This document shows positions 1 to 64,000 of a DNA stretch of 64,000 nt, piece after piece. The position numbers and the translations under genes are program-made. The stretch is taken from positions 188,067-252,066 of IMG/VR virus record IMGVR_UViG_3300022719_000283, one strand, 5' to 3'. The notes beneath the pieces were generated by a model. The model was not told the DNA's origin and made no database searches. It saw only the letters and a list, made by a program, of their open reading frames with translations. The DNA comes from a virus (Duplodnaviria; Heunggongvirae; Uroviricota; Caudoviricetes). How positions within the stretch are numbered: the stretch's first letter is position 1; every line of letters begins with the position of its first letter.

Positions 1-1778
1 CACGGATCCTGGACGTTGGAATTTACGTTGGCAGTAGGGCCCAGGTAGCGGTAGTTGACCGCCGTGATGGACCACGCCATGTTTTGGTAGTCAACGTTGT
101 CCTGGTCGTGATCGTTGGTCCACCCCGAGAAGTTGGCTGCTCCAACACCGAACCCAGCTTGGTTCAAAGTAGGGAGCCCGTACTCGGGGCCGTTGATCGT
201 CACGTTCGTCGGGATACGTTGGGTATCCCGGTTGAGCTGGTCCATGTCCGTGACATCAACCGTAAAATCCGAACCGAGGATGTAGTACTCGAGACCTGAC
301 AGGTGCTTCACAACCTGACCACCGCCCGTCTCCGCGATGGTCACGACACCGTTGATGGAAGGCGTCGTAGGATTGTCGTCGTAGAAAGCATCAGACTGGA
401 CGTAGGTGTAGGGACCGGTACCATCCGTCGCCGGGTCCGTATTGTGTGTGACCTCAATGTGGTACCGGCCGCCCTCGAGCGCGTTGTCGACGAAAACCCC
501 ATCTACATCGACATCCACAGACGCGTTTGCTGAGAATCTCGTGGAGTCCACCGCAAAAGCCGTGATCGTCACCGTGATCCGACCGCTCCCGGAGACGTGC
601 ACCGCATTACCCACAAGGGAAGGCGTGGTGTACGTGTCCAACACGGTGGTTCCGTCGGCGGAGTACATCGTCACCACCATGGTGGAGGTGCCTCCGAACC
701 CAGTAGTACTCCCCGGTGTTGTGTTGATGTTGGTGGCGTCGATACTGGCGTCTTCGTTCGTGCCGGCCCAACCGTCGGTGAAGAAAGGGATGCCTTCGCC
801 TCCAGCCGGAGTTGAAATGCGGGCGGTAGTTCTTGAGATGCTTTCCGTGACGAACTGAGCCCCATTGGAACCATCCGCTGTGTTCCAGTGCGACAAGAAT
901 GACGGGGGTGGGATGTAGATATTGGCGACACCCGGGACCCCGTTGTCCGCCAGCACTCCGGTGCCGATGAAGTTCAAGGTGGAGAAAGGGTTCCCCGTCA
1001 GGAGGACGCCTTCGTCCTGAACCAGAATGGTGCTTCCACCACCGCCTCCAGTACCTGCGGTCGGAAGGAGCATCCCGGCCACGTACCCGAACACATCGGA
1101 CCCAAGACCACCCACATCCCCAGTCGCATTGAACTGTGACGTGACGCGTCCCTCAGACAGGCACAAGCTCACTCCGGGTGGGTGGGTGATCGCAGCGATG
1201 TCGGGACCGGGAGAAGGGACTTCGACGAGGTAACTTCCAACCGCTGCTCCGGCCAACCCCGTGCCTGGAACGATCGTCGAGATGACGTAATCTCCGTTGA
1301 GGTTCACAAAGGCCGGATCGGTCAGCCCCGTAATCGTCAAGGGCTCGCCAGCAAGGAACCCCACGGACGTCAGATCAACAGGAGGCCCCGCATTTGGAAG
1401 CACCACGTCGGGGATGACCATTCGCAGGACCCCACCAACACGCTCAATATTCAGGACTGCTGGCAGCAGGTCCTGACCCGTTCCAGCCGGTCCTCCGCAA
1501 TTGGATTTGTCACGAAGCTGGAGAATGATCTCGGACGTGATCAGTCCTTGCTTCGTAAACGTACAAATGTCGCCTTCGTGCCACGAGATGAAGGTTCTCG
1601 TGGACATCGGGATATCCACGAAACCATTGGGAGGCACCGGTACCGCTCGCGTACGGTTTTTCTGAATCGTGATCTCGTCGAGATCGTAGAGAGTCACCGA
1701 CGCCGTGTTCGGGCGCCCGTCTGCGTACACCCCCGTGTGAGTGCACCGGACGATCAAGACGGCGACGATGTTGCTCAT
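1..1778 (-). CDS. Large Gly/Thr-rich structural protein (tail-fibre-like), C-terminus cut by window edge
   Basis: Uninterrupted minus-strand reading frame checked at 1-240, 600-660 and 1400-1778. ATG at 1778-1776 gives MSNIVAVLIVRCTH... and the frame runs off the left edge, so the ORF track missed it for lack of a stop. It ends ...NFSGWTNDHDQDNVDYQNMAWSITAVNYRYLGPTANV and has Gly runs (GTGGGGGS). The tail-fibre call is only an inference. Confidence 0.5.
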   Translation of the reverse strand, partial: MSNIVAVLIVRCTHTGVYADGRPNTASVTLYDLDEITIQKNRTRAVPVPPNGFVDIPMSTRTFISWHEGDICTFTKQGLITSEIILQLRDKSNCGGPAGTGQDLLPAVLNIERVGGVLRMVIPDVVLPNAGPPVDLTSVGFLAGEPLTITGLTDPAFVNLNGDYVISTIVPGTGLAGAAVGSYLVEVPSPGPDIAAITHPPGVSLCLSEGRVTSQFNATGDVGGLGSDVFGYVAGMLLPTAGTGGGGGSTILVQDEGVLLTGNPFSTLNFIGTGVLADNGVPGVANIYIPPPSFLSHWNTADGSNGAQFVTESISRTTARISTPAGGEGIPFFTDGWAGTNEDASIDATNINTTPGSTTGFGGTSTMVVTMYSADGTTVLDTYTTPSLVGNAVHVSGSGRITVTITAFAVDSTRFSANASVDVDVDGVFVDNALEGGRYHIEVTHNTDPATDGTGPYTYVQSDAFYDDNPTTPSINGVVTIAETGGGQVVKHLSGLEYYILGSDFTVDVTDMDQLNRDTQRIPTNVTINGPEYGLPTLNQAGFGVGAANFSGWTNDHDQDNVDYQNMAWSITAVNYRYLGPTANVNSNVQDP

Positions 1779-1878
1779 GACAGGTCCGAAGGCGGGATGC
1801 GCGAATCCCTACCTACCCCCTACTATTGAGCGAAAACCGATCTACGACCGAAGCGCGGTACAGGCGCAGTCCCTGAGC

Positions 1879-4308
1879 TCAGGCCAGAAACTCAGCCAAC
1901 CGTATTTTCACGTTCTCGGGATCGGCCTTGACCTCGGATTCCCAGATCACCAGGCATTCGAGCCCGACTTCGGCGTAGGCTTCGATGAGCTCGGACTCGT
2001 GCTCGAACGGCGCCTTTCCCGTGAACATCCGTGAGTGCCAGAAGTCGCCGAAGGCTTCGACAATTTTGGTCACGTTCTTCTTCGGTTTCTTCGGATCAGG
2101 CCCCGGCAAGATGAAGTCCGGGTTCTTATGGTGCCCAAGTTTCGGCAGCCACCTCCAGAATTTCCGATCCCCTGTGTACATGAGCCGGGACTCGAGCCTG
2201 GCCACGCGACGCTCGAGGCCGTTCGGACCGAACTTCGTGGACTCTCCCATCTGATGCAGGAAGTAGGACGCGTAATCGCGATCGCTCTGTGGGTGCGTGA
2301 CCCCGTAGCGCTCGACCAAATCGTCCTCCGATGAAGCCGGGGTCTCGTAATCCGGGAACGTCTTTCCCACCTTGGCGAGACAGGTGCGAATCGTCTTTTC
2401 ACGTACAGGGATAGCGACAAGCGTGTAGTCAACTCCGAACCGCTCAAGAACCGTCTCACGGATCTTCTCCCTGATGACAGGAGAAGCCCCTGCTTTCCGC
2501 GCCCCATACCGTTCCTCCAGCACGTCCCCGACATGCTCGGATTCGATGGCGGATTTTGAGCCATACCGGTCCAAACAAGTGGCCACGACCTTGGCCATGG
2601 TCTCGGGGCTTTGGAGCGGGCTGTTTACCCCGTAACGCTCTTGGCAGGTCTCCCGGCGCTTCTCCAGAAACTCCTCGAGCTGGAGCGGGTGGGGGACCCC
2701 GTACTTCTCGATGAATCTCTCAACCTGCTGCTCCCAGAAACCTTCGACCTGGGCGTAGTAGTCCACGCCGTACTTGGCCTGCATCCCCTCAACCACACGA
2801 CGCTTGCCCTCCTCGGAGGCGAAGAAATGTGAGCCATAGTTCGTCTCCATCGTCTCAAGTTGCCGGCGACGTACATCAGGGTCCATCGTGGTCCACGGCA
2901 CCCCATACCGCTCAAGATTCGTTTGCCGCTGCTTCTCCATCACTTCAGGGGAACACGAAGGGGCAGAGCCCCCGTAACGCTCCTCGTTAGTCGCCACGAT
3001 CTTCTCCCGGATTTCTGGAGCAGCGAGCACCTCCTCATGCCCATACCGCTCGAGGTTCGTCTCCATCGTCCGAGCTCGGATCTCTGGCACTTGCTGCGGG
3101 TTCTCGGCCCCATACCGCTCGGTCATCGTCTCCCTGATCTTCTCCTGCACCTCGGGCTGTGCGAACGGGTTGTCCTCTCCACGGAGTACAGGGCGTTTGC
3201 CCTCCAAAGATGCCTGGACCTCGTCGAACTTGCTGGACTCCTTGGAGAAGATACTCTCGGCGCCATACCGCTCAAGATTCGTGGCGCCCACCTTGGCGCG
3301 AATCTCCTCGGATTGCATCGGATTCTCCACTCCGTGGCGCTCCAGCATCGTCCGCACACGTCGAGCGCGGGCCACCGCATCCGCATCCCGCGTCTGCCAC
3401 ACCACACACACCTGCCGGTGCCTCTTCATCTGGGTCAACGAGGTGCTCTCATGCCCGCACAGACACGGCTCGGGATCTTCCGTGTCAGACCACCCCTCGC
3501 AGATCGCCTTATGGCGACTCGTGACCTTGGTGAACACCTCGTCACAATGAGGACAGATCTCGTAGTTGCCCGAAGCGATCAGATCTTCTCTCCGCGCCTT
3601 TTCGCGTTCTCCTCGAACACGCGCCAGCTCGGCATGCCAAATCGCGGATTGCAGGAACGAAACAGACCCGTGACGCTCCAACGTGGTCTGCTCGGTGCGT
3701 CGTCGAATCTCAGGAACCTGCTGCGGATTCTCGGCCCCGTGACGGTCAAGGTTTGTCGCGCGGATTTTCTCCTTGATCCCCTCGGACGCGAACACGTTGT
3801 CGACGCCGTACCTTTTGAGATTGGTCTTCTTTCGCCGCCGTTTCACCTCTTCAGCTTGGAGATGGTGATCAACACCGTACTTCTCCTGGGCAATTTGGCG
3901 CGTCTTCTCCTTGACTTCTTCGCTCTGACCGACGTTATCGACGCCGTACCGTTTCTGCGTCGTCTTCTTCCGTTTGGCGCCTGAAGAACGCGCGACCACC
4001 GGAACTCCAGGAAACCGGGTCTCGTACTCCTTGCGTTTCATCCCGTCGTGAACGCGCTTTAGATGGTCGCTCAGACGCTTCACACGGACCTCTGCGCCCT
4101 CGGAGGCGCAGAGAAGGCATCCGACGTAGTCCTCCCCCTCGACCTTCTCAGGGGCCCACAGACCGCGCTCGAAGTGCCTATCAAAGTTGAACTCCGACGG
4201 CGGCACTCCGATGACCTCGTCCCATTTCGAACAACTGTTCGTGTGCTTGGGAACGGCCTTGGGGGAGGAGAGGAGTTTCTGGCAAGCGGGACAGCGCAAC
4301 TCGGTCAC
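1879..4308 (-). CDS. Homing-endonuclease-like protein: N-terminal Cys/His zinc finger, about 16 tandem ~30-aa NUMOD3-like repeats, C-terminal Vsr/DUF559-like PD-(D/E)XK nuclease domain
   Basis: 809-aa ORF. N-terminus CPACQ...H..C. Repeated units of the type [SQ]EEI+AK+xATNLERYG[VA]ENPxQ occur about 16 times. C-terminus KIVEAFGDFWHSR resembles the Vsr FVDGCFWH motif. Confidence 0.6.
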   Translation of the reverse strand: MTELRCPACQKLLSSPKAVPKHTNSCSKWDEVIGVPPSEFNFDRHFERGLWAPEKVEGEDYVGCLLCASEGAEVRVKRLSDHLKRVHDGMKRKEYETRFPGVPVVARSSGAKRKKTTQKRYGVDNVGQSEEVKEKTRQIAQEKYGVDHHLQAEEVKRRRKKTNLKRYGVDNVFASEGIKEKIRATNLDRHGAENPQQVPEIRRRTEQTTLERHGSVSFLQSAIWHAELARVRGEREKARREDLIASGNYEICPHCDEVFTKVTSRHKAICEGWSDTEDPEPCLCGHESTSLTQMKRHRQVCVVWQTRDADAVARARRVRTMLERHGVENPMQSEEIRAKVGATNLERYGAESIFSKESSKFDEVQASLEGKRPVLRGEDNPFAQPEVQEKIRETMTERYGAENPQQVPEIRARTMETNLERYGHEEVLAAPEIREKIVATNEERYGGSAPSCSPEVMEKQRQTNLERYGVPWTTMDPDVRRRQLETMETNYGSHFFASEEGKRRVVEGMQAKYGVDYYAQVEGFWEQQVERFIEKYGVPHPLQLEEFLEKRRETCQERYGVNSPLQSPETMAKVVATCLDRYGSKSAIESEHVGDVLEERYGARKAGASPVIREKIRETVLERFGVDYTLVAIPVREKTIRTCLAKVGKTFPDYETPASSEDDLVERYGVTHPQSDRDYASYFLHQMGESTKFGPNGLERRVARLESRLMYTGDRKFWRWLPKLGHHKNPDFILPGPDPKKPKKNVTKIVEAFGDFWHSRMFTGKAPFEHESELIEAYAEVGLECLVIWESEVKADPENVKIRLAEFLA

Positions 4309-4372
4309 TTGTGATAGTGTACCCGAACGAAAAGATGAGGGAAGTCAAGGCGATATGAGAAACTTCACAAAC

Positions 4373-5281
4373 TCAAACGAACGACCTCGGGCTGAGCACA
4401 CCTCGACCCACGTTTGGGCCAAAACTTGAGCGAACCCCAAAGCCGAACTTGGGCTGCTTCAATCCACGGATAAACTTCACGGTCCGAGCTTTAGCTTCAG
4501 TGGCCTTATCCAACTGCCCTTCGGCATTCTGTTTCAGGCTCTCGTACTTGCTGGACTTCTCCAGGCTCAGGCTGATACCGCCAATGCTGTAGTCGAATTC
4601 GTCCGCCACCCAGTTGATACTCAACGCAAACAGGGCGTGGACTGCTGCACCCCACAAGATGAAAGTACGCCATACAGGCTTGCGGGCACACAGATCGTTG
4701 AGGGTGCGGATCCCCTCCGTCTCGGGAGGCATCGCATTGAACCAGTCCAGAGCCATCTCGAGGTAGCACAAGAGCTCATGGTCCTCCCAGATATAGCCGA
4801 AGACACGGTTGTACTTTTTGACAACGCCCTCCTGTTCTGGGGGACGAAAATGGTAGTTCCGATCGGGGTTGTGGTCTCGGAGCATGACCCGAAGCTTGCT
4901 GATCAGATCCTTCTCGCAGGTCGAAAAGAGGCGCTGCCCAAGTTCCGAGCTCGAAGGAGCGACCACCCCGAACTCCTGAACGACTTCTTGGGGGTCATCC
5001 ATCAACGTTTTGCGGAAGGTCCATCGGATCCGATAGTCCCCGGCTGAGGCGCCAGGAGGCACCATGATGGCCGCATAATACTCCCCAACGGCGGGGTTTA
5101 CTGGAATACGTTCAGGAGGCCCCACGAGGACCTCAACGCCAGGAGGGCCCATGCTCTGATCCACGAAGTACAGGGCATAGGAGATCTCGGCAGCATCACA
5201 GGGGACACCGAGCTCATCGACCAGAAAGATTTTCAGATCGTTGCGGCCCAGCTCCTGTCCCACAGTGAAACAGACAGCCAT
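4373..5281 (-). CDS. Hypothetical protein (302 aa)
   Basis: Long ORF, minus strand like its neighbours, protein-like composition, no recognisable motif. Confidence 0.5.
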   Translation of the reverse strand: MAVCFTVGQELGRNDLKIFLVDELGVPCDAAEISYALYFVDQSMGPPGVEVLVGPPERIPVNPAVGEYYAAIMVPPGASAGDYRIRWTFRKTLMDDPQEVVQEFGVVAPSSSELGQRLFSTCEKDLISKLRVMLRDHNPDRNYHFRPPEQEGVVKKYNRVFGYIWEDHELLCYLEMALDWFNAMPPETEGIRTLNDLCARKPVWRTFILWGAAVHALFALSINWVADEFDYSIGGISLSLEKSSKYESLKQNAEGQLDKATEAKARTVKFIRGLKQPKFGFGVRSSFGPNVGRGVLSPRSFV

Positions 5282-5284
5282 AGG

Positions 5285-5800
5285 CTACAACCTCAAATCG
5301 CCCACATCGAAGATGTCGGCCATGGAAATTGGCAGCTTCTCTTCATCCGACTTTCCGGAGAACTCAACTTCGACGTTGTCGCCGCCTTCGGTTTTTACGT
5401 TGATGTCCGATTCGACCTCGACCTTCACTTTCACCTCACCTGGGTCGGTGGGTTTACCTTCCTCGAGAACCTTCTGAGTCTTCTCGGCCCACTCGTCCAT
5501 GACGTGCATGAGATCGTCCAGAAATTGGTCGTCGGACTGGTCGATCGACTTGTACTGGATGAGTCGCGTATAGATCTCGCTCTTGGCCTTGAAGGCGGCC
5601 TCGATATCGTCCTTCGTTGACTTCGCGAGCTCTTCGATGTCTTTTGCGCTCGTTACAGAGTCATCGAGCTGTGGAAGCACTTCCTTTTCAATTGCCCTGC
5701 GCGCCATAGGGGATACGGCTTCCAACGCATGTTTCTCACGTTCAGAAGCGACATGTTGTTGGACCGAATCATCTCCCTGAATCAGTTGCTCAAGGCGCAT
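5285..5800 (-). CDS. Acidic hypothetical protein (171 aa)
   Basis: ORF abutting its neighbours; D/E-rich, helical-looking composition. Confidence 0.45.
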   Translation of the reverse strand: MRLEQLIQGDDSVQQHVASEREKHALEAVSPMARRAIEKEVLPQLDDSVTSAKDIEELAKSTKDDIEAAFKAKSEIYTRLIQYKSIDQSDDQFLDDLMHVMDEWAEKTQKVLEEGKPTDPGEVKVKVEVESDINVKTEGGDNVEVEFSGKSDEEKLPISMADIFDVGDLRL

Positions 5801-5806
5801 AGGCGG

Positions 5807-6061
5807 CTACCCCCTGTCTTCGTGAGTCAAAGCCTTCATGACCTTGATCTCATCTGCGTATGTCAGGGCGGCAACTTTGCTGGTGCGGTTATAGTACTGA
5901 TCTCGCAACTCACGCATATTGTTCGTGTCTCCCTCATCGAAGAGGAAGTAAACACGACCTCCGTCGCGATCTGTGCCCGTCAGCTTCACTCCTGCCACCT
6001 TGAGATACGCGGCGTAATACAGGTCTGAAGTCCTGTAACCGCTCTTCTTCTCTTCCGTCAT
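5807..6061 (-). CDS. DUF5659-like small phage protein
   Basis: YRTSDLYYAAYLKVAGVKL...GGRVYFLFDE...YYN...AL resembles the DUF5659 consensus (tsDlylAayL...g.rv.F.F...l..l...Y). Confidence 0.5.
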   Translation of the reverse strand: MTEEKKSGYRTSDLYYAAYLKVAGVKLTGTDRDGGRVYFLFDEGDTNNMRELRDQYYNRTSKVAALTYADEIKVMKALTHEDRG

Positions 6062-6107
6062 GTTTCATCTCCGTTCGTTGGGTTTGACCGTTCCCAAAGG
6101 GAAGGAA

Positions 6108-6135
6108 GGGCGCCGACTAGAATGAGCCGGCGCCC
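6108..6135 (-). terminator. Candidate intrinsic terminator after the 6144-6818 gene
   Basis: Perfect 8-bp inverted repeat gggcgccg...cggcgccc with a 12-nt loop. On the minus strand it is followed by UUCCUUCCCUUUGGG, 8 nt after the stop. Confidence 0.35.
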
Positions 6136-6143
6136 TTAATCGA

Positions 6144-6818
6144 CTACAGGATGGCGCCCGCGGCGTCGTACACCGTGACAGCAGCGCCCATCGTGTCGTC
6201 GTAGGTGAAGTTCGCCGACTTGAGCAGCGATACGTTGCCGTTCAGGTTCGAGACCAGGAACTGTCCGATATCATAGAGCTGCTTGTAGACACCCTCGACG
6301 AAGTCGCCGACGCGTCCCGCGAAAGCTCCGGCGCCATCCGACAGCTCGGAGCCATTCGGAATCAGGTAGCCTTGTCCTGCCATGACCGCCAGGAGCTCCG
6401 TGAGCACGCCAGTCGAGCCGCCGCCACTGAGGGTCGTACCCGCCACAACGCCTCCCAGGACGCCGTCTACGGCCGCTGTGTCGAGAACCGTACCAGCCTG
6501 GGCAATGGCGACGAGACCGGCCGCTGCCGTGTCGGCTTCGGCATCCGTGAAGGGAGCTCCGCCCGCACCTGCGCCCGTGTCGATGTTGCCGATCAGGTAG
6601 GCCGCAAGACCCGTGAGATCGGCGAGGGCGACCACTGGGGGACCAGCAGCCGTGAGCCCTGTGATCTCGGGTGCAGGGATGTTGTGGATGTATCCGGTCT
6701 GACCGAGTCCCGGCGGGTAGATGTAGTTCTTGCTCGAGGTGTTGGGCCACAGGTCGAGCACCTGAAGCACCCCGTCCGGGATGTCGGTGCGACGCATGAT
6801 GAGGTAAACTTCCGGCAT
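6144..6818 (-). CDS. Paralog 1 of a triplicated structural-like protein family (224 aa)
   Basis: N-terminus MPEVYLIMRRTDIPDGVLQVLDLWPNTSSKNYIYPPGLGQTGY and C-terminus ...VTVYDAAGAIL are shared with 6831-7859 and 7872-8537. The middle is Ala/Gly-rich. Confidence 0.7.
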   Translation of the reverse strand: MPEVYLIMRRTDIPDGVLQVLDLWPNTSSKNYIYPPGLGQTGYIHNIPAPEITGLTAAGPPVVALADLTGLAAYLIGNIDTGAGAGGAPFTDAEADTAAAGLVAIAQAGTVLDTAAVDGVLGGVVAGTTLSGGGSTGVLTELLAVMAGQGYLIPNGSELSDGAGAFAGRVGDFVEGVYKQLYDIGQFLVSNLNGNVSLLKSANFTYDDTMGAAVTVYDAAGAIL

Positions 6819-6830
6819 CGTTTTGTCTCC

Positions 6831-7859
6831 TTACGGGGTGAAGAAAGTCCCGTCATCGTTGTAAACGACGACCGCTTCGCCGTTCGGATCACCAGCCACG
6901 CCCTGGTAGACGAAGCTGCTATCAGTGAACTCGGCGAGCTCACCCACCACGAACGAGAGCGGAAGCCCGTCGTTCCGGAAAAGGGAGCGGTTGCCGCTGG
7001 GCGGGTTCACCGGAGGATCCACGATGAAGAAACCACCCGCATCCGCCACCTGCGTCCCCGCCGGCAACGTGAACTTCGCACCCGCCAGCATGTTGAGCAG
7101 CTCGGCATGCGAAGCAGCATCGAGCACCGCGCCCACCAGAAGACCGTTCACGGTCGCAATGTCCAGCGCGCCCGCTGCCGAGGTGAGGTCGCCAAAGGCA
7201 AACTGACCAAGCACCGCAAGCGCACTTGCGTTGGCGTCGGCAGCCGAGATGGCCATCGCATCCACACCACCAGCCATCGCGGCGGAAACCGAAAGGTTGG
7301 CACCAACGGCCGCGAGAGCGATGCTGTTGGCAGCGGTACCCGCAGTCACTGCCGTGAGGTCCACGTCGGAAGGAGGACCGCCACCCGGCGCTGCGGCACT
7401 GACATACGCGGACACCCCATTGAGTGGGTTGTTAATCGCCGCAGCCAGGTTGGTCGCAGAGTCATCCTCTGTACCTCCAACGGCCACGTCTGTGCTGGCC
7501 GATGGGGCAGCCCGGAAGGTGAAGGTGACCGAAGGGCCTCCCACTGGAGAGGTATCGACCGTGACCGTATCCCCGTCCGCAGCATTGCCGGCTGCGATCT
7601 CGAAGGACCCTGTCGCAGCGACAGCCGTGCCGTCATTGGTGCGCGCCAGGAACCAGGCCGAGAGCCCGGAATATGTCCGGAAAGACGTCACCGGGCCCGC
7701 ACCAAGTGTCACGACGGTCTCGTTGTCTACCGCATTGACGTACTTGGTCTGGCCTGGAGCATCGAGAGTGTAGTTCCGCTGAGACGTATTCGGCTCCATG
7801 TCGAGAACTTGGAGCGTCCCATCGGGGATATCATTCCGCTTCATGATGATGTACGGCAT
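6831..7859 (-). CDS. Paralog 2 of the triplicated family (342 aa, longer Ala-rich middle)
   Basis: MPYIIMKRNDIPDGTLQVLDMEPNTSQRNYTLDAPGQTKYV ... ELLNMLAGAKFTLPAGTQV ... VVVYNDDGTFFTP. Confidence 0.7.
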   Translation of the reverse strand: MPYIIMKRNDIPDGTLQVLDMEPNTSQRNYTLDAPGQTKYVNAVDNETVVTLGAGPVTSFRTYSGLSAWFLARTNDGTAVAATGSFEIAAGNAADGDTVTVDTSPVGGPSVTFTFRAAPSASTDVAVGGTEDDSATNLAAAINNPLNGVSAYVSAAAPGGGPPSDVDLTAVTAGTAANSIALAAVGANLSVSAAMAGGVDAMAISAADANASALAVLGQFAFGDLTSAAGALDIATVNGLLVGAVLDAASHAELLNMLAGAKFTLPAGTQVADAGGFFIVDPPVNPPSGNRSLFRNDGLPLSFVVGELAEFTDSSFVYQGVAGDPNGEAVVVYNDDGTFFTP

Positions 7860-7871
7860 TTTCTTTTCTCC

Positions 7872-8537
7872 CTAGAGGACGGTCCCGTCGTCGGCAAGAA
7901 CGAGGACGGCCGGACCGAACACGCCGTTGTATTCAAAGTCGGCACGCTTGTAGTTGAAAAGGTCCCCCGCGCCATTGCTGACGTTGAAGGCACCCGTGGC
8001 TTCGATGCGCTTCACCCCTGGAGTGGTGGCGAAAAATCCGAGACGAGTCGTATTGAACAAGTTTCCACCGTCCTCGACCTCGGATCCAGCGGGAAGCTGA
8101 TACTTGGCTCCCATGAGGATCTCAAGGAGCTCGGAGAGCATGCCGGTAGAGGCACCCGCTTCGAGACCTGTGCCAGCCGTCGCACCTGCGGCAACGAGAG
8201 CAGCGTCGACATCAGCCAAAGTCACCGCCAAACCAGCCACCGCTCGAGCGATGATCGTCGCTGCGGAACTGTTGGCCACGGCGGCTGTGATCGCTGTACC
8301 TGAAGAATCCTCGACGTTGTCGATCAGGTAACCAGCCAGGCCACACACATCACGCACAATCAGGATTGGCCCACCGCCCGTGGTGATGACGGTATCGCTG
8401 GCCGGGATTTCACGGACGTACCCGCTCTGACCCGGAGGATCGAGCGTGTAATTCCGCTGGGAATCGTTGGGCTTGAGATCGTCGACTTGCAGCACCCCAT
8501 TCGGGATGTCCGTGCGACGCATGATGATGTACGGCAT
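7872..8537 (-). CDS. Paralog 3 of the triplicated family (221 aa)
   Basis: MPYIIMRRTDIPNGVLQVDDLKPNDSQRNYTLDPPGQSGYV ... ELLEILMGAKYQLPAGSEV ... AVLVLADDGTVL. Confidence 0.7.
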   Translation of the reverse strand: MPYIIMRRTDIPNGVLQVDDLKPNDSQRNYTLDPPGQSGYVREIPASDTVITTGGGPILIVRDVCGLAGYLIDNVEDSSGTAITAAVANSSAATIIARAVAGLAVTLADVDAALVAAGATAGTGLEAGASTGMLSELLEILMGAKYQLPAGSEVEDGGNLFNTTRLGFFATTPGVKRIEATGAFNVSNGAGDLFNYKRADFEYNGVFGPAVLVLADDGTVL

Positions 8538-8615
8538 CGTAAAAATTCCTCCGGTCCCGAGTAGGGCTCTCTCTGTATTGGAGTGCCCTATAGAGGGATA
8601 ACCGATAGAGCGTTA

Positions 8616-9404
8616 TTAGCGCAGACCCGTCACGGTCGAAATGAGCAGGGAGAAGTTCGGGTTGCCGCCCGACGCGCAAAACACGAGGTCATCCTTCATC
8701 CCGCTTGCGTGGGTGATGCTCCTCTCAGGGTCAATCTGCATCAGAGGCTGATCCTCTGCGACCGAGAACAGGAGCGGAGTCGCAGCGTCGTGATTGGTGA
8801 TCACGATGGCGTCGGCAAACGCGGGAACACCAAACACAAGGGCTTCAGGAGGGGCCGGCAGTCCGGGGGCGGCCGTCGCCAAGTCGGGAGCCGTCCCATA
8901 CAAAGACAGGGCCGGCCGCGGAACGACTCGGAAGTCCGGGTCCCGTATGATGACGATCTTCGACTGATTGGTGTTGTCAGCAGTGCCAGGAAAAACACCA
9001 CCAGGGAATCCAGCAGGAACGCTACCGGCCGCCGCAGCCGTCGAGACCGTCGACACCTGCACACGCAGGAACCAGAGCTGGCTGTCGGGAGGGACTTCGG
9101 GACTCAGACCGAAATACTCGTTGGGATCAAATGTCGCTCGAGTCTGTCCTCGAGTGATATCTCCCGAAATTCCTGTTCCCTTCTGGCGAATCTCCTTGCT
9201 GATGAAAGAGCGGCCACGAAGAACATCGAAAAGAGCGGTCGTACCAGCCCCTCCAACGCCGTTATCGGCCCCGTAGGCGTTGTCGAGCGTATTCGCAACA
9301 CGAATCCGGTAACCGAGGATATCGGAGTCGTTGATGAATTGGAGTACAGCAAACTGCTTCTGCCGCTCCAAGAGGTTGGGAACTGGGATGCCGCTGGTGG
9401 TCAT
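8616..9404 (-). CDS. Hypothetical structural-candidate protein (262 aa)
   Basis: ORF in the same operon-like run as the paralog triplet; Gly/Ala/Thr-rich; no named motif. Confidence 0.5.
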   Translation of the reverse strand: MTTSGIPVPNLLERQKQFAVLQFINDSDILGYRIRVANTLDNAYGADNGVGGAGTTALFDVLRGRSFISKEIRQKGTGISGDITRGQTRATFDPNEYFGLSPEVPPDSQLWFLRVQVSTVSTAAAAGSVPAGFPGGVFPGTADNTNQSKIVIIRDPDFRVVPRPALSLYGTAPDLATAAPGLPAPPEALVFGVPAFADAIVITNHDAATPLLFSVAEDQPLMQIDPERSITHASGMKDDLVFCASGGNPNFSLLISTVTGLR

Positions 9405-9799
9405 GTCGAACTAGCCTTTTCTTTCCGAGCCAGCCGCTCGTAACCGCTGGAGTCTTTGCCCTTGGACTTCGCGAGTTTGGCGGCCTCACCCCATGAATCG
9501 ACACGCTCACCTCCCACATTGGGAGCCAGCCGAGGAGTCAACCCAGCGGCCTTCTGCTCCTGCTCTCGGGACGCGAGCCGCTTGTTCTTCTTCCGCATCT
9601 GTTGGGCGATTCGGGTGTTCTTGGTCGCCCAACCATCACCCGAAAAGTTGATCATCGGAGGCGTGAAAATTCGAAGCACCTGCTGTTCACGCCCGCACTC
9701 GGGGCATGGGGGCTTTACCTTCGAGTCGTACTCGGACATCTTCATCACGATCTCGAAGTGGTGTTCGCAACCTTGGCATTCGTAGTCGTAGGTGGGCAT
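9401..9799 (-). CDS. FmdB-family zinc-ribbon protein
   Basis: MPTYDYECQGCEHHFE...PCPECG matches the FmdB MPxYEYxCxxCGxxFE ... CPxCG zinc-ribbon signature. Its stop overlaps the next start by 4 nt. Confidence 0.5.
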   Translation of the reverse strand: MPTYDYECQGCEHHFEIVMKMSEYDSKVKPPCPECGREQQVLRIFTPPMINFSGDGWATKNTRIAQQMRKKNKRLASREQEQKAAGLTPRLAPNVGGERVDSWGEAAKLAKSKGKDSSGYERLARKEKASST

Positions 9800-11667
9800 C
9801 AGCGGTTCTCCTCCTTGGCAAGGTACCGACGTAGGACGCGACGGCTGATTTGCCGTTCCTGATGCTTTTGCGCTACGCGCGCTGCGATGTGGGACTCCAC
9901 GAGCTCGATCTCAATTTCGTGCTCGCTATCGACCAAAAACCGTGAACCAAGCTTCTTGAGCGGGCTCTTTCTGGGGCGCACGAAGAAGTCCTTCGACTTC
10001 TCCAGAACAGCGTAGGCGTGCTTGCACACGGGTCTCCACTTCGCTGGATCACGGATTTTTGGGTAAGCCCCCGTCCCACGGAGAGCTCCTTTTTGGTAGT
10101 CCCCCTTCGTTCCCCAGTGCTCGGGACCCCACCACCTCCAGAAGGGACAGCTACATGAAATTCGGAGGTTGAGCTTCGGAAGGTTCTTGGCGTTCCCCCG
10201 TTTGAACGCTTGGACCCGAACGGTGTGATCTCCGGACTTCCAGTGCCAGATCCAGTTTTTGGTGTCGATGCGACTGAGCTTGGGAGGACGGTTTTTGGCG
10301 CGCTCCTTGATCTTCCTGTCGCATCGCTTGAGGATCTCGCCCATTGTCATGGCCACGCGGGAGTGGTCTCCCTCGGGACCGGATGACCCCCGCACCTCTC
10401 GACCGAAGCCCGGATGACAGAGCTCGTGGATGAAGGTTCGCGTGGCCTGTTTCACCTCGAAGTTGTTGTTGTGGAGGTAGCGGTCTTGCCGACCGTCCGG
10501 GATGGCCTGCGTGTTGTTGACGATATCCGTGTAGTAGGACATCGGAAGGACTTTCCCGGATCCATCAGTAGGGTTCATCGTCGTGACCTGGGGGTAATCG
10601 AGACCGCCAGAGGCCGGGGGCTCGAGCTCCCACTTCAACCCCTTTTGGGGTTTTCGATCCAGATCCGGAGCACGCAACGATTCACCCTTCTGCTTCTTCG
10701 GATCCTTGCGGGGAGTGCCCGTGTCACGGCTGCGCCCTTTGCCGTAGTTCTGATCCAGTTGCTCGGGAGGCTGTGTTTTCTTGACGTGCGTGTTCCAGTT
10801 GGAAGACCAATTCGCCCCCTCCATCTCAAACCCCAGCAGCTCCAACACCTCTCCCAGGAGCTCCATCCCGGCACGGCGATCTCCAGAGTCACGTCCCTCG
10901 CGTTTTTGCTCTTCGCGCCAGTCTTTGGTCTTCTGCGCAGGCGTACGGGGATCGATACCTCGCCGCTTGTACCGATGCGGATACATGCGTCGGTACTTCC
11001 GTTTCAGCTTTTTCCGGGGAAGCCGTTTCCCTCGCGTGCGGTACTTGATTCTTTCCTTGCGACCTTTGGCCGGGTGTCGCTTGTACCACCGTTTGGACCG
11101 GATACGCCCGACTGCACCTTGATTCTTCTGGCGTTTTTTCGGGAAGATGCTGCCGCCAGCACCTACGACCTCTTGCTGGTCATCGATGGGATCTTCTTCG
11201 TAGATGTCCTCTGTTTCAGCATCAGCCAGCATCTCGAGAAGACTGGCCAGAGCTTCCTCGTAGTCGCCCTCGCCCTCATCCTCGTCCTCCTCCAACGCCG
11301 TTACATCCTGGCGGCGACGGACATAGTTGTAGTCGTACTTGGTAGGATGGCCATAGTCCTTACCAGGAACATCCAGGGTGCGATTCGGGCTTCGCCGTGG
11401 CTTGTTGTACGTGGTCGGGCCGATTCGTTTCTCACGCTTCTTGTCGTGATTGGACGGCAATGGGAGGGCCCGTTGCTTTTCCCTCGACTGGGGCGCTTGG
11501 ACAGGCCACATCGAATCGAGGTTGGACTGCCCTCGATCTACGGAGTCGCTTTCGGTCTGCTCCGGGAAGATCCCCATCTGGGAATCCTGATCAACCACCG
11601 TCTTGTACCCGGGCGTGTCTTGCCACCGGGGACGGTAAGCTTTCTTCTTGATGCCGAAGTCTGGCAC
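9799..11667 (-). CDS. SWIM zinc-finger protein, highly charged (622 aa)
   Basis: CSCPFWRWWGPEHW...CKHAYAV fits the SWIM pattern CxC-x(n)-CxH. Long K/R-rich and D/E-rich tracts. Confidence 0.5.
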   Translation of the reverse strand: MPDFGIKKKAYRPRWQDTPGYKTVVDQDSQMGIFPEQTESDSVDRGQSNLDSMWPVQAPQSREKQRALPLPSNHDKKREKRIGPTTYNKPRRSPNRTLDVPGKDYGHPTKYDYNYVRRRQDVTALEEDEDEGEGDYEEALASLLEMLADAETEDIYEEDPIDDQQEVVGAGGSIFPKKRQKNQGAVGRIRSKRWYKRHPAKGRKERIKYRTRGKRLPRKKLKRKYRRMYPHRYKRRGIDPRTPAQKTKDWREEQKREGRDSGDRRAGMELLGEVLELLGFEMEGANWSSNWNTHVKKTQPPEQLDQNYGKGRSRDTGTPRKDPKKQKGESLRAPDLDRKPQKGLKWELEPPASGGLDYPQVTTMNPTDGSGKVLPMSYYTDIVNNTQAIPDGRQDRYLHNNNFEVKQATRTFIHELCHPGFGREVRGSSGPEGDHSRVAMTMGEILKRCDRKIKERAKNRPPKLSRIDTKNWIWHWKSGDHTVRVQAFKRGNAKNLPKLNLRISCSCPFWRWWGPEHWGTKGDYQKGALRGTGAYPKIRDPAKWRPVCKHAYAVLEKSKDFFVRPRKSPLKKLGSRFLVDSEHEIEIELVESHIAARVAQKHQERQISRRVLRRYLAKEENR

Positions 11668-11670
11668 CTG

Positions 11671-12099
11671 CTACTCCCTCCTGAGATGACGTCGAGCGAC
11701 TCGTCGAGCAAGGTGTCGATGAAACACGCGCTTAGCTGTCATCCGGAGCATGGGAGCTCCAAAGGCTCGAGCTCCCTCGATCGTCTCATCAACACGATTG
11801 CGACGGGTCAAAGGAAGACGCTCACGAAGATGGTCTTTTCCCATCACCGAAAGGGCGTAGTTGATCTCATCGAGCTGGGCCTCGAGCATCTCAAGACGCT
11901 TCGGAAAATCCACAATGATATCTCCAGCCACCTGGTACAGGTGTTCCTTGGCTGGAGAGGTCTCGACGAGCTTCAAGACTTTCGTCAAAAGCTGGTGAAG
12001 CCGGTGAGCCTCCACCCGTGCGGCACTGACGCCCCCCGTGATGAGGGCCCAGCCTGCTTGGCTTCCTGCGCTTCGTGAAATCGACATCGGCGCCTTCAC
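11671..12099 (-). CDS. Hypothetical protein (142 aa)
   Basis: ORF packed between its neighbours; Arg-rich C-terminus. Confidence 0.4.
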   Translation of the reverse strand: MKAPMSISRSAGSQAGWALITGGVSAARVEAHRLHQLLTKVLKLVETSPAKEHLYQVAGDIIVDFPKRLEMLEAQLDEINYALSVMGKDHLRERLPLTRRNRVDETIEGARAFGAPMLRMTAKRVFHRHLARRVARRHLRRE

Positions 12100-12135
12100 A
12101 GAGGGGGCGCCATTGGCCGAAAACCGAAATCAGGG

Positions 12136-13905
12136 CTACTCGGTGATTTCCTCTTGCACGATGGCAGCAAAACCGTCGAGATCGGGCGCCTTCTTGTCTT
12201 TCGACGAAGTGCTCGATTTCGCCGCTTTTTTGATCTTCTCAAGCTCCTTGGCGAGCGCCGTCTTGATTTCCTCTCGCGCCAGTTCGGTCTCTACCGCCAG
12301 GATTCCCTTGATGTACTGCGGGTTTTTGATGTGCTTCAGCGCTTCGGCCACACGTTCTTTGACTGGCCGATCTTTGTCCCATTTGAAGTCTGGAATCAGC
12401 ATCTTCACAGCTTGGTAAGCCGGATCGTCCTCGGGGCGCCGATGCACCTCGGGCTTAGGTCCAGTCGCAGCATTCGGAAGGACTTCCTCCAAACTGTCCC
12501 CGGCTGTGGTTTCTTGCACGTCCCCTGTAGCCGCCGTTTTCGCCTCAGCCCCTTCAGAGACATGACCGACCACGTTCTCGTCGGCCTCGAACTTCTCGAC
12601 CCGAAGCTGTTTTCCTTGCTCCGCTCGTTGAATGGCTGAGCTCGAGGTGTTGGCATCACTGGCTACGAAACTTCGCTTGGTAGGTGAAAGCACACGCCCA
12701 ACCGCAACACCCCCATCCACACTGACGGAGGGCGCCTTTCGACCCACTTCAGCCTCTCCCATCTTGATGCTTTCCTGGCTCGAAGAGGCAACCTTGGCCG
12801 ACTCGTCCAGGCGAATAGGAGCCGCACCTCCGGACAAAGAAATCTGCCCCATGTCTCGTTGCTCATCCACCACGATCGCCCCTGTGTCCCCGAACCGTTT
12901 ACGCGGAGCCGGGCTTTTCTGAGGCGGTTTGGCTTGCGCCACATCGATGGCAATCTCTTCCTCGCGCTCGATCACCGTCTTCTTTTGCTCCGTGACGTTG
13001 CCGATAACGGTGCCTCCGCTTTCGCTTTCGTCCTCTTCGACTACGGGCATCGTCTTGCGCTCATGATCCGCATCGACGGGGAGGTTTCGCGCACTTCCAG
13101 TCTTCACCGCAGCGTACCCCGACAAAGATGCCTGGTTCGGCACAGCCGCTTTCGCCTTGGCGATGGGTGTCGTTTGCTGATCTTCGGGTGCGTCGATCGG
13201 AAGGTTTCGAGCCGTCTTTTTGGTTCGCTTCTTCGTCTTGGGTTTTGCGTCTTCTTCTTCGGCCCAGTTCAGCATTGAGAGGATATCCGACTCAACCTGC
13301 TCTTCGATGTCGACATAGGAGTCATTGACTTCCTCCCCCGTTTCCTCTTCAAGCCCCTCGAAGAGGGCTCGCATCTCGTCATCCATTTCGGTGATGAGCT
13401 CATCGAGGTCCTGATCACCCGTCAAACTGGAAGCGGCCATAGCCTGGGCGGCCATAGCATCTCGAGCGGCTTGGCTTTCCAGTGGTACTCGACGAGTAGC
13501 CTCGAGATTTGTGGCTTCACGGTTTTTCTTGCGATCGGCGATCGAAACTACTTCCCGCTCGTCATGTTGTTCCGTTGTGACAGTAGTCCGAACCGCTCGC
13601 TCGTTTCCTCGCGTTTCAGTGGGGCGCACCTGGATCCCAGCGGACTTGGGACGCACCTGGGTCACTTTGTCGCCAACGGGGACAAGCCAGTTCGAGTTGA
13701 GGATAGCGGAGCGGAGCTGAGGTACATCGGTGAACTCGCGACCATCCTTGAGGATGACGGTAGTTCCATCGTATTGAAGCTTCTCGCCGAGGCCAGGGGT
13801 GTAAGCACCCCCACCCGGGTTGATAAAACCCAGGGAGAGTCCTTCAACCCTCACCTCATAGGTCCGGAAGTGGTTCACTTGAAAGTCGATTGAAGACATG
13901 GGCAT
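12136..13905 (-). CDS. Acidic hypothetical protein with an internal direct repeat (589 aa)
   Basis: Long ORF with D/E-rich tracts. KTARNLPIDAPEDQ and GSARNLPVDADHER are encoded by a DNA direct repeat near 13050-13220. Confidence 0.55.
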   Translation of the reverse strand: MPMSSIDFQVNHFRTYEVRVEGLSLGFINPGGGAYTPGLGEKLQYDGTTVILKDGREFTDVPQLRSAILNSNWLVPVGDKVTQVRPKSAGIQVRPTETRGNERAVRTTVTTEQHDEREVVSIADRKKNREATNLEATRRVPLESQAARDAMAAQAMAASSLTGDQDLDELITEMDDEMRALFEGLEEETGEEVNDSYVDIEEQVESDILSMLNWAEEEDAKPKTKKRTKKTARNLPIDAPEDQQTTPIAKAKAAVPNQASLSGYAAVKTGSARNLPVDADHERKTMPVVEEDESESGGTVIGNVTEQKKTVIEREEEIAIDVAQAKPPQKSPAPRKRFGDTGAIVVDEQRDMGQISLSGGAAPIRLDESAKVASSSQESIKMGEAEVGRKAPSVSVDGGVAVGRVLSPTKRSFVASDANTSSSAIQRAEQGKQLRVEKFEADENVVGHVSEGAEAKTAATGDVQETTAGDSLEEVLPNAATGPKPEVHRRPEDDPAYQAVKMLIPDFKWDKDRPVKERVAEALKHIKNPQYIKGILAVETELAREEIKTALAKELEKIKKAAKSSTSSKDKKAPDLDGFAAIVQEEITE

Positions 13906-14298
13906 CGTCCCTGAGTTGGTGAAAACCGACCAGGATCATGTTACCCGCCTCCTCGCGCACCAGATCAGTGAAGTGTCTTGCCGTTTTTTCCCGCAGAGGC
14001 CCCGTTTTGGCCTTCTTCGACATCTTCGCCTGGAAATTCCTCCATCGCAGACGTCAGGGTATTCCGGATATGGGGCAGGAAGTCCCGTCGAACCCGGACT
14101 CGAGACACCACCGTGGCCTCTTGAAGGTCCGCGGAGTAGATCATGAAATCCAAAAAGCAGTCGGGCCCAACTTCTTCGACTACGCGAAAGGCATTGGCGA
14201 ACTGACCGAACTTGTTCACATCATCCTGGATGTGGACCTTGGTGGTGCGTCGTGTTTCGGCCATGGGTGAGCTTTCAAAGGGTCACTGTACCGGCAGT

Positions 14299-14622
14299 TC
14301 AAGAGTTGTCTTCGACGGGTTCGAACCCCATCTTGAGCAGTGAAGAACGATACCGACGAGGCACTTGGAAAACGAAGACAAGGTGTCCGTCGATGAAGTG
14401 TGTTCCTGTCTTGTAAGTGGCTTCAGGGCACTCCTCGAACAACAAGGCGAGATCGTCGAACTGCTCAGCGACCTGCTGCATAGCGACAGCAACATGGGAC
14501 ATGCCAGCCGCAGGATCCTCATGCTCCCCCAACGTGGAACTTACGTTGGGGAACCAGATGTGATAGGTGAGCTTCTCATCCGCTGAAGGGAAGGGAAGCA
14601 CATTTGCTTCCGAGGCCATCAC
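14299..14622 (-). CDS. Hypothetical protein (107 aa)
   Basis: ORF with balanced composition; no motif. Confidence 0.35.
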   Translation of the reverse strand: MMASEANVLPFPSADEKLTYHIWFPNVSSTLGEHEDPAAGMSHVAVAMQQVAEQFDDLALLFEECPEATYKTGTHFIDGHLVFVFQVPRRYRSSLLKMGFEPVEDNS

Positions 14623-14635
14623 TTCTTAGCCCCTG

Positions 14636-15205
14636 CTATAGAGGGTTCACCGCCAAATCCCGCAAGAAATCGTGGATTTCGTGGGAATTTCGAAACCATT
14701 CGGCCTCGAGCCGCAGATGGGAAAACCGCGCGTGTAAAGAGGCTTCCGTCTCCATCGTCCCAGGAAGAGTGGCGAGGAGAACGAGTTTCTGAGCATTCGC
14801 GGTTTGGAGCTCCGCAATTCGACGATCAACATTTTGAGTCCAGCCCACCTTGATAGCCCCTTCGGTGCCCGCCTGGATGAAGTAGACCAAACCCTCCCGC
14901 TCTTGAAGGGGTACGTAATCGGCGTCATACCGTACAGACGTGACCTCTACTCGGCCGTGGATCTGGAAAGATTGCCACAGGCCAGTCGAAAGAACCCCGT
15001 ATAGAGGCGTACTGGGATCCGGGCCGTAAGCGTAACGGACTCCTCGATCTCCGACGCTGCCCAGACGTACATAATCCATGCACAGAACATGCGTAGGTGA
15101 TCTCGGGTCCAGCACACGTACGCGATGCGTGGGGACAAAGGGTTCTTCAAGATCAGGGTAACGATCTTGAACGTCCGCACGCGTCACGGTTAGACGCCGA
15201 GCCAC
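14636..15205 (-). CDS. T5orf172 / GIY-YIG-like domain protein
   Basis: VYFIQAGTEGAIKVGWTQNVDRRIAELQTANAQKLVLLATLPG...EASLHARFSHLRLEAEWF matches the T5orf172 (MUG113) signature Y.I...G..KIG.T.N...R...LQT..P..L.....G....E..LH..F...R..GEWF. Confidence 0.6.
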   Translation of the reverse strand: MARRLTVTRADVQDRYPDLEEPFVPTHRVRVLDPRSPTHVLCMDYVRLGSVGDRGVRYAYGPDPSTPLYGVLSTGLWQSFQIHGRVEVTSVRYDADYVPLQEREGLVYFIQAGTEGAIKVGWTQNVDRRIAELQTANAQKLVLLATLPGTMETEASLHARFSHLRLEAEWFRNSHEIHDFLRDLAVNPL

Positions 15206-15235
15206 AAACTCTCTCTACCGCACCCGCAACAGATG

Positions 15236-15871
15236 CTACGGGCTATCCAACATCCAGATCTCGACTGCCTTGTTGACAGCATAGTCCCTTGGCATCGCGC
15301 CGAGGTCATAGCTTTCGTAGAGTTTTTCAGCGCGTGGCTTCATCCGTTCACGAATAGTTTCTTCGGGAACTCCGAAAATCCGCTGCACCCGAAAACTTTC
15401 ACGATATGCCTGGACTTCGAGTGCCCAGCGACCTTCCGGCACTACGTACATAGCCCCCATCTCCAAAGGCGTGTGCTCATCGTATTCCCGGACATGAACG
15501 AGCTCGTGCCAAAGGATCTCGGCTTGGACATCCTCGGAGAGCTCATCCCAGTGCTTGGCGACAAAGATCTTCGTCGGAAAGGTGGTTGTGAAGCGGTCCC
15601 ACTTCTCGATCCCCTGCGCCTTGTGGAGGATCCGAATCCCATTGTCCTCGATCTCCTGCATGGCAACGAGCCACGCTTCGTGTGGATCCGAAGGGATCTC
15701 CCCGTCCCGCGCCATCTCCGAAGTGCGCTTGGCCAGGTCTTCGTAAAAAAGATCCTGGGGAACGCCATCCTCGTAGACCGGGGGCCCGACAACCTCAATG
15801 GTGGGCCCGTGAGGACACCCGGTCATAAAAAGGCCGAAAGCAAATACGAACGGAGTGAGTACCTTCTTCAT
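15236..15871 (-). CDS. Lipoprotein with HExxH zinc-metallopeptidase motif
   Basis: The N-terminus MKKVLTPFVFAFGLFMTGC has a signal peptide and a lipobox (LTGC). WHELVHV supplies the HExxH motif. Confidence 0.5.
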   Translation of the reverse strand: MKKVLTPFVFAFGLFMTGCPHGPTIEVVGPPVYEDGVPQDLFYEDLAKRTSEMARDGEIPSDPHEAWLVAMQEIEDNGIRILHKAQGIEKWDRFTTTFPTKIFVAKHWDELSEDVQAEILWHELVHVREYDEHTPLEMGAMYVVPEGRWALEVQAYRESFRVQRIFGVPEETIRERMKPRAEKLYESYDLGAMPRDYAVNKAVEIWMLDSP

Positions 15872-15989
15872 GATGATGTTCCATTGAATGGACCCCTATA
15901 GGGGGAACAGCGATCATGTGGTGGGTCTACGTCATTCAAAGCGAGCAATCTCGGTTCACCAAAACGGGCAGGGAAGCCCCTGGATTTCA

Positions 15990-17354
15990 TTACGTGGGCT
16001 CCACAACCGACCCAGCACGCCATTCATCCGGCGTGGGCGGTCTCCATGCAGGATCTCGAACCCAGGGGTGATCAGCCCCGTCACCGTGACAAAGTTCAGA
16101 ATCTTCGAGGGACCATGCCGGTCGCCCTTCTCCGCGTTTCTGTCGTTTGAGCGCATACTCAGCTCGAAGAGCCTCTGACCGCGTGAAATAGGGCCCATAT
16201 AATGCACGCGCCACCCACGGACGATGTTTTGCGGTGTACTTCCCACCGCCTTTCAATCCCGGACGCCCATCCGCTCGAAGTCCGTTGTGCTGCCTCAGAC
16301 GGGCCGCCGGGTCCACAGCCATGCCAACGTAGAAAAACCCTGGAAGTTGTTGTCCGCGTTTGCCCACCCGACGTTGCTGGCTCTGAATGACGTAGACCCA
16401 AAAGAGTTTCCGCGGCAGAGTAGGAACCACGGTGTTGAGACATAGAGGGTCCCCCTGCGCCTCTCGAATCAGGGCCGCTTCTTTTTCCAAAGCCTCAAGC
16501 TCATCTCCACACTCGTGTAGAACGGAGAGCTGTGCTTCCTCGAAATCCTTGTCATTCAAGGCTTCGATGTGTTTTTTCTTCTTGGCCTTCGACTTGTGGT
16601 TGTTAAACCGAAGATCGTAGTGACTCGAAGACCCCAGGTAGTAGGTGCTGTCCGCGAACTGAATCTTGTAGACCGCCCACCGGCGCCGGAGTTCACGTTT
16701 TTGTCTGATCAGCTCCTTGTTCCTGGCGTAGTACGCCCGATCCTGGTGTCGATTCTTACGGCGGTACCTTTTGATTTCGTCCTTGTTCTGTGAACGCCAT
16801 CGCTGCTGACGATCCTTCACTTCTTCGGGGTGATTGGCAGCGTACTCCCGGGCAACCTGCCGGCGCTCGTCTGCATGACGAGTGTACGATCGTCGGTTCT
16901 GGACGCGCACCTTCTCCGGATTGCGTTCTTTCCACCCCCGGTTGTAAGCAGCACGCTGTGCCTTCACCTCGGGACGTGCTCGGCGACGAGCACGGTTTTC
17001 TTTCACCTTCTCAGGGTTGGCTTTTCGCCACGCCTGGGTCGTCTCATTCAATCGTTTCCGGTTTGCTTTCCGGTACTCCTGCTGGCACAGCTTGCACCAA
17101 ACCTGAAGACCGTCTTTCCGTGATTGATCCTTTCCAAATGCGGACAAAGGCCGTTCTGACCCGCATTTAGAGCACCTCTTCACCCCACTAAGATAACACG
17201 AAAACGGTGAAATCCAAAGCGGAGGGGTACACCGAACGTCACTACCGATTGAGCAGCCAGTGAAGATGCGGAGCCGCGTAGTAGGCCCACGCATAGTCGG
17301 CGTACCCATGGTTGTCGAACACCGCCTGCGTGGTCTCGGATCCTGCAAGCACAA
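15990..17354 (-). CDS. GIY-YIG homing-endonuclease-like protein with two GIY-YIG modules and basic NPEKV repeats
   Basis: VYKIQFADSTYYLGSS and FWVYVIQSQ...GFFYVGMAVDPAARLRQHN...RSEALRAEYALK are GIY-YIG-type motifs. The repeats AWRKANPEKVKENRARR, GWKERNPEKVRVQNRRS and ANHPEEVKDRQQRWR are typical of phage homing-endonuclease linkers. The true start may lie downstream of 17354. Confidence 0.6.
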   Translation of the reverse strand: MCLQDPRPRRRCSTTMGTPTMRGPTTRLRIFTGCSIGSDVRCTPPLWISPFSCYLSGVKRCSKCGSERPLSAFGKDQSRKDGLQVWCKLCQQEYRKANRKRLNETTQAWRKANPEKVKENRARRRARPEVKAQRAAYNRGWKERNPEKVRVQNRRSYTRHADERRQVAREYAANHPEEVKDRQQRWRSQNKDEIKRYRRKNRHQDRAYYARNKELIRQKRELRRRWAVYKIQFADSTYYLGSSSHYDLRFNNHKSKAKKKKHIEALNDKDFEEAQLSVLHECGDELEALEKEAALIREAQGDPLCLNTVVPTLPRKLFWVYVIQSQQRRVGKRGQQLPGFFYVGMAVDPAARLRQHNGLRADGRPGLKGGGKYTAKHRPWVARALYGPYFTRSEALRAEYALKRQKRGEGRPAWSLEDSELCHGDGADHPWVRDPAWRPPTPDEWRAGSVVEPT

Positions 17355-17516
17355 GTGCTCCGGGTCCGACCGCTGTGACGGTGAAGACCGTGCAGCGATC
17401 CATGGCCAAGAGACGGTCTCCGAGCTCGAGCGCAGACACGAGTCCGGCGGGGAGGTGAAACAGCGGGACAGAAGGGTATTGGCGGCGACGAATCCACCGG
17501 TCCGCGACTTGCTGCG

Positions 17517-18188
17517 CTATGCGGGCCTGTTCTTCTCGAACCATTTCCAGTACCCATGCACGAGCTCTTTGTAGTCGTCGTTCATCACGCCGGCCGAGGG
17601 AAGAGCATCCGCCAACTTCATGGCACTCGCCAGGTTCATGCCGAGATACCGCATGGCGTAGGCGGCCACTGTGGCTCCTGTACGGTCTGTCCCGTTCATG
17701 CAGTGGATGTAGATGAGCCCCTTGTTGAGCGTTCGCAGAACACCGAGGTACTCGATGAACCCGATGAAGTTGTAGCTTCGAACCGCGGGTCCCAACGTGA
17801 TCTCGTTGGAGCCCCCTTCGATCTGCCACCAGACCAGATGACCGGGTGCTTTGCCCTGCCGAACCTTCACCCCGTCACCGAGTAGCTGGGCAGGATTCCA
17901 GTCCGGCTCGTTGAACTGCGGTGGGATATCGCGGCCTCCGGGGAACCGGGTGACCGGTACTTCGTAGGCTCCGAGCTCGACTAGCCACTGAGGGCGCTCG
18001 CCTCCCTCCACGTTGTCGATCACGCTCACGTCGACGAGGACGGTGGCCGGTTCCAAGCCGAGTGCCGCTGCCATCTCGTGGTAGGCAAAATTCCCGGCCT
18101 CATTGACCGGGAGGTTCCCACGCCAAACTTGGGTCGTTCCCACCTTGTCGATGCAGGCGCATCGCTCTGGATCGAACACGGCAGCCAT
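17517..18188 (-). CDS. Protein tyrosine / dual-specificity phosphatase
   Basis: HCMNGTDRTG is the CX5R(S/T) P-loop signature of the PTP/DSP family. Confidence 0.65.
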   Translation of the reverse strand: MAAVFDPERCACIDKVGTTQVWRGNLPVNEAGNFAYHEMAAALGLEPATVLVDVSVIDNVEGGERPQWLVELGAYEVPVTRFPGGRDIPPQFNEPDWNPAQLLGDGVKVRQGKAPGHLVWWQIEGGSNEITLGPAVRSYNFIGFIEYLGVLRTLNKGLIYIHCMNGTDRTGATVAAYAMRYLGMNLASAMKLADALPSAGVMNDDYKELVHGYWKWFEKNRPA

Positions 18189-18190
18189 AA

Positions 18191-20353
18191 TCAGACCGTC
18201 AGGAACCAGCCAGTGTGCTTCTCGAAAGTCTTGGCAAGCTCTTCCTTCGGCACCGTGTAGTTCGCCACGATCACCTGAACGCCATCAGCCCTCTTCGCGA
18301 AAAAACCGATGCGGTACTTGTCGTCCTGCTTGGTGATCGCGCAGCGCGTGCCCTTGGAGGCCACCCGGTTTGGCCACCGGAACGCCACCGTCTCCTTGAG
18401 GAACCGGAACCGCCGGGCTCCGATGAGAGAAGCCAACTTCTCCTGACCTCCCAGGGCCTCCAGGATCTCCTGGACCACAGGATCTTCGCTGGCTTGCTTG
18501 TTCTCGGCCTTGAGCTTGTCGATGAGCTTGCTGACCTCGACCTCGGACATCTTCTTGACCGAGTCTTCGGACGGGGAGCCGCGGCCGAGACTGTCCAAGA
18601 GGCTCATAGCGTAGGACACCTGCTTCTCAGAGGCGACGGTCTCCTCCTTCTCCATGTCCTCGATGATCTTGGAGATCTCATCCTTGGTCTTCTTTTGAAG
18701 ATCCGACTTGGAGTAGCTTTTCCCCTTCTCCTTGGCGAGATCCATGGCGAACTCAACCTGAGCGGCAGTCGCCTTGTCGCTTTGGGCCTCGGCCTCTGCC
18801 GCGAGTTTCGAATGGACGATCTTGAGCTGGATGACGGGTCGTGCCGGTTCGCTGGCTCCCGGCTCCCACATCAAGGGCATTCCCTGACCTCGATCCACCA
18901 GCAACTCCTCTTCTTGAGAGGTTCCCCGAAGCGCTACTCCGGGGATGGCCGGATCGAAATCTGAGGCCACAAGGCGCGTTGCAATACGACGTGGTTTGGG
19001 TTCCCCGGGCTCGTATGTGATCTCCACGAGGTCTCCTTCACGCAGGTTTCGAAGCATCTGGTGCTGCGAGAACTCGTCGACTGCAAAGTCGCGGATGTTG
19101 ATGTTGATGTTGGACTCTTTGGTGACCTCTCGAAGCAGGGCGGTACGGAAATCCTGGTTCTCCCTGGCGAGAGCAATGAGAGCTCGGGTTGAAATTTTGG
19201 TCGTCATGGTCTTGTCCTTCTTCTTGGGCGTCTTGGGAAGGCTGTCCCAAATCTTGCCCAAGATTTGGAGATCATCCTTGTCGAGCCGGGGAGCCTGCTC
19301 GATCTTGTTTCGGGTGCTGTTTTTTCCTCGTATCTTCTTGGAGGCGTTATGGAGGAACTGGCCTACCGTCTTTCCGGCGTCCTTCGCTTTGTGTTCCACG
19401 TATTTTTGGAGCACCTCATCGTTGTCAACGGTGAACTCCAAATCCTCGAGCTCATTGCCGTTCTCTTTCCACCAATCACGTCCTTCCTGGAAGGACATGA
19501 GCTCGCTGATGTAAAAAGGAGGGCCTCCGCCGGTATCGATGAGCTCTTCTTTGAGCTCGCGAGGCATCTGATCCACTTCGTTCTCCGGAATAGGAGCATC
19601 AAACCCAAGCAGGGGCCAGACGTAGTACCCCACGTAGTCAGAATCCGCGTTTCCGGCCCCGGTAGTCACGATGTGACTGCAACCTGCGTCTTTTACGGAA
19701 GCCACCTGAGTAGCAAGCATACGTGTACCGGTTCCCGGCGGTGCTTCTTCACTCAACTCCAGGATCATGTTTCGAACACTTCGGAGCCGACCATTTTTGA
19801 AGGTGAGCAGGCGCTCCATCTCCATGATGTGATCGCCTTCTCCCAGTACCGTCACGGCAGATCGGTCACCCAGTGTCTGGACCACAATCCTGGCCTCCTT
19901 GATCTGCCCTGCTAACCCGCCTCCTCCAGCCAAATCCATCACCATCTGTTCTGGGGTCATTCCAGCCGATTTGGCTTGCTCACCCAAAAGACCGTGGAGC
20001 TCCTGGCGGATTTTCTCGGGATCTTCTTCCAGGGCCCCGTACTGAACCTTCACCCCTCGATACCGATCGGGATCCCGATTGGAGATGAGCTTTGTGGATT
20101 TGAGGGCTTCCTCCGGGATCCGTCGTTGTGAAGGCTGCTCCCCTTCCTGGCGCCGCTGACGAGCCTTACTCCACATCTGATAGATGCGCGCCTGCTCCGG
20201 ATCCGGCAACGAATCGAAAACTACTTCGCGTTTACGGGCATTCGGGTTCGGGTTGTGGAACCTCCGTCCTCGAGTCCATTCCAAAAACTCGGGAGTGTAC
20301 CGGGCCCGACGACGCATGCCAGGAGGCGGAGCGAAGAGATCGAGGTCCACCAC
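18191..20353 (-). CDS. Large proline-rich protein (720 aa), paralogous over about 300 aa to the C-terminus of 20353-23835
   Basis: The N-terminus MVDLDLFAPPPG matches the motif repeated in the upstream gene. The block GDHIMEMERLLTF...RMLATQVA...GYYVWPLLGFDA...GRDWWKENG aligns with GDHINSMRRYISF...KMFATQVA...GYYVWPRFGYDG...ARDWWKDRG. Its start overlaps the upstream stop by 1 nt. Confidence 0.7.
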   Translation of the reverse strand: MVDLDLFAPPPGMRRRARYTPEFLEWTRGRRFHNPNPNARKREVVFDSLPDPEQARIYQMWSKARQRRQEGEQPSQRRIPEEALKSTKLISNRDPDRYRGVKVQYGALEEDPEKIRQELHGLLGEQAKSAGMTPEQMVMDLAGGGGLAGQIKEARIVVQTLGDRSAVTVLGEGDHIMEMERLLTFKNGRLRSVRNMILELSEEAPPGTGTRMLATQVASVKDAGCSHIVTTGAGNADSDYVGYYVWPLLGFDAPIPENEVDQMPRELKEELIDTGGGPPFYISELMSFQEGRDWWKENGNELEDLEFTVDNDEVLQKYVEHKAKDAGKTVGQFLHNASKKIRGKNSTRNKIEQAPRLDKDDLQILGKIWDSLPKTPKKKDKTMTTKISTRALIALARENQDFRTALLREVTKESNININIRDFAVDEFSQHQMLRNLREGDLVEITYEPGEPKPRRIATRLVASDFDPAIPGVALRGTSQEEELLVDRGQGMPLMWEPGASEPARPVIQLKIVHSKLAAEAEAQSDKATAAQVEFAMDLAKEKGKSYSKSDLQKKTKDEISKIIEDMEKEETVASEKQVSYAMSLLDSLGRGSPSEDSVKKMSEVEVSKLIDKLKAENKQASEDPVVQEILEALGGQEKLASLIGARRFRFLKETVAFRWPNRVASKGTRCAITKQDDKYRIGFFAKRADGVQVIVANYTVPKEELAKTFEKHTGWFLTV

Positions 20354-23300
20354 TACCCCTTCTCCTTGACCAACTCTTTCAGAAACAAAGCGCGGAACTG
20401 AGGAACTTCTCCGGCCAGGTCAAGAAGGTAAGTCGCGGCTTTTTTCTTGCGCTCTTTCTTCTCGTTGGTCTCCCGGACCTCCTCCCCCATCTTGTCCCAG
20501 ATCTCGTCGGAGATCTCCTCTTCCTCGGGCCCAAAGGTGGGATACCACTCGTGTTGATCCTTCTGGTCCTTCTTCGCTGCTGCTCGGTTCAGGAATTTGT
20601 CAGCCCCTACATTGGCCTTTTTCTTCGCAACATCTCGCACGTACTCGGTCAGGTACTTGAAGCTTCGGGAATCGGAGTCAAGGTCAAACGACAAATCTGA
20701 ACGGCTTCCGCGATCCTTCCACCAGTCACGAGCTTCCTGACTCGCCATCATCACGTCGAGAAAACGCAGGCCATTAGGAGCTTCCGGTCGGATCTGACGA
20801 ATCTGGTTTTGAATCTCTTCGGGCATCCGCTCAAACTTGGAGCTGGGAAAATTTCCGTCGTACCCAAACCGTGGCCAAACGTAGTATCCGTTGTACTGGT
20901 CATTCCGCCACGGGCCGTGTCCCGCCGCCGACACGTTGATGTGTTTGAACCCGTACTTGTTTGCTGCCGCCACCTGCGTAGCAAACATCTTGAGCCCCAT
21001 CGATGGAGGAGCGGAAGATCTAAGTGTGAAGTGCGAATTGCTAATCGAGTAGGGACTTCTATCCTGAAAACTGATGTAGCGACGCATGCTATTGATGTGA
21101 TCACCGGCCCCCGTCACAGTCACTTCTGATCCTCTAACCTTGATGGAGAGGCTCTTGAGTGATTTGGCCAGACCCCCAGCTCCGGACAAATCCGCGATAA
21201 CATGTCTTGGATTTGGCCCGTCCGCAGGCAAGTTCAACAACCTGCGCAGGGTTCCGTCATTCCCCCCAGTCACCGAAATCCGCACATCGTCGTAACGGCC
21301 GGACTGCATGTTGGGAGAGAGCTCTCCCTTCCCGGGTTCGGCGAATCCCCCAGGAGGTTCCTCAAGTGGGGGCAGAAGGGCCTCGGGTAAACTGCCAGTC
21401 TTGGTGAGGTAAGCCCAGCGTTTCAGGTCGGTTTTCGACAGCTCTTCAGGCTCTCCTTCGGGGTTACCCGTCTCAGCGTTGATAGGTTGAATCTTGAGCT
21501 TGTCCCCGATCGATTCGACACGAACCCATTTGGGGTTCCGGTAGTGCATCGCTTTCACTACCTGACCTTCACGAAGACGGGCGAACGACGTGACGCGTTG
21601 TCCGGTCTCGGCCCCTTCAGGAGAGAGAGCAATCTTGTATTCCCCTCCTTCCAGATCAGCCTTACGAACCCTCGTGGGGCGTCCCACACCACGACCCTCG
21701 TGCACATCTTGAATCTGAAATTGGGTCTTTGTCCGATGCACGACTCGGTACAGGTTATCCCCCTTCTTGACGTACGTACCGGGACCAACATCGGAAGGTG
21801 AGCTCACCGTGTGTCCAGGACCTATGAACCGCTTGTATGGGCCATGATTCCTGATGGAGGCGGCGGTGAAAGGCTCAGGACCTGCCCTCTGCCGGCCGCT
21901 CTCGTGCATGAGTCGAGCCATTACTGTGCCGTCTGGCCGAATTTCGACAACCTCACGATATAGGCTACTACCTTTCAGGTAGTCGTTACGGAAAGTGTCA
22001 CCGACCCGAAGAGCGCCAGGAAGGGTGATCGGTTCGCCCACGGGAACATGGGGTTGTTGCTCCTGCCTCTGTTGCTCCTGCCTCTGTTGCTCCTGCCTCT
22101 GTTGCTCCTGCCTCTGTTGCTCCTGCCTCTGTTGCTCCTGCCTCTGTTGCTCTTCGTCAGGATTCGGCTCGCGTCGATACTGACCGTAATTGCTATACGG
22201 ACCTGATCGCTGAATCTGCAACCGAGGGGTCGTTTGCGGGTCTTCCATAGGAGATCCGTTTCGAGCATTCACGCGCTGTGTCTTGAGATCTCCATTTGGC
22301 AACACTTCCAGCACCTTGCGGACCGTTCCATGGTTACGCAAGACGTTATTGGAGATGACATCTCCAGCACGGAGCTGGTTAGTGTCGTCGATGTTGTCCC
22401 CGACAGAAACTCGCGGCCCCTCGTCCGCTTGCTCGATAATCTTGTGGTTTTCGATCTGAGAACCGCTGATATGGGATCTCCCAATGAGGCCCCCATCCTC
22501 ATCGAGATTCTCAGTCCTGACGTTGTTGCCACTAATCTCCACGATCCTACGACGTGGAGCATTTTGCCGATCCGATTGAATCACATCTCCAACACGCAAA
22601 CGATCGAGACTTTGAACCCGCTCGCCCACTTGAGCTCGAGGTTGTGCCTCTTCCTCGCGCTCTTGAAGAACATAGTTTCGACGGAGGAAGTTCTCTGCGC
22701 CGCTCGTGCGCGTGCGACTACTCCAGGAGCCGTCGTCTTTCTTCCACTGAAACCGAACCACATGATCATCGACACTAACAACGCGAATGTTTTGGGGGGT
22801 GCCTGCTTCGGATTTCAGCACCATGCCCTCGCTGAGCTGATCAAGGCTCTGCACTTGAGATCCTGGCTCCAACCGGCCAACAGGTTGTGGCTGTTGTTGT
22901 TGCTGCTGCTGGCGCTGTTGCTTCCAGGCTTCGTACTCTCGCCCGATTGTGTTACGGAAATTCTCGTAGTTCATCGCGGTGTTGAACCGAATACGGGGTT
23001 CGGCTCGGTTGCGACGACGGCGACGCTGAACTGGATCGGGGTGCTCCACAAGCTCTCGGCCGCCTTGGTGTTTCTCGTTGAGGAACACCTGGAACAGATC
23101 TTCGTTCTCGAATCGGGCGGGCTCTCGACGCGGTCGACGTGGTCGCTGAGGAGCCGGACGGCGAGGAACTCCAGGAGGGGGCGCAAAAAGGTCCAGATCG
23201 TCGGATGGAGCTGCCGGGGGTGCTGGAGCTTGAGGCGCCGCAGGAGGTCGCTCAGGAGCTCGAGAAGGGGCACTCGGGGGCGGCGCGAAGAGATCAAGCT

Positions 23301-23835
23301 CGGGTTCGGGCTCAGGTTGCGCCTCCGCCGGTTCAGGGGCCCTCGATGGGCGTCTTGGAGGAGCACTCGGGGGCGGGGCGAAGAGATCAAGCTCGGGCTC
23401 CCTACGGGCTTGGGAAGGGGCCGCAGGGCGCTCAGGAGCGGGTTCTTGCGCAGCTCCTGGCGGGGGAGCAAAAAGGTCCAGACCATCGTCCTGACGCTGA
23501 GGCTCGGAAGAAAAGGGCTGGAACAGATTGAACTCAACCGCACGACCACCACCCCTCAAAATCGCATCTCGGAGCTCTTCATGCTGCTGAGCTAGATCGA
23601 GGATCTTGGCAGCTCGCTTTTTGCGTTGTTGGGCCTTCTCGCGCCTCCGTTTTTCCATGAGTTCGCGCCTCATCCGGTCCCACACGCTATCCATGATCTT
23701 CTCGTCCTCTTCCGTCAGGACAATCTCTTCGACCAGGCGACGCATCTGGGTCTTCGTCTTGGGGCGCGGTTTTCGGGAACTGGCCATGAGTCGGGTCCTA
23801 AAAGGGTGCAGGTCTCCCGTCCAAGGGAGACCCAT
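20353..23835 (-). CDS. Giant proline-rich protein (1160 aa) with 4 copies of ELDLFAPPP, a (QQRQE)n tract and a C-terminal domain shared with 18191-20353
   Basis: Long ORF. Repeats LDLFAPPPGAAQ, ELDLFAPPPSAP (twice) and DLDLFAPPPGVP. (QQRQE)7 is encoded by the 15-bp tandem repeat. C-terminal GYYVWP domain. Confidence 0.7.
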   Translation of the reverse strand: MGLPWTGDLHPFRTRLMASSRKPRPKTKTQMRRLVEEIVLTEEDEKIMDSVWDRMRRELMEKRRREKAQQRKKRAAKILDLAQQHEELRDAILRGGGRAVEFNLFQPFSSEPQRQDDGLDLFAPPPGAAQEPAPERPAAPSQARREPELDLFAPPPSAPPRRPSRAPEPAEAQPEPEPELDLFAPPPSAPSRAPERPPAAPQAPAPPAAPSDDLDLFAPPPGVPRRPAPQRPRRPRREPARFENEDLFQVFLNEKHQGGRELVEHPDPVQRRRRRNRAEPRIRFNTAMNYENFRNTIGREYEAWKQQRQQQQQQQPQPVGRLEPGSQVQSLDQLSEGMVLKSEAGTPQNIRVVSVDDHVVRFQWKKDDGSWSSRTRTSGAENFLRRNYVLQEREEEAQPRAQVGERVQSLDRLRVGDVIQSDRQNAPRRRIVEISGNNVRTENLDEDGGLIGRSHISGSQIENHKIIEQADEGPRVSVGDNIDDTNQLRAGDVISNNVLRNHGTVRKVLEVLPNGDLKTQRVNARNGSPMEDPQTTPRLQIQRSGPYSNYGQYRREPNPDEEQQRQEQQRQEQQRQEQQRQEQQRQEQQRQEQQPHVPVGEPITLPGALRVGDTFRNDYLKGSSLYREVVEIRPDGTVMARLMHESGRQRAGPEPFTAASIRNHGPYKRFIGPGHTVSSPSDVGPGTYVKKGDNLYRVVHRTKTQFQIQDVHEGRGVGRPTRVRKADLEGGEYKIALSPEGAETGQRVTSFARLREGQVVKAMHYRNPKWVRVESIGDKLKIQPINAETGNPEGEPEELSKTDLKRWAYLTKTGSLPEALLPPLEEPPGGFAEPGKGELSPNMQSGRYDDVRISVTGGNDGTLRRLLNLPADGPNPRHVIADLSGAGGLAKSLKSLSIKVRGSEVTVTGAGDHINSMRRYISFQDRSPYSISNSHFTLRSSAPPSMGLKMFATQVAAANKYGFKHINVSAAGHGPWRNDQYNGYYVWPRFGYDGNFPSSKFERMPEEIQNQIRQIRPEAPNGLRFLDVMMASQEARDWWKDRGSRSDLSFDLDSDSRSFKYLTEYVRDVAKKKANVGADKFLNRAAAKKDQKDQHEWYPTFGPEEEEISDEIWDKMGEEVRETNEKKERKKKAATYLLDLAGEVPQFRALFLKELVKEKG
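22054..22158. repeat. Seven tandem copies of a 15-bp unit (ctgttgctcctgcct), last copy degenerate
   Basis: Read directly at 22054-22158. It lies inside the 1160-aa ORF and encodes QQRQEQQRQE... on the minus strand. Confidence 0.9.
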
Positions 23836-23876
23836 AGGCCGAAAACCACGAAAATGAGCCGTGCGCTCTGAGCGCC

Positions 23877-25280
23877 CTAGCTCTTGAAGGTGAGCAGCGG
23901 CCGAAGACGAAGGACCGGGCTTGCAAGTCCTTGCTCTTCTTGGATTTTCACGATGGGATCGATGTCCTTGTAGGCTGCGGGAGCTTCCTCCCAGAGCCGC
24001 TCTTCACGAAGTGTCACGCAGTCCACCCCATCGAGTCCAAGATCGAAATCCGGCCGGCCTTTTCGAGTCATCTCAAACCGGGTCCGAGACCGACCCGCCC
24101 CGTGGGAAGCCGACCGCAAGAAACGGTCGTTCCCCAATCCTCGCATTACGTACGAGGATGTTCCCATGGAGCCGGGAATCAGAACCCACTGTCCTTCCCA
24201 GGCCGGCGTCGCACCCTTGCGATGAACGAAGGCATCGTCTTCGTAGGTCACGATGTTATGGGACACGTCGTAGAAACAGCTCGCATCAACATTTCCGAAA
24301 ACCTGACGAAATCGGTAACGCACCATCGTGGAGAGAAGGGCACGGTTCACAGCAGCGAAGTTAGCCGCACATCCCATGGCAAGCATGTACTCGTGGGCGT
24401 CCTCATTGTAGAGCGGGAACACTTCCGGCCACTTGAGCCCTTTCGGCCACTTTTTCTTCGCAATCTCTTGGAACCGTGTACCGATCCCCTTCCCCACCGA
24501 ACGGGAACCTGTGTGAATCATGAACACGATGTCTCCGTACTTCAGGTTGGGCCAGGTCCATTGGAGAGCCTCGTAATCAAGAACCTCTTCGACCATCTGG
24601 ATTTCGACGAAATGGTTCCCTCCTCCGACCGTCCCCAGGTCTGGGTCTCGGATCACGTCCCTGCTGTAGTCGATCCGGTCTTGAACCCACTTGGTGTCGG
24701 ACACGAAAGACCCCTGGTGCCAGATGTACTTGGCATCAAGGGCCAAGTGATCCTTGGCGCGAGCCATCAATCCCATCGGGTTCTTATAGAGCTCCTGTTC
24801 CCAACCATAGGCCCCGTGCTCGTAGATCGCGTGCAGGGTGGACGGAGTCATCGGAAGGTCCCGGGTCCCCAGCAAAAGATCACCGCGAAGTAGCTCCACG
24901 AGCTCGTCCTTGCGAGCGAGGAATTGGTCGACCGTTACGTCGATCAGATCCAAACGCATCCCGCAATTGATGTCCGTCCCGATGGCCTGCGGAATCACCA
25001 TGTCGGCCGTTGCCACAACGCATCCGACAGGAACGATGTTGCCAGGATGAAAGTCGGGAGTGGCACAGGCTTGACACACGTGGCCGCCACTTGGGTGGGA
25101 AGCCGAGGCAAATGACACGAGCTGTTTCACCGCTTTGGTCTCGAGCGGGGAGCCTTCGGGCAAAAGAATCTCAGCCGCCGGGCCTTCGTGAGAGGCGCGA
25201 CGAACCTTGTAAACAGGACCGTCTTGAGAAATCTCGATGCCTTCACGCAGGAGGGCTCGAGCCAGTCGTTTGAATTTCAT
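23877..25280 (-). CDS. rtcB: RNA ligase RtcB (3'-phosphate/5'-hydroxyl RNA ligase)
   Basis: GTVGGGNHFVEIQ, HTGSRSVGKGIG, IPGSMG and SHGAGR are RtcB active-site signatures. The start is set at the internal MKFKRL (residue 50 of the 516-aa ORF) to drop an implausible N-terminal extension. Confidence 0.85.
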   Translation of the reverse strand: MKFKRLARALLREGIEISQDGPVYKVRRASHEGPAAEILLPEGSPLETKAVKQLVSFASASHPSGGHVCQACATPDFHPGNIVPVGCVVATADMVIPQAIGTDINCGMRLDLIDVTVDQFLARKDELVELLRGDLLLGTRDLPMTPSTLHAIYEHGAYGWEQELYKNPMGLMARAKDHLALDAKYIWHQGSFVSDTKWVQDRIDYSRDVIRDPDLGTVGGGNHFVEIQMVEEVLDYEALQWTWPNLKYGDIVFMIHTGSRSVGKGIGTRFQEIAKKKWPKGLKWPEVFPLYNEDAHEYMLAMGCAANFAAVNRALLSTMVRYRFRQVFGNVDASCFYDVSHNIVTYEDDAFVHRKGATPAWEGQWVLIPGSMGTSSYVMRGLGNDRFLRSASHGAGRSRTRFEMTRKGRPDFDLGLDGVDCVTLREERLWEEAPAAYKDIDPIVKIQEEQGLASPVLRLRPLLTFKS

Positions 25281-25429
25281 GATGCTGAACTCCAGTGAAC
25301 CTCTCTCAACCGCGCGGGAGAGAGGCTCGGAAAGGGTCTGGTTGTTCAGCAGCCGCGGCAGTGCGCGGACAGCTCCTTGTAACCCAAGACCCGAAGAAGT
25401 GCAAGCGGGGCTGCCGGTAAGGTGCATGC

Positions 25430-26074
25430 GTGGCCGTCGTCCTTCCCGGCAAGTTCATCTTCCTGGCCCATCCTCACACCGGATCCAGCGCCATGGTCCT
25501 GGCCCTCCAAGACGTGTTCCCGGAAACATTCGATTTACGACCCCACCACATGCGCCTCACCGATGTTCGAAGTCATCAGGGAGGGGTAAGGATCACACAA
25601 ATCAGCCGGATACGTCAGCGTGTTTGGGATGAACGTCCGCACAAACGGATGCGAGATTCCGACGTGGATCCGGAGATGGTGCGGGCAGCTATCCAGGGAA
25701 CTGAGCGCATCTTCACGATCATCCGCAACCCTTACGACTTTCTGGTGACCTGCTACGTGCGCCGAGGACGGGATGCTTCCTTCGAAAAGTTTGTCCAGAG
25801 CTACAACGAGCCACCCTATATCGTGGACGGCCGGCTGTACTACCACGAACCCGACTGCGAGACCGTTTTACGTTGGGAAAAGCTTCAGGTCCAGCTCAAC
25901 AAGCTCATGCGGGAACTGAAGCTCCCCAAGGTCGAGCTCGGGAAACACAACGTCACGAAGGACAAGAAGCCTTGGGAAAGCTACTACACCCCCAAGGCTT
26001 TCGAAATCGTGAACGCACGGTTCAGAAAAGAGTTCGAACCATTCTACGAGCCCCGCAAGTCCGGTGCAGGATAG
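25430..26074 (+). CDS. Sulfotransferase-family protein
   Basis: The N-terminal P-loop-like LAHPHTGSS corresponds to the 5'-PSB PKSGTT motif. IRNPYDFLVTCY matches the 3'-PB motif R[ND]PxDxxVSxY. It is on the plus strand and overlaps the 3' end of the Tpt1 gene by 31 nt in convergent orientation. Confidence 0.5.
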   Translation: MAVVLPGKFIFLAHPHTGSSAMVLALQDVFPETFDLRPHHMRLTDVRSHQGGVRITQISRIRQRVWDERPHKRMRDSDVDPEMVRAAIQGTERIFTIIRNPYDFLVTCYVRRGRDASFEKFVQSYNEPPYIVDGRLYYHEPDCETVLRWEKLQVQLNKLMRELKLPKVELGKHNVTKDKKPWESYYTPKAFEIVNARFRKEFEPFYEPRKSGAG

Positions 26075-26658
26075 ATCCCCTTGCCGATCGAATTGTAACG
26101 ACGGTCCTCTGGCCAGAGCAGAAACTCGATGGGCACGTGATCCGTATACCAGACTCCGTTACCAGTCAGGTAAAACTTGTGCCCCTCATCGTGCATGACC
26201 TTGGCTCGGACCTTGATGATGATCGGACGACCCCGCCGCTCACCCACGCGAATGGCAGTCTCGTAGTCAGGGGATAGATGGACCGCATGACGATTCATCT
26301 TGAGTAGGCCCTCTTCTCGGATCGCAGGTACGAACCTCTCCGGAGTCCCGTGGTACAGACACTCCGGAGGCTCCCTCTCTTCGTATCCGAGGTCCACCGG
26401 AACGGAGTGTCCTTGTCGGGCGCGGATTCGTTCCCCGTCTTCGCTGAGTTCAAACCGTTTCTTGTCGTTGGTGTCGACGACTTCTTGCAGGAGCTCTCGG
26501 GTGAGTCCTCGAGCCCGTTTCTGATCGACAGAGCGCTTGAGTAGCTCATCCACATCGGCCCATCCGGCGTTGTCCAGCTCGATGCCGATTTTGCCCGGGT
26601 TGTGCCGGAGCACCAAGCTCAGGAACTTCGAATAGTTCTTCAGCTTTCGTTCTTCCAT
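26044..26658 (-). CDS. kptA: RNA 2'-phosphotransferase Tpt1/KptA
   Basis: SKFLSLVLRHNPGKIGIELDNAGWADVDEL, RFELSEDGERIRARQGHS, LYHGT and HAVHLS match the conserved Tpt1/KptA blocks. Confidence 0.85.
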   Translation of the reverse strand: MEERKLKNYSKFLSLVLRHNPGKIGIELDNAGWADVDELLKRSVDQKRARGLTRELLQEVVDTNDKKRFELSEDGERIRARQGHSVPVDLGYEEREPPECLYHGTPERFVPAIREEGLLKMNRHAVHLSPDYETAIRVGERRGRPIIIKVRAKVMHDEGHKFYLTGNGVWYTDHVPIEFLLWPEDRRYNSIGKGIYPAPDLRGS

Positions 26659-26668
26659 CGCGGCTCTC

Positions 26669-27001
26669 CTACTCTTCGGGTTCCATCGAAGACATCAACG
26701 GGTAATCGCTTCGACGCGCTAGTTCATGCACAATGGCACATTTGGTTTCGGCGATCTCGTGAGTATAGACCCCGGCCACCGACAGACCTTCTTGATGCAC
26801 TTGCATCGTGATCCGTTCCGCTTCGGTGCGCCCCTTACGGAAGACCTGCTGAACGAGCTGTACCACCCATTCGACAGGGGTGAAGTCATCGTTGTGAAGA
26901 AGGACTTTGTAGCGCCGGGGTTTTTGGAGTTCCTGCTTCTTTTTCTCGAGAAGACCCACTCCTCCCTGGCGGTTGTCTTCAGTATCATCGCGCTCAGGCA
27001 T
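26669..27001 (-). CDS. clpS: ClpS, ATP-dependent Clp protease adaptor
   Basis: YKVLLHNDDFTPVEWVVQLVQQVF...AERITMQVHQEGLSVAGVYTHEIAETK matches the ClpS core (YKV.LLNDDYTPMEFV...VH..G...CGVYT.EVAETK). Confidence 0.8.
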   Translation of the reverse strand: MPERDDTEDNRQGGVGLLEKKKQELQKPRRYKVLLHNDDFTPVEWVVQLVQQVFRKGRTEAERITMQVHQEGLSVAGVYTHEIAETKCAIVHELARRSDYPLMSSMEPEE

Positions 27002-27006
27002 CGTTC

Positions 27007-27654
27007 CTACTTTCTACGCCCCCGCTCAAAGATGCGCCAAACTTCAGTCACCTCCGGGCCAAACAGCCGGCTAGGGACCTCCTCCACAAGACGCATCTCA
27101 CGGTACTCCGGAACCTGTTGATCCTCGAGCGCGTGGAGGGTCTGCCAAGGAACAAGACCTCCCGTCTCCTCAATCGGATTCACGTTCTTGGACGACCTGT
27201 AGTAGAAGCCTGACACGAGCCCCCACCGGAGCCCGTCGATGCGACGGAAAAGCTCTTGGTAGTACTCCGTGTTCTGAGCTGCCGAGGCGGTGATCTCCGT
27301 GGAGAACAAACTGACGAAGGCCGTGATGGGCTTTCCCTCGAGCTCGGCGAGAAATGCAGGATCCCGGTAATTACCGGGACGTGGGTCTTGAGGTTCCGAA
27401 GGGTTTGAACTGGCGTTCTCATCGAACCCGACGTAACTCTCCCAAATTCCGTGTTGCCGGAACTCCTGCGATCGTCCACAACCCAGATCAACAACCCGGG
27501 GGACGCCGGCCACCATGGTGAAAAAGCGCAAGGCTCGGTCATGAGCCCGCCGCACCCCAGTTTCTGCCAAGTAGCTATCGTACTGCTCGTAAAAATCGTG
27601 GTCGTATCCCATCGAATCCTCTACATAGTACGAGGTCTCGATAGAATCAGTCAT
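27007..27654 (-). CDS. Putative SAM-dependent methyltransferase-like protein
   Basis: VVDLGCGRS resembles SAM-binding motif I (D/E-x-G-x-G). This is weak evidence. Confidence 0.35.
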   Translation of the reverse strand: MTDSIETSYYVEDSMGYDHDFYEQYDSYLAETGVRRAHDRALRFFTMVAGVPRVVDLGCGRSQEFRQHGIWESYVGFDENASSNPSEPQDPRPGNYRDPAFLAELEGKPITAFVSLFSTEITASAAQNTEYYQELFRRIDGLRWGLVSGFYYRSSKNVNPIEETGGLVPWQTLHALEDQQVPEYREMRLVEEVPSRLFGPEVTEVWRIFERGRRK

Positions 27655-27666
27655 GTGACAGATGCG

Positions 27667-27888
27667 TTAAGGGGTCAAACGGCGAGCAATCCCAGCATTT
27701 GCCCACATGCGCACTTCTTCCAGATGGGTCATGGCCAGGGACTGCTCACGAGAATCGGGGCAAAGCGCCACAATCAGGTCTGCCAGCTCGCGGACCTTGT
27801 CCCCGATTTTCGTGTATCGCTCGGGCTGGTCTCCGTGAGGAGGGTGGTAGGTGAACCGGGTATCGAGCTCTTCTTGGGTGAGAGGCAT
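27667..27888 (-). CDS. Small conserved phage-type protein (73 aa, RFTYHPP motif)
   Basis: MPLTQEELDTRFTYHPPHGDQPERY...ALCPDSREQSLAMTHLEEVRMWANAGIARR. The author recalls seeing this as a hypothetical in actinobacterial phages; function unknown. Confidence 0.45.
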   Translation of the reverse strand: MPLTQEELDTRFTYHPPHGDQPERYTKIGDKVRELADLIVALCPDSREQSLAMTHLEEVRMWANAGIARRLTP

Positions 27889-27910
27889 CCTCTACCATAC
27901 CCGATCAAGC

Positions 27911-28096
27911 TCAATCGGGTTTTCCATGACTCTCGAGAGTCACGTTACCGTGCTCGTCGACAGTGGTCTTGATGCCGTACTTCCCCCGAATGCCTCCTTT
28001 GCCGCATCCAGGATTCGGGCAAAAGTAGTTGCCAGTCTCGAGATCCCGCTCGAACTCGGCCCCGCACTCACGACAGCTCATCTTGATGCTTCCCAC
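27911..28096 (-). CDS. Small zinc-ribbon protein (61 aa)
   Basis: CRECG...CPNPGCGKGG is a four-Cys ribbon. Confidence 0.4.
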   Translation of the reverse strand: MGSIKMSCRECGAEFERDLETGNYFCPNPGCGKGGIRGKYGIKTTVDEHGNVTLESHGKPD

Positions 28097-28116
28097 GGTG
28101 CGACTCTACCGGTGCC

Positions 28117-28434
28117 TCACTCTTTGAGGCGCCATTCGTATATCGGTACTTGCCGCACATTTCCGCCCAGAGGACGAACGTTGTTGGCTGTACGCCAACG
28201 GCAAAAATGCTTGCCCTCCCCACCCCCCTTCACAAAACACCACGGGCACCGGGGCCGGGCGTCCACCACACTAGGATGGTGCCCGCGCCCTTCCGCTTGG
28301 GCGATCTCATCAACCTGGCTAGCCTGCATGGCTACCAGGCGGTACCCCACAACCACTCGCTCGTAGCGAGGGTCGTGCTCCTTACTGGGGTTGGGGTTGT
28401 TGTTCTGGCTCTTGTTGGAGTTGGACGTGTTCAT
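28117..28434 (-). CDS. Hypothetical protein (105 aa)
   Basis: ORF only; a plus-strand alternative overlaps it. Confidence 0.25.
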   Translation of the reverse strand: MNTSNSNKSQNNNPNPSKEHDPRYERVVVGYRLVAMQASQVDEIAQAEGRGHHPSVVDARPRCPWCFVKGGGEGKHFCRWRTANNVRPLGGNVRQVPIYEWRLKE

Positions 28435-28539
28435 GACGAGTTGCGAAGTGCAACTACGTCATGGCGGCTGTCTCCAAGGGAGCTTCAGTTGTGGTGCAGT
28501 GCGCACGAGTCCTCAAGATAGAGGGAGCTCGGATCGGAG

Positions 28540-29061
28540 TCAAGTCGAAAAAAGATCAAGAGCCGAAGGCTGATTCTCCCCCAGCCTCTCTCGGATTTCG
28601 TGCTCCGTCGCAAGCTCCCCGTCCTTCAGGATGTGAAGGAGCTCGATGCCTTGCTCGACCAGATCAGCCCCCACCAAGCGCCGCCGATGGCATCCAGAAG
28701 GGTCAGCTTCGCTACACATAAGCGTCACTTCACCGAGCTCCTTGTTCATCTCAAAGCCACGAAGGAGCTCCTGAAGGCCATCCTGGTACTTCTGCGAGGC
28801 CCGGATCTTGTCGTAGTCGGGAGCCCCCATTGTGAAAAGGTTAGGGTCGTCCGGAAGACCCCCCAGAGAGTGCCCCATCCAAACGTACGGAACCCCGGCC
28901 CTCCGCAAGTCCTCTGCAATCACGTACCGGTTGTACTGAGGGTTGTGGCGGCTAAAAGGCTTGCTCCGGATGTCGACGACCACGGCGATATTGCAGCCGC
29001 GCAGACGCCTGATGAGCTCCTCAGTGGACAGGTTGCTGTGGCCGATCGTGTAGCTCTTCAT
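28540..29061 (-). CDS. DUF488-family protein
   Basis: MKSYTIGHSNLSTEELIRRLRGCNIAVVVDIRSKPFSRHNPQY matches the DUF488 N-terminal consensus TIGHS....EF..LL....I..VVDVR..P.SR..P.F. Confidence 0.6.
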   Translation of the reverse strand: MKSYTIGHSNLSTEELIRRLRGCNIAVVVDIRSKPFSRHNPQYNRYVIAEDLRRAGVPYVWMGHSLGGLPDDPNLFTMGAPDYDKIRASQKYQDGLQELLRGFEMNKELGEVTLMCSEADPSGCHRRRLVGADLVEQGIELLHILKDGELATEHEIRERLGENQPSALDLFST

Positions 29062-29245
29062 CGAGCTCCCTGTCCAGGGCCTGGCACTGTTCCGGCGTCA
29101 ATTCGAACACGGAGGTATCGTCGTCGGGCAGGATGCACTTCGCCGCCGCCTCGGCTTCTTGGCGCGTCTTGTAAGGCCCGACACATCCTTCGTCGGGATA
29201 CTCTGTGATGTAGAAGGCGTAGCCGCCTTCGGACCAGTTGTTCAT
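29021..29245 (-). CDS. Small hypothetical protein (74 aa)
   Basis: ORF overlapping its neighbours by a few nt on both sides, as in an operon. Confidence 0.3.
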   Translation of the reverse strand: MNNWSEGGYAFYITEYPDEGCVGPYKTRQEAEAAAKCILPDDDTSVFELTPEQCQALDRELDEELHDRPQQPVH

Positions 29246-29919
29246 GTTTCACTTCCGTTGAGTAGGTCCATGATGTTGGGACCTTCGATGACTTCGGGTT
29301 TCTTCCGCCACGTCCACGACTTGCGTGCTTCGAAGGGGAGTCGCCCATGTTTGGCCTCGAAAGCTTCAAGGAATTGGCGAGTCCCTTTGTTGACATACCC
29401 CCCACCAGTAATCTTGCCATACTCGGGCTCATATCGGGCCAGAATGCGGTCCATCTCTTCGTCCCGAGTAGTCTTAGCAACGATCGACGCCGCCGAAACG
29501 GACACGTGTTTTGTGTCGGCTTTGTTCTCCGCGATGAGGTTAGGCCATTCTGAAGAAAGGCAACCGAAGATAGGAGCTCCGTCACACACGATATGGTCTT
29601 CAGAAGTGGCCTCAAGCATCTTGAGGAGCTCAAGAGCTCCTCGCCTTTCAAGATCATCCAAGGCACCCCGCTCCACGTAGGTGTCAATCTCGGCAGGCTC
29701 GAAGATAAGGACCGCACAGTGACATCGCTGGTAAATCCAGGGGCGAGCCTTAAGCCGTGCCGTTTTGGCTTTCCCTCCACTACCGTATTTCTTGCTGTCT
29801 TGGATGCCCAACCCTCGGAGCTCGGTCTCATGCTCTGGAGTCAAGGCGACAGCCGCCATCACCAGTGGCCCCAATACAGGTCCGCGTCCAGCTTCATCGA
29901 TCCCGATCAAGCGCACCAC
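29242..29919 (-). CDS. rnhB: Ribonuclease HII
   Basis: LIGIDEAGRGPVLGPLVMAAV, DSKK and SAASIVAK are RNase HII catalytic and substrate-binding motifs. Confidence 0.85.
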   Translation of the reverse strand: MVRLIGIDEAGRGPVLGPLVMAAVALTPEHETELRGLGIQDSKKYGSGGKAKTARLKARPWIYQRCHCAVLIFEPAEIDTYVERGALDDLERRGALELLKMLEATSEDHIVCDGAPIFGCLSSEWPNLIAENKADTKHVSVSAASIVAKTTRDEEMDRILARYEPEYGKITGGGYVNKGTRQFLEAFEAKHGRLPFEARKSWTWRKKPEVIEGPNIMDLLNGSET

Positions 29920-30296
29920 GATCTCTTCCCTACCTCCACATCACCGAAAAACCGTTTACACGACCAGTCATACATCCCGTGACTAGCGTCGTAGTTATAC
30001 TGCTTCACGAGGTACTGGAGACGTAACCCGATAGAGACCGGGTCGGGGCGGTTCGTTTTGGGGCCTGGGGTTTTGACCGTGATGAGTTGGTAGCCGCGAC
30101 CTCCACGCGAAATCCTAACGGAATACTTAGCATTCGGGAGGATACCCGCACGAACATCGTCTTTGATGTCCCGCCGAATCCTTTTAGCAACTTCAGTCAG
30201 ATCAATATTCCGCGTTTCCCAGTACTTCGCCCCGATGTGGGGTGCGGCTTCGTAGGCAGCAATCTCCTTGATGAACTTCTCGAGCGTATCAGCCAC
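29907..30296 (-). CDS. Hypothetical protein (129 aa)
   Basis: ORF overlapping the rnhB start by 13 nt; no motif. Confidence 0.4.
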   Translation of the reverse strand: MADTLEKFIKEIAAYEAAPHIGAKYWETRNIDLTEVAKRIRRDIKDDVRAGILPNAKYSVRISRGGRGYQLITVKTPGPKTNRPDPVSIGLRLQYLVKQYNYDASHGMYDWSCKRFFGDVEVGKRSWCA

Positions 30297-30828
30297 CCCA
30301 GTTGATCCTTTTGTAGACTCCTTCTTTCTCTCCCCAGTCGAGCCACCGTTCGATCAGGACAGGCAGGCGTCCGGCCTCTTCCTGGCTGTGAACCGTCTCC
30401 CCCGTGATGTCGTGCAACGCAGCCAGAGGCTCCCAGATCGCAAGATCATCCCATGGCTCTTCGAAACAATCGAGCCGACGTAGGAGGGCTGGAACAGCCT
30501 CTTCGCCTAAATCAACGAGCTCTTTGTAGAGCGGATCATCAGTCACGATTCGGGACAGAAACTTGTGCTTCTTGTAGAGCTCTCGACAGAGTTCCTTGAC
30601 CTGATCCATGTGTGGGTAGTCTCCGAGTTGGTAAGTTCCGCTCTCGAGAGCTTTCACGGCTGCTTCCACACAGTCCGGGCAAGCTAAAAGCCGTCCTTCA
30701 TCCAAGGCATTAGCACTGGCGTGATCGAGCCCGGTGAACGCGAACTCACGATACCATGGCGTGTTACACCAGAAAACCTTCTTCTCTTTCGGGTGCTGAA
30801 TGTGCTTTACGTAACTCGGGAGTTTCAC
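30289..30828 (-). CDS. Hypothetical protein (179 aa)
   Basis: ORF in the operon-like run; no motif. Confidence 0.4.
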   Translation of the reverse strand: MKLPSYVKHIQHPKEKKVFWCNTPWYREFAFTGLDHASANALDEGRLLACPDCVEAAVKALESGTYQLGDYPHMDQVKELCRELYKKHKFLSRIVTDDPLYKELVDLGEEAVPALLRRLDCFEEPWDDLAIWEPLAALHDITGETVHSQEEAGRLPVLIERWLDWGEKEGVYKRINWGG

Positions 30829-31121
30829 CCCACCTCCACCAACTTTTCACGAAAGGTCTTGCGGGTGATCGCGTTGTAATCCCGCCGTGTGCGCGTCATC
30901 GGCTCCAGAAGTTTAGCCGACAGCTTGCGGCGTCCCTCCGGTGTACGGAAGTACTCCGACATCAGCTTTTGATTTCGCTCTCTTTGAGTGAGCATCTTTC
31001 CGGAGCCTTTGCATAAGTCGCAAGGGCGCCGGGTGACCAGCAGTACGATCTCGCCTTGGCCCAGACAGTCAGGACATTCGGCCATGCCCTGACTATACCG
31101 GCCAATCAATACGGATGTCAC
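30825..31121 (-). CDS. DnaJ-type CxxCxGxG zinc-finger protein whose C-terminal 40 aa mimic the capsid-protein N-terminus
   Basis: CPDCLGQGEI...CDLCKGSGK is the DnaJ-type finger. KLMSEYFRTPEGRRKLSAKLLEPMTRTRRDYNAITRKTF has 22 of 38 residues identical to KLISEYIKTPTGRAKLAASLTQPLRTRRDYTSVGRKTF at the N-terminus of 60096-60974. Confidence 0.6.
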   Translation of the reverse strand: MTSVLIGRYSQGMAECPDCLGQGEIVLLVTRRPCDLCKGSGKMLTQRERNQKLMSEYFRTPEGRRKLSAKLLEPMTRTRRDYNAITRKTFREKLVEVG

Positions 31122-31133
31122 TGGGCTTCCTCA

Positions 31134-31496
31134 TCAAGGAGCTACCTTCTTCTCGAACTCATCGAGAGCCTTCTCGTGCTCCTCTTGAGCCTCCTTCATC
31201 GGATCCGGTTTCGACGCTGGCTTGATCTCCACCTTCTGGGCAGGAGGGGTCGGTTCCGGCTTTTCAGGGAGCTCGATCCCTTCGGGCTCGAGAGGGTTCG
31301 GCAGTTTGTAGATGTAGCTGTCGACGATGCCAATGACGCCCAGGAGAGCCATGAGGGCAGCTCCAGCGGCTGCCCATCGTAGACCCCAAGCCAGGTGTTC
31401 GTCCTTCTCTTCGTCAGCAACCTCATGGAGCTTGCGGCGAAGAGCAAAGAGAAAGCCGATGCCGGCGGCAACGGCGATGATACTGACGATGCCCAT
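31134..31496 (-). CDS. Small membrane protein with two predicted TM helices
   Basis: Hydrophobic stretches IVSIIAVAAGIGFLFAL and WAAAGAALMALLGVIGIV, followed by a Pro/Glu/Lys-rich tail. Confidence 0.45.
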   Translation of the reverse strand: MGIVSIIAVAAGIGFLFALRRKLHEVADEEKDEHLAWGLRWAAAGAALMALLGVIGIVDSYIYKLPNPLEPEGIELPEKPEPTPPAQKVEIKPASKPDPMKEAQEEHEKALDEFEKKVAP

Positions 31497-31498
31497 GG

Positions 31499-32479
31499 TT
31501 ACTTGGCTTGCTCTTTCTCGGACTTCGGAGCCTCGGGTGCGGGGGTTTGCACGATCACATCGTGGTTGCCTTCGGCTACCGCCTCCGCCATCGCATCAGC
31601 GGAATCAGCGAACCGCTCCTGGTTCTTGAGCTCGACGTAGGTAGCGTAATCCACTCCGGCGATCTGGGCGTTGACCACGTCATTCTCCGCGCGTACTTTC
31701 TGAACGATCTGCCTCTGCTGTTCGACCTCGAGTTCGGCCTTGAGCGCACGGACGGTCCGGGCCTTCTCCTCATCGACCGCGTAGAGACGACGCTTGGCCT
31801 GAATCACCTCTCGAGGCACCTCACCAATCCCGTTCGGAAATCCGAGTTCGGTCACCACGATGGGGGCATCTCCGAGCATCTCGCTGATCGCCTGCTTGGT
31901 GGAATCCGCGATCTCAGGGACGTTTGTCAGGACCTCTTCGACAGTATGCTTGCGCAGCTCGGTCACGATGGCATCAGGAGCCTTGCGGGCCAGGTACTTC
32001 TCGTAGACTTGGTCTGCGGAGATCAGCATCGTGAAAGGGGCATCGCCTTCCGCGGACACCTTGGCGAAGATCTCATCTTGGCTCTCCTGGTCTGGCTTGA
32101 CTTCGAAAACCAGACCCACCTGCACGTTCTTGATGTCCACGTTGGAGTCGGGGAGGTACAGCGTATCGATCGTCATGTCTTTGGTGCTCTTGCTGACCTG
32201 AAGACGGACAAGCTTTTCGCACGCCTCGAGAGGCCCGCACCAATCCAGAAGGTACGCTCCCGGACCAACCGTTTTCTCTTCCAAACCATGTTTGCCGAGG
32301 ACGCGACCGACTTCGCCCGTTTCGACGGTCACACGCTCACCGACGCATGCGCCCAAGAAAAGGGCGGAGAACAGAACGGGAATGAAACGTTTCACAGGAC
32401 TTTTACCCTTCGCACGAAAGACCTTACCAGGTACCGAGTCTCGGTATTCCCAGGGCCTCCACAGCAGGGTTTTCGTCAA
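31499..32479 (-). CDS. SPFH (band-7/stomatin/HflK-like) domain lipoprotein
   Basis: Lipobox LFLGAC. VTVETGEVGRVLGKHG...TVGPGAYLL...TKDMTIDTLYLPDSNVDIKNVQV follows the SPFH pattern. Confidence 0.6.
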   Translation of the reverse strand: MTKTLLWRPWEYRDSVPGKVFRAKGKSPVKRFIPVLFSALFLGACVGERVTVETGEVGRVLGKHGLEEKTVGPGAYLLDWCGPLEACEKLVRLQVSKSTKDMTIDTLYLPDSNVDIKNVQVGLVFEVKPDQESQDEIFAKVSAEGDAPFTMLISADQVYEKYLARKAPDAIVTELRKHTVEEVLTNVPEIADSTKQAISEMLGDAPIVVTELGFPNGIGEVPREVIQAKRRLYAVDEEKARTVRALKAELEVEQQRQIVQKVRAENDVVNAQIAGVDYATYVELKNQERFADSADAMAEAVAEGNHDVIVQTPAPEAPKSEKEQAK

Positions 32480-32500
32480 TCCACGCCTTGATCCCCAAGA

Positions 32501-32794
32501 TCAGGGCTTGGCCATGAGCTCTTGGAAAGATCCCCCAGGAGGAGGCGTGACCACCTGCGTGGGATCTTTGGCCCCCTCGGGGAGCCGAATCCAGACCGTC
32601 TCGTAGACGAAGGCGACGAACTTTTTTAGATCGGTCTTCTTCTTGAGATCCTCGTAGCCTGTGGCTTGATCCACCAAGACTGCCATGGGTGTTCGCGGTT
32701 CTCCTCCGATGTGGGTACCGGCAACCCGGTCAAACTCCCGCACGAACCCCTCGTTCTCCAAACACTCCTGGACGCACTCTTCAAATTTCAGCAT
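32501..32794 (-). CDS. Hypothetical protein
   Basis: ORF; start placed at the internal MLKFEEC to avoid overlap with the next gene. Confidence 0.3.
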   Translation of the reverse strand: MLKFEECVQECLENEGFVREFDRVAGTHIGGEPRTPMAVLVDQATGYEDLKKKTDLKKFVAFVYETVWIRLPEGAKDPTQVVTPPPGGSFQELMAKP

Positions 32795-32804
32795 GTCGAG
32801 GATT

Positions 32805-33242
32805 CTACCCCATCCTGCTGAAAACCCAGGCATCCGAGGTAGGAACAAGGCGCCATTCCCCCCAGTGGCTACGCCCATCTTTGCCTGGACGCCATCTGAC
32901 CAGGTAGCTCCCGTCTTGATCCTTCTTCACGATGTGCCACTGATGCTGGCAGATCGCAATGGTGTCCTCCATCACCCCTCCGTAAACGAGGTCCTTCTCA
33001 ACGACCGCCTCTCCGTCCTCGATGAGCGAGTACCACGGACGTGAAAACGCGAGAGGAGGTGTATGCTCGAGAGGCTCTTTCTCCTCGATGAGAAGCCGGT
33101 ACAAGAGACCGCCCCGAAGAGAGTGCTCGGCCTCGATCAGGAACCGTTTTCTATCGATGACGGGGGAGTATCCTCCTTGCTCGCGGAGCTCCATCCAACG
33201 AGCAATCGCCTCCAAAGTTTTCTGAGCTTCCTGGTGATCCAT
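32805..33242 (-). CDS. Hypothetical protein (145 aa)
   Basis: ORF; no motif. Confidence 0.4.
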   Translation of the reverse strand: MDHQEAQKTLEAIARWMELREQGGYSPVIDRKRFLIEAEHSLRGGLLYRLLIEEKEPLEHTPPLAFSRPWYSLIEDGEAVVEKDLVYGGVMEDTIAICQHQWHIVKKDQDGSYLVRWRPGKDGRSHWGEWRLVPTSDAWVFSRMG

Positions 33243-33250
33243 GGTGGTTC

Positions 33251-33586
33251 CTAGTCAGGTTCGTTGCGAAGCCACTCCGCAAACGCTGCAAAATCCAAAT
33301 TCAAGAAAGCCCTACAGTAAGGCATCTTGTGCGTGATCACGTCTCGGTTATCTCTCACTCCCAACACGAGAGGCTGCCCGCATCGACACAAGGTCTCTTC
33401 TTCCTCTTCTTCGATGTTAGATCGAGAGAGCTCAAAGACCTTCTCGGCTACCTGACGGTACGGGTAGTGAGGAGGGCCTTCCTTGCCGCATGCACATGTG
33501 GCCGGTTCCGGGTCAGCATCAGGAGCCTCCTCCGGGACGCCGTAAACCCGAGCAGCTCCGCAAAAAGGACACGGCTCGTGGGACAC
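33251..33586 (-). CDS. Cys-rich hypothetical protein
   Basis: CPFCG...CACG...CRCG...YC suggests metal-binding. The start is uncertain; the N-terminus of the ORF as listed overlaps the upstream gene. Confidence 0.3.
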   Translation of the reverse strand: MSHEPCPFCGAARVYGVPEEAPDADPEPATCACGKEGPPHYPYRQVAEKVFELSRSNIEEEEEETLCRCGQPLVLGVRDNRDVITHKMPYCRAFLNLDFAAFAEWLRNEPD

Positions 33587-33623
33587 CTCCCATGTTACCC
33601 GCCCAGACCCATGTTCGAAACGC

Positions 33624-34274
33624 TTACCACCGCCCCATGACCTCTCGGTAGTCGTACTTGGATCCCAATGCTTCTTGAATTGTGATCTGGTCCGTGGAGT
33701 AGCCCAGACACTGACCGTTGTAGCCCCAAGCGGTCTTGGCAATCCGGACCTCGCCGCGTACAAACCGGATCCCCTTTTCCGTGGGACGCCAAAAACCCGA
33801 GCTCCGTTTGGAGGGGTCCGTCTCATTGGGCTTCTCTTCAGCTAGCCCGAAGAACTTGAGCTTGTCCTTGTCTCCGCCCCCACGTCGCCCTTGAAGCAAA
33901 GGCGCATCTTGAAGAGAGGCCCACGCACCATCTTTGCACGTGCGAACGAGCCAGATGAGGAAAACTGCAACTGCTCCGTAGACCTTACGTGGGTAAAGCT
34001 GGACGCGCTGATTACAGCAAGGGCAGTAGGTGCCTGCGTAGAAACTGGCGTCAAAGAGAGGCCACGCTTGCGCCATCGTCATGTCTTCGCGCGTCGAAGG
34101 GCGTGGAAAAAAGATGCCCGGATCTGCTTTCGACTTCGTAGACTTGGGTGGTGTTCGTATCTCCTGTTGTCGACGAGCCACCTCTGACAAGAGGTCCGCT
34201 GTCGACGCAGCACTCAGGTCCAGTTTGTACTCCTGAACGGAATCCTCAAACCCAAAATCGTCCCACTCTGCCAT
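33624..34274 (-). CDS. Hypothetical protein (216 aa)
   Basis: ORF; contains CPCCN and one hydrophobic helix. Confidence 0.4.
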   Translation of the reverse strand: MAEWDDFGFEDSVQEYKLDLSAASTADLLSEVARRQQEIRTPPKSTKSKADPGIFFPRPSTREDMTMAQAWPLFDASFYAGTYCPCCNQRVQLYPRKVYGAVAVFLIWLVRTCKDGAWASLQDAPLLQGRRGGGDKDKLKFFGLAEEKPNETDPSKRSSGFWRPTEKGIRFVRGEVRIAKTAWGYNGQCLGYSTDQITIQEALGSKYDYREVMGRW

Positions 34275-34291
34275 GGTCTGCCCCTACCCCC

Positions 34292-34849
34292 CTACCCCGT
34301 ACTCCGAATCCGTTGCCGGGCCTCCATGATGGCGAACCCGAGCAGATTCTGTCCCCGCCACTTGTGAGGGTTATGGGCGGCCTTATCTTCGCGCCGAAGA
34401 CCGATGCCCCAAATGCAGTCGTGTGGGCTGGCCTCGACGAGCACCATGTCCTTAGTGCCCAGCAGGTACTTTCGAAGCTCGGTATCCTGGCTGAACTTGG
34501 CAACATTGCCTTTGACCACAGCCTCGAACTTGTGAGCGTCCCACTTGGCCTGATCCCAGTTACGAACCTGACGACCCAGCTCCTTCGCTTCGTCGGGGCC
34601 ACCACAGGCGAGGATCTGCTGGAGTGTGTCCTCGTCACCCATGACCCGAGCCTTTTCGGCCATCATCCCATGCTCGGCCGTAGGGTACTCGATACCGTCA
34701 ATCTCGAAGTCCGAAAAGTGCCACTGACTGAAGACATAGGGCCCGATGGTGCTGACATCGTGTCCCTTGCGGCCCCAAAACATCAGGAACTCGGGACGGT
34801 GCCCTTCGTCCCAAGCTTTGGTGAGAGTTTCTCGATCTCGAAATTCCAT
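34292..34849 (-). CDS. NADAR (YbiA-like) domain protein
   Basis: FWG...FSQWH..DFEIDGIEYPTAEHGMMAEKA...AKELGRQV..WDQAKWD...NVAKFSQDTELRKYLLGT...LVEASPHDCIWGIGL matches the NADAR/DUF1768 blocks. The start is set at the internal MEFRD. Confidence 0.65.
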   Translation of the reverse strand: MEFRDRETLTKAWDEGHRPEFLMFWGRKGHDVSTIGPYVFSQWHFSDFEIDGIEYPTAEHGMMAEKARVMGDEDTLQQILACGGPDEAKELGRQVRNWDQAKWDAHKFEAVVKGNVAKFSQDTELRKYLLGTKDMVLVEASPHDCIWGIGLRREDKAAHNPHKWRGQNLLGFAIMEARQRIRSTG

Positions 34850-34904
34850 ACGCCCCTTATACCCGATGCGGATCTCGCGATCCTGGATTTTCACGGAAAG
34901 CGCG

Positions 34905-35426
34905 CTACGGCTTCCGAGAAGCCCACCGCTTGATCGCGCGACGATCCTTCCCCGTCGCTCGGTCGCTGAGCAGGGTACCTTCCAGGTGGTCGTATTCGTG
35001 TTGGAGGGCCACCGAAAACAGGTGGTTGTGGGTCGCATCTAGCGTGAACTGTTCACCCTGGCGATTAAAAGCCGTTACCTTCACCCACTCCTGGCGCTCT
35101 ACCTCGGCAAGTAGACCAGGAAAACTGAGGCAGCCTTCGGGACGCACAACCTGATTGTCATTAGTAGGTTCGAGTTCAGGATTGATGAAGACCCAAGGCT
35201 CCACCAGGCGGTTGCCGTTAATGGGTCGCTGGTCGATGATGAACAGCCGCAAGTTGCGTCCCACTTGTGGCGCCGCAAGCCCAACTCCCTCCTGGTAGAA
35301 CATGGTGTAGATCATGTTCTCGATGAACTCCTGGAGACCCTCGAGCTCGTCGAGATCTACCGGAACGCTTGGCGCCTCAAGACTCGGTGCCGGGTATTCG
35401 AGGACCGTGAGAAGCTTCGAAGGCAT
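34905..35426 (-). CDS. def: Peptide deformylase
   Basis: GLAAPQVG, EGCLSFPG and HEYDHLEG are the three canonical PDF motifs. Confidence 0.85.
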   Translation of the reverse strand: MPSKLLTVLEYPAPSLEAPSVPVDLDELEGLQEFIENMIYTMFYQEGVGLAAPQVGRNLRLFIIDQRPINGNRLVEPWVFINPELEPTNDNQVVRPEGCLSFPGLLAEVERQEWVKVTAFNRQGEQFTLDATHNHLFSVALQHEYDHLEGTLLSDRATGKDRRAIKRWASRKP

Positions 35427-35504
35427 GGGACACCTTACCAGAGCGCGATCTTGGCGTCCTCACCAACGCGCCCCTAACGAGCCTATGCGTCACCCTTAGC
35501 GAAG

Positions 35505-36272
35505 ATGGTCGACTCCGAAAAGCTCCGCGTTCTCATCGCTGAGGACAACCCAGGGGATGTTGCAATCTTAGAGCATATTCTGGCGGGGTTGAATACAGAA
35601 TTGCGGCATACGAGATCGCTCAAGCAGCTCCGTGAAGACGGCCACATTTGGGACCCAGACGTGGTCCTGCTCGACCTTCATCTTGAGGACAGCCAGGACT
35701 TCATGGTGACGGCACGGACCGTAGTCAGTCTCTTCCCTACCATTCCCGTCATCGCCGTAACCGGGCTAGATGAAAAAGAGTTCGCCCTCCGAGCGCTTCA
35801 AGCAGGCATCTCCGCGTACCTGATCAAAGGCACGTTGTCAGGGTCTGATCTGATGAAACACATCCACGAGGCCATCGCGCGCAAGAAAGCTCAGTACCGA
35901 TCTCTTACCACAGCCGTCTCACAGGATGAACTACGCGCCATGGTCAAGGAGGCGGTGGAAGAAGCTCTGACCGATGAGCCTGAGCCCCCGACCTCAATGC
36001 GCACCGTGATCCTCGCCGTCTTGGCAATCCTTCTGTTGCTAGGGGGCACCGGTGCATGGGCCTATTTCCAGCTCGCCAAAATCGAAAAGCAACGCAAAGA
36101 GATCCATCGCAAGAGCTCCGAAGATCTTCGGGCCGAGAAGTTCCAAGAGTTCCAAGAGCTCCGTCAGGAGCATATGGACAACCGAAGGCAGTGGGAAACC
36201 GGTGGGGAAGTCGGTCCCAAGCCCAAGAAGCCACCTCGTCTTCTTCAACTCGAACAAGAACTTGCCCAGTAG
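35505..36272 (+). CDS. Response-regulator receiver-domain protein with C-terminal TM helix and coiled-coil
   Basis: RVLIAEDNPGDV...VVLLDLHL...YLIKG gives the receiver-domain Asp and Lys positions. ILAVLAILLLLGG is a TM segment, followed by a charged helical tail. Confidence 0.65.
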   Translation: MVDSEKLRVLIAEDNPGDVAILEHILAGLNTELRHTRSLKQLREDGHIWDPDVVLLDLHLEDSQDFMVTARTVVSLFPTIPVIAVTGLDEKEFALRALQAGISAYLIKGTLSGSDLMKHIHEAIARKKAQYRSLTTAVSQDELRAMVKEAVEEALTDEPEPPTSMRTVILAVLAILLLLGGTGAWAYFQLAKIEKQRKEIHRKSSEDLRAEKFQEFQELRQEHMDNRRQWETGGEVGPKPKKPPRLLQLEQELAQ

Positions 36273-36274
36273 CC

Positions 36275-37444
36275 ATGTCCGACCATTACCTCAAAGCTGA
36301 GCTCTATGATCGACTTAGCTCCGACCCCACCCTCTTCGAATGGCTTGAGGCCGGGAGCTTAGACGGTGTCTGGTTTCTCAACGTCGAAAACTTCATCGAC
36401 CAATGGTATTCGCCACGGTTCAAGAGACTTTTCGGCTACGAAGATCACGAGATCCCCAACACATTCCAGTGGTGGCAAGAAAACATCTTCCCCGAAGACA
36501 AACAACTTGCTCTGGACAGCTACTACAAACACCTCGAGAACCCCGAAAAGTTCCCCTACGACCAAATCGTCCGATACCGACACAAGAACGGCTCCACTGT
36601 CTGGGTTCGTTGTCGTGGGCTTGTTTTGAAGGAGAAAGGCAAGCCTGTGCGTATGCTAGGAGCCCACACCGACATCACTCCCATCAAGAAGGCTGAAATC
36701 GAAGCAGGCCAGCGAATTGAGGAACTTGAGACCCTGTCCGCTGCTCTTCAACGTTCCAACTACGAACTCGAGCAGTTCGCCTACCTAGCAAGCCACGATC
36801 TACAAGAACCACTGCGCATGGTGGCATCCTTCGCCAAGATGATCGACGACACGTATGGCGAAACGGGAGCCCCTCTTGATGAGCGTGGGCGCCAATGGCT
36901 CGGGTACCTGGTCGAAGGGGCAAGTCGGATGCAGATACTCATCAACAGCTTGCTCTCCTTGAGTCGGATCAAGGAACAGGTAGAGGAGATGGCATCCATC
37001 GACATGGAACAGATCATGGAAGAGATTGTCACCGATCTCGGTATCCGTATCATCGAGAAGAACGCCAAGATCCTCACCGGAGACCTACCGTCTTTTATGG
37101 GGGTACGCAGCCAAGTACGACAGGTGTTTCAAAACCTCATCTCTAATACACTTAAGTTCCATGGCGACAAGCCACCAGTGGTTCGCATCCGTGGGGACGA
37201 ACTCGATGATGGGATGGTGCGCTACACGGTTCATGATGAAGGCATCGGGATCCTCCCTTATGACGCGGGCAAGATCTTCGAGGCGTTCTATCGAGGGAAA
37301 GAAACGCAAGACATTTCGGGAAGTGGTATCGGGCTTTCCATTTGCAAAAAGATCGTCACATTACACGGCGGCACTATCCGATGCGAATCGGAACTCGGCG
37401 TGGGAACGACTTTCATCGTTACGTTCAAGGGAACAGGAAAATGA
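36275..37444 (+). CDS. Sensor histidine kinase (PAS - HisKA - HATPase_c)
   Basis: H-box LASHDLQEPLR. G-boxes HDEGIGI and GSGIGLSICKKIV. An N-terminal PAS-like segment. The start is set at the ATG just after the stop of the response-regulator gene, not at 36056 inside that gene. Confidence 0.8.
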   Translation: MSDHYLKAELYDRLSSDPTLFEWLEAGSLDGVWFLNVENFIDQWYSPRFKRLFGYEDHEIPNTFQWWQENIFPEDKQLALDSYYKHLENPEKFPYDQIVRYRHKNGSTVWVRCRGLVLKEKGKPVRMLGAHTDITPIKKAEIEAGQRIEELETLSAALQRSNYELEQFAYLASHDLQEPLRMVASFAKMIDDTYGETGAPLDERGRQWLGYLVEGASRMQILINSLLSLSRIKEQVEEMASIDMEQIMEEIVTDLGIRIIEKNAKILTGDLPSFMGVRSQVRQVFQNLISNTLKFHGDKPPVVRIRGDELDDGMVRYTVHDEGIGILPYDAGKIFEAFYRGKETQDISGSGIGLSICKKIVTLHGGTIRCESELGVGTTFIVTFKGTGK

Positions 37445-37860
37445 GACCACTGGAAATCTTACTCATCGAAGACAACGACGCCGACGTAGAGATCCTCCGC
37501 CACACCCTCGAACAGGAGAATGTGGTGCTGACGTTGTCTCGTGCCCGTGACGGGGATGAGGCGATAAGGTACCTGCGGAACAGTAACAACCCACGGCCCG
37601 ACCTCATTTTCTTGGACCTCAACATGCCGCACATGGACGGTCGTGAGGTACTAGGGGAGCTACGCGTAGATCCGAAGCTCGACCCTATCCCCGTGGTTGT
37701 CATGACCTCGAGCGAGGAAGAGAAAGACATCGTGCGCAGCTACAACCTCGGGGCCGCCGCCTACGTGGTCAAACCGCTCAAGCTCCAGGACATCGAAGAA
37801 GTCGTTCGCTCGATCAGCAAGTTCTGGCTGAGAGTCGTTCGATACCCCAACCGTAAGTGA
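37441..37860 (+). CDS. Single-domain (CheY-like) response regulator
   Basis: LLIEDNDADVEILR...LIFLDLNMP...PVVVMTSS...AYVVKP is a receiver domain. Its start shares ATGA with the kinase stop. Confidence 0.75.
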   Translation: MRPLEILLIEDNDADVEILRHTLEQENVVLTLSRARDGDEAIRYLRNSNNPRPDLIFLDLNMPHMDGREVLGELRVDPKLDPIPVVVMTSSEEEKDIVRSYNLGAAAYVVKPLKLQDIEEVVRSISKFWLRVVRYPNRK

Positions 37861-37866
37861 TTTGGC

Positions 37867-38304
37867 TTAGTCTTTCTGGTTTTGGGAGAATTGGAATTCG
37901 CCGTTGAAAACAAAGATCTCACGACCTTCGTCTTGATATAGCCGGTGACGTGTAGCGGTGTCGTTGTCTGGACCGCCGTAGAGCCATTCTTCGCCTTTGT
38001 ACAAGACGACGGCCCGATTCTGACGCAACGCGTTATACCACCGAGCCGTTTCGGAGGCCGCAAGATGCTCTCGCCAATGAGGAACCTGGGAAGCCAGAAA
38101 CTCCGTAAATTCACCTGCCAGGCAATTGAGGATGTCTGTGGCCGTGTCTACCTTGACACTGTTGCGATAGGTCGAAATCCCGGGAAGCTCTCCTTCTTCG
38201 GGAAGCTTAAATGTAACCAGAGCCCGCTGGAAACCGTCGTCCGAATCCTCGGGGACTTCGAGCTCGAGAACTACGGTCTTCTTCCAAACGCGTCGGCGTC
38301 CCAT
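37867..38304 (-). CDS. Hypothetical protein
   Basis: ORF; start set at the internal MGRRRV. Confidence 0.35.
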   Translation of the reverse strand: MGRRRVWKKTVVLELEVPEDSDDGFQRALVTFKLPEEGELPGISTYRNSVKVDTATDILNCLAGEFTEFLASQVPHWREHLAASETARWYNALRQNRAVVLYKGEEWLYGGPDNDTATRHRLYQDEGREIFVFNGEFQFSQNQKD

Positions 38305-38678
38305 CAGGACCCCTTGTTGCCAGTGGTTGCGTGCTCCTTGTGCCAGGCGATGTAACGTAGCAACTCCTGGCTGAAATCCAGACCTACTTCCTTGCTTCCT
38401 GTCGCAACGCACCGAATCGGCCCTGGGACCTTCGGATACCGTTCGTACATGTAGTGCCGCTGATCGTCCCGGCTCACTCCCTCATTCCCCATCGCACAAT
38501 CACGGATATGGAGCAGGATTCGAACCATAACTTCCGCCGCATGGAGATGCTCTTCACCCCCTACGTACATGAGAGGGCGTTGGGCAATTTGCATGATCTG
38601 AACATCGATGCTTTCAAGTGTCTCCTTGAGACGCTGAGAAGCCATGCGGTCATCAAAAGAATCGGAGCCTTCCACCAT
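38304..38678 (-). CDS. Hypothetical protein (124 aa)
   Basis: ORF; no motif. Confidence 0.4.
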   Translation of the reverse strand: MVEGSDSFDDRMASQRLKETLESIDVQIMQIAQRPLMYVGGEEHLHAAEVMVRILLHIRDCAMGNEGVSRDDQRHYMYERYPKVPGPIRCVATGSKEVGLDFSQELLRYIAWHKEHATTGNKGS

Positions 38679-38686
38679 GAATCACT

Positions 38687-38944
38687 CTACCCGCACTGGA
38701 TGCACCGGATCTTGTTCGGTGCAGGTGCTGCATCCTTGAGAGATCGCAAAGGACCGTCTTTCCGACGCCCTCCCCAGGTCAGGCCCACGTTTCCCCGATA
38801 GACCACACGCCTCACGTCCTCGTGACCACACTCGAGCTCCAAGCACCAGAAACGGCCCAGCTCGTCGTCCTGGAGATCGGCTTTCACGACACGACGGAAA
38901 GGATCCTTTCGGTGCGCTGTCATAGAATCTGATCGCGATCCCAT
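38687..38944 (-). CDS. Small Cys-containing protein (85 aa)
   Basis: CLELECGHE...CIQCG. Confidence 0.35.
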   Translation of the reverse strand: MGSRSDSMTAHRKDPFRRVVKADLQDDELGRFWCLELECGHEDVRRVVYRGNVGLTWGGRRKDGPLRSLKDAAPAPNKIRCIQCG

Positions 38945-39224
38945 TTCCTTAACCTTGACTCCTGATCAAGGAGGATCGCGGAGGGCTTCGAGCATCGCGG
39001 TCTTGAGACGACTCATCATCTCGGGACTCTCATACTGATCTGACGCGATTCCCAGCGTGCCGCAGACCGCCCCGATCACCCGCTCCATCTCCACATCGAC
39101 AGGAGGGACACGAGCCAAGCGCCGATGACGATGGGCAAAGCCCCTCCATGGTGCATTCGAAACACGGAAGATCGTGATCTGGACTTCGTCCTTGAGATCC
39201 AGGATGCGAACCGTACTCCGAAAC

Positions 39225-40667
39225 CTAGGTAATCCTAGGTGACTCGGATTCGAGGCTGTGCCGACCTCTCCTCGGGGGAGATGCTCCGGTAGTAAGCCTC
39301 CGGCCTGACGGTTCAGGCGCGGGGGGTGCCTTTCGGCAGAGTCCCGCGGGACTGGTCCTCGATCCCCTTCGGAGATCTCGGAATCGCGCTCGCAGCAACT
39401 CCCTCACGTCTCGATGGTGATCTCCAAGACCAACCTGTTCATCCTCGGAACGTCCGAGCAGATTGATCCCTCCCACCACATCAGCGTGAGACCGCCTGCC
39501 GCATGAGCGACAGACGAAATTAACTCCTGATCGGTTCCGTCGTGAGACGTAACCACAGGAAGGACAAGTCTGGGACGTGTACGCCGGATTCGCCTTGATG
39601 GTCGGCGCCTTCGTCTCCAAACTGTGGGCTAGAGCCCTGTAAGCAAATCTCTTCTGCCCTCGACAACCTCGGAGGTCGAGGTCTTCGACCACGAACACCG
39701 TGCCCTTGGGGGCATCACGAACGAGCTTGTTCGCTACCTCTCCAGTGATCGTTTTCACCATCCCCGTGAGTTTCGACTCTAAGCGGTCGAGCCTGGGGCT
39801 GTTCTCCTTCAAACCCTGTCGTTGGCGGTTGGCCCGGAGACTCCTGACGCGCTCGTAGAGCCGGTCGAACTTGGGCTTGAGTTCGGCACCAAAGGTTCGG
39901 CCGTCCGACGTGGCAGCCACCACGTTCAGGCCAACATCAACACCGATTCTGGGAGCGTCAGGTTGGGGTTCGGGGACAACCCATTCCTTCTTCTCGACCG
40001 TCTCAAACCTCCAACGTCCCCTCTTGTCCTTGCGAGCGTGAATCCCTTTCGACACGTCGGATGCGGACTTGACGTAGGGGTTCCCACACAACGGGAGCCA
40101 GATGACTTTCCTGGAGACCAAGGTGGAGATCTTGATCCACATGGGCGCCACCACGGCTTCGTCGGCGTCGGTCAACGTGCAGGTGTTCTCCGACAACCGC
40201 ATCGGGATGCGTTCGGACACCTTTGGTGGATTGCCGGAGATCTCGGTATCGAGGAGGATCGCCCAATAGGCGTTGATGGCCTCCTGAGTGACGTGTTTCC
40301 AGGGCTCTGATATCAGGTGCTTGCCGACCGTGCAGAGGGCGTATCGTTCCTCTTGGGAGATTCCCCCGAACCTGTGGAGACGAGTGATGTACTTCTTGAG
40401 GGCGCGCTCGTAGGTAGCCTTGGCCCATGTGGAGACGATTTGGATGGCGTGGTCGCGTGCGTTCTTTTGAATCTGGGAAGTGAGCCCCTCGGCTTTCGGG
40501 AAGAACGCCTGTTTCTCCGACCGCTTAAGGTTCAGGCGGTGGTTGTCGAGCATGTGCTGCACGCAGATGCGGACGTAGGACACGTACTCGACGTGTAACG
40601 CCTCCAAGGCGGCGACCTTGCCCGGATTGGTCTCCGAGTGGAGGTAGAGGTGTCGTGACTTCTTCAT
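39225..40667 (-). CDS. tnpB: TnpB (OMEGA / RuvC-like RNA-guided nuclease), IS605/IS607 OrfB family
   Basis: RuvC-I IGVDVGLN, RuvC-II VFVVEDL, zinc finger CPSCG...CRSCG, RuvC-III HADVVGGINLL. The C-terminal tail probably reads through the omega-RNA region. Confidence 0.8.
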   Translation of the reverse strand: MKKSRHLYLHSETNPGKVAALEALHVEYVSYVRICVQHMLDNHRLNLKRSEKQAFFPKAEGLTSQIQKNARDHAIQIVSTWAKATYERALKKYITRLHRFGGISQEERYALCTVGKHLISEPWKHVTQEAINAYWAILLDTEISGNPPKVSERIPMRLSENTCTLTDADEAVVAPMWIKISTLVSRKVIWLPLCGNPYVKSASDVSKGIHARKDKRGRWRFETVEKKEWVVPEPQPDAPRIGVDVGLNVVAATSDGRTFGAELKPKFDRLYERVRSLRANRQRQGLKENSPRLDRLESKLTGMVKTITGEVANKLVRDAPKGTVFVVEDLDLRGCRGQKRFAYRALAHSLETKAPTIKANPAYTSQTCPSCGYVSRRNRSGVNFVCRSCGRRSHADVVGGINLLGRSEDEQVGLGDHHRDVRELLRARFRDLRRGSRTSPAGLCRKAPPAPEPSGRRLTTGASPPRRGRHSLESESPRIT

Positions 40668-40915
40668 TCGTCTTTCGGGTCAAGTGCAGGACCATCCGGC
40701 TCAGCCATAGGCTCCCCAGGATCAAGGCTATCGTCTAATGCGTTCGCAAGGTGATCGCGTGCGCGTGTAACAAAGCCCGGCGGCTTATCCATACCATTCA
40801 ACCACTGTTGAAGTTCCGCCCAAGCCTGCACGACGTTTTGAAACTGCCGACGTGCCAGGTGATTGTCGGGCAGTTGCCGCAGATATTCTTTCATTGACAT
40901 TTCCCTATCAGCCAT
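40664..40915 (-). CDS. 83-aa ORF between tnpA and tnpB
   Basis: Its start is 22 nt after the tnpA stop and its stop overlaps the tnpB start by 4 nt (ATGA). Helical-looking composition. Confidence 0.4.
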   Translation of the reverse strand: MADREMSMKEYLRQLPDNHLARRQFQNVVQAWAELQQWLNGMDKPPGFVTRARDHLANALDDSLDPGEPMAEPDGPALDPKDE

Positions 40916-40936
40916 CGATGCCTCCTTGAATTCCGG

Positions 40937-41683
40937 TCATGCTGCTTTCTCCTTCCGTTTCTTCTTGCGGCGGTTCTCCGCGCTTCGTTTGCCGTAGATG
41001 CGGGCCGAGAAGCTCGACATCAGCGACAGCATGTCCTCCACCAACTCTTCCTCGTAACTCTTGCCCAACACGTCTTCTACCCACTCCACCTCGACACCGT
41101 GGCTCTGGAAATACGCCTGCAAGAACCCGAAGTTGAACCGGCACAGACGGTCCTTGTGCTCGACCACGACAACATCGACCTCGTGGGCGTCCACCAGCTT
41201 GAACAGCCGGTGGAGTTTTGGCCTCGTGTCCGACATGCCCGAACCTATTTCTTCAAATGCGCCAACGAGTTTGTATCCTTGACGGGCGACATGGGCGACG
41301 ACGCGATCCGACTGGCGTTCGAGATCACCCTTCTGTTTCTGGTCGTGACTGCTGACCCGGCAATAGGCAACCGCCCGAATCTCCTGGTTTTCACGCTCGG
41401 GGGATTCTCGACCCTGGAACTTCTCGACGTCGGAGAGCCGGTACTTCCGCCACCCTCCGGGCGTCCTGACGGCTTTCAAGGTGCCGTCAGCGTCCCAACG
41501 GCGGAGGGTACTGATGTGGACGCCGAGAAGCTCAGCGGTCTTTCCTGGACCCAGGAGCCTGTCCTGGGAGGAGTCCTTGGGTTTTGAAGATTTCCCGCCA
41601 CTGGTCGTGGATCGCCTGGAACTCCTTGACGGACGGGATTTTGCCGTCTTGGAAGGGGATCGGGTGCGGGAAGACTTTGCCAT
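40937..41683 (-). CDS. tnpA: IS607-family TnpA serine recombinase with N-terminal MerR-like HTH
   Basis: TAELLGVHISTLRRWDADGTL is a MerR-type HTH. AVAYCRVSSHDQK is the serine-recombinase catalytic motif, followed by a resolvase-like core. Confidence 0.8.
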   Translation of the reverse strand: MAKSSRTRSPSKTAKSRPSRSSRRSTTSGGKSSKPKDSSQDRLLGPGKTAELLGVHISTLRRWDADGTLKAVRTPGGWRKYRLSDVEKFQGRESPERENQEIRAVAYCRVSSHDQKQKGDLERQSDRVVAHVARQGYKLVGAFEEIGSGMSDTRPKLHRLFKLVDAHEVDVVVVEHKDRLCRFNFGFLQAYFQSHGVEVEWVEDVLGKSYEEELVEDMLSLMSSFSARIYGKRSAENRRKKKRKEKAA

Positions 41684-41962
41684 CTTCGGTCTCGAATTCG
41701 GTGGCGCTGACGCGAATCACCTTGATCTTGGACATCGCGTCTCTCCTTTCGTGGAAAGTATAGGCAGAAAAACGCAGCTTTGAGAAACTATACCCACGTT
41801 TCACCCGAACAGTTCAGAACCCCTCTGGGGTCCGGATTTCGATGAGCCACTGGTCCTCTACCACGCGCCGGATGGGAGCGATTTCAGTCCCGGCCCGATG
41901 GACGTGTCCCGGGCGATCCTTGCTGGGGAGGTCAACCTTCAAACGTGAAATGTAGCTGACGG

Positions 41963-42235
41963 TCATAGTCCCTTCTCCAAGAGATCGTTGACCATCTCAA
42001 GGGTGACCTTGCAGTGGGCACGATACACGACGATGTCGGGAGGCTCGAGAGGAGTCATGGGAGGTTCTTTGTCATGGAGGCCCAAAGTCAAAATACTCTG
42101 AACGCCCCACCGAAACGAGTCCCACCAACTCGGGGGCTGAGGCTCCGGGTGCGTGTCAAGCCAGTCTTGGCAGCGCTTCCTGACGCGTACGCAGAGGGCA
42201 ATATCCTCAGCGGAAAGTTCCTCGGCCTTATCCAC
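41963..42235 (-). CDS. Hypothetical protein (90 aa)
   Basis: ORF. Confidence 0.35.
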   Translation of the reverse strand: MDKAEELSAEDIALCVRVRKRCQDWLDTHPEPQPPSWWDSFRWGVQSILTLGLHDKEPPMTPLEPPDIVVYRAHCKVTLEMVNDLLEKGL

Positions 42236-42316
42236 GCGTCAAGTTGCCTTTCCAAATCGAACCCGAAATACCTCGAGAACTACCTGGCCCGGTAGGCCAA
42301 TTTGGATTCGCGGACA

Positions 42317-42784
42317 TCAGGCCGCCTTTCTACTCTGCTGCGTGATCCATTCTCGTAGAGTTTGCCAGAACCCGCCCTTGGGTTTTTCGGGCAGCTCTTC
42401 CTGGTCGGCGTAGACATACCAGATGGATGCCGGTGCCCAGGCATCATGGCCTTGAACCTGCCGGGGTCCTTTGAGCCGGAAAAGCTTCTCGGAGTGGACC
42501 CGGAGTGCGTCTCCCTCTTTCACACCAAGAAGCGCACGACCATCCCCGGGCTCCCAGGGCTTCCAGAAGTTCTGTTGGAGCATGCGTTTGTTCTTGTCCA
42601 GAATTGCAGAGGTGATCTTCAGGGCCTCCATGCAGTCACACGAGTACCCGAACTCCCCATGGCCGCACCCCCGGATATGGTGTTTCGTGTACCCGACGAT
42701 CCTAATGGAGCCGTAGTACAAGATGATGTCCCAGTCCCAGATGTCCATGTAGACCGGGCTTTCTTCTCGGTAAACCATAGACAT
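42317..42784 (-). CDS. Hypothetical protein (155 aa)
   Basis: ORF; contains HIRGCGHGEFGYSCDC. Confidence 0.4.
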   Translation of the reverse strand: MSMVYREESPVYMDIWDWDIILYYGSIRIVGYTKHHIRGCGHGEFGYSCDCMEALKITSAILDKNKRMLQQNFWKPWEPGDGRALLGVKEGDALRVHSEKLFRLKGPRQVQGHDAWAPASIWYVYADQEELPEKPKGGFWQTLREWITQQSRKAA

Positions 42785-42875
42785 TTCAACCCTTATACGC
42801 CATCTCCAGCCTGCATGGTTCTAAAGGCTGTAACCCTCCTCGCAGACCCCGTGTAGGCCAAAAGGCAGGTGATCC

Positions 42876-43097
42876 TCAGTTCTGGACGTCGTCGACCCGT
42901 TTCCGGATCCACTTGGCAGCATCCTCGTTTCCGAGCTCTTCGGCGGCATTCCCCAAGATCTTGTGCCATGCGAGCGCGGCGTCTTGGTCAGGGAGCACCT
43001 GGAAAAGTTGTTCGAGCAGCCACGTCATCTCGAACCAGATTTGGCCCTGGCGTTTCTCGACGCCTGGCGCTTCGGGGTCTTCATGGGCATCTGTCAT
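42876..43097 (-). CDS. Small hypothetical protein
   Basis: Start set at the internal MTDAHED to remove overlap with 43105-43923. Confidence 0.3.
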   Translation of the reverse strand: MTDAHEDPEAPGVEKRQGQIWFEMTWLLEQLFQVLPDQDAALAWHKILGNAAEELGNEDAAKWIRKRVDDVQN

Positions 43098-43104
43098 AGG
43101 GTCT

Positions 43105-43923
43105 CTACTCGGGCCTGAAGGATTCAAGATCTGGATGTCGAGCCGGGCCTCGCAGAAACCGGCACAACCGCTCAACGGTTTTCTCCGACGCTCCCTTGTA
43201 CTGCCGTGCCTTTTCGTCCATCGACTCCAAAGCATCGGCGAGCTGCAACCTTTGGCCTACACGGAGCTCGTGAAGTCGGGATCGCATGGTGTGGATGGTA
43301 AACAACGCCGATCGGTATTCAGGGAACCCCCATGTCGTCTGTCGCTCGACACGAAACACGGCCTGCGAAGGAAGACAAGTCTCCCACCGATCGGAATGAT
43401 CGAGTCGATCCAAAGCCATCGTGGTATGGACCCCCCAGGCAAACCGCTCAAAAGGACCGTGGTCCACCATGGCACCCACGATTTTGTTTTGCCGAGCAGC
43501 CATGGCTTCAAAATGTGCAACGGGTTCATGGACCGAAGCGAAGGTGCCACCAATCTTCTCGGCTGGATTCCACCCATTCGGAAACGACACATGCAAGTAG
43601 ACAACTCGGTTGCCATGCCCCTCTTGACGCACGATGGCCAGATCCTCCTGCACCTGCATGCCCAGACGAGCACCCATCGTCAAAGGGCGCTCGGGGTGTT
43701 CCTGGACATACCTACCTCCCACACGCAACAGGATGTCGTCAATGGCCTCTCGGTCAGCGCAAGGAGCGATATGGAGCGGAGAACGTTTCACCGCACATCG
43801 TTGTTTTGCTCGAATCTGTTCGTCAAACTCGTCGGTGATCCAAAAGAAGCACTCACGGTCCGGGTCCATCTTGCGCAGACCTGGAACAACCTCGTACTTG
43901 CCACCGCGAATCGGGAACAGCAT
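43105..43923 (-). CDS. Hypothetical protein (272 aa)
   Basis: Long ORF with enzyme-like composition; no motif assigned with confidence. Confidence 0.5.
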   Translation of the reverse strand: MLFPIRGGKYEVVPGLRKMDPDRECFFWITDEFDEQIRAKQRCAVKRSPLHIAPCADREAIDDILLRVGGRYVQEHPERPLTMGARLGMQVQEDLAIVRQEGHGNRVVYLHVSFPNGWNPAEKIGGTFASVHEPVAHFEAMAARQNKIVGAMVDHGPFERFAWGVHTTMALDRLDHSDRWETCLPSQAVFRVERQTTWGFPEYRSALFTIHTMRSRLHELRVGQRLQLADALESMDEKARQYKGASEKTVERLCRFLRGPARHPDLESFRPE

Positions 43924-43973
43924 AGCAACCTTGATTCCAGCGTAGCATTGGGGTCCCTATGAAGCATGGCGCT

Positions 43974-44513
43974 TCACGCGTGTTTCAGGATTGCGGAAAC
44001 GGTGTTTCGAAGCTTCTTTGCAAGCAGGGGTCGGTCCCGCTTTGCGTCCGTCTTCGCCTCGTCCTCCAGGACGTCGCTGAGGGCTCTCAGGAACTCAGAT
44101 CGGACCTCGGGACGCTCCAGACACGACAGCCAGTAAGACGGCTCCTGATCCCTCACACGGGCCTTATGAGGGTCTCCTATCCGGGGTCGACAGAACTGCC
44201 AAAGGCGATCAAATTTCTTGGCTATGTCGGCGTATCCAAGCAGTTCGAAGAGCTCCTGGTGGTATCGATATTCCACACGCCGAAAATCCCGAGCCAGATC
44301 ACGCATCTCCTGCTTTTTCGTGAACTTCGCGTGAAGCGCATAAACCTCCCGTCCCGCCGCTTCTCGAGTTCCACGAATTCGAGAACACTCCGTACCATCG
44401 GGGCCAAAGGCGTGCCACCCGTCTCGCTCCTTGCTCACGGTGCCCACCTCTGCACCCCGCACGAGCACCTTTGCCAACCCAGGCCGGATCGTCTGGAACT
44501 TGAACAGCTTCAA
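43974..44513 (-). CDS. Hypothetical protein (179 aa)
   Basis: ORF. Confidence 0.45.
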   Translation of the reverse strand: MKLFKFQTIRPGLAKVLVRGAEVGTVSKERDGWHAFGPDGTECSRIRGTREAAGREVYALHAKFTKKQEMRDLARDFRRVEYRYHQELFELLGYADIAKKFDRLWQFCRPRIGDPHKARVRDQEPSYWLSCLERPEVRSEFLRALSDVLEDEAKTDAKRDRPLLAKKLRNTVSAILKHA

Positions 44514-44515
44514 GG

Positions 44516-44932
44516 TCAGCGTGCTTCGTTGTGCATCTGGCTAAGAAGGCGCCCGATCTCTGTCCACCGGGCGTCGTTTGGATCGACAGCCTTCGGAAGA
44601 GACACCAACAGCTCTCCCACCTCCACAGCTTTGGTACCTGCGGCATTGAATACCGGGTTGATGTCATACGAGGCCAGGTGTCCGTACGGAACTTTGTCCA
44701 AGTAGCCTTCCCGCTGGAGGTAGGCACCACGTTCACGGAAGTGCATGTGCAGGATATCCTCGGAATCGAAGTAGAGAGACACCGTACCAATGCGAGATCC
44801 GTGACCGTTGAACTCCGGGTTCCGGCCTTGAGGCCATTGCCGGTCTATCTCGCGGAGAAAATTGCCGAGGTAGCTGTCCCCCTCGATCAAAAGGTCGGGA
44901 GGGGTCACATCGATATCGAGGGAGTTGCCCAT
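44516..44932 (-). CDS. Hypothetical protein (138 aa)
   Basis: ORF abutting the previous gene. Confidence 0.45.
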   Translation of the reverse strand: MGNSLDIDVTPPDLLIEGDSYLGNFLREIDRQWPQGRNPEFNGHGSRIGTVSLYFDSEDILHMHFRERGAYLQREGYLDKVPYGHLASYDINPVFNAAGTKAVEVGELLVSLPKAVDPNDARWTEIGRLLSQMHNEAR

Positions 44933-44967
44933 GGATCATCTTACCCTCTTGATCCTCTCGGCAGTCC

Positions 44968-45192
44968 GTGTTCCCATGGAACCGCATGTTCGACATCAAA
45001 AGCGCCTTCCGAGCTCTGAATGACACAGTCTTCTCCCCCAAGGAACTCCACAAGACGCTCGACAAGATGCGCCGAGACAACTTCCGCCTCATCCCCGTCT
45101 CCGTGGATACGAAGAGTTTCTTCCGAATCGGCGTAGAACAACGCTGGATCTGGAAGACCAAAGAAGGCGACTACCTGATTCGAGTCAGTTAG
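44968..45192 (+). CDS. Small plus-strand hypothetical protein (74 aa)
   Basis: ORF in a short plus-strand run from 44968 to 45963; no antisense competitor. Confidence 0.35.
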   Translation: MFPWNRMFDIKSAFRALNDTVFSPKELHKTLDKMRRDNFRLIPVSVDTKSFFRIGVEQRWIWKTKEGDYLIRVS

Positions 45193-45468
45193 GGTCTCAC
45201 TCGATCTCCCGGTAAGGAGCTCCATGAGGAAATTTTCACGGCACATGAAGGCACCCTCTGCTAGCTTCACATGGTGAGCGAGTTGCCCGAAACTGTTCGA
45301 CGTGCCTACGAGGCCGAAATTCGACGGCTCGAAGAGGCACTCGAACATGCGACAGAAGATGAGGCCGCGAAGATCCGGGAATCAATCGTGGATCTTCAAA
45401 TGGAGCTCATGTCCGAGATGTTCGACATCAACTAAGCGCCGTTACCGCTCCTTTGTTTTCACGTAGAT

Positions 45469-45963
45469 GTGGAAACGGTCCCGACGCTTGAGATGTACTT
45501 CTACGATCGGGTGGAGCCCTCGTCGCTCCACGGGGATGTGAAAGCGTACCTGGTAATGCGGCTCGCCCACTGGGCGAAGAACGAGCCAGCCAACGACACC
45601 GCGCTTGGGATCGCCTACATGGAGGCGATCCACGCGCACCGCTGGCAGCTCCGAGAAATCGGAGACCGGGCGCTGTACTGGGCCGGCGTCGTGCCCCACA
45701 GCATGGGTCCGATGGTCACACGCCGGTATGTGGAAGACGTGGGGAGCTCCGCCTATGCCCGGTTCGCCGAGGCCATCGACTCAGCGCTGTTCTGGACCCT
45801 CTCAGAGGCGTTCAGGGAGGCCACAGACGTGTTGTACGAAGCCTGCCGGGGTCACGACGAACCCATCGAAGAGCTCGTCCAAAGGGCACTCAGGAACGCT
45901 GACGAGCGCGACGAAGAAGAACTCCGCCAGCAGGGGGTCGTGCTACTCAAACATCCCCGATAA
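45469..45963 (+). CDS. Hypothetical protein (164 aa, plus strand)
   Basis: ORF with helical, acidic C-terminus. An unlisted 55-aa ORF at 45272-45436 precedes it in the same orientation. Confidence 0.45.
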   Translation: METVPTLEMYFYDRVEPSSLHGDVKAYLVMRLAHWAKNEPANDTALGIAYMEAIHAHRWQLREIGDRALYWAGVVPHSMGPMVTRRYVEDVGSSAYARFAEAIDSALFWTLSEAFREATDVLYEACRGHDEPIEELVQRALRNADERDEEELRQQGVVLLKHPR

Positions 45964-46044
45964 AGACACCAGACCAAGAGTTTCAAGCCTTTACTCTTGC
46001 GCACGGAGCCCCGTGCTGCTCCATGCACGCGACCCCAAGAGGGC

Positions 46045-46326
46045 TTATGGCCACTCAGAGCAAGCAATGACCTCGGGATTCTTCGTGTCTCGGAACACGT
46101 CCCAAAGTAGGCGCTCGGATCCGGCCTCGTCGTCCATGCGGATCTTGATCTTCCGGGCGCCCCCTTCGTAGACCTGGTCAATTTGGATACCATCAAGAGT
46201 CGCCACGTCCTCGAGAGAGCCTTCGTTTTCCCAGCAGGCACGGGCGACCTCAAATGCCTGGATCAGGTTCTTCGCCACGACCCAATACGTAGCACATACG
46301 TCGACTTCGTAGAGGTTCATCTCCAT
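46045..46326 (-). CDS. Small hypothetical protein
   Basis: Start set at the internal MEMNLYEV. The 120 aa upstream of it in the listed ORF are R/S-rich and look non-coding. Confidence 0.4.
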   Translation of the reverse strand: MEMNLYEVDVCATYWVVAKNLIQAFEVARACWENEGSLEDVATLDGIQIDQVYEGGARKIKIRMDDEAGSERLLWDVFRDTKNPEVIACSEWP

Positions 46327-46531
46327 TGTTGTGTCCTTCGTTACCGGTAAATGCCGAGGCTGGCCTTCGGTGGATCTTCTTTTTGGGTCCCCAACATTCC
46401 CGCGGCTTTGAGGGTGTAGTACGCTGCGGCCGTAGGGATGATGTAGACAGTGCTCTGCTTCTCGATGTGCTCGGCTAGTGACGGCATCCCGAGCCGCCGG
46501 GCGAGCTCGGCCTGTGCTCGGGCCTCGGGAC

Positions 46532-46870
46532 TCACGGACGGCCCTGCTCACGGATAAGCTTGAGGAGGAGCTTGATCTCAGGGAAATGCCCGTACTTTTC
46601 CTCGATCTTCGGCAGTTTTTCGCCGTACAGTTTGTCGTACTCCTCAAGCGCTTGATTGGCCTTCGACGCAATGGAGTCATCCTCATGACCGCAGAGCTTT
46701 CGGAGCTCCGTCATGTTGAAACTGACGGTCCCGAGACCACGAAGCGCTCCCCACAGCTCCCTCTCAGCCCGGCTCTTGTCGCAGTTGTGGACCCCGTTTC
46801 CGGGGATGTCATCGCCGCACCGTGGGCAGTGTCGTGGTAAAAGACATCGTTCGTCTCCTGGCATCTCCAC
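46532..46870 (-). CDS. Cys-rich small protein (112 aa)
   Basis: CPRCGDD...HNCD. Preceded by a variant of the recurrent upstream element; GTG start. Confidence 0.45.
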   Translation of the reverse strand: MEMPGDERCLLPRHCPRCGDDIPGNGVHNCDKSRAERELWGALRGLGTVSFNMTELRKLCGHEDDSIASKANQALEEYDKLYGEKLPKIEEKYGHFPEIKLLLKLIREQGRP

Positions 46871-46931
46871 CCTTCTACCCCCCCTTTCCGGCGCTCTCCC
46901 GTATTTTCACGTTCCTCGCCCGTGCGGCACC

Positions 46932-49055
46932 TCACCGCCCGGCCTTCTTCTTGCCCTTGTTCTTCGCCTCGACGTCGGCGACGAACTTCGCGTACTCCAT
47001 CTTGTGGTGCTCGAGCAGGCCCGCGTAGCGCTTCTCGTCGCTGAACTGCTCGACGCCCGCCATGTCCTTCTCGTTGAAGGCCATCTCGCCCCGCATGTTC
47101 TCCGTGCCGTAGTCGAAGGTGACCACGAGGTGCGAGGACGAGTGACCCTCCCCGCTTCCTCGAAGGACGCGGCCTACAGCCTTGAGCGGGATCATGGACG
47201 GGGGTCGTGCACTCGCGTCGACGTGGAGGTGCCCCATCTTCGACTGCGTGCCGCTCAGGACCCCGATCGCGTACCGCTCCGCATCCTCCTTCTTCGCCCA
47301 GCACCCCTGGGCCCAGCAGAATGATCCGTCTTCGATCTTCGACGCGTCGAAGACGAAGTAGTCGCCCTTCTTGACGGTCGAGGGTGGCTCACGCCGACGT
47401 TCATCGTCCTCGGGGGGATTCGTGACCCCGTAGTCGAACTCGGCCACGTACCTGTCGAGGTCCGTCTCCTGCATCCAGCGGTCGAACTCCTCGTCGAAGA
47501 CGATGTCCGGGTACTTCTTCCGGTAGGCCCGGTAGACCTCGACGAACTTCGCCATATTGTCCCTGGCAAAGGGGACTTCGTAGGCCGGAGGATACACGTC
47601 GGTGTTGAGCCGGGGCTCCTCCCCGTGCCTGATCGCGCTCTGGCAGATGTTGAGTCCGAGCAGCACGAAACTCGGCGCGAGATCGGGGAAGGGGCCGAAC
47701 ATGCTCTCGCCGAGGCCGGCGCCGAGGCAGATGGCGTCGTAGTCCTCCGAGGGGCTCCCCCACGGGCCCTGGAAATCGAAGGAGCCGATGTCGCCGTACT
47801 CGGCCGCGAGCTGCTTGACCTCGTCGGTCACCACGGTGCGCGGGAACCCGTTCTCATGCCAGTCGTCGGCACGCGACGTGAACATGGCCTGCCGAGCCGC
47901 GTGGGCGAACGAGTGGAGACGCTGCTCGTCGTCGAACTCCTTCCACCGCTCGATGGCAGCCTCCATGCTCTGGTCGCCGTCAAGGCTGCTCACGCCCATG
48001 TACAGAGTCGGCCATGAGAGACACTGCTGGAGCAGAACCTCGGTGGCGGTGTAGCTCTTTTCACGCTCTTCCTGGATGTAGTCGCGTACGGGATCCGGTT
48101 CCCGAACCCACTCGAACGTCGCGAACTCGACGATGCCCGCATCTCGGTTGACCCCTTGTTCCTGCCGAAACTTGTAGACCCCCGGCTTCACGTCCACGAC
48201 GTGCACGGTCCAGTGCTCGATGATCTCCTTGACCGTCCTGTCGGGCGTGTGATGGGCCACGCGACGCACGAACTCGTCGTAGTCCGCGATCGAATACCAC
48301 CACAGATCAGTGCAGATAGAGGCGACGGGCTCTTCCCACGGGCACGGGTCAGGGTTCGGGTAATCCTCGTTCTTTTCCCGGTCCCACAGGTCCTCACGGT
48401 AGCTGCCGATGACGAACTTGTCCTCCCCGTTACGGTAGACCTCGGGACTGGTGTTGCCCACGAAGCCGTAGGCCATGCCGACCTTGGCCGCCGCAAGGCT
48501 GCTCAGGTGACAGCCGATCATGGCGTTCACGTTGTAGTCCTCGTCGACGGGGAACCACTGTCGCAGGTCATCGTCCACGACGATCTTCCCGGACGGCACG
48601 TTGAGCTCGTACTCGGTGATGAGCCCGTCGGGGTAGGGGCACGCTTCGTTGAAAGCCACAAAGCCCTTCCCATTGAAGGCCAGGCTGAACACGGCTCCAC
48701 AGAACGTGCATTCGTGCCGCAAACTTAAAGAAGCCAGGGAGATGGGCTCTTCGAGCTCAACCCCAGCCTCAATGGCATCCGCGAACTTTTGGAGCTGCGG
48801 GACCTGCATGAACCCCCATAGGAGGGATTCCCGAACCATGTCTCTGAGCCGTTTTTCGGGGCTGTCGAACCATCCTTCGTCATGCCAGTACTTTCCGCTG
48901 CGGTAGTGCCCTCGCCAGTCGAGAAGATCTCCACCCTTGCAGAAGGGCATGAGCATCTCCTGCACCTTCATCGCAAGCTGGAAGCGCTCGTGCGCCTCTC
49001 CGGAATCGTCGGCCATGAGCTCCTTGAGTCGGGTCAAATCATCGATTTGCGGCAT
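46932..49055 (-). CDS. Large hypothetical protein (707 aa)
   Basis: Long ORF, Trp/Asp/Glu-rich, several Cys pairs, no named motif. Confidence 0.6.
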   Translation of the reverse strand: MPQIDDLTRLKELMADDSGEAHERFQLAMKVQEMLMPFCKGGDLLDWRGHYRSGKYWHDEGWFDSPEKRLRDMVRESLLWGFMQVPQLQKFADAIEAGVELEEPISLASLSLRHECTFCGAVFSLAFNGKGFVAFNEACPYPDGLITEYELNVPSGKIVVDDDLRQWFPVDEDYNVNAMIGCHLSSLAAAKVGMAYGFVGNTSPEVYRNGEDKFVIGSYREDLWDREKNEDYPNPDPCPWEEPVASICTDLWWYSIADYDEFVRRVAHHTPDRTVKEIIEHWTVHVVDVKPGVYKFRQEQGVNRDAGIVEFATFEWVREPDPVRDYIQEEREKSYTATEVLLQQCLSWPTLYMGVSSLDGDQSMEAAIERWKEFDDEQRLHSFAHAARQAMFTSRADDWHENGFPRTVVTDEVKQLAAEYGDIGSFDFQGPWGSPSEDYDAICLGAGLGESMFGPFPDLAPSFVLLGLNICQSAIRHGEEPRLNTDVYPPAYEVPFARDNMAKFVEVYRAYRKKYPDIVFDEEFDRWMQETDLDRYVAEFDYGVTNPPEDDERRREPPSTVKKGDYFVFDASKIEDGSFCWAQGCWAKKEDAERYAIGVLSGTQSKMGHLHVDASARPPSMIPLKAVGRVLRGSGEGHSSSHLVVTFDYGTENMRGEMAFNEKDMAGVEQFSDEKRYAGLLEHHKMEYAKFVADVEAKNKGKKKAGR

Positions 49056-49136
49056 ACCACCCTTTGTACACTCTTCCGGACGAAGTCGGCGTTCTGAAGG
49101 TATGAGGCACCCCAGAACACAAAATCCGGTTGATCC

Positions 49137-49454
49137 CTAGTCCTTACGGGCGAGGGCGAAAAGCCGATCCCGGATATCCGAAATTTCACCATATTCAGCG
49201 TTGGTGAGATCCTCCCCCATGAGGTCGAGCTCCGAAGCCATGCGGAGCAGTATGTCGCGCTCCGTCCCCTCCATGAACTCGAAACGGCCCTCGTCCTCAA
49301 ATTCGTCTTTGGGACGCACCCAAACCGTGCCGTTCAGAAGGTTTCTGTAGATGACAACATCGCCGCATGTCTCGCTGTCCTTCCCGAACTCGAGAATCTC
49401 GTAGCGACCGCCCTTCTTGTGTCGGTACCTTTGTCCCTTGATTGCTTGTGCCAT
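49137..49454 (-). CDS. DUF1653-family protein
   Basis: YRHKKGGRYEILEFGKDSETCGDVVIYRNLLNGTVWVRPKDEF matches the DUF1653 consensus YRHYKGG.YEVL.....SET.E.VVYR.L.......WVRP...F. Confidence 0.55.
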   Translation of the reverse strand: MAQAIKGQRYRHKKGGRYEILEFGKDSETCGDVVIYRNLLNGTVWVRPKDEFEDEGRFEFMEGTERDILLRMASELDLMGEDLTNAEYGEISDIRDRLFALARKD

Positions 49455-49996
49455 AGTCTATCGTTCTACTCTTGCCACAGCTCTTCAGGACGCAAGGTGA
49501 CAACATAGCCCACAACCACTCCCCTATTGAATGCGCTCAACGGGCCTGATCGAGCTCCACGGTGGGCTCAAGTGATTTGAAGCTCTTGGGGGGAGGGGAA
49601 CAGCTCACGTCAGCACAATGGCCGCAGTGCTTGCGATGCCTCCTCGCTATGGCCGACGAGTCGGCGCGCGACCGAGGTCAGACTACGACGTCCCGGCCGA
49701 TGACGATGATCTGGCTGAAACACGTTGAAAGGCCGAGGTTCCCGCGACCCCATGTGGCCCAGCCGCCTCCCCAGAGCTCATGAGGCTCATTGTGGTAGTG
49801 CTCTGGGGTCTTGACAGACCCCATCGGCACGGGCTCGTGCATCGTAGGAAACCGCTGAGGACTCGTGATCGTTTCTCCGTGGCCAGACATCTCAGGGGTT
49901 TTACCCCCCGTGGGGATGCCCATGTCTTCCCCTTTCTCGGGGGTCCCGTCGGCCTGCGCTCCTGGCCGGCGAAGGAGGGCATCTCAGGGGCTCTAC

Positions 49997-50413
49997 CTAT
50001 TTTTCCTCGGGCGCCCTGTCGGCAGCGCGCACCTCCCGGAGGGCCGGATCGTTCAGAGTCCTGCACTCGACCTCCGCCAAAACCGCGTTGCCTCTCGCCT
50101 CGAGCTCGGCATCCTCCGTCAACCGTCCTAGCGCCAGTGCCGTCTGTCCGTACTCCTTCAACAGCTCAAATCGCATGAGGTTGCCCAGGAATGCCGGTGT
50201 TGCATCGTGGAATCGACCGAAAGTCTTCCAGTGACGTCGCAGATGCTTTAGCAGCTCACGCTCCTCCTTGGTGCCCAGCCACCTTTGGAACTTGTCTATG
50301 GCCTCGGAACGGTTCAACAGGAGTAGGGCCGCGAGGGGCTCCTCAAACGCTATCCCGATCACAGCAAGCAACTGAAAAACCGGGTGCCGAGACGCCTTCA
50401 TCATGAAACCCAT
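49997..50413 (-). CDS. Hypothetical protein (138 aa)
   Basis: ORF; GGGTAGAGGTAGAG lies just upstream of its start. Confidence 0.4.
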   Translation of the reverse strand: MGFMMKASRHPVFQLLAVIGIAFEEPLAALLLLNRSEAIDKFQRWLGTKEERELLKHLRRHWKTFGRFHDATPAFLGNLMRFELLKEYGQTALALGRLTEDAELEARGNAVLAEVECRTLNDPALREVRAADRAPEEK

Positions 50414-50592
50414 GACCCACTCTACCTCTACCCAAGAGCCTCAGCGTGGCTTGGGAACGTCCATGACTTGCACGCAGACGGGGACGCCATCAATCTCGGA
50501 AGGGAACTCGTTCTCGATGCTCGCGTCGTAAAGACGCACCTCCACACTGTCCCCGGGCCCGATTCCAATCGAGAATTCACCCTCGTGCGCCT

Positions 50593-51009
50593 TCATCTGC
50601 TTGAGCACTTCCTTCCCTCGGGGGTCACCACGGCCTCCAGAGAGGCGTCAGGGCCCTCGTGAGGGATGGGGAGACAGTAGACGCACCCACCCGTCTTCTT
50701 GGCCTGATCGGCCTCATAGCGGTCCACAGCGACTCTCAGGGTGTCCTGGCGCCGGTGCCGGATAAAAGGGAGCCGTCTCGGCATTCCCGGCCTGCCCGGC
50801 TCCTCGCTCAGGACACGGTTGTAAAGATCCCTCCACGGGCCCGGATGGCCCACCGCCCACTCGAGCTCGTCGCCCTCCTCGGGGCTCAGGAGGCCGCTCA
50901 GCCAGTCCTCGATGCGTTTTCGGTCGTTCATCCCGCCCTCACCAGGAAGACGGAGGCCGGGGGCAAGACCTGACAGATGGGACTCGATTTTCTCGTCGTT
51001 GTGGCTCAT
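50593..51009 (-). CDS. Hypothetical protein
   Basis: Start set at MSHNDEK; contains CVYC. Confidence 0.35.
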   Translation of the reverse strand: MSHNDEKIESHLSGLAPGLRLPGEGGMNDRKRIEDWLSGLLSPEEGDELEWAVGHPGPWRDLYNRVLSEEPGRPGMPRRLPFIRHRRQDTLRVAVDRYEADQAKKTGGCVYCLPIPHEGPDASLEAVVTPEGRKCSSR

Positions 51010-51419
51010 CGGGGGTTCTACATGGAACACTCCCCCGAAACCCGAAGCTGATACCCCTTCGTGAAAAAGAAGGCGCGAGGGCCTCTGGGGTCAGCGCTTC
51101 GGCAGCTCGTAGACCCCGAGGAGCGCGGCCACCTCGGCGCAGTTGCGAGCTCGAGGGATGGTCGGGCTATTGATCCGGCAGGTCTCGCACTCGCAGACGC
51201 CGATCTTGAACCCGTAGTCCTTCATGTTCTGGCACCGCACCCGCGGCCAAGCTCCGAACACGCCGTGGGGCGGGGAACGTCGCGCCCGCGTCCTGTGCAC
51301 GCCGTCCCAACGTGAAACTCTCACGGAGACTGCGCTCGAGCTCGGTTTCCGGGGGCCCTTGGCTTCCCACCTCGACTTTCACCCGTCGTGCGCGCTCCAC
51401 ATTCATGTCGCTCATGCGG

Positions 51420-51722
51420 TCACTCTACTCGTTCTTCAGCGACAGGCCGGGCGCAAGCCCGCGCCTGCTCAGGGGTGAGAACTCGAACTCGTTGGGTGCC
51501 CTGGGTCAGCTCCAGTGTGTCCCCGTCGCGGACCCTCTCTCGGAGATAGAGTTGCCGCAGGAGACACTCTCGCACGAGTTGATCCTCCGGCATCTCGGGA
51601 TACACAGCCCGAAGACGATCCCATTGGTCCTGGTAGATCGTGCAGGAGACCGTAACCTCCTTGGTTTTGCCGAGGTCGATGTCCGCAGAGCTTACGTGGT
51701 CGGGGCCGGTGTGAAAGGGCAT
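51420..51722 (-). CDS. Possible ribbon-helix-helix-type small DNA-binding protein
   Basis: Start set at MPFHTG. TKEVTVSCTIYQDQWDRLRAVYPEM resembles an RHH beta-strand plus helix. Preceded by a variant of the recurrent upstream element. Weak. Confidence 0.3.
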   Translation of the reverse strand: MPFHTGPDHVSSADIDLGKTKEVTVSCTIYQDQWDRLRAVYPEMPEDQLVRECLLRQLYLRERVRDGDTLELTQGTQRVRVLTPEQARACARPVAEERVE

Positions 51723-51827
51723 CTCGCTCCTTCTACTCCTTCCTCGGGCGCTCGGGTAGAGTGACCTCGAGAGCACCGCAGCAAAGTGGGCGTAGCGCTG
51801 GCCCAAGAGTCGTGTGGAACCGGTAGA

Positions 51828-51852
51828 AGGGGTTCGATTCCCCCGGTGCGAG
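51828..51852 (+). other. tRNA-like 3' fragment: T-arm and acceptor 3' strand
   Basis: aGGGG-TTCGATT-CCCCC is a canonical T-stem and loop, followed by GGTGCGA and a G. No matching 5' acceptor strand, D-arm or anticodon arm could be folded upstream. A perfect 6-bp hairpin gggtat...ataccc follows at about 51852-51870. Coordinates are within 1 nt. Confidence 0.4.
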
Positions 51853-51916
51853 GGTATTTAGCTGATACCCAGGTACTCACTCCCTCAAGAACGACCTTGA
51901 GGGAGTGGGTTCTTTT

Positions 51917-52108
51917 TCACGAATCGAAACGCCCCTGCACCGCTCCACGAACCCAACGGAGGTATTCGCCGTGCTCCAGCTTCTTGAAGTGCTCGCAGTG
52001 TGGTTTCGTATGAACGACCACGATCGCCTCACCCTCCGGAGAACGTGGCATGACCACCGCGGTCCCCCCACATGGGCACTCGCCCGCCATGATTTCGTTG
52101 GCCTCCAC
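51917..52108 (-). CDS. Cys/His-rich small protein (63 aa)
   Basis: CPCGG...HTKPHCEHF. Immediately downstream of copy B of the conserved 47-nt upstream element. Confidence 0.4.
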   Translation of the reverse strand: MEANEIMAGECPCGGTAVVMPRSPEGEAIVVVHTKPHCEHFKKLEHGEYLRWVRGAVQGRFDS

Positions 52109-52301
52109 GACTGATTCTACCCCTTCGGAGGGCGCCCCCTCTTTTTACGTTCCTGGCCAGTCAGTACCGACGAATCCAGTGGCGAGGCAACAGGTCCTTG
52201 TATTGAAGCCACCGTCCGGGGTTGCTCCCTTCCTCGAGTTCGACGATGACAAGCCCCCATGAAGTGCGATTACGTCGCAGCAACCTTGTCATGGGTCAGT
52301 C

Positions 52302-52718
52302 TTACCGCAAATCCACTGAAACCGCAGAAACACGAACAAGACGTTCGTAGTTGCTCCGCAACAACGAAGGGTAGTCAGGTGAGGCCATCACTTCCGTGTA
52401 GCTCCTACCCAACGCCTCGTAGGCATAAGCATCTACGTCCCAACCCCGAGACTCCAATGCCTCAGCCGTTCGGTTGAAAAGAGCGTGCGCATTCCCTAAC
52501 CACGTGCCCTCTGGACACGCAAGAAGGAATCGAACAGGATCTTCTCCCTTTCCCACAACATCCACACAAGGACCCGCATCCTCCAACACCTCCTCGGCGT
52601 CGCCCGGACAGACGGGGCCTCCTCCACACTTCAGGCAAAACCTTGCCCAACCATCAGCGCGGTGCGAACAAGTGTCCTTGTGGTACAGACCGTCCCGGCG
52701 AAAAACGTAGTTTGCCAC
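52302..52718 (-). CDS. Cys-rich hypothetical protein (138 aa)
   Basis: CLKCGGGPVCPGD...CVD. Confidence 0.4.
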   Translation of the reverse strand: MANYVFRRDGLYHKDTCSHRADGWARFCLKCGGGPVCPGDAEEVLEDAGPCVDVVGKGEDPVRFLLACPEGTWLGNAHALFNRTAEALESRGWDVDAYAYEALGRSYTEVMASPDYPSLLRSNYERLVRVSAVSVDLR

Positions 52719-53049
52719 GGGAGCATCTTACCAAAATCGGAGTATCGGCGAGCGCCACCCTTGCGTCACACGTCTCTTTGGCCTCTGCCTCGGAGAAACA
52801 CACGCCCCCGACGAGCCACTCGTCGGACCCGTGCCAGCGCTCAGGCTCGCTGCCTTGGAAGGACACCGACCACGTCCAGTACTCCTCTTGCGGCGACCGC
52901 TCGTTCACGATCTTCTCGAGCTCGTGGCGCGGCTCACGAGGCGCCGAGTGGGCGACGTGCCACCTCCACTCGGGGTCAGGCCAGTACTCCCACTTCTCGA
53001 CGGTAGACACTCGAGGGTTGTCGACGACGGCGTGCTCCCACTCGGTCAT
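52654..53049 (-). CDS. Trp-rich hypothetical protein (131 aa)
   Basis: Preceded by GGGGTAGAAGGAGGGCCATG. Its C-terminal end overlaps the next gene. Confidence 0.4.
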   Translation of the reverse strand: MTEWEHAVVDNPRVSTVEKWEYWPDPEWRWHVAHSAPREPRHELEKIVNERSPQEEYWTWSVSFQGSEPERWHGSDEWLVGGVCFSEAEAKETCDARVALADTPILVRCSRGKLRFSPGRSVPQGHLFAPR

Positions 53050-53072
53050 GGCCCTCCTTCTACCCCAACCAA

Positions 53073-53108
53073 AGAGAAGACCCCGAGGCCGAAACCGCGG
53101 GGGTCTCT
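53073..53108 (-). terminator. Candidate intrinsic terminator after the 53118-53555 gene
   Basis: Imperfect 8-9-bp stem AGACCCCG / CGGGG(G)TCT with one bulge. On the minus strand it is followed by UUUGGUUGGGG. Confidence 0.3.
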
Positions 53109-53117
53109 CCCGTCAGG

Positions 53118-53555
53118 TCAGGCCGCACGGTAACTCCACCACGTCCGGTATTTGCAACCTGGACACTCCCACTGGTGCGCCACCTCGGGCCCCCTCGCCT
53201 GCACCTCCCCCGTGGAACGCACGGGACCCCCCGAGCAGCGTAGGCCGTCCTGACGGTACGGGCATTCCATCTCGTCGGGCTCCTCGTAGACGACCCGCAC
53301 GGTCTCGCCGACCAACCACCCCCTTGAACTTCGGTCCGGGTGCCAAGCGACCCACAGCGAGTCGTCCCCGGTCTTGCGCGTCACGGAGAAGTGGAACGGC
53401 ACCCCGTCACGACCGGCCCAGACGTAGGGCTTCTCGACGAGCTCACGGCCATCAACGAATACACGCAATGTGCCCCGTCGAGCAGGTCTCCGAGTCCAAA
53501 ATGGACCAGCACAGTGCGGCTCCCTCGGGGCCGGGAACGACTCAATCCTCAACAC
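53118..53555 (-). CDS. Cys-containing hypothetical protein (145 aa)
   Basis: ECPYRQ...CPGCK. Preceded by an element variant (GAAGGTGTAGAAGGAGGG). Confidence 0.4.
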   Translation of the reverse strand: MLRIESFPAPREPHCAGPFWTRRPARRGTLRVFVDGRELVEKPYVWAGRDGVPFHFSVTRKTGDDSLWVAWHPDRSSRGWLVGETVRVVYEEPDEMECPYRQDGLRCSGGPVRSTGEVQARGPEVAHQWECPGCKYRTWWSYRAA

Positions 53556-53635
53556 ACAGCCCTCCTTCTACACCTTCCTCGGGCGCCTTCAGTCCGCGCG
53601 TTCCTGAAACGCGGGACGGTTGGCCCCGTGCCGGC

Positions 53636-54076
53636 TCAGCACTCCGGACACCGAACCGACGAAATCATCCCGATGTTACCGGTGCCCCCACAGCGGCGAC
53701 ACGTCAGCGGCTTGCCCGCCCCGAACCTCCAAGACGAGCCGTCCCGGGCCACGAACACGATCTCCTCCGCGTCCAAATCGGCCTTTTTGAAAGCCATGAC
53801 CAGACGACCCCACAGAGTGGCTTGGAGACCTGCTCGGATGAGTTTCGCGTTACACTCGATGTCCAAAATGTCCCGGCTGAACTGCCTCAAGTCAGCGTAG
53901 GCAGCGGTACCCAACCCGAATACGTCCACATCCACGTTGTGGACGTGCTCGAGGTGATCCAGCACCTCCCCCAGGGGACCTGGGGAGAGAGGCCGGGGAA
54001 TGAAATCCATCCCCGGCACGACGAGAACACGATGCGACCCCTCCGTAATGATGTCCCTGGCTCGAGCGAGCTCCAC
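53636..54076 (-). CDS. Partial capsid-protein paralog fused to a C-terminal zinc ribbon
   Basis: YADLRQFSRDILDIECNAKLIRAGLQATLWG has 22 of 29 residues identical to YADIRKFGRDILDIESQATLLKTGLQATLWG in 60096-60974. The encoding DNA is also similar. Ends CRRCGGTGN...CPEC. Confidence 0.6.
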   Translation of the reverse strand: MELARARDIITEGSHRVLVVPGMDFIPRPLSPGPLGEVLDHLEHVHNVDVDVFGLGTAAYADLRQFSRDILDIECNAKLIRAGLQATLWGRLVMAFKKADLDAEEIVFVARDGSSWRFGAGKPLTCRRCGGTGNIGMISSVRCPEC

Positions 54077-54085
54077 GTTGCAACT

Positions 54086-54766
54086 CTACCCTTTCTGTTT
54101 CGGAGGGGCGTCCCACCCGAGGTGACGCTCACGCCACGCAGCACAGTCCTGAGAGTGCTCGCCCGCGAAGGCCGGAGGGCTCACCGACCCGCAGCCGTCG
54201 CACCGGAACGAGAAAACGAACGCACCCCGCTCGTCCTCTCCCGTCTTCACGACCGTGAAGTCGCCGCGACACAGACCTGGAACAACCCGGAACCTCGTGT
54301 CCAGGGTCGTTCGCACTGTCCTCGTCGCGGGACGGTCGGAGAAGTCTGGCAAGTCGATGTGCCAGCGCAGCAGGTAGGAGCCGACCGCGACCTCGTCCTT
54401 CGGAACCAGCAGAGAGGCGTAATACACGTCGTCCTCGTCGAGGACCGGGACGCGCTCCTCTGGACCGATAAGCCCGAGAACCCCGTGAGGCACTTCGCTC
54501 ACGTCCACGTAGTAGAGGCTGTACCGGACGCGCCTCGCGAGCGGAAAGTGGATCGCCAGGTCCCGACGCCCCAGCTCCTGCCCGAGGACGAAAGTGGAAT
54601 GGGCCCCCAGCGTCTCCATGAGCCGGTCGGGGGAGCGCTCGTCGCCAGGAGGGTCAAGAGGACACGGGACGTACAGCGGCCTCCCGCGGGCGATCCCAGG
54701 CACGAGGGCCACGGCTGCTCCGGCCCCGACGGTCTTCACGAAGGTGCGGCGGTCCATGACGCCCAT
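54086..54766 (-). CDS. Tat-signal (twin-arginine) secreted protein
   Basis: Start set at the internal MGVMDRRTFVKTVGAGAAVALVPGIARG, which gives an RRxFVK twin-arginine motif, a hydrophobic core and an AxA cleavage site. Copy A of the conserved upstream element lies immediately 5'. Confidence 0.55.
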   Translation of the reverse strand: MGVMDRRTFVKTVGAGAAVALVPGIARGRPLYVPCPLDPPGDERSPDRLMETLGAHSTFVLGQELGRRDLAIHFPLARRVRYSLYYVDVSEVPHGVLGLIGPEERVPVLDEDDVYYASLLVPKDEVAVGSYLLRWHIDLPDFSDRPATRTVRTTLDTRFRVVPGLCRGDFTVVKTGEDERGAFVFSFRCDGCGSVSPPAFAGEHSQDCAAWRERHLGWDAPPKQKG

Positions 54767-54938
54767 TCTACCCCTTCGGAGGGCGTCCCATCTTTTTACG
54801 TTCCTGGCCAGCGATCCTGCACCACCGGAACACCAGGACGGCTGGTCCCGTGCGCCTTTTATTTTAACACCACGGAACACAGGAGACTCGGTTCTATACC
54901 CCATCTCTCCTAATTCGTCGCGGGACATGCCGCAGCCG

Positions 54939-55598
54939 TCATCGACGACCGTGCGGCAGTAAACTCCCAATCCCAGTTTCCGCCTCCCACGCCTCGGAGA
55001 ACTCCCGGTCCCGGAACGCCTCAGCCAGCCCCGTGATCTGCTTGAGTCTAAGAACCTCATCCGGGTCCATCCCGAGCTCCTCGCTGATCCTCTCGTTGGT
55101 CCAGTGGTGCTTCGTCAGGGACGTGACGAGCTTCGCGCTGAGCTCGACTTGGTGCGTGCCTCGCGCCATGTTGTGGCGCACCGTGGAGGTCATGCGATCC
55201 TCGATCGACTTCTCCAGCTCCACCAGAGGCACATACCCGGCCAGGCTCTCCTGCACCTCCTCGCACGTCTGGATGACCGTGGTCCGGTGAAAACCGTCCA
55301 CGACGACATGCTTCTCGAGACCCTCGTCGTAGGCCGCCACCACGGGCATCGTCATTCCATCCTTCCGGATCGAGAACTCCAAGAGACGCATCTCCGGAGG
55401 AGCGACCACGTTGGGGTTGTAGTCGTTCCCCTTCACCTGGTCGGCCTTCACGAGTTTCACGCCGGTGACCGGGTGCGGGAGACCCAAGAAGTCCTTCATC
55501 GTCTGAGAGACCTCGTTGAAGATCTCCACACGCTCGTCCACGTTCAGGTCTCCGCACTCCTTGAGAAGGGCGCGAAGTTTCTCAGCTACGTTGCTCAT
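54939..55598 (-). CDS. ParB/Srx-like nuclease-domain protein (IbrB-like)
   Basis: DYNPNVVAPPE...VVVDGFHR resembles the ParB N-terminal domain (DGHHR/GxxR region). It is paired and slightly overlapping with a PAPS-reductase-like gene, as in IbrA/IbrB. Confidence 0.45.
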   Translation of the reverse strand: MSNVAEKLRALLKECGDLNVDERVEIFNEVSQTMKDFLGLPHPVTGVKLVKADQVKGNDYNPNVVAPPEMRLLEFSIRKDGMTMPVVAAYDEGLEKHVVVDGFHRTTVIQTCEEVQESLAGYVPLVELEKSIEDRMTSTVRHNMARGTHQVELSAKLVTSLTKHHWTNERISEELGMDPDEVLRLKQITGLAEAFRDREFSEAWEAETGIGSLLPHGRR

Positions 55599-56886
55599 GT
55601 TCCTCCGAGAAGCTCGCTATCAGGGCGAGCTGCCTGCTCATCTCACGCTTCGTTTGACTGAAACTCAAACCCTTTGCCCAGTAATCGTTCTTCAGAAGGA
55701 CCTTCACGATCCTGCGCCACGAGGGAACCTTCCTCTGAGACTCCATCTTGGGGTCCGCCTCATCGGGAATCGGCGGGTAGGAGACCCCCAGCTTCTTCTC
55801 GCCATTCGCGTACCACCACGCGAGGAACTTGTCGATCTTCTCGCGGTAGTGGGCGGCGAGATAGGGAGGCATCGTGTCCAGAAGGAAGTTGGCGTAGCTC
55901 TCGTAGGTGTGGCCGGGAGGAAGAGACACCTTGAAGTTGCCGAACACAGTACCTCTGGTCTTGCTGTACCGGCACCCGAAATTCGCCCCCTCGACACGCG
56001 TCACCACGCGAATCCACGTCTCCGGCTCGAGAAGTCGGAAAAGGTAGAGACCCTTGCGCTGGTCGTCTCCGTACGGCTGACACAGCCGCTGCTGCGAGAG
56101 GGGGACACCGGCGAGGTGCATGAGATCGTAGATCTCGTTGTAGTCCCACCCGAACTTTCCGTTGGCCGTCCAGACGTCCTCCGTCCTCCAGTCGTAGATG
56201 GGGAAGGCGGTGTAAGTGTCCCTCGTCTGCCGGGTGGTCCACGGGCGCCCTCCGAGCGTCTCCTTGCGATCGTTGATGAGCGTCCGGAACCGGTTGAGGC
56301 TCTCGTCGCTCCGGATGCCCACCAAGCAGCATGTCCTGCGCCCGTCGGCGATCCACTCCCCGAACTCCGGGACGAAGTCCTCGAACTCCATGCCCCTGTA
56401 GAAGAAAGGATAGTGCGTCTCGCTCGAGACGACCCCGGGAGCCTCGGGCATCGGCCGCACCCACGCGTCCTTCTTGTCCGGATTCCAGCACAGCCAGTGC
56501 GGTTGAACCTGGCTCACAGCATTGCGGAGGTGCAAGGGGAGACACACCCAGTGGGGGCGTACCTCGGGCCGGGCAAGTGTCCTCTCCACGTACCGGATGG
56601 TGTGGGCGTACTGGGCCTCGAGGTCCACAAGAAGCACGTCGAGGGGGAGCCGGCCGCGCTCCCGGGCAACCTCGACGGCGAGGTTGAGGAGAACCCCGGA
56701 GTCCTTTCCCCCGGAGAACGAGAGGTACACGTGCTCGAACTCATCGAACACCTCGTGCAGGCGCTCCACGGCCGCGTCGTAAACACTTTTCCCTAGCGGT
56801 CTCTTCGGCATCCTCCCACCTTGTACTCCGACGAAGAAAACACGAAGATTATGCCCCCCGCGTCCTCTTGAGCGCCGCACGCTCAC
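55582..56886 (-). CDS. PAPS-reductase / PP-loop ATPase-family protein (IbrA- or DndC-like)
   Basis: YLSFSGGKDSGVLLNL is the PP-loop SGGxDS. Followed by a long C-terminal extension typical of phage PAPS-reductase-like proteins. Confidence 0.7.
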   Translation of the reverse strand: MSVRRSRGRGGHNLRVFFVGVQGGRMPKRPLGKSVYDAAVERLHEVFDEFEHVYLSFSGGKDSGVLLNLAVEVARERGRLPLDVLLVDLEAQYAHTIRYVERTLARPEVRPHWVCLPLHLRNAVSQVQPHWLCWNPDKKDAWVRPMPEAPGVVSSETHYPFFYRGMEFEDFVPEFGEWIADGRRTCCLVGIRSDESLNRFRTLINDRKETLGGRPWTTRQTRDTYTAFPIYDWRTEDVWTANGKFGWDYNEIYDLMHLAGVPLSQQRLCQPYGDDQRKGLYLFRLLEPETWIRVVTRVEGANFGCRYSKTRGTVFGNFKVSLPPGHTYESYANFLLDTMPPYLAAHYREKIDKFLAWWYANGEKKLGVSYPPIPDEADPKMESQRKVPSWRRIVKVLLKNDYWAKGLSFSQTKREMSRQLALIASFSEEHEQRS

Positions 56887-58054
56887 TTTTGGAGATTGCA
56901 GTAATCCCGTACTTCTTTCGTCGAGACCGGATCGGCATTTTACTTACGCCGTAGAGGTCTCCGATCTCCGTGTCGGTGAGAAGCTCCTTTTGGTAGAGAC
57001 GGGCGAGCTCCTCCCCCGTCAAGGTCGAGAGCCGGAGACCTCCCTCCTGCCGCCGTTCTTTTCGTTCTTGATTAGAGACCGACGGGATGCCCCACTTCCT
57101 CCGAACACGCGCCACCGCAGCTCCATCGAAAGGAGGGTCTACACCCGCCTCCCGAGACAATAAAAGCGCAATTTCCCCGTCTGTCTTCAGTTCCCCTTCG
57201 TATAGGTCCCTGAGTAGGTCCGGGGTCAGCAAAGAAATGAGTTCTCCTCTGCGCGCACTGCCTCTTGCGGACCCGGGACGGCGAACCCCCAGCCGAGGCT
57301 GAGGCAGTTTAGCCCCCATGCAAACGGGCATGTGCTCTCGGACGAGAGCGAAAAAGCGATCATCTTGCCCAGAAAAGGTGAGGCTTTTAGCGCCATTGCC
57401 CGGGTGAACCGTTGCGCTCAGATCCAAAGCCTCAAGCGCCTCCAAAGCCCGCTCCAAACTAAGGTTATCGAGCCCGAAGGTGATCCTCGGGTAGTACCGG
57501 TTCATGATCCCCCCATCATCCATGTACCACACCGCAAGTACAAAGGGGTCTATGATCTCAGGCAGCGTAGCCGGAAACACACGATGCCCGGAGGTGTAAA
57601 AAAGATCGTAAAAAGGACGAAGCCTTGTTGTCGAAACCGTGGCAAAGTTCCAAGCGTGGAACTCCCGACCGTCCTCCCCTCGCTTCGTAGAAGGATAGCG
57701 CGACGAAACGTAAGGACCCAAGAGGTCCGCTTTCCAGTCCGTATACTCTCGCTGTTTTAGGGAGTGTCCCTCCGAAAAACGTGCGGTGGTCGGACTGGGG
57801 GCTGACATGCTCCCATCCCCCAAAAGGGACCCGATGATGAGGCTTCTCTGTCTTGACGAAAGCTCGTCAAGTTGCTTTTCAATCCGCCCCGTCTTACCCA
57901 AATTCTCCAGCCCGTGTCGCGCCTTGAACCGGTTCACAGCCACTTGGTAAGTCCCGTATCGCTCGGCGATCTGGGACTCTGTCAGGAGCTCATCGTAGTA
58001 AAGTCGTTGAAAGTCTTCGACCGTAAGGTCTTCAATAGGCACGGTGCCTATCAT
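56849..58054 (-). CDS. LAGLIDADG homing endonuclease (two motifs, monomeric type) with flanking HTH modules
   Basis: LIIGSLLGDGS and LAVWYMDDGG are the two LAGLIDADG motifs. HTH-like LYYDELLTESQIAERYG (N-terminus) and LYQKELLTDTEIGDLYG (C-terminus). Confidence 0.8.
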   Translation of the reverse strand: MIGTVPIEDLTVEDFQRLYYDELLTESQIAERYGTYQVAVNRFKARHGLENLGKTGRIEKQLDELSSRQRSLIIGSLLGDGSMSAPSPTTARFSEGHSLKQREYTDWKADLLGPYVSSRYPSTKRGEDGREFHAWNFATVSTTRLRPFYDLFYTSGHRVFPATLPEIIDPFVLAVWYMDDGGIMNRYYPRITFGLDNLSLERALEALEALDLSATVHPGNGAKSLTFSGQDDRFFALVREHMPVCMGAKLPQPRLGVRRPGSARGSARRGELISLLTPDLLRDLYEGELKTDGEIALLLSREAGVDPPFDGAAVARVRRKWGIPSVSNQERKERRQEGGLRLSTLTGEELARLYQKELLTDTEIGDLYGVSKMPIRSRRKKYGITAISKSERAALKRTRGA

Positions 58055-58096
58055 ACCCTATCTGAAAACATACGCAAACAGTCGGGTAGTTTCTTC

Positions 58097-59068
58097 TTAG
58101 GACTCATATTGCGGGTTTCCTTTGGCCCGGAGGTGCTCAATGCCATGCCTTCGAAGATGGCGGTCGATCGTCGAAGCCCCAACTCCAAGGATCTTCCCCA
58201 TACGTCGAAGAGGAACTCCGTCGGCCGCCAACTCACGCAGGGCAACTGGGTCTAGCCTTTCCTTGATCCGGTTGTTTCGACCACTGTTGTAGCCAAAACC
58301 GCTGAGTTTGTGTCTCATGCACTCGGGGACGTGAGGCGTGATGATTTCCAAGAAGCGACCGGCCGTGTCTTCCCTCTCCATGTGAAAAGCCCCAGTCTCA
58401 CGTCCGTCCTTCTCTTTAACAGGCTGCCACCTGGGGCTAAGTTTGAACCTTTCAAAGATGGCCCACGCGATCTTTCGGCTCTCGGCAGTCCCTCCGAACG
58501 TGATGTCTGGCCACCAGCAAACACACCCGTCATCGAGATACCAGAGGGCAAGAGCGAGATCGTCCACATGGTCCACGATCTCTGGAGACAGAATTTTCCA
58601 TCCCTTATATCGACTCTCGTAAAACAGGCGTTGCCACTTGTTGAGACTTGGATGGGCGACCGTGTTGAAGCGCCATGCTCGGTAGTTTTTACCCCTCACG
58701 GTCTTGTCATTGTACTGAGGCTCAGACTGAACCCAAGGACCCCACCTCCGCATCTTCCAGTCGAGGTAGGGTCTCTGCTCATCACTATGGCGCTCGGTGT
58801 AGTGGGTCGCGTTGGTGCGGTGGACGAGTCTCCCGTCGCCCAGCATAGAGCCCACAAGAAGGGACTTGAGGCACCCCTCAATGGGCGGTACGTCATGACG
58901 CTCCCACCTCTGAAGCGTGCGGATGCCAAAGCGCTTGCGCCACGTCCGGACGCGCTTGGCGGTAGTTTCCTTTCCGATGCGGACCGCGATCTCTTCGTCG
59001 GTGAGCTTCTCGACGAGATAAAGCTGCTCAAGTTCAGACTTGCTGACGGGACAGAGGATCGACCTCAC
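58097..59068 (-). CDS. LAGLIDADG homing endonuclease (second of three)
   Basis: LLVGSMLGDG and LALWYLDDG motifs. HTH-like modules at both ends. Confidence 0.8.
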   Translation of the reverse strand: MRSILCPVSKSELEQLYLVEKLTDEEIAVRIGKETTAKRVRTWRKRFGIRTLQRWERHDVPPIEGCLKSLLVGSMLGDGRLVHRTNATHYTERHSDEQRPYLDWKMRRWGPWVQSEPQYNDKTVRGKNYRAWRFNTVAHPSLNKWQRLFYESRYKGWKILSPEIVDHVDDLALALWYLDDGCVCWWPDITFGGTAESRKIAWAIFERFKLSPRWQPVKEKDGRETGAFHMEREDTAGRFLEIITPHVPECMRHKLSGFGYNSGRNNRIKERLDPVALRELAADGVPLRRMGKILGVGASTIDRHLRRHGIEHLRAKGNPQYES

Positions 59069-59081
59069 CGAAAAACGCTCC

Positions 59082-59963
59082 TTACACCTTAACCAGTTTG
59101 CGCCTCATTGAGGGAAGAATGTGGGGGGCCACGATCGGCCAGAACTTCTCAGGTTCCATCACTCGCAGGTGCCACTCCTTGGCATACCTCCTGGCCGAAA
59201 ACTCCAAACTGAAAATCTCAGACACCACAGGCGCGATAGGCTCAAGATCAATCTGAAGCCCCACATGAAACACAGCCGTGTTTCGGTTCTTTGAGCCATC
59301 GCCCATGTACCACACAGCGAGAGCCAGAGGAGTCAGCCTCTCCGCCGTCCGGGGAGTCAAAGTCTTGTGCCCCTTCCCACTCGGGTAAAACTCGCGCCGC
59401 CATGAGGAGAGCGCGCGACAGCTCCACGTTCCCATCGAGCAGACGCCAAGCTTCTCGAGTTCTCGCACCCTTGAGGTGAGAGGCGAAAACTCGCAAGCCT
59501 TCCACTCCACGAACTCCTTCTGAGCGGTCGAGTGTCCACAGTGGTAGTAAGCGCTGCGGTCCGAAGTTCCCCAAAGACCCCCATCCCCGAACATCTCGCC
59601 GAGCAGTACCTCCTCTTGACGACCCGTGAGGCGGTAACCTGCAACCCACTCCGGAGGCGACGGACGATATTCCGGCCACTGGTACCCATTGCGACGCAGG
59701 AGACGTGCTACCGAGGTGCGGTTGATTCCCATGTCGCTGGCAACAGCGGTCATGGTCTCGCCGTTTTCTAGACGCCTCACGATCTGGATGCACTGGTCCG
59801 GATCGAGTCCCTTCTTGTTCGTCTTCGACGGGATACCATGTCTCCTGCGCCACTCTCGGAGACGACTACGACCTACTCGGAGCATCCTCGCCACCTCGTA
59901 GTCGTTGAACCCCTCCACGAGGAACATGTGACGCAGTTGATCGTCGTCGAGTTCGACGCTCAC
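59082..59963 (-). CDS. LAGLIDADG homing endonuclease (third of three)
   Basis: LLGEMFGDGGL and LAVWYMGDGS motifs. N-terminal HTH-like modules. Confidence 0.8.
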   Translation of the reverse strand: MSVELDDDQLRHMFLVEGFNDYEVARMLRVGRSRLREWRRRHGIPSKTNKKGLDPDQCIQIVRRLENGETMTAVASDMGINRTSVARLLRRNGYQWPEYRPSPPEWVAGYRLTGRQEEVLLGEMFGDGGLWGTSDRSAYYHCGHSTAQKEFVEWKACEFSPLTSRVRELEKLGVCSMGTWSCRALSSWRREFYPSGKGHKTLTPRTAERLTPLALAVWYMGDGSKNRNTAVFHVGLQIDLEPIAPVVSEIFSLEFSARRYAKEWHLRVMEPEKFWPIVAPHILPSMRRKLVKV

Positions 59964-60095
59964 CTCATGACTTTACCAGATCAAAAACTTGACTTCCTCC
60001 CCTGCCTGAAGGCCGGGGACTTTCTCGCTCAACCCGGGTAAAAAGAGACCCCCACTCCGAAGAGCAGGGGTCTCTTACCGTCTAGGCTAGCAGGA

Positions 60096-60974
60096 CTAAC
60101 GGGTGACGGTGAGGCGCGTGAGGCCGCGGGGGTTGTAAGCCCCGATGCCGAGGTTCTCGAAGACCGAGAACCCGATGGTGCGCGCCTTGGGATCGTCCGC
60201 GGACAGGACCGTGAGCTCCGTGCGAACAGGGATGCGGCCAAACATCTCTGGCTCGCAGCACACGTAGACCGTGCCGGCGGGCACGATGCGGCTCGTGATG
60301 ACCTGGGCACCCCAGAGGGTAGCCTGAAGGCCGGTCTTGAGCAGCGTCGCCTGGCTCTCGATGTCCAGGATGTCCCGACCGAACTTGCGGATGTCGGCGT
60401 AGTCCCTGGCATTCATGTACACGCGCGCGACCCGGAGGTCGTGGCGCTCGATGAGAGCGAAGGCGTCGGCCAGCACAGCACCCGAGATCGGAGCGACCAC
60501 GGGAATGTCCGGGTTGAGACCACCGGGCAACGAATCGAAGCCGTTGGTGGCGATGGCATCCAGAACAGCGAAGACACGCTCGTCCTCGGCGGCCTGGATC
60601 TGCGCACGGGCAAGATCCTGGGCACGCTCGATGAGGTCGAAACGACGCTCCTTGATCTGGGTGAGCGGGATCTCGGGGTTCGAGGCAATCTCGAACAGCG
60701 GGAAGATCACACGACGCGGCTTGGTGACCGCGATGATGTTCTCGCCCTCTTCACCGACCACGTAGGCGGTGACATCGGGATCCTTGTCGTAGATCGGCAG
60801 GGCACCATCGGGAAGCTGCTCGACCAAGAAGGTCTTGCGGCCAACCGAAGTGTAGTCCCGTCGAGTACGAAGGGGTTGGGTGAGAGAAGCTGCGAGCTTG
60901 GCACGACCGGTTGGGGTCTTGATGTACTCGGAGATCAGCTTCTGCTTGACTGCGTTGGAAACACCAGTGGGCAT
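60096..60974 (-). CDS. HK97-fold major-capsid-protein-like (292 aa)
   Basis: Position: downstream of an acidic scaffold-like gene and a decoration-like gene. Size and composition fit. A conserved ILDIE...GLQATLWG region is present. No search was run, so the call is moderate. Confidence 0.5.
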   Translation of the reverse strand: MPTGVSNAVKQKLISEYIKTPTGRAKLAASLTQPLRTRRDYTSVGRKTFLVEQLPDGALPIYDKDPDVTAYVVGEEGENIIAVTKPRRVIFPLFEIASNPEIPLTQIKERRFDLIERAQDLARAQIQAAEDERVFAVLDAIATNGFDSLPGGLNPDIPVVAPISGAVLADAFALIERHDLRVARVYMNARDYADIRKFGRDILDIESQATLLKTGLQATLWGAQVITSRIVPAGTVYVCCEPEMFGRIPVRTELTVLSADDPKARTIGFSVFENLGIGAYNPRGLTRLTVTR

Positions 60975-60990
60975 TTTCTTTTCTCCTTTC

Positions 60991-61650
60991 CTAGACGCGC
61001 TGGTCGTAGACCAACTCGAACTGCTCCGAGTCGGGCGGCATCTTCAGGATAGCCAGCAGGGTTGAGGCAGCATTGCCGTTGGCCACTTCGGACGCGATGG
61101 TTGCGGTGTCCAGGGAGATCGCAGCACCGGTCTGGGTGGTGACTCGCATCATCAGGTAGCCATTGCGCGAGGCGATGAGCTCCTGACCAGCCGTGTAGAT
61201 GAGGTCGTCGCCAGCGGCGATCGCACCTGCGGCGTCGAGGGCTTGCGTCTCGAACAAGGCGTTCCCATACGTGCCCTGACCGGACATGTAGGGACCCTTA
61301 CCGGAAGCGGGTCCCGGCTGGTTTTCGAAGGCGTTGCCCACGGCGGTGTTGATGAAACATCCCAGAGGACGGATCAGAATGTTGTCGGGCGCGCCGGGTT
61401 CGACGGGTCCACCAACAAAGTTTGATCCTTGGTCGGGACGGGTGAAGGCGACGGAACCGCTCAGGACACCGGAAACACCGGTGTTGGTCTGAGTCGAAAC
61501 CGTCCCCGCGGTCGTGACGATGGGCGGGTTGGTCTGCGTGAAGGCATCCGCGGTCAGAACACCGACCGTGTTGCGCACTCCAGGGTGCAGGAGTCGAAGG
61601 GCTGAGGAGCTCTCCGTAAACCCACCACTCGCCTGTCCAAGTAGAGGCAT
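60991..61650 (-). CDS. Capsid decoration / auxiliary structural protein candidate (219 aa)
   Basis: Sits between the scaffold-like and capsid-like genes. Gly/Thr/Ala-rich. Confidence 0.4.
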   Translation of the reverse strand: MPLLGQASGGFTESSSALRLLHPGVRNTVGVLTADAFTQTNPPIVTTAGTVSTQTNTGVSGVLSGSVAFTRPDQGSNFVGGPVEPGAPDNILIRPLGCFINTAVGNAFENQPGPASGKGPYMSGQGTYGNALFETQALDAAGAIAAGDDLIYTAGQELIASRNGYLMMRVTTQTGAAISLDTATIASEVANGNAASTLLAILKMPPDSEQFELVYDQRV

Positions 61651-61840
61651 TTTGCTCGTACTCCTTGTTTACTGGTCGAGTGAGTTGGGGATCGTGTCGG
61701 CTGTTCTCACCATGAGCACATTTCACGTTACCGACCCGAACCTCGTCTGTTCACATAATTGGGCCCACGTATCGGGGCTTTACCGAGGCCGAGGGGTCTT
61801 ATAGGGAAACTAAAAATCCCCTCGGCCTGGAGTTTGAAGA

Positions 61841-63379
61841 TCAACGAGTCGGGGTGACTCCGAAGACCGACGAAACGTCGGGAGCGGACGCCCACAGTTT
61901 CGAGAGTTGGTCCATCTCATCGCCCGCGACCTTGGTCTGAGGAGCGACGTTGCCGAGACGCTGAGCGCCTTGGCTGGCGGCCTTCTGCTGAGGCTTGAGC
62001 TCGATGTTCTCGTCTCCAGCCTTCTTCTTGCCGCTCTCCTTCTCCTTGGGCGACTCTTCTTCACCCTCTTCCTTCGACTTCTCCTCGAGCTCTTCCATCT
62101 CCTCGAGAACGTCGCCGCCACCGATATCCTCGTCCTTGTCGGACTCGGCATCCTGGTCGTCAGCGCCAGTCTTGGGAAGATCGAGGTCCGCATAGAGCTT
62201 CATGAGCTCATCATCGGCGGAAGCCTCCTTCTCAACGAGGCTCAGAGGATCCTCCTCACCAGCAGTGAGTTGGATGTCGTTCTCCGCGGCTCCAGTGTCT
62301 TCGGCCTTCTTGCCATGAGGAGTGGGGTCGGCTTCCTTGTCCGAACCGTCACTCTGCGCGACGACGGGGGTAGGGGCGTATTCGTCGGGATTGACGTTGC
62401 CACCCTCGCCGCTTTGGATGGTAGGTCCCTTGGCGAGGTCCTCGGTGACGTCCTCGACTTCCGAAGCGCCCTTGGACATCTCCTCGTCCATCTCGTCGAG
62501 CATGGCCTTGAGCATGGCCTCTTCCTCGTCGTCCTCCTGGGCCATCTTGTCGCCTTCGGCCTCGTCGTACTCCTTGGTACCTTCCGACTCCTCACCGCGA
62601 TCGAACTCATCCTGCTCTTCGGATTGCTTGTCGCCGTAGCCGTAGTCGGGGGCATTTTGATCGACGCCATCGCCGTCCATGTCTTCGGCCATGAGGTACG
62701 CCATGAGCTCGTTGTCGCTCATGTCTTCCTCATCCCCCTCCCCGCCGAAAAAATGGGTCATAGCCTTGACCAGCTTGTTCATGCCGGACTCGAGCTTGTC
62801 GAGGCGGGCCGTGATCTCGTGGCTGGCCTTCTTGCCTCCCTCGATCTCGACTTCCTCTTCCTCTTCCTCTTCTTCTTCCTCGCCAGCGAGGACCTTGAGG
62901 GTGTTGGCGGTAGCGGAAAGCTGAGCGTCGTCGAGATCCATCAGCTCGAGGGCCTTGTTCTCGACAGCACCCGCATCAGCGCCGGGCATGAGGGCAGAAG
63001 CGATCCGCACGCAGAGGGTTGCGCGCTGTTCGGCCATCTCTTTGAGACTGGCCTGCTTCTTTCCACCACCGCCGCCTTGATCCATCGCCTCCTCGGGGCT
63101 CTCCGGGTCCTTTTGGAACTCGGAGGTAGCCGGGTGAGTGAGTTTGTCCGTCGTCAGGTTGCCGGGCATGGCCGGGGGAGGGGACTCCTCCGACATCGGC
63201 TTGTGGGGGTCCTCCGCCCAAGCGGAGGTGTCACCCTTCTCGTACTTGTCCTGATTGGGATCTTCGTAGTACGCCGGGTGGCTGGGCCCCTCGGTGCGAT
63301 CGACGGCCGGAACTTGAGGCGGCGGGGAAGCCGTCTTGTCCTGCTCGGCCTGCTTCCAAGTCTTGCGTTGACGTGCCAT
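61841..63379 (-). CDS. Very acidic scaffold-like protein (512 aa) with an E10 run
   Basis: Extremely D/E-rich with an EEEEEEEEEE tract. Sits upstream of the capsid module. Confidence 0.5.
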   Translation of the reverse strand: MARQRKTWKQAEQDKTASPPPQVPAVDRTEGPSHPAYYEDPNQDKYEKGDTSAWAEDPHKPMSEESPPPAMPGNLTTDKLTHPATSEFQKDPESPEEAMDQGGGGGKKQASLKEMAEQRATLCVRIASALMPGADAGAVENKALELMDLDDAQLSATANTLKVLAGEEEEEEEEEEVEIEGGKKASHEITARLDKLESGMNKLVKAMTHFFGGEGDEEDMSDNELMAYLMAEDMDGDGVDQNAPDYGYGDKQSEEQDEFDRGEESEGTKEYDEAEGDKMAQEDDEEEAMLKAMLDEMDEEMSKGASEVEDVTEDLAKGPTIQSGEGGNVNPDEYAPTPVVAQSDGSDKEADPTPHGKKAEDTGAAENDIQLTAGEEDPLSLVEKEASADDELMKLYADLDLPKTGADDQDAESDKDEDIGGGDVLEEMEELEEKSKEEGEEESPKEKESGKKKAGDENIELKPQQKAASQGAQRLGNVAPQTKVAGDEMDQLSKLWASAPDVSSVFGVTPTR

Positions 63380-63419
63380 TGTTGCAGTTCTCCTTCAGCT
63401 CTTGGTGTCTCGGGTTCGG

Positions 63420-63989
63420 CTAGAACCGGGTCTTCTTTCGAAGTGAAAGGATCCGCCCAAGACGAACCAAGGTCTTGGCTTCTCCCACTGTTGGTTTACG
63501 GGTCAGCACCTCAGCACAACGCTGTAGGTACCCCTCGAGAGACTCATGCCCATCGGTAGACCCGACCCGAAGAGCAGTTCTGTAGAGATCTCTCGAAACT
63601 TTCAGCCCGAAGCTCGCCTTGAGACGAGCAAGCCCATCGAGAAGCTCGATGTCGGAACGGGCAATCCGAAGCAGGGCTTCGGTGCCGGCGACGAGCTGCG
63701 CCGCCTGCTTGTTGAGGTTTTCGTTCTTGGACGTAGCGAGCTCCGGATCGGTCGCCGCATCCTCGCTGATCTCATCCGTCAGCTTGTCCTTGATCTTTTT
63801 CCGAATCTTGTCGAGGACGTACTTCTCGATATCGCCCTCGAGCTCCTCCATCGGATCCTTCTCTTCGCCGCCGGGGGCACCCGGCATGCCGCCTCCTGGA
63901 GGAGCCATAGGATCGGGAGCCCCGCCAGGGGCTGGTGCCATGGGGTCCGGAGCTCCCCCACCGGCGTCATCGCCAGGTGGAGGGGCCAT
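63420..63989 (-). CDS. Hypothetical protein with N-terminal GGAPDPMAP repeats (189 aa or longer)
   Basis: The ORF reaches within 11 nt of the window edge, so the N-terminus may extend beyond it. Repeats GGAPDPMAP and GGAPDPMAPPGGGMPGAPGG. Confidence 0.45.
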   Translation of the reverse strand: MAPPPGDDAGGGAPDPMAPAPGGAPDPMAPPGGGMPGAPGGEEKDPMEELEGDIEKYVLDKIRKKIKDKLTDEISEDAATDPELATSKNENLNKQAAQLVAGTEALLRIARSDIELLDGLARLKASFGLKVSRDLYRTALRVGSTDGHESLEGYLQRCAEVLTRKPTVGEAKTLVRLGRILSLRKKTRF

Positions 63990-64000
63990 AGGATCAGGGA

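Follow-up and report, generated by a model that had tools for sequence, protein, structure and literature searches.

On its minus strand, the 64-kb window (the whole stretch of 64,000 nucleotides analysed here) contains two large paralogous genes, B and C, together with a short gene, A, and a phosphatase-like gene. Genes A, B and C are tightly packed, probably in one operon that includes the downstream phosphatase, and have the following positions.

23545..23787, minus: gene A module (MASSRKP...), 84 aa in relatives, fused in frame to B here
20353..23835, minus: ORF, 1160 aa as read in the window
23540..23541, minus: 1-nt deletion (GTGG to GTG) joining gene A to gene B, from a DNA alignment of the window, L004 and L001
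20353..23544, minus: gene B proper, 1063 aa in relatives
18191..20353, minus: gene C, 720 aa
17517..18188, minus: dual-specificity/tyrosine phosphatase-like gene (Pfam DSPc, E=4e-7, below the gathering score)

The source is an uncultivated and probably large phage. Its viral origin is indicated by orthologs on two IMG/VR viral contigs and by the absence of relatives of C among the 185,579 species genomes scanned, and a tblastn search with B against 50,697 phage records returned no match. An earlier note, made from the sequence alone, had taken the 1160-aa ORF for a single protein, and comparison with two related contigs, L004 (JGI, about 100% identical to the window) and L001 (ENA, 61% identical), corrects this. 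The DNA alignment reveals that one G present in both contigs is absent from the window between 23541 and 23540. In L004 and L001, gene A (MASSRKP...GGGRGG, then stop) is a separate 84-aa gene that ends at the deletion site, and the 1063-aa gene B opens at an overlapping GTG (VAVEFNLFQ...). Because both contigs lack the deletion and have two genes there, the 1160-aa ORF is, as judged from this alignment, a fusion of the 84-aa gene A with the 1063-aa gene B, and the fusion is either a real variant or an assembly error. At the other end of B, the stop codon TAG and the first GTG of C have one base in common, with AAGGAG upstream; the 1-nt overlap described previously thus stands in the window and is not constant among relatives, being a 1-nt spacer in L004 and a 4-nt overlap in L001. 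The phosphatase gene begins 2 nt beyond C and keeps its synteny with B and C at all related loci (L001, L003, and L004), and on these grounds it probably belongs to the same operon. The order RtcB, A, B, C, phosphatase is identical in L001 and L004, while L003 has one fused B+C protein with a single GNAT domain there instead. The neighbours include RNA-repair genes (RtcB and Tpt1), ClpS, the phosphatase, and homing endonucleases. A promoter/terminator scan of the operon gave nothing above background, and no structural genes were found near B and C within the window.

The paralogy of the two large proteins and their shared region of about 300 aa, both proposed in the earlier note, are borne out by BLASTP (33% identity over 295 aa, E=7e-37), which aligns residues 873-1158 of the 1160-aa ORF with residues 131-413 of C. 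A second homologous stretch lies downstream of the motif (E=2e-4). On this sequence evidence, B and C are full-length paralogs of one modular effector. Module order in B is an LF-motif array, a basic N-domain, six SH3/Tudor-like barrels, a GNAT-fold domain, and a helical H module; in C it is one LF motif, the N-domain, the GNAT-fold domain, the H module, one SH3-like barrel, and a C-terminal part. Their coordinates are as follows.

23173..23535, minus: disordered proline-rich array of B with five motifs (codon coordinates; AF2 pLDDT 36-45)
23518-23535, minus: degenerate motif EFNLFQ at the N-terminus of B
23458-23481, 23368-23391, 23275-23298, and 23173-23196, minus: LDLFAPPP copies in B
22903..23103, minus: basic N-domain of B (BLASTP E=2e-4; AF2 pLDDT 55-78)
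21400..22857, minus: six SH3/Tudor-like beta-barrels of B
20581..21219, minus: GNAT-fold domain of B (motif-A position APPSMGL; GYYVWPRFGYD)
20356..20550, minus: H module at the C-terminus of B (EISDEIWDKMG...LDLAGEVPQFRALFLKEL)
20321..20344, minus: LDLFAPPP of C, aa 4-11 (AF2 pLDDT ~35)
19349..20056, minus: GNAT-fold domain of C, aa ~100-335 (motif-A position APPGTGT; GYYVWPLLGFD)
19109..19300, minus: H module of C, aa 352-415
18809..19072, minus: single SH3-like barrel of C, aa ~428-515
18194..18808, minus: C-terminal part of C

The basic N-domain of B consists of a helix, two short strands, and a helix, contains RRRRR, and is homologous to residues ~15-70 of C. The barrels of B occupy ORF residues 327-392, 402-468, 482-557, 602-670, 677-735, and 747-812, and barrels 3 and 4 are separated by one long helix (aa 559-593) formed by the (QEQQR)n repeat. 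All are small five-stranded barrels of the SH3-like/Tudor-like fold, resembling FeoA, the DtxR C-terminal domain, uL2, CarD, the UvrD C-terminal domain, and the TraI translocation-signal domain. In contrast to known SH3-like/Tudor-like domains, those of B and C show no Pfam family membership at the sequence level, and the six-barrel tandem array of B with its inserted single helix is unusual. An HMM of the H modules of B and C identifies gene A as a stand-alone H module (E~1e-14). In the C-terminal part of C, residues 516-645 form two three-helix repeats like the lambda Red-beta C-terminal domain, and residues 646-720 form an alpha/beta domain like frataxin, TriTu, and the MotA C-terminal domain.

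The shared domain has a divergent GNAT fold (acyl-CoA N-acyltransferase superfamily) and is followed by the H module of about 60 aa. Its secondary structure follows the GNAT order, beta1-alpha1-alpha2-beta2-beta3-beta4-alpha3-beta5-alpha4-beta6. A profile of 25 family sequences (A8), both window copies included, matched essentially only GNAT acetyltransferases in the PDB, with a best E value of 9.7e-5 and alignment on beta4, motif A, alpha3, and beta5. This match holds at the family level and not for B or C alone, neither of which singly reached threshold against Pfam, NCBIfam, or PDB sequences; searches of both against Pfam, PHROGs, and NCBIfam likewise gave nothing above threshold, the only matches being two PHROGs without a known function at the C-terminal end of C. 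Pfam GNAT models (Acetyltransf_1/7/10) match inside homologous copies, with P0021 scoring 48 bits versus a cut-off of 20.7, and Pfam and NCBIfam scans of B, C, and 8-15 sampled family members gave either no matches or weak GNAT matches only. No significant match in the PDB was returned by Foldseek with the full-length C model or by phmmer with P0021, a canonical family member. TAL-effector repeats, the sole PDB matches of a 16-sequence shared-domain profile, were rejected as chance because the same segment forms GNAT helices alpha1-alpha2 in the model; that score summed weak per-repeat scores of 2-5 bits each over 38 N-terminal residues (GMTPEQMVMDLAGGGG versus LTPEQVVAIASNGGG). Membership in this well-known superfamily accounts for the GYYVWP domain that the earlier note had singled out and leaves the repeated LDLFAPPP motif unexplained.

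The fold is now assigned to a very large domain family: the shared-domain profile detects at least 3,465 cluster representatives (50% identity) at E<=1e-3, with 2,563 at E<=1e-10. Among the best-scoring 150 of these, many are giant multi-domain proteins of phages and mobile elements, 1,000-3,900 aa long and with 2-4 copies of the domain. Other members carry an ADP-ribosyltransferase (P0018), an InPase (P0030), or a SocA/Panacea domain (P0021), and solo versions are present in cellular genomes; the gene context of these cellular versions and of a two-copy relative (P0011) was uninformative. The idea that B and C are multifunctional is therefore reasonable as an effector reading, since this domain often recurs in giant multi-domain proteins of phages and mobile elements.

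Polyvalent proteins of phages and conjugative elements combine two to fifteen distinct effector domains per polypeptide, and the GNAT families described in those of phages, one of them typically beside an ART domain, were assigned to a RimI-like, protein-modifying clade (Iyer et al. 2017, J Bacteriol; PMC5512222). The family studied here resembles those GNATs in being a divergent GNAT fold in phage and mobile-element proteins, in often occurring in several copies within giant multi-domain proteins beside an ADP-ribosyltransferase or InPase, and in having solo cellular versions; it is set beside the two GNAT families of Iyer et al. by description, which does not establish family identity. P0018, P0021, and P0030 clearly qualify as polyvalent by domain number. 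B and C also combine several domains, yet only one in each is recognisably of catalytic type, the rest being barrels and helical modules, and they lack a packaging-associated domain (MuF, portal, or DarA-N), none of which was found in either. They also carry an N-terminal motif array and SH3-like barrels, in tandem in B, which would set them apart from the GNAT proteins of Iyer et al.; a word search of that paper found no mention of SH3 or proline-rich regions.

The GNAT-fold head would probably be the working part of B and C, acting as a protein acyltransferase or as a binding-only derivative. Canonical motif A ([QRHK]-G-x-G-[LIVMF]-[GA]) is present in 39 of 149 near-full-length copies from 147 listed proteins outside this clade. 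At the corresponding beta4-alpha3 position, where GNATs have Q/R-x-x-G-x-G/A, C has A-P-P-G-T-G, which retains G-x-G and has lost the Q/R, while B has A-P-P-S-M-G and its orthologs have A-P-K-G-M-G. Since neither protein has the Q/R, acyl-CoA binding may be absent. The degeneracy of motif A in both copies, and the binding-type modules that make up most of B and C, would fit an alternative in which the domain serves structure or binding without catalysis and the two proteins are structural virion or assembly proteins rather than enzymes. We consider this unlikely, because GYYVWP..G.D and W and Y residues do not vary even among very distant copies of the domain, which suggests a conserved functional site, and because the same N-terminal module is also found on a kinase-like head, as would fit a targeting module joined to an enzymatic head.

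The five LDLFAPPP copies reported earlier were all recovered, at aa 119, 149, 180, and 214 of the 1160-aa ORF and at aa 4 of C. With the start of B corrected, EFNLFQ becomes a fifth, degenerate motif of this protein, and both large proteins therefore open with an LF motif at about residues 4-12. The description of both as proline-rich applies to the large one, within aa ~98-240 only, and not to the small one. Synonymous codons differ among the copies, except that copies 2 and 3 are near-identical in DNA, which argues that the peptide is under selection and is not merely the product of recent DNA duplication. Searched with a relaxed form of the motif, the 95,202 six-frame residues of the window yielded only 5 background matches, none with the acidic context, and the motif was not found in its other real ORFs; a role as a general tag on the phage's other proteins was rejected on this account.

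Among homologs, where the earlier note had asked for conservation, 38 copies were found in 17 proteins, every one within the disordered N-terminal region. The motif occurs in all orthologs with a readable N-terminus, with one copy always at residues ~4-12, and B orthologs have 2-6 copies each. The consensus is [DE]-hydrophobic-[DNS]-L-F-x-[RP]-P-P-G; F is present in 36 of the 38 copies and is preceded by L, M, I, or V, while position 2 is mostly F, L, or V and position 3 mostly D, N, S, G, or T. Across nine orthologs of C, the motif is L-x-L-F-x-[RPC]-P-P, and its second L, its F, and its two P residues are invariant. These alignments support a genuine short linear motif that is conserved and multivalent. 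The array of LF motifs, the N-domain, and the barrels recur in P0165 and P0166, joined to a PI3/4-kinase-like head, and this N-terminal region is therefore a portable module, probably for docking or targeting. A search of the literature for LDLF in phages found nothing relevant.

The LDLF core had been likened to the bacterial beta-clamp-binding motif QL[SD]LF, in which Q1 is the most conserved residue (PMC9690074). The LF motif does have a hydrophobic-x-L-F core with D, S, or N at the third position, lies in a disordered region, and is sometimes terminal, and most copies match positions 2-5. It differs in lacking the Q, in its extended x-[RP]-P-P-G tail, and in occurring in up to six tandem copies. 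Clamp motifs are known at an N-terminus, as in Hda, and the peptide with which T4 proteins bind their clamp is acidic and of the LDFLF type. Use of the host clamp by phage proteins is on record (PMC12867686). The motifs could on this basis anchor B and C on the DnaN ring of the host, placing the enzyme on DNA, or soak DnaN up and block host replication. However, Q1 is missing from all 38 copies, and the conserved downstream P-P lies outside the known clamp motif and has no role in it, so that the clamp reading is unsupported; moreover, the clamp is a dimer with two sites, which five or six motifs exceed, and the window shows no clamp gene. Tethering to DnaN is thus decidedly unlikely.

Another possibility is that the motifs are ligands of the SH3-like barrels of B and C themselves, producing a multivalent network (a scaffold or condensate) or auto-inhibition. 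Motifs and barrels always occur together in one protein, in GNAT-headed and kinase-headed relatives alike, and the barrels are similar to SH3-like domains, among them the DtxR/IdeR type, which binds an internal proline-rich peptide. Motif and barrel numbers, counted by eye, do not track each other (5:6, 4:5, 2:6, 6:about 2-3, 3:1, and 1:1), and in both AF2 models the motifs are disordered and undocked (pLDDT 35-45) although each modelled chain also contains its barrels. Intramolecular docking on another domain was rejected on these two grounds, and self-association as a whole is very improbable.

On the favoured interpretation, an acyltransferase-type effector would carry a multivalent signal for targeting (cargo loading). 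A, B, C, and probably the phosphatase would form one operon in which B and C are modular GNAT-fold effectors with an N-terminal docking array, a reading that we hold with slightly less than even confidence. The array would be a portable signal for multivalent docking, by which the protein is brought to a partner that is repetitive or oligomeric. By analogy, the single most likely partner may be the phage's own capsid interior, a tentative choice that is itself well short of probable. Residues 6-10 of P1 DarB are a capsid-targeting signal, the first 30 aa being sufficient, and T4 IPIII has an N-terminal capsid-targeting sequence (PMC9024508). Such signals lie within the first ~10-30 residues, as does the motif at residues ~4-12 in B and C homologs. 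The two cases have in common a conserved short peptide in the first ~12 residues of large phage effectors that is transferable between cargo domains; the likeness drawn is one of position and transferability, and the known signals are single, whereas the array of B is five-fold. If the array loaded B and C into the capsid, they would travel with the DNA, and the virion-internal or ejected location proposed earlier would follow, again by analogy. The absence of packaging-associated domains from both proteins and of structural genes from their neighbourhood in the window weighs against this, and the AF2 models, with every motif undocked, point to no particular partner.

A host hub protein is the next most likely partner. 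Docking on a hub such as RNA polymerase, the ribosome, or a protease adaptor, with the barrels and the basic domain (also kept in the kinase-headed P0165 and P0166) binding nucleic acid and the GNAT head modifying the target, would suit the position of the operon among RNA-repair and ClpS genes and the RimI-like, protein-modifying assignment of polyvalent-protein GNATs (PMC5512222), and is rather unlikely in our estimation. More broadly, and doubtfully, the [DE]-x-[DN]-L-F-x-[RP]-P-P-G array might be an undescribed portable multivalent signal with which a clade of uncultivated phages loads different heads, GNAT-fold or PI3/4-kinase-like, onto a single repetitive partner. This could be the capsid's inner surface, the array then being a phage equivalent of the cargo-loading peptides of encapsulins, or a ring or hub of the host, for instance the sliding clamp, which would thereby be soaked up. 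If the array has a cargo-loading or host-docking role, it would provide a compact, transferable tag (~10 residues) with which proteins could be sent into phage particles or to a host hub, and would represent a new architecture of phage effectors, in which a targeting array is followed by SH3-like barrels and an exchangeable enzymatic head. Otherwise, the locus is an accessory operon of an unremarkable, though elaborate, kind in an uncultivated phage.

The two coupled paralogs that the earlier note described as proteins of 1160 and 720 amino acids with a 1-nt overlap are encoded by the following ORFs.

20353..23835, minus strand, large ORF, 1160 aa
18191..20353, minus strand, gene C, 720 aa

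The TAG stop codon of the large ORF overlaps the first GTG of C by one base, with AAGGAG just upstream. Three further contigs contain this locus: the JGI contig L004, which matches the window at about 100% identity; the ENA contig L001, 171 kb long, with protein identities of 61 to 73%; and the Logan contig L003. In L004 and L001, gene A (MASSRKP...GGGRGG*) stands ahead of the large gene B as a separate gene of 84 aa, and B in these relatives starts at an overlapping GTG, reading VAVEFNLFQ or VAVNFDLFQ, which gives a protein of 1063 aa in L004. Compared with these two contigs, the window lacks one G (GTGG to GTG, between 23541 and 23540), which puts A and B in one frame. Therefore, the ORFs and their shared base stand as described, but the "1160-aa protein" is A (84 aa) fused to B (1063 aa), owing to a recent frameshift or to an error in assembly. 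With the corrected start, the LF motif, a short peptide of the LDLFAPPP type, lies at residues about 4 to 12 in both B and C. At the B/C junction, the window has TAGTG, L004 has TAGAGTG, and L001 has ATGA, and the tight coupling of the two genes is kept in all three forms. Small indels between the window and L004 occur exactly at gene junctions (23540-23541 and 20351-20355), and RtcB, unbroken in the window, is called as two genes in L004; indel errors may be present in the window assembly, the L004 assembly, or both.

LDLFAPPP occurs in four copies in the large ORF and in one copy at residues 4 to 11 of C, as counted in the earlier note. Apart from copies 2 and 3, whose DNA is almost the same, the five copies differ in their synonymous codons, and thus the peptide itself is conserved. 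A relaxed motif pattern gave five context-less background matches in the 95,202 six-frame residues of the window, and the repeated motif in the paralogs is real rather than a chance observation. Conservation in homologs, which had been proposed as a check, was found in every homolog with a readable N terminus, totaling 38 copies in 17 proteins.

LF motifs in homologous proteins
C orthologs: L-x-L-F-x-[RPC]-P-P, with L, F, P, and P invariant
B of L001: NFDLFQAPPAG, DLDLFGRPPSA, DLNLFARPPGV, and DVDLFGRPPGA
P0014: four copies
P0026: two copies
P0032: MALDFDLFQPAP and two EFADVLAPPPDR

LDLF had also been likened to the beta-clamp-binding pentapeptide, the consensus of which is QL(S/D)LF (PMC9690074). 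Positions 2 to 5 of the consensus fit the LF motif, but its Q is present in 0 of the 38 copies, and the conserved x-[RP]-P-P-G tail of the LF motif is foreign to it; therefore, binding to the beta clamp is considered improbable.

The region of about 300 aa shared by B and C, referred to as the "GYYVWP" domain, was recovered by BLASTP with 33% identity over 295 aa (E = 7e-37), aligning large-ORF residues 873 to 1158 with residues 131 to 413 of C, and a second, weaker match covers the region after the motif (E = 2e-4). No Pfam or NCBIfam model matched B or C, and the PHROG search returned only two families of unknown function. When 1.84 billion cluster representatives were searched with a profile built from the shared domain, 3,465 of them matched at E ≤ 1e-3, of which 2,563 reached E ≤ 1e-10; among the best 150 proteins listed, many are 1,000 to 3,900 aa long and carry two to four copies. 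Pfam GNAT models match within family copies, with 48 bits in P0021 (cutoff, 20.7) and further matches in P0034, P0017, P0024, and P0030, and the canonical motif A, [QRHK]-G-x-G-[LIVMF]-[GA], is found in 39 of 149 near-full-length copies, which come from 147 listed proteins outside the B/C clade. A 25-sequence family profile including both window copies matched essentially only GNAT acetyltransferases in the PDB (best E = 9.7e-5, aligned over beta4, motif A, alpha3, and beta5), and the AlphaFold2 (AF2) model of the C domain (pLDDT, 77 to 90) has its elements in GNAT order. Taken together, these results identify the "GYYVWP" domain as a divergent member of the GNAT fold, and its family is one typical of polyvalent phage proteins. 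The motif-A position is APPGTGT in C, APPSMGL in B, and APKGMGL in the B orthologs. Partner domains among family members include ADP-ribosyltransferase (ART), InPase, and SocA/Panacea domains, and Iyer et al. (2017, PMC5512222) reported GNAT families from polyvalent proteins of phages, including one that typically adjoins an ART domain. The known fold thus explains the shared domain, which had been proposed as a possible refutation of the earlier note, but the conserved, portable, and multivalent LF-PPP array and the tandem SH3-like barrels remain new. GNAT helices 1 and 2 (aa 120 to 145 of C, window ~19930-20000; aa ~862 to 890 of B) resemble one TAL-effector repeat ('GMTPEQMVMDLAGGGG' vs 'LTPEQVVAIASNGGG'); PDB matches to TALEs arise only from 2 to 5 bits summed over many repeats, and the likeness is probably due to chance. 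The start peptide MIFLEEEF or MIFREE.F is conserved in many giant members of the GNAT-like family (1,500 to 2,500 aa; P0039, P0066, P0077, P0078, P0090, P0093, P0097, P0100, P0106, and P0117) and may be another N-terminal signal.

A separate helical module makes up the final ~60 residues of the shared region, and A is a stand-alone copy of it (HMM E ~ 1e-14). In the AF2 model of B, which covered the N-terminal 735 residues, the array of LF motifs is disordered (pLDDT, 36 to 45) and is followed by a small basic helix/hairpin/helix domain (N-domain) and six beta-barrels (pLDDT, 81 to 93). Between barrels 3 and 4, the (QEQQR)n repeat (B aa 559 to 593; window 22057-22161) is predicted to form one long single alpha-helix, which varies in length and sequence across orthologs (ERE-, RQQ-, or REE-rich) and so looks like a spacer of variable length. 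In C, the GNAT and helical modules are followed by one SH3-like barrel of the B type, two three-helix repeats similar to the C-terminal domain of lambda Red-beta, and a terminal alpha/beta domain similar to frataxin, TriTu, and the MotA C-terminal domain. The paralogy of B and C thus extends over their full length. The LF motifs might bind the SH3-like barrels of B and C themselves, but this is unlikely, as the number of motifs does not follow the number of barrels and all motifs are undocked in the AF2 models.

Two more distant proteins, P0165 (641 aa) and P0166 (983 aa), share the LF array, N-domain, and barrels, with three motif copies in P0165 and ADFDLFAPPPS plus five D[TS]LF[GE]DRPPGAPPHP in P0166, but have a different head, in which a PI3/4-kinase-like domain (GHEDRHAGN...IDNGYA; Pfam E = 6e-4) at the C terminus replaces the GNAT domain. 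The N-terminal module is thus portable, which speaks for a role in targeting or docking that does not depend on GNAT chemistry. The P0166 gene (L005, 10001-12952) has dozens of small uncharacterized ORFs and an AcrVA2-like gene as neighbors.

The best reading of these proteins is that a multivalent N-terminal docking array would carry a putative acyltransferase-type effector. The position of the LF motif at residues ~4 to 12 recalls N-terminal capsid-targeting signals, such as that of P1 DarB, which involves residues 6 to 10 and for which the first 30 residues are sufficient, and the similar signal of T4 IPIII (PMC9024508). A repetitive partner, e.g., the capsid interior, would be a good fit for a multivalent array. 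Capsid cargo loading may be the single most likely use of the array, tentative as it is, followed by docking to a host hub. Three observations count against cargo loading: the known signals are single, the neighborhood of A/B/C contains no packaging domain or structural gene, and no other ORF of the window contains the LF motif.

Gene order is constant across the contigs, with RtcB, the A/B/C locus, and then a DSP-type phosphatase. In L003 (4978-8787), a single protein of 1269 aa, P0016, takes the place of B and C. It joins the N-part of B to the C-part of C with one GNAT domain in between, an arrangement that looks like either the ancestral unduplicated state or the outcome of a deletion between the paralogous domains. 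There are few close homologs: C has 9 orthologs and B about 7, and two proteins of 750 aa each contain the domain twice. Orthologs are located on two IMG/VR viral contigs and are absent from the 185,579 species genomes scanned, and L001 carries an Acb2/Tad1-type gene; the source is most likely a large uncultivated phage.

The window encodes RtcB, Tpt1/KptA, ClpS, NADAR, and PAPS-reductase/DUF3440 proteins, and an RNA-repair-type cluster lies upstream of A/B/C (23877-27001).

23877-25427, same strand as A/B/C, upstream, RtcB ligase
25430-26074, opposite strand, between RtcB and Tpt1, 214-aa ORF of unknown function
26044-26658, same strand as A/B/C, upstream, Tpt1/KptA 2'-phosphotransferase
26669-27001, same strand as A/B/C, upstream, ClpS-like protein
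34292-35038, minus strand, NADAR-domain protein
36056-37444, plus strand, complete PAS-HisKA-HATPase sensor histidine kinase
15236-15871, minus strand, 211-aa ORF with a lipoprotein-like N terminus (…FMTGC) and an HELVH motif

An AAA_28 ATPase gene lies immediately upstream of Tpt1 in both L001 and L003. The histidine kinase and the NADAR protein are located in otherwise phage-like DNA. No family match was obtained for the 211-aa ORF, a possible small metallopeptidase gene whose position downstream of the phosphatase is syntenic in L001 and L003. In addition, selfish endonuclease genes are unusually dense in the window (1879-4308, 14636-15205, 15990-17354, 39225-40667, and 56849-59963), including DUF7487/homing endonuclease repeats, T5orf172, a 454-aa protein with two GIY-YIG stretches, a TnpB (OrfB_IS605/Cas12f-like TNB), and three adjoining LAGLIDADG-type genes.

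What the first reader, a model, noticed from the sequence alone, without database searches (positions are those of the whole stretch)
23877..29919. Phage-borne RNA end-healing cluster: RtcB and Tpt1/KptA with ClpS, DUF488, RNase HII and a sulfotransferase
RtcB (23877-25280) and Tpt1 (26044-26658) sit about 0.8 kb apart in one minus-strand run. The same run carries ClpS, a methyltransferase-like gene, a DUF488 protein and RNase HII. RtcB is the sealing enzyme after tRNA anticodon-nuclease or ribotoxin cleavage (established). Tpt1 removes the junction 2'-phosphate left by Trl1-type ligases, which RtcB does not produce, so Tpt1 next to RtcB is functionally odd. Bacterial Tpt1 enzymes can also ADP-ribosylate 5'-phosphate nucleic-acid ends (established for some homologs). 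A counter-defence or RNA-processing module that repairs host-inflicted tRNA or rRNA breaks, or caps ends, is a reasonable hypothesis.
Basis: partly seen in the sequence, partly recalled or inferred. Interest (0 to 1): 0.7.

Follow-up and report, generated by a model that had tools for sequence, protein, structure and literature searches.

The report
Huge-phage RtcB and Tpt1 genes
An uncultivated giant phage (contig of about 619 kb) carries intact genes for two RNA-repair enzymes, the ligase RtcB and the 2'-phosphotransferase Tpt1, side by side, but comparison with relatives shows them to be separable accessory tools of kinds already known from large phages, not one new pathway.

Summary
The gene calls are correct. 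RtcB (23877-25280) and Tpt1 (26044-26658) are intact, keep every catalytic residue, and lie 764 nt apart. ClpS, DUF488 and RNase HII are confirmed. The methyltransferase and sulfotransferase calls hold at fold level only.

The window is phage. It encodes an HK97-type major head protein, 76% identical to that of a 485-kb uncultured phage and 39% to that of Bacillus phage G. The exact capsid and Tpt1 sequences are each recorded on a contig of 618,736 bp.

The two enzymes are not one unit. A convergent plus-strand gene separates them. In related phages, ClpS, Tpt1 and the sulfotransferase-fold gene persist while RtcB comes and goes. One lineage has a frameshifted Tpt1 beside an intact RtcB.

Among the 80 closest bacterial Tpt1 loci, one has RtcB within 6 kb and 20 have NADAR. 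Immediate neighbours there are mostly ADP-ribose hydrolases. In other phages, Tpt1 sits beside other tRNA-repair enzymes.

Best reading: an accessory, host-conflict arm of a giant phage holding parallel RNA-repair and NAD/ADP-ribose tools. Phage RtcB, KptA/Tpt1 and ClpS are already described. This is a new member of a known kind, of modest interest.

The parts
23877..25280 (-). RtcB, a GTP/Mn2+-dependent 3'-phosphate/5'-OH RNA ligase (467 aa)
   Evidence: PF01139, E = 9e-93; phrog_1075. All metal ligands and the GMP-accepting His are kept in the alignment to 1uc2. The nearest named relatives are Myxococcota chromosomal RtcB at 50-57% identity. It is present in only some related phages (versus 48, 49).
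25281..25429 (.). 149-nt divergent spacer between RtcB and the plus-strand gene; presumed site of RtcB's own promoter
   Evidence: Read from the sequence. The consensus promoter scan found nothing above chance, so the promoter is inferred from gene geometry only.
25430..26074 (+). Sulfotransferase-fold protein (214 aa), convergent with Tpt1
   Evidence: 48 homologues at 44-85% identity, all from metagenomes and none with a Pfam domain. AF2 pLDDT 82; all top PDB fold hits are sulfotransferases (TPST1, E = 5.6e-4, TM 0.44-0.48). The 3'-phosphate-binding pattern R99-x3-D103-x3-S/T107 is conserved. In the 5'-phosphosulfate loop the usual Lys is His (PHTGSS). It keeps this position next to Tpt1 in L010, L017 and L018.
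26044..26658 (-). [quoted passage not shown]
   Evidence: PF01885, E = 4.6e-49; NF002014 above its cut-off. Best solved relative is Runella slithyformis Tpt1, 7kw8, E = 6e-56. R18, H19, R79 and R123 are invariant, and the tail is absent from the aligned bacterial homologues.
26669..27001 (-). ClpS, the N-degron adaptor for ClpAP (110 aa)
   Evidence: PF02617, E = 1.3e-29. The NDD motif and the pocket His are kept in the alignment to 3dnj. There are 10 nt to the Tpt1 start codon. It lies upstream of Tpt1 in all six related phage loci examined.
27007..27612 (-). Class I SAM-dependent methyltransferase-fold protein of unknown substrate (ORF runs to 27654; likely start at 27612)
27667..27888 (-). 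Acb2/Tad1 hairpin-domain protein (73 aa); candidate sponge for immune signalling nucleotides
   Evidence: PF24729, E = 6e-21; phrog_1454, E = 1e-25. Conserved in all six related phage loci examined.
27911..28096 (-). Zinc-ribbon protein (61 aa), function unknown
   Evidence: Weak Zn-ribbon hits. Conserved in relatives at 52-77% identity.
28117..28434 (-). Conserved hypothetical protein (105 aa)
   Evidence: No family hit. Conserved in L010, L016, L017 and L018.
28540..29061 (-). DUF488 protein (173 aa), function unknown
   Evidence: PF04343, E = 2.6e-19. No solved relative by sequence. It lies next to RNase HII in L010 and L016, and one small gene away in the window and in L018.
29021..29245 (-). 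Small hypothetical protein (74 aa) between DUF488 and RNase HII
   Evidence: ORF listed and called as a gene in L002. Only weak similarity in relatives.
29242..29919 (-). RNase HII (225 aa): removal of ribonucleotides or primers from DNA, not RNA end healing
   Evidence: PF01351, E = 1.2e-29; TIGR00729 scores 118 bits, just under its cut-off of 123.
34292..34894 (-). NADAR ADP-ribosyl hydrolase-family protein, 7.6 kb from Tpt1 in the same minus-strand block
   Evidence: PF08719, E = 2e-50. It is 44-50% identical to NADAR genes lying within 6 kb of Tpt1 in 20 of 80 bacterial loci. Best solved relative is 8bau. Not found in the L018 relative.
34905..35426 (-). Peptide deformylase (accessory gene of the same block)
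   Evidence: PF01327, E = 2.8e-41. Conserved in L018.
60096..60974 (-). HK97-fold major head protein: the evidence that the window is phage
   Evidence: In a tblastn of this protein joined to neighbouring window proteins, the place in uncultured phage LR745208.1 (485 kb) is 75.6% identical (2 pieces, E = 3e-164). The head protein alone is 48% identical to the Tunturiibacter phage Tunturi_5 major head protein and 38.6% to Bacillus phage G gp27. Cluster members are named 'HK97 family phage major capsid protein', and the exact sequence is recorded on a contig of 618,736 bp.

Best explanation
The region is part of the accessory, host-conflict arm of an uncultivated giant phage related to Bacillus phage G (contig of about 619 kb).

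RtcB and Tpt1 are two independent RNA-damage tools that work in parallel, not as successive steps of one pathway.
- RtcB directly reseals RNAs cut by metal-independent host ribonucleases. These include anticodon nucleases and HEPN or toxin RNases, which leave 2',3'-cyclic phosphate and 5'-OH ends. This rests on established chemistry of the family and intact residues here; the targets are inferred.
- Tpt1 is transcribed with ClpS, and in this phage also with a SAM methyltransferase-fold gene, from a tightly packed unit. It uses NAD+ to remove 2'-phosphates from RNA. RtcB neither makes nor can use such phosphates. This rests on established chemistry of the family and an intact tetrad; the source of the 2'-phosphate is unknown. 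It could be a junction made by another ligase, or an end left when a cyclic phosphate is opened by a 2H phosphoesterase.
[quoted passage not shown] Such enzymes are the usual neighbours of Tpt1 in bacteria, and the phage's NADAR is the only candidate of this kind seen in the window (inferred).

The RtcB-Tpt1 adjacency arose because an RtcB gene of Myxococcota type was gained, or retained, next to a pre-existing ClpS-Tpt1-sulfotransferase-fold unit in some lineages.

ClpS, RNase HII, DUF488, the Acb2/Tad1-like gene and peptide deformylase are separate takeover or counter-defence functions that share the neighbourhood.
For: - Intact active sites in both enzymes.
- Gene geometry: 5-nt and 10-nt spacers join methyltransferase, ClpS and Tpt1, whereas a convergent plus-strand gene and a 149-nt divergent spacer separate Tpt1 from RtcB.
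- Relatives L010, L016 and L013 keep both genes. L017 and L018 keep ClpS, Tpt1 and the sulfotransferase-fold gene but lack RtcB within 10 kb. L013 and L014 have Tpt1 split by a frameshift beside an intact RtcB.
- RtcB-carrying Tpt1 sequences are scattered on a Tpt1 tree.
- The two genes have different origins. RtcB is nearest to Myxococcota chromosomal genes, and a 59% relative sits alone in a bacterial chromosome. Tpt1 is nearest to Planctomycetota, Acidobacteriota and Bacteroidota genes.
- Among the 80 closest bacterial Tpt1 loci, RtcB lies within 6 kb in 1 and NADAR in 20. Of 136 immediate neighbours, 31 family hits are to ADP-ribose-processing families: ADP-ribosylglycohydrolase 11, Macro 7, NADAR 5, PARG 4, Nudix 4.
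- Other phages place Tpt1 beside different tRNA-repair enzymes.
- Phage origin is shown.
- Phage-encoded KptA, RtcB and ClpS have been described before (PMC7824862, PMC9503650).
Against: - No activity was measured.
- No enzyme that would create an RNA 2'-phosphate was found in the 64-kb window. There was no match to the RNA ligase, Thg1-like, Macro, phosphoesterase or CCA-adding genes that flank Tpt1 in other phages. The rest of the roughly 619-kb genome was not seen.
- The adjacency is rare. Only 1 of 80 bacterial loci has it, and none of the 15 best places among 50,697 phage records joins the two genes. Yet it is kept over RtcB divergence down to 73% identity, which could reflect selection for linkage.
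- The direction of change, gain or loss of RtcB, is unresolved. The tree is built from a protein of about 200 residues, and RtcB presence was inferred for several tips only from matching contig lengths.
- NADAR lies 7.6 kb away and is missing from relative L018. NADAR enzymes tested so far remove ADP-ribose from guanine bases and are not known to act on Tpt1 products (PMC11833690).
Confidence: 0.6

Rival explanations
1. Coupled repair pathway. RtcB and Tpt1 act on the same damaged RNA in sequence as one counter-defence module, perhaps with the methyltransferase marking the repaired site.
For: - The two genes are 764 nt apart and keep that order in four lineages with RtcB identity of 73-100%.
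- The adjacency is rare elsewhere, so it is unlikely to be a common accident.
- Phage Tpt1 genes recur beside tRNA-repair enzymes.
- The top Foldseek hit of the methyltransferase model is the HEN1 RNA 2'-O-methyltransferase domain.
Against: - RtcB chemistry leaves no 2'-phosphate. Removing a terminal 2'-phosphate gives a diol end that RtcB cannot join (established chemistry; PMC6097658, PMC6573784).
- An opposite-strand gene separates the two genes.
- RtcB is absent from L017 and L018, and Tpt1 is frameshifted in L013 and L014.
- The methyltransferase gene is present only in the window and in L010.
Confidence: 0.15
2. Tpt1 is not here for RNA repair. It acts as an NAD+/ADP-ribose conflict enzyme, working with the sulfotransferase-fold protein, NADAR and the Acb2/Tad1-like protein, and RtcB is merely a neighbour. 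Its substrate could be nucleic-acid 5'-phosphate ends that it caps with ADP-ribose, a phosphorylated NAD-derived metabolite such as NADP(H), or a product of host immunity.
For: - Bacterial homologues sit among ADP-ribose hydrolases and NAD salvage genes (NAPRTase, isochorismatase/nicotinamidase-type, NrtR) rather than ligases.
- Relatives insert an AAA_28 (NadR-type) P-loop kinase, with a weak CYTH match, directly upstream of Tpt1.
- An Acb2/Tad1 hairpin gene and NADAR lie in the same block.
- The convergent sulfotransferase-fold partner is conserved in four loci, and most phage-group Tpt1 sequences carry the extra C-terminal tail.
- Some Tpt1 enzymes cap 5'-phosphates or act on NADP(H) (PMC6573784, PMC10622864).
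Against: - The nearest characterised enzyme, Runella Tpt1, shows only the canonical internal 2'-phosphate removal (PMC6573784).
- The full canonical tetrad is kept.
- Other phages place Tpt1 with clear tRNA-repair enzymes.
- Nothing shows that the sulfotransferase-fold protein acts on the same substrate, and its usual catalytic Lys is replaced by His.
Confidence: 0.2
3. The genes are ordinary bacterial chromosome, or a plasmid or genomic island, and not phage.
For: - The RtcB is 50-59% identical to chromosomal Myxococcota genes.
- The window also holds a histidine kinase with a response regulator and an IS607-type transposon.
Against: - An HK97 major head protein lies in the same window, and the exact capsid and Tpt1 sequences are each recorded on a contig of 618,736 bp.
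- Several window proteins match proteins of jumbo phages.
- Homing endonucleases are dense across the window.
- There are no housekeeping genes and no tRNAs.
- The Tpt1 has no close match (best 59%) in one genome for each of 185,579 species.
Confidence: 0.02

Closest known systems
RNA-repair gene sets of jumbo phages (RtcB or Rnl ligases, KptA/Tpt1, 2H, Macro), described by Iyer, Aravind and colleagues (PMC7824862, PMC9503650)
   Same: A large phage carries its own RtcB, KptA/Tpt1 and ClpS. These are patchily distributed accessory genes. The rationale is the same: repairing tRNA cut by host nucleases, with NAD+ as co-substrate for KptA.
   Different: Here the two genes are adjacent. That was not seen in the two cultured Tpt1-bearing phages inspected or in the best-ranked places among 50,697 phage records. 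No 2H, Macro or ATP-dependent ligase partner was found in the window. Tpt1 carries an extra C-terminal tail seen in most of its phage group and has a conserved sulfotransferase-fold neighbour.
Runella slithyformis Tpt1 and its putative repair cluster (Tpt1, methyltransferase-HIT, ATP-dependent ligase, HD-Pnk; PMC6097658)
   Same: It is the closest solved and characterised Tpt1 (E = 6e-56, same catalytic tetrad). In both cases Tpt1 lies near a methyltransferase-fold gene and a nucleic-acid ligase.
   Different: The ligase here is RtcB (GTP-dependent, 3'-phosphate ends), not an ATP-dependent enzyme. There is no HD-Pnk and no HIT domain. The phage methyltransferase has no detectable homologue beside any of the 80 bacterial Tpt1 genes sampled.
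Escherichia coli rtcBA RNA-repair operon
   Same: An RtcB ligase with the same active-site residues. Its presumed role is resealing RNA after ribotoxin cleavage.
   Different: No RtcA cyclase, RtcR regulator or archease was found nearby. The phage gene is of a Myxococcota-type lineage of about 470 residues. It scores well below the cut-offs of the NCBIfam RtcB models it matches (203.8 bits against 407 for NF007153; 155.6 against 271.8 for TIGR03073).
Fungal and plant Trl1-Tpt1 tRNA splicing
   Same: The same Tpt1 chemistry is expected: an internal 2'-phosphate is transferred to NAD+.
   Different: No Trl1-type ligase, cyclic phosphodiesterase or kinase that would create the 2'-phosphate junction was found in the window.
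Bacterial Tpt1 neighbourhoods rich in ADP-ribose hydrolases (ARH, Macro, NADAR, PARG, Nudix)
   Same: The phage Tpt1 is 50-59% identical to these bacterial genes. The phage has a NADAR 44-50% identical to the Tpt1-linked NADARs.
   Different: In the phage, NADAR lies 7.6 kb away, not adjacent, and is not kept in relative L018. No ARH, Macro or PARG gene was found in the window.
Phage T4 Pnkp-Rnl1 repair of PrrC-cleaved tRNA
   Same: The same biological logic: a phage-encoded enzyme undoes host cleavage of tRNA.
   Different: The enzymes are unrelated, and this is one-step RtcB sealing instead of end healing followed by ATP-dependent ligation.

Membership tests
RtcB RNA ligase (PF01139) | Full-length profile match above the curated cut-off | tested here: met
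   312 bits against a cut-off of 27, covering profile positions 10-425 of 426.
RtcB RNA ligase (PF01139) | Metal-binding Asp, Cys and His residues and the GMP-accepting His | tested here: met
   D103, C106, N222, H223, H256, H341 and H393 align with D95, C98, N202, H203, H234, H329 and H404 of 1uc2.
RtcB RNA ligase (PF01139) | GTP/Mn2+-dependent joining of 3'-phosphate or 2',3'-cyclic phosphate ends to 5'-OH ends | not testable with these tools
   Needs a biochemical assay.
Tpt1/KptA RNA 2'-phosphotransferase (PF01885) | Profile match above the curated cut-offs | tested here: met
   Pfam 167 bits against 26; NCBIfam equivalog NF002014 246.6 bits against 239.
Tpt1/KptA RNA 2'-phosphotransferase (PF01885) | Catalytic Arg-His-Arg-Arg tetrad | tested here: met
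   R18, H19, R79 and R123 are invariant in 21 sequences and align with R16, H17, R64 and R119 of Runella Tpt1 (PMC6097658).
Tpt1/KptA RNA 2'-phosphotransferase (PF01885) | NAD+-dependent removal of an internal RNA 2'-phosphate | not testable with these tools
   Needs a biochemical assay or yeast tpt1 complementation.
Single co-inherited RtcB-Tpt1 repair operon | Both genes in one transcription unit | tested here: not met
   A convergent plus-strand gene (25430-26074) and a 149-nt divergent spacer lie between them. No transcript data are available.
Single co-inherited RtcB-Tpt1 repair operon | Co-occurrence across relatives | tested here: not met
   RtcB is absent from L017 and L018, which keep Tpt1. 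Tpt1 is frameshifted in L013 and L014, which keep RtcB. RtcB lies within 6 kb in only 1 of 80 bacterial Tpt1 loci.
Trl1-type (2'-phosphate-generating) ligation pathway | An ATP-dependent ligase that requires a 2'-phosphate end, plus a cyclic phosphodiesterase and a 5' kinase | tested here: not met
   None was detected among the window ORFs scanned or by tblastn with the phage RNA-ligase and other repair proteins. Only 64 kb of about 619 kb was seen.
ClpS adaptor (PF02617) | Profile match plus the N-degron pocket residues (NDD motif and His) | tested here: met
   102 bits against 23. 'HNDDFTP' and 'VHQEG' align with the Caulobacter ClpS pocket.
PAPS-dependent sulfotransferase | Sulfotransferase fold | tested here: met
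   AF2 pLDDT 82. The first 43 Foldseek PDB hits are all sulfotransferases, but only the best passes E = 0.001 and similarity is modest (best E = 5.6e-4, TM 0.44-0.48).
PAPS-dependent sulfotransferase | 5'-phosphosulfate loop with a catalytic Lys/Arg, and the 3'-phosphate motif R-x7-S | tested here: inconclusive
   The 3' motif, R99...S/T107, is conserved. The loop reads P-H-T-G-S-S, with His where Lys or Arg is usual. The motif definitions are from my own knowledge of the family.
Hen1 RNA 3'-end 2'-O-methyltransferase | Specific similarity to the Hen1 methyltransferase domain beyond the generic class I fold | tested here: not met
Tailed phage with HK97-fold capsid (Bacillus phage G-like giant phages) | Major head protein homologous to those of characterised phages, on the same DNA | tested here: met
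   Window 60096-60974 is 38.6% identical to phage G gp27 and 48% to the Tunturi_5 major head protein. A place joining it with the next gene is 75.6% identical in LR745208.1. The exact capsid and Tpt1 sequences are each recorded on a contig of 618,736 bp.

The most novel reading that the evidence does not exclude
The stable unit in this phage group is ClpS, a Tpt1 with an extra C-terminal tail, and a convergent sulfotransferase-fold protein found only in this group. In relatives it also includes a NadR-type kinase. This unit could be a new NAD+-dependent counter-defence device that acts on a phosphorylated or ADP-ribosylated nucleic acid or nucleotide made by host immunity. RtcB would then have been recruited in some lineages to reseal the RNA afterwards.
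Probability: 0.12. Interest if true: 0.7.

Novelty: new member of a known kind. Interest (0 to 1): 0.3.

Why it matters
What Tpt1 does in organisms without a fungal-type tRNA ligase is still an open question. Phages that keep an intact Tpt1 are natural experiments on it.

This locus adds a giant-phage lineage in which Tpt1 is stably linked to ClpS and to a sulfotransferase-fold gene, and only variably to RtcB. The bacterial survey shows that the closest Tpt1 genes sit with ADP-ribose hydrolases, not with ligases.

That points experiments toward the NAD/ADP-ribose side of the reaction and toward substrates other than RtcB products. In itself the finding does not reveal a new kind of system.

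Tried and rejected
- DNA-level search of the region against 50,697 phage records found only a 202-nt weak match inside the Acb2/Tad1-like gene.
- No tRNA or tmRNA genes and no Rfam family in the whole window.
- Promoter and terminator scans were at chance level, so they say nothing about transcription units.
- DUF488 has no solved relative by sequence. The literature gives no function; one paper reports only a fusion to a ParB-type CTPase fold.
- tblastn of the window with the RNA ligase, CCA-adding enzyme, Thg1-like, Macro, phosphoesterase, HD, R2K, MBL and AAA_28 proteins that flank Tpt1 in other phages gave no hits.
- A joined query of the whole block against phage records showed no record with Tpt1 and RtcB in one place among the best-ranked hits. 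Co-occurrence elsewhere in the same genome could not be counted, because only the top rows are listed.
- The literature search for experimental work on phage RtcB or Tpt1 as counter-defence found only comparative-genomic papers.
- Ordinary host chromosome was considered and rejected.

Full report
**1. What is there**

- RtcB, 23877-25280: PF01139, E = 9e-93.
- Tpt1, 26044-26658: PF01885, E = 4.6e-49. The NCBIfam equivalog NF002014 scores 246.6 bits against a cut-off of 239.
- ClpS, 26669-27001.
- DUF488, 28540-29061.
- RNase HII, 29242-29919.

Both enzymes keep their catalytic residues. In the alignment with Pyrococcus horikoshii RtcB, the metal ligands, the residues of the GNHF and HTGSR motifs and the GMP-accepting histidine are all present: D103, C106, N222, H223, H256, H341 and H393. 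Tpt1 keeps the Arg-His-Arg-Arg tetrad, R18, H19, R79 and R123. Its best solved relative is Runella slithyformis Tpt1, 7kw8, at E = 6e-56. ClpS keeps the NDD motif and the pocket histidine.

Two calls hold only at fold level.
- The 'sulfotransferase' (25430-26074) is on the plus strand. It has 48 homologues, all metagenomic. Its model (pLDDT 82) matches sulfotransferases in every one of the first 43 Foldseek hits. It keeps the R-x3-D-x3-S/T 3'-phosphate motif, but has His where the phosphosulfate loop normally has Lys or Arg.

**2. It is a giant phage**

- Window 60096-60974 encodes an HK97-type major head protein. A tblastn query joining it with neighbouring window proteins gave a place 75.6% identical in the uncultured 485-kb phage LR745208.1. 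The head protein alone is 48% identical to that of Tunturiibacter phage Tunturi_5 and 38.6% to gp27 of Bacillus phage G.
- The exact capsid sequence and the exact Tpt1 sequence are each recorded on a contig of 618,736 bp. Cluster mates of the capsid protein are named 'HK97 family phage major capsid protein'.
- Other window proteins match jumbo phages, including LR745208.1, Xanthomonas phage XacN1 and a 258-kb Vibrio phage.
- The window is dense in homing endonucleases: GIY-YIG, T5orf172, three LAGLIDADG genes and DUF7487.
- It has no tRNA gene, no Rfam match and no housekeeping genes.
- The Tpt1 has no close match in one genome for each of 185,579 species; the best is 59% identical.

The refutation condition 'ordinary host chromosome' therefore fails.

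**3. Anatomy argues against one unit**

The methyltransferase, ClpS and Tpt1 genes are packed with 5-nt and 10-nt spacers, each preceded by a ribosome-binding-site-like sequence. The plus-strand gene overlaps the 3' end of Tpt1 by 31 nt. RtcB starts 149 nt beyond the start of that gene, pointing the other way. RtcB therefore most likely has its own promoter. This is an inference, because the promoter and terminator scans were at chance level.

**4. Relatives**

RtcB homologues at 73-84% identity lie on metagenomic contigs of up to 171 kb. These contigs share a backbone: peptide deformylase, Band 7, RNase HII, DUF488, Acb2/Tad1, ClpS, Tpt1, then very large proteins and a DSPc phosphatase. Between these anchors there are many insertions and deletions.

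- L010, L016 and L013 have RtcB just downstream of Tpt1.
- L017 and L018, whose Tpt1 is 68-70% identical to the window's, keep ClpS, Tpt1 and the convergent sulfotransferase-fold gene. They have no RtcB within 10 kb.
- In L013 and L014, Tpt1 is split by a frameshift while RtcB is intact.
- On a neighbour-joining tree of the phage Tpt1 sequences, those associated with RtcB are scattered. This tree is weak: the protein is short and some presence calls rest on matching contig lengths.

The two genes also have different origins. The nearest named RtcB relatives are chromosomal genes of Myxococcota at 50-57% identity. A 59% relative sits alone in a 439-kb bacterial contig. The nearest cellular Tpt1 genes are from Planctomycetota, Acidobacteriota and Bacteroidota.

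Most phage-group Tpt1 sequences (8 of the 9 aligned) share a C-terminal tail of about 22 residues that the aligned bacterial enzymes lack.

**5. What Tpt1 usually sits next to**

- Bacteria. Among the 80 bacterial loci closest to this Tpt1, RtcB lies within 6 kb in one. NADAR lies within 6 kb in 20, spread over at least ten genera in four phyla. Of 136 immediate neighbours, 11 match ADP-ribosylglycohydrolase, 7 Macro, 5 NADAR, 4 microbial PARG and 4 Nudix. There are also NAPRTase and isochorismatase-family genes and NrtR regulators. No RNA ligase family is among the 25 commonest.
- Other phages. Viral contigs L006 and L007 have Macro, Tpt1, a Thg1-like polymerase and a phosphoesterase in a row. 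L019 has Tpt1 with an R2K ATP-grasp protein, an ATP-dependent RNA ligase, an aminoacyl-tRNA synthetase-like gene and a CCA-adding enzyme.
- Cultured phages. Tpt1 occurs in 98 records and RtcB in 659. The two were not adjacent in the two Tpt1-bearing genomes inspected. A joined query found no record with both genes in one place among the best-ranked hits.

**6. Interpretation**

RtcB joins 3'-phosphate or 2',3'-cyclic phosphate ends to 5'-OH ends and leaves no 2'-phosphate. Tpt1 removes an internal 2'-phosphate by transfer to NAD+. The closest characterised enzyme, Runella Tpt1, does only that. It is reported inactive in 5'-ADP-ribose capping and in terminal phosphate removal (PMC6097658, PMC6573784). 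A terminal 2'-phosphate removed by Tpt1 would leave a diol end that RtcB cannot use. The two enzymes therefore cannot be successive steps of one pathway.

The best-supported picture is a modular toolkit. RtcB directly reseals nuclease-cut RNA. Tpt1 deals with 2'-phosphorylated RNA from some other route. Its ADP-ribose cyclic phosphate by-product ties it to ADP-ribose-processing enzymes, of which NADAR is the only one seen in this window. Each tool is gained and lost on its own. I put this at 0.6.

There are three rivals.
- A truly coupled pathway: 0.15.
- An NAD/ADP-ribose conflict role for Tpt1 unrelated to repair: 0.2. This is encouraged by the bacterial neighbourhoods, by the NadR-type AAA_28 kinase inserted upstream of Tpt1 in relatives, and by the conserved sulfotransferase-fold partner.
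- Non-phage origin: about 0.02.

**7. Comparison with what is known, and verdict**

Phage-encoded RtcB, KptA/Tpt1 and ClpS, and the idea that they counter host attack on tRNA, are laid out in the jumbo-phage and NAD-ADP-ribose surveys of Iyer, Aravind and colleagues (PMC7824862, PMC9503650). The puzzle of Tpt1 in taxa lacking a fungal-type ligase is stated in the Tpt1 literature (PMC6573784).

What is particular here:
- the direct adjacency of the two genes;
- the size of the phage;
- the C-terminal tail on Tpt1 in most of the phage group;
- its conserved sulfotransferase-fold neighbour.

None of these amounts to a new kind of system. This is a new member of a known kind, with interest 0.3.

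Noticed in passing
window 27667-27888 (-): A 73-aa protein with an Acb2/Tad1 hairpin domain (PF24729, E = 6e-21; phrog_1454). These families are known as phage sponges for CBASS and Thoeris signalling nucleotides.
   Followed up: partly
window 34292-34894 (-); bacterial loci L026, L030, L037, L044, L045, L050, L054, L056, L060, L061, L070, L074, L081, L082, L090-L092, L096, L097, L099: NADAR genes 44-50% identical to the phage NADAR lie within 6 kb of Tpt1 in 20 of the 80 closest bacterial Tpt1 loci. They are often directly adjacent, and the loci span four phyla. This linkage is much stronger than any with RtcB (1 of 80).
   Followed up: partly
window 60096-60974 (-), with fragments at 53786-53992 and 30852-30971: The HK97-type major head protein gene has two short paralogous fragments elsewhere in the window: 42% identity over 69 aa and 62% over 40 aa. 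It is preceded by a 512-aa highly acidic ORF (61841-63379) that looks like a scaffold protein.
   Followed up: partly
window 6144-8537 (-): Three tandem paralogous genes (224, 342 and 221 aa) share the N-terminus MPYIIM(K/R)R(N/T)DIP. The middle one weakly matches the tail tube proteins of Rhodobacter phages (38% identity, E = 6e-5).
   Followed up: partly
window 18191-23835 (-): Two very large paralogous proteins (720 and 1160 aa) share a domain of about 290 aa. They carry repeated 'DLDLFAPPPG' and 'QQRQE' motifs and match no family. Even larger counterparts (up to 2044 aa) follow Tpt1 or RtcB in related phage loci.
   Followed up: no
L010 6439-8577; L016 6934-8822; L018 8034-9967; L017 9260-9988: Related phages insert two genes between ClpS and Tpt1 that the window lacks. 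One is a 234-242-aa gene with a weak papain-like match. The other is a 380-461-aa AAA_28 (NadR-type) P-loop kinase, with a weak CYTH match at its C-terminus in L016; L017 carries only the first gene.
   Followed up: partly
L013 3079-3626 and L014 2939-3486: In a lineage whose RtcB is 73% identical to the window's, Tpt1 is split by a frameshift into 135-aa and 42-aa ORFs. This is seen in two sequencing runs, while RtcB next to it is intact.
   Followed up: partly
window 39225-41683 (-): An IS607-type element inside the phage genome: a MerR-HTH plus serine-recombinase TnpA (40937-41683) next to a TnpB/Cas12f-like protein (39225-40667).
   Followed up: no
window 35505-37444 (+): A response regulator and a PAS-domain histidine kinase are encoded on the opposite strand, within the otherwise minus-strand phage block.
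   Followed up: no
window 54939-56886 (-): A ParB/Srx-like protein lies next to a PAPS-reductase + DUF3440 protein. This looks like an IbrB/IbrA-type pair; that name is from my own knowledge and only the Pfam domains of the larger gene were tested. It is followed by three LAGLIDADG homing endonuclease genes (56849-59963) just upstream of the capsid gene.
   Followed up: no
L019 11256-16228; L006 4926-8534; L007 8631-12383: In other viral contigs Tpt1 is embedded in clear tRNA-repair sets. L019 has an R2K ATP-grasp protein, an MBL/Apyc1-like protein, RNA ligase PF09414, a class I aminoacyl-tRNA synthetase-like gene and a CCA-adding enzyme. L006 and L007 have Macro, Tpt1, a Thg1-like polymerase and a calcineurin-like phosphoesterase.
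   Followed up: partly

Follow-up and report, generated by a model that had tools for sequence, protein, structure and literature searches.

A small zinc-hairpin protein of a huge phage carries a diverged copy of the N-terminal arm of the major capsid protein

The window (the whole 64-kb stretch of phage DNA that was analyzed) encodes a 98-aa protein, here called z98, in which a predicted zinc hairpin is followed by a segment that matches the N-terminal arm (N-arm) of the major capsid protein of the same phage (Table 1). By inspection of the sequence, a GAGGA Shine-Dalgarno motif lies ~6 nt 5' of the z98 start codon, and the stop codon shares 4 nt (30825-30828) with the start of the gene that follows. 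Independent gene calling on Logan contig L001 gave the same 98-aa gene. The protein is basic (pI 9.9), with a net charge of +8 over residues 46-98, and it ends 8 residues beyond the end of the capsid homology at capsid residue 49. With Pfam profiles, no further domain was found in z98 beside sub-threshold matches to zinc motifs.

Table 1. Coordinates of z98, its companion z146, the capsid gene and neighboring features in the window.
Feature	Position	Strand	Remarks
z98, zinc hairpin and capsid N-arm copy, 98 aa	30825-31121	minus	ORF call, GTG start
z98 zinc hairpin, residues 16-41	30999-31076	minus	CPDCLGQG-x10-CDLCKGSG; one predicted zinc center
z98 N-arm-derived module, residues 46-90	30852-30986	minus	helix-TPEG turn-helix, then RRDY..RKTF
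179-aa protein, downstream of z98	30289-30828	minus	4-nt overlap; conserved neighbor of family gene
120-aa membrane protein, upstream flank of z98	31134-31496	minus	
SPFH/Band-7 protein, upstream flank of z98	31499-32479	minus	Pfam Band_7
z146, 146 aa	53636-54076	minus	A-domain piece and C-terminal zinc hairpin
z146 capsid A-domain-derived part, residues 29-123	53708-53992	minus	
z146 C-terminal zinc hairpin	53639-53701	minus	CRRCGGTG-x9-CPEC
Major capsid protein, 292 aa	60096-60974	minus	HK97 fold; source of both copied segments
Capsid N-arm, residues 5-49	60828-60962	minus	copied in z98
Capsid A-domain, residues 162-250	60225-60491	minus	copied in z146
512-aa acidic low-complexity protein	61841-63379	minus	ORF; two genes upstream of capsid gene

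The protein that an earlier note on this DNA had called capsid-like can be identified as the major capsid protein from its homology to gp27 of phage G (PDB 6WKK, E=4e-62). Its identity is 39% with phage G gp27 and 49% with the major head protein of Tunturi_5, and it has more than 2,000 homologs, the best 120 of which are mostly at least 90% identical to it. With homologs that are at least 90% identical, AlphaFold gave a model of low confidence for the capsid protein (pLDDT 36), and domains were accordingly mapped by homology to gp27 and by general HK97 topology. The sole moderately confident part of that model consists of two helices, at residues 7-19 and 21-32, which match the two helices of z98. 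Immediately downstream of the capsid gene are three LAGLIDADG homing-endonuclease genes.

Residues 51-90 of z98 align with capsid residues 11-49 with 25 of 40 residues identical and 32 of 40 positive, with a single one-residue gap (BLASTP, E=1e-14). The local alignment proposed in the earlier note thus upholds the similarity; the 22 identities in 38 residues counted there belong to the same alignment and were an ungapped undercount. When the capsid protein was compared with all six frames of the window (tblastn), two significant secondary matches were obtained, to z98 (E=1e-10) and to z146 (E=2e-11), and no third capsid-like match was present in the window, the remaining matches having E>0.6. 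In PHROGs, z98 residues 40-96 match a 'major head protein' profile in its N-terminal part, and a profile of the z98 family matches residues 4-66 of phage G gp27 (6WKK) with E=2e-8. As judged from these alignments, the z98 module and the N-terminal arm of gp27 (residues 4-46) are homologous; in the resident capsid protein, the module corresponds to residues ~5-49, that is, to a predicted basic helix-turn-helix N-arm with its RRDY..GRKTF linker. The detectable capsid homology stops exactly at the start of the E-loop. A T-P-x-G-R-x-K-L motif is conserved across the modules of the family.

The BLASTP and tblastn statistics rule out a chance or low-complexity match. A generic HTH or NUMOD motif behind the shared segment, or another generic DNA-binding family, can also be set aside, as there is no Pfam match and PHROGs returns the major head protein. 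A foreign capsid gene is likewise rejected as the source of the module, since the resident capsid protein and its closest relatives gave the best matches, in a range of 45-62.5%. Of the three N-arm substitutions specific to the resident capsid protein, two (L13 and L31) recur in z98, which is suggestive of co-variation between N-arm and mimic, although n=3. An in-frame z98 alignment that crosses the ribosome-binding site and ATG of the capsid gene is too short for interpretation.

The protein had been described as a DnaJ-type zinc-finger mini-protein, a label that stands at the level of the motif. The CxxCxGxG signature occurs twice in z98, as CPDCLGQG and CDLCKGSG, and its four Cys and its Gly residues do not vary among 9-10 members of the family; the Pfam DnaJ_CXXCXGXG profile, however, matches with only 22.3 bits (E=1.6e-4), under the curated cut-off of 32.7, and a single zinc center is predicted. 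A precomputed PF00684 match exists for one family member, P0129. The Pfam Anti-TRAP profile (PF15777) also falls short of its cut-off of 32, with 16.1 bits and E=0.012. In the AlphaFold model of z98, a beta-hairpin at residues 24-33 (pLDDT ~87) precedes helices at 46-59 and 61-72 (pLDDT ~88). A Foldseek search of this model against the PDB gave nothing significant (all E >= 0.12); Anti-TRAP was matched over ~47 residues at TM 0.52-0.61 with a non-significant E of 0.53, the value of 0.61 being normalized to the 53-aa target. Taken together, the sequence comparisons identify z98 as a single-zinc, DnaJ/Anti-TRAP-like hairpin, its zinc predicted, fused to an old copy of the capsid N-arm.

A second zinc-hairpin protein carrying another piece of the capsid protein had been pointed out in the earlier note, and z146 bears this out: its residues 29-94 are identical to capsid residues 162-226 at 29 of 66 positions (44%; BLASTP, E=9e-15). 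From the alignment, z146 carries only A-domain residues ~162-250 of the capsid protein, together with a hairpin of the same type as in z98. The A-domain piece is acidic, with a net charge of -4, and the gene lies ~2.8 kb from the LAGLIDADG array. The two genes are the only ORFs with a CxxCxGxG..CxxC arrangement in the window, and both carry capsid pieces. Residues 29-123 of z146 are also homologous to a 136-aa ORF on another metagenomic contig (L009:902-1312), two genes upstream of the z98-family gene of that contig. A scan of IMG/VR with z146 yielded nothing informative.

It had also been suggested that other phages be searched for small proteins with capsid N-arm segments, and an exhaustive HMMER search recovered ~15 relatives of z98 with the same architecture in metagenomic sequences. 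In an exhaustive phmmer search with z98, both the hairpin and the module were covered in P0122-P0130, with E from 3e-15 to 2e-6. A word-index protein search with z98 returned only the self-match and was misleading; the family surfaced only by exhaustive HMMER. Most members share the same homology breakpoint after RKTF. The N-arm module is duplicated in P0125 and P0128, it occurs as a stand-alone ORF on contig L009, and homology to the family extends to tandem zinc-hairpin paralogs (hhalign 98%). Two long relatives, P0130 and P0157, can be aligned with the capsid protein from the N-arm through the E-loop to the spine helix (hhalign 88%, E=3e-6), with a colinear C-terminal HSP that is not significant (BLASTP, E=0.97). 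Judging from these alignments, P0130/P0157 are probably diverged, near-full-length capsid paralogs with the same N-terminal zinc hairpin. We infer that z98 was most probably derived by truncation from such a zinc-tagged capsid paralog, of which near-full-length versions apparently persist. Scans of IMG/VR with the P0130 type gave nothing informative, and those with the z98 family returned capsid genes only. No family member was found in deposited phages, including phage G, Tunturi_5 and LR745208, or in GTDB genomes, and the exact z98 and z146 proteins were found only in samples from one study (SRR23862438/9). The capsid gene module of LR745208 is shared with the window; the z98 region is not.

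Comparison of z98 with its orthologs gave dN/dS of 0.22-0.27 (about 0.2-0.3), with synonymous sites near saturation, and comparison of the module with the resident N-arm gave 0.17. A recent duplication or a homing-endonuclease co-conversion as the source of z98 is ruled out, as the DNA identity is only ~65-70% and dS, at ~1.8, is near saturation; no homing-endonuclease gene is adjacent to z98, the LAGLIDADG array being 26 kb off. These data show that z98 is under purifying selection; it is a real, selected yet dispensable accessory gene in huge phages with a phage-G-type capsid.

The gene lies ~29 kb from the capsid gene among non-structural neighbors (RtcB, ClpS, DUF488, RNase HII-like and SPFH). 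Its upstream membrane and SPFH genes delimit a slot that occurs with or without a z98-family gene, and a family gene occupies the same syntenic slot in four metagenomic contig types (L094/L095, L096/L097, L009-L011 and L013). The window is colinear with L094/L095 in the order SPFH, membrane protein, cassette, 179-aa protein, RNase HII and DUF488, at 51-74% protein identity, and only partly so with L096, L009 and L013. Downstream of the family gene, L094/L095, L009-L011 and L013 encode orthologs of the 179-aa protein at 33-64% identity; the 179-aa protein itself has no match in Pfam, PHROG or PADLOC. The membrane and SPFH proteins have orthologs in L094/L095 (51% and 71% identity) and in L101 (44% and 72%), and the family gene is missing from the slot in L101. 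Scans anchored on the 179-aa and SPFH proteins yielded one weak and one useful locus. Capsids of this type can be assembled without z98, as its absence from L101, phage G, Tunturi_5 and LR745208 indicates.

What, then, might a free-standing N-arm copy do? In model phages, the N-arm is a scaffold-docking and maturation-switch element. In P22, for example, the scaffolding protein binds the N-arm of the coat protein (PMC9965877), and in the 80alpha/SaPI1 system the coat N-arm likewise serves as a scaffold-docking site (PMC5644958). It is therefore tempting to propose, by analogy, that z98 is a molecular mimic of the basic N-arm, directed toward an assembly partner, a tentative reading that we regard as the most likely of those considered. 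Within the procapsid under assembly, the N-arm copy would take the inner-face site of the genuine N-arm. Its partner could be the 512-aa protein (net charge -85, pI 4.1), whose gene order is kept in relatives and whose composition and position make it a candidate scaffolding protein and N-arm partner; capsid residues 1-49 carry a net charge of +8, and the modules of the family range from +4 to +9. Once docked, the protein would hold its zinc hairpin on the scaffold or in the prohead interior, which would amount to capsid targeting. Alternatively, z98 may titrate N-arm contacts, such that assembly is modulated. Members with two modules, and the tandem paralogs, could bind multivalently. The role that had been envisaged for z98, as a capsid-targeting or assembly-interfering peptide, is thus plausible by analogy with P22 and 80alpha and from the complementarity of charge.

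Several features argue against mimicry. Identity between the z98 module and the resident N-arm is only 63%, against at least 90% for the capsid proteins of relatives, and the module may for this reason no longer fit the N-arm site. In addition, the gene lies far from the capsid gene in a non-structural setting and is absent from relatives, and the N-arm of phage G has a net charge of 0 and is not basic. As z98 lies in a variable, non-structural region and is absent from close relatives, these facts are fitted about equally well by a role in anti-defense, in which z98 (with an N-arm epitope) and z146 (with an A-domain epitope) would be decoys that soak up or jam bacterial immune sensors of HK97 capsids without triggering them. 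Precedents exist on the side of the sensors, since Avs7/8/10 wrap around the HK97 fold and contact its A-domain, and Lit and CapRel sense short capsid motifs (PMC13581612). The z98-family genes are accessory, rare and variably present, they sit within variable cassettes in non-structural surroundings, one type of hairpin is fused to two different capsid pieces, and the z98 module evolves faster than the capsid protein, all of which would suit a decoy. A fragment with a sensed epitope, however, would be expected to activate the sensor unless it were specifically non-productive, and z98 and z146 share only a modest 63% and 44% identity, respectively, with the resident capsid protein. Neither of these proteins nor their neighbors matched a PADLOC or anti-defense family, the sole match in PADLOC-DB being a 14.7-bit zinc-motif match for z98. 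On balance, we consider a decoy unlikely, yet worth bearing in mind.

The basic charge of z98 (pI 9.9, module +8) could also indicate a nucleic-acid binder, in which the hairpin and the basic helix-turn-helix would act as a regulator or as a packaged, DNA-associated protein and the likeness to the capsid would reflect ancestry only. The weak top Foldseek matches include lambda Q and UvrA zinc modules, and N-arms line the DNA-facing inner surface of HK97-type capsids (PMC5644958). Those matches, however, all have E >= 0.12, with an rmsd of 16-22 A for lambda Q, and no HTH or nucleic-acid-binding Pfam family is matched. The conserved positions of z98 are, moreover, those in common with capsid N-arms, and the same hairpin on the acidic A-domain piece of z146 fits poorly with binding of nucleic acid, such that we regard this explanation as improbable. 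Less probable still is that the two genes are decaying relics of a capsid duplication or homing-endonuclease rearrangement, fused by chance to zinc-finger ORFs. The LAGLIDADG genes beside the capsid gene, the proximity of z146 to their array, the rarity of the family and the confinement of the exact proteins to one study's samples might be read in this way. Yet the architecture is kept, with zinc ligands intact, in ~15 diverged members, most with the same breakpoint; positional orthologs occur among phages whose neighboring proteins are only 50-70% identical; dN/dS is low while dS nears saturation; and z98 has a good Shine-Dalgarno motif, a start/stop overlap with its neighbor, and a distance of 26 kb from the nearest homing-endonuclease gene. 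Conservation and selection thus largely refute decay.

A broader possibility, which is speculative and which we think unlikely, is that huge phages with phage-G-type capsids keep a dedicated, fast-evolving cassette for 'capsid epitope display', in which the N-arm, the A-domain or a whole diverged paralog is presented on a common zinc hairpin, either blinding sensors of the Avs7/8/10, CapRel or Lit type or sabotaging the assembly of co-infecting relatives. In either mode, this would constitute a new class of self-mimicry effector.

To our knowledge, capsid-derived accessory proteins have so far been whole HK97-fold paralogs, such as SaPI Ccm and T4 gp24, the vertex paralog of gp23, and the competitors that we know of at the interface of coat and scaffold imitate its scaffold side. 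Here, sub-domain pieces of the capsid protein, the N-arm and the A-domain, occur as separate small genes under selection, each fused to the same hairpin. We found no earlier description of zinc-finger/capsid-fragment fusions in the literature, and this kind of protein appears to be undescribed. Orphan ORFs in huge-phage metagenomes thereby gain a name and a search profile. If z98 does dock on assembly partners, it would offer a handle on the building of giant capsids of the T=52 class, as well as a ready-made capsid-targeting tag; if z98 and z146 are instead decoys of capsid-sensing immunity, they would represent a new anti-defense principle.

Each part of z98 has recognizable counterparts. 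Residues ~46-90 are homologous to the first ~45 residues of the gp27 capsid family of phage G (Pfam Phage_capsid_4), with the same predicted helix-turn-helix; z98 differs from gp27-type proteins in its extra zinc hairpin and in lacking the E-loop, P-domain, spine helix and A-domain, and is therefore unable to form a shell subunit. With the cysteine-rich domain of DnaJ/Hsp40 (PF00684), z98 shares the CxxCxGxG motif and the hairpin spacing, but it has two repeats and one zinc center, where DnaJ has four and two, and it lacks the J-domain, the G/F region and the C-terminal substrate-binding domains of Hsp40. Anti-TRAP of Bacillus (53 aa) and BSD2 are likewise small CxxCxGxG zinc-hairpin proteins, with a helix following the hairpin in Anti-TRAP, and both bind large homo-oligomers (the TRAP 11-mer and RbcL8, respectively); neither has a counterpart of the capsid-derived module, and common descent with z98 is unsupported. 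At the level of mechanism, the proposed logic of a small helix competing at the contact between the N-arm and the scaffold C-terminus is the same as for the 80alpha scaffold versus SaPI1 CpmB (PMC5644958) and for P22 gp8 (PMC9965877), except that those proteins act on the scaffold side, whereas z98 would mimic the coat side and has no sequence relationship to them. Finally, SaPIbov5 Ccm, an accessory protein derived from a capsid protein (PMC8569155), and T4 gp24 are likewise encoded by additional genes of major-capsid descent and function in, or act upon, capsid assembly, a type that P0130/P0157 resemble; Ccm and gp24 are complete HK97-fold lattice subunits, whereas z98 and z146 are sub-domain fragments joined to a zinc hairpin.

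The 98-aa minus-strand ORF that the earlier note described, z98, is present, with a GAGGA Shine-Dalgarno sequence approximately 6 nt 5' of its start codon and a stop codon overlapping the next gene's start. The note had also claimed that its C-terminal segment mimics the N-terminus of the resident major capsid protein (MCP), and local alignment bears this out: z98 residues 51-90 match MCP residues 11-49 with 25/40 identities, 32/40 positives and one single-residue gap (BLASTP, E=1e-14). Because the z98 family profile matches residues 4-66 of gp27, the phage G major capsid protein, the copied segment is, as judged by homology, the N-terminal arm (N-arm), which lies ahead of the E-loop in the HK97 fold. 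The capsid piece reported in a second ORF, z146, likewise held up, with z146 residues 29-94 matching MCP 162-226 (29/66 identical, E=9e-15). Searched against all six frames of the entire window, MCP gave just two secondary matches, z98 (E=1e-10) and z146 (E=2e-11), all others having E>0.6.

Coordinates of z98, the capsid genes and other features in the window
Feature	Coordinates	Strand	Remarks
1160-aa gene	20353-23835	-	
Perfect 15-nt tandem repeat	22055-22150	+ frame	CCSCL x6 in one + strand frame; within or antisense to 1160-aa gene
Host-like function cluster	23877-29061	-	RtcB, ClpS, DUF488
RtcB RNA ligase	23877-25427	-	
ClpS adaptor	26669-27001	-	
DUF488	28540-29061	-	
179-aa neighbour of z98	30289-30828	-	
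z98	30825-31121	-	98 aa, GTG start
SPFH/Band-7	31499-32479	-	
TnpB/Cas12f-like protein	39225-40667	-	Cas12f1-like TNB domain; sub-threshold OrfB_IS605 match
z146	53636-54076	-	146 aa
226-aa protein	54086-54766	-	Twin-arginine (TAT)-signal-like N-terminus; adjoins z146
PAPS-reductase/DUF3440 protein	55582-56886		
LAGLIDADG_2 homing-endonuclease genes, three consecutive	56849-58054, 58097-59068, 59082-59963	-	Directly downstream of MCP gene
MCP	60096-60974	-	292 aa
Candidate scaffolding protein	61841-63379	-	512 aa; two genes upstream of MCP
ORF opposite 512-aa gene	61907-63559	+	Likely spurious
955-aa intein-containing gene	~63420-64000	-	Upstream of head module; continues past window end

In architecture, z98 is a predicted zinc hairpin followed by a strongly basic helix-turn-helix derived from the capsid N-arm. 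The model places the beta-hairpin at residues 24-33 and the helices at 46-59 and 61-72 (pLDDT ~88 for helices), mirrored by predicted MCP helices 7-19 and 21-32, the only part of MCP modelled with moderate confidence; the MCP prediction is otherwise poor (pLDDT 36) because usable homologs are too alike among themselves. Metagenomic MCP homologs exceed 2,000, and the best 120 of these are all at least 90% identical to MCP. Net charge is +8 for both z98 residues 46-98 and MCP residues 1-49, -8 for the MCP remainder, and +4 to +9 for modules across the z98 family. The DnaJ-type zinc finger proposed in the earlier note stands at the level of the motif, to which the hairpin sequence conforms, but not as DnaJ-domain membership: z98 has two CxxCxGxG repeats whereas the DnaJ central domain has four, its score falls under the DnaJ Pfam gathering threshold, and a Pfam search found no Hsp40 context around the hairpin. 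The association of hairpin and capsid fragment is specific, since a six-frame regex scan of the 64-kb window found exactly two CxxCxGxG…CxxC ORFs, z98 and z146; by our rough estimate, the chance that two hairpin ORFs coincide with the two capsid-fragment ORFs among ~80 window genes is of the order of 1 in 3,000.

A word-index protein search with z98 returned nothing beyond z98 itself; phmmer, run exhaustively against 1.84 billion cluster representatives, gave 35 matches, with P0122-P0130 spanning both hairpin and N-arm module (E 3e-15 to 2e-6). P0157-P0159 and loci L094-L099 came in addition from a profile search and a metagenome scan. With relatives that have both parts, z98 is no orphan relic. 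Throughout the family, the hairpin motif CxxCxGxG-x10-CxxCxGxG keeps its Gly residues and its four Cys; the motif Y-x-K-T-P-E-G-R-x-K-L is likewise kept, and usually also R-R-D-Y-x-S-x-x-R-K-T-F, after which (MCP residue 49) MCP homology stops in most members. P0125 and P0128 contain the module twice, the second copy of P0125 extending into the E-loop start (…GRKTFSTEDLPEGALPEYDEG). TAT-like leaders (RRGFL/RRDFL plus a hydrophobic stretch) directly precede, in one protein, the module or a capsid-like body in metagenomic P0137, P0146 and P0154, the body of P0137 being without an E-loop; some of these fusions may be truncated or mis-called genes.

Along the minus strand, the window reads SPFH/Band-7, a 120-aa membrane protein, z98, 179-aa, 129-aa and 257-aa proteins and DUF488, with ClpS and RtcB farther along. 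Contigs L094/L095 are colinear with it across ~12 kb (orthologs 51-74% identical) and, at the corresponding position, hold an 84-aa ortholog with 53% identity to z98; L096/L097, L009-L011 and L013 have the 179-aa neighbour and/or RNase HII-DUF488 in common with the window. This slot houses a cassette that varies: L101, whose SPFH protein is 72% identical to that of the window, has other genes there and no z98 family member, and L095 and L009 also hold a zinc-hairpin paralog, homologous to the z98 family over the hairpin and first helix-turn-helix (hhalign 98%, E=1.6e-13). No family member was found in deposited phages, including phage G, Tunturi_5 and LR745208, or in GTDB genomes, and known members are all singletons on 1-6 short contigs. 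Given this synteny and these absences, the z98 gene is old and maintained where present, yet rare and dispensable. L009 also encodes a 61-aa ORF that is the module standing alone and a 136-aa protein homologous to z146 residues 29-123 (E=2e-10); N-arm-type and A-domain-type genes are thus neighbours in that phage, which links z98 and z146. A conserved protein with the N-terminus MTQNKxFKKxVRxRMAxTGETYxQARR lies directly upstream of zinc-hairpin genes in three contig types (L095:6663-8021, L096:1676-2710, L009:21-902) and is missing beside z98 in the window. The 179-aa neighbour has a His/Cys-rich N-terminal domain (residues 7-69, YVKH..HP...WC...GLDH...AC..C) with 43% identity to hypothetical proteins of 44-kb Vibrio phages (159E series).

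The capsid segments of z98 and z146 are ancient copies under purifying selection. DNA identity in the segments common to MCP and the copies is about 65-70%, and Nei-Gojobori estimates give dN/dS 0.22-0.27 (dS 1.6-2.5) for z98 against its orthologs, 0.17 (dS ~1.8) for its module against the MCP N-arm and 0.34 (dS ~1.3) for the z146 fragment against MCP, with 0.32 (dS 1.4) for the neighbouring membrane protein. These values rule out both recent duplication and a homing-endonuclease by-product. The module is 62.5% identical to the resident MCP and its nearest relatives, versus 45-60% to other sampled MCPs, and is far closer to the resident MCP than to gp27, which suggests that it arose within this capsid lineage. 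P0130 (274 aa) and P0157 (281 aa) have the family's zinc hairpin at their N-terminus, align with MCP over N-arm, E-loop and spine helix (hhalign 88%, E=3e-6), and have a colinear but weak, non-significant BLASTP match to its C-terminus; they are apparently capsid paralogs that have diverged yet remain nearly full-length. The simplest history would be a zinc-tagged MCP paralog of which truncated derivatives were retained, as hairpin plus N-arm (z98) or A-domain plus hairpin (z146). Adjoining P0130, a 411-aa protein (L012:2033-3268) repeats a hairpin of this type, C[RQK]ECNDTGEI.LVNDFKVPC, three times or more; these phages use the zinc hairpin as a module over and again.

The MCP itself is 39% identical to Bacillus phage G gp27 over its full length, 49% to the Tunturi_5 major head protein and 91% to a protein of LR745208, a 485-kb metagenomic phage, and matches the solved gp27 chain 6WKK_A (E=4e-62). 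The 3' flank of the capsid gene is a homing-endonuclease hot spot. At this site, the relatives L004 and L006 have one large LAGLIDADG-containing ORF, which L007 lacks. The gene of 955 aa, observed in L002:1-657, has matches to Hint/intein and LAGLIDADG_3. With a net charge of -85, a pI of 4.1 and long glutamate runs, the 512-aa protein is a scaffold-like candidate partner of the N-arm and probably the scaffolding protein.

In P22, scaffolding proteins dock on the N-arm helix at the procapsid inner face, and the helix refolds on maturation (PMC9965877); in 80alpha the scaffold docks likewise, with SaPI1 CpmB as a competitor there (PMC5644958). Set beside the basic z98 module and the acidic 512-aa candidate, this docking leads us to favour, tentatively, molecular mimicry, in which the N-arm copy would dock at the site of the true N-arm, with one of two effects: anchoring of the hairpin on the scaffold or inside the prohead, or modulation of assembly. 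The main rival, a less likely reading, is that z98 and z146 are immune decoys. Capsid proteins are sensed by Avs7/8/10, including via the A-domain, and by Lit and CapRel via short motifs (PMC13581612), and the accessory, patchy, non-structural context suits an assembly factor no better than an anti-defence gene. Against decoys, there is no defence-related profile match, and a true epitope copy would be expected to trigger a sensor, not to block it. A nucleic-acid-binding role for z98 is more doubtful still, and it is highly improbable that z98 is a non-functional relic.

As a finding on evolution and architecture, z98 is solid; mimicry is offered as a proposal. Structurally, z98 comes closest to Anti-TRAP, BSD2 and the DnaJ zinc finger, all weak likenesses; each of the three is a small zinc-hairpin protein with a large oligomer as its binding partner, and the likeness is one of functional analogy without demonstrated homology. 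SaPIbov5 Ccm is a capsid-derived accessory protein (PMC8569155). Our literature search found no account of fusions between a zinc hairpin and a sub-domain piece of a capsid protein. T4 gp24 is also an accessory protein derived from a capsid protein. Ccm and gp24 are capsid-derived like z98, but both are whole subunits, whereas z98 and z146 are sub-domain fragments joined to a zinc hairpin.
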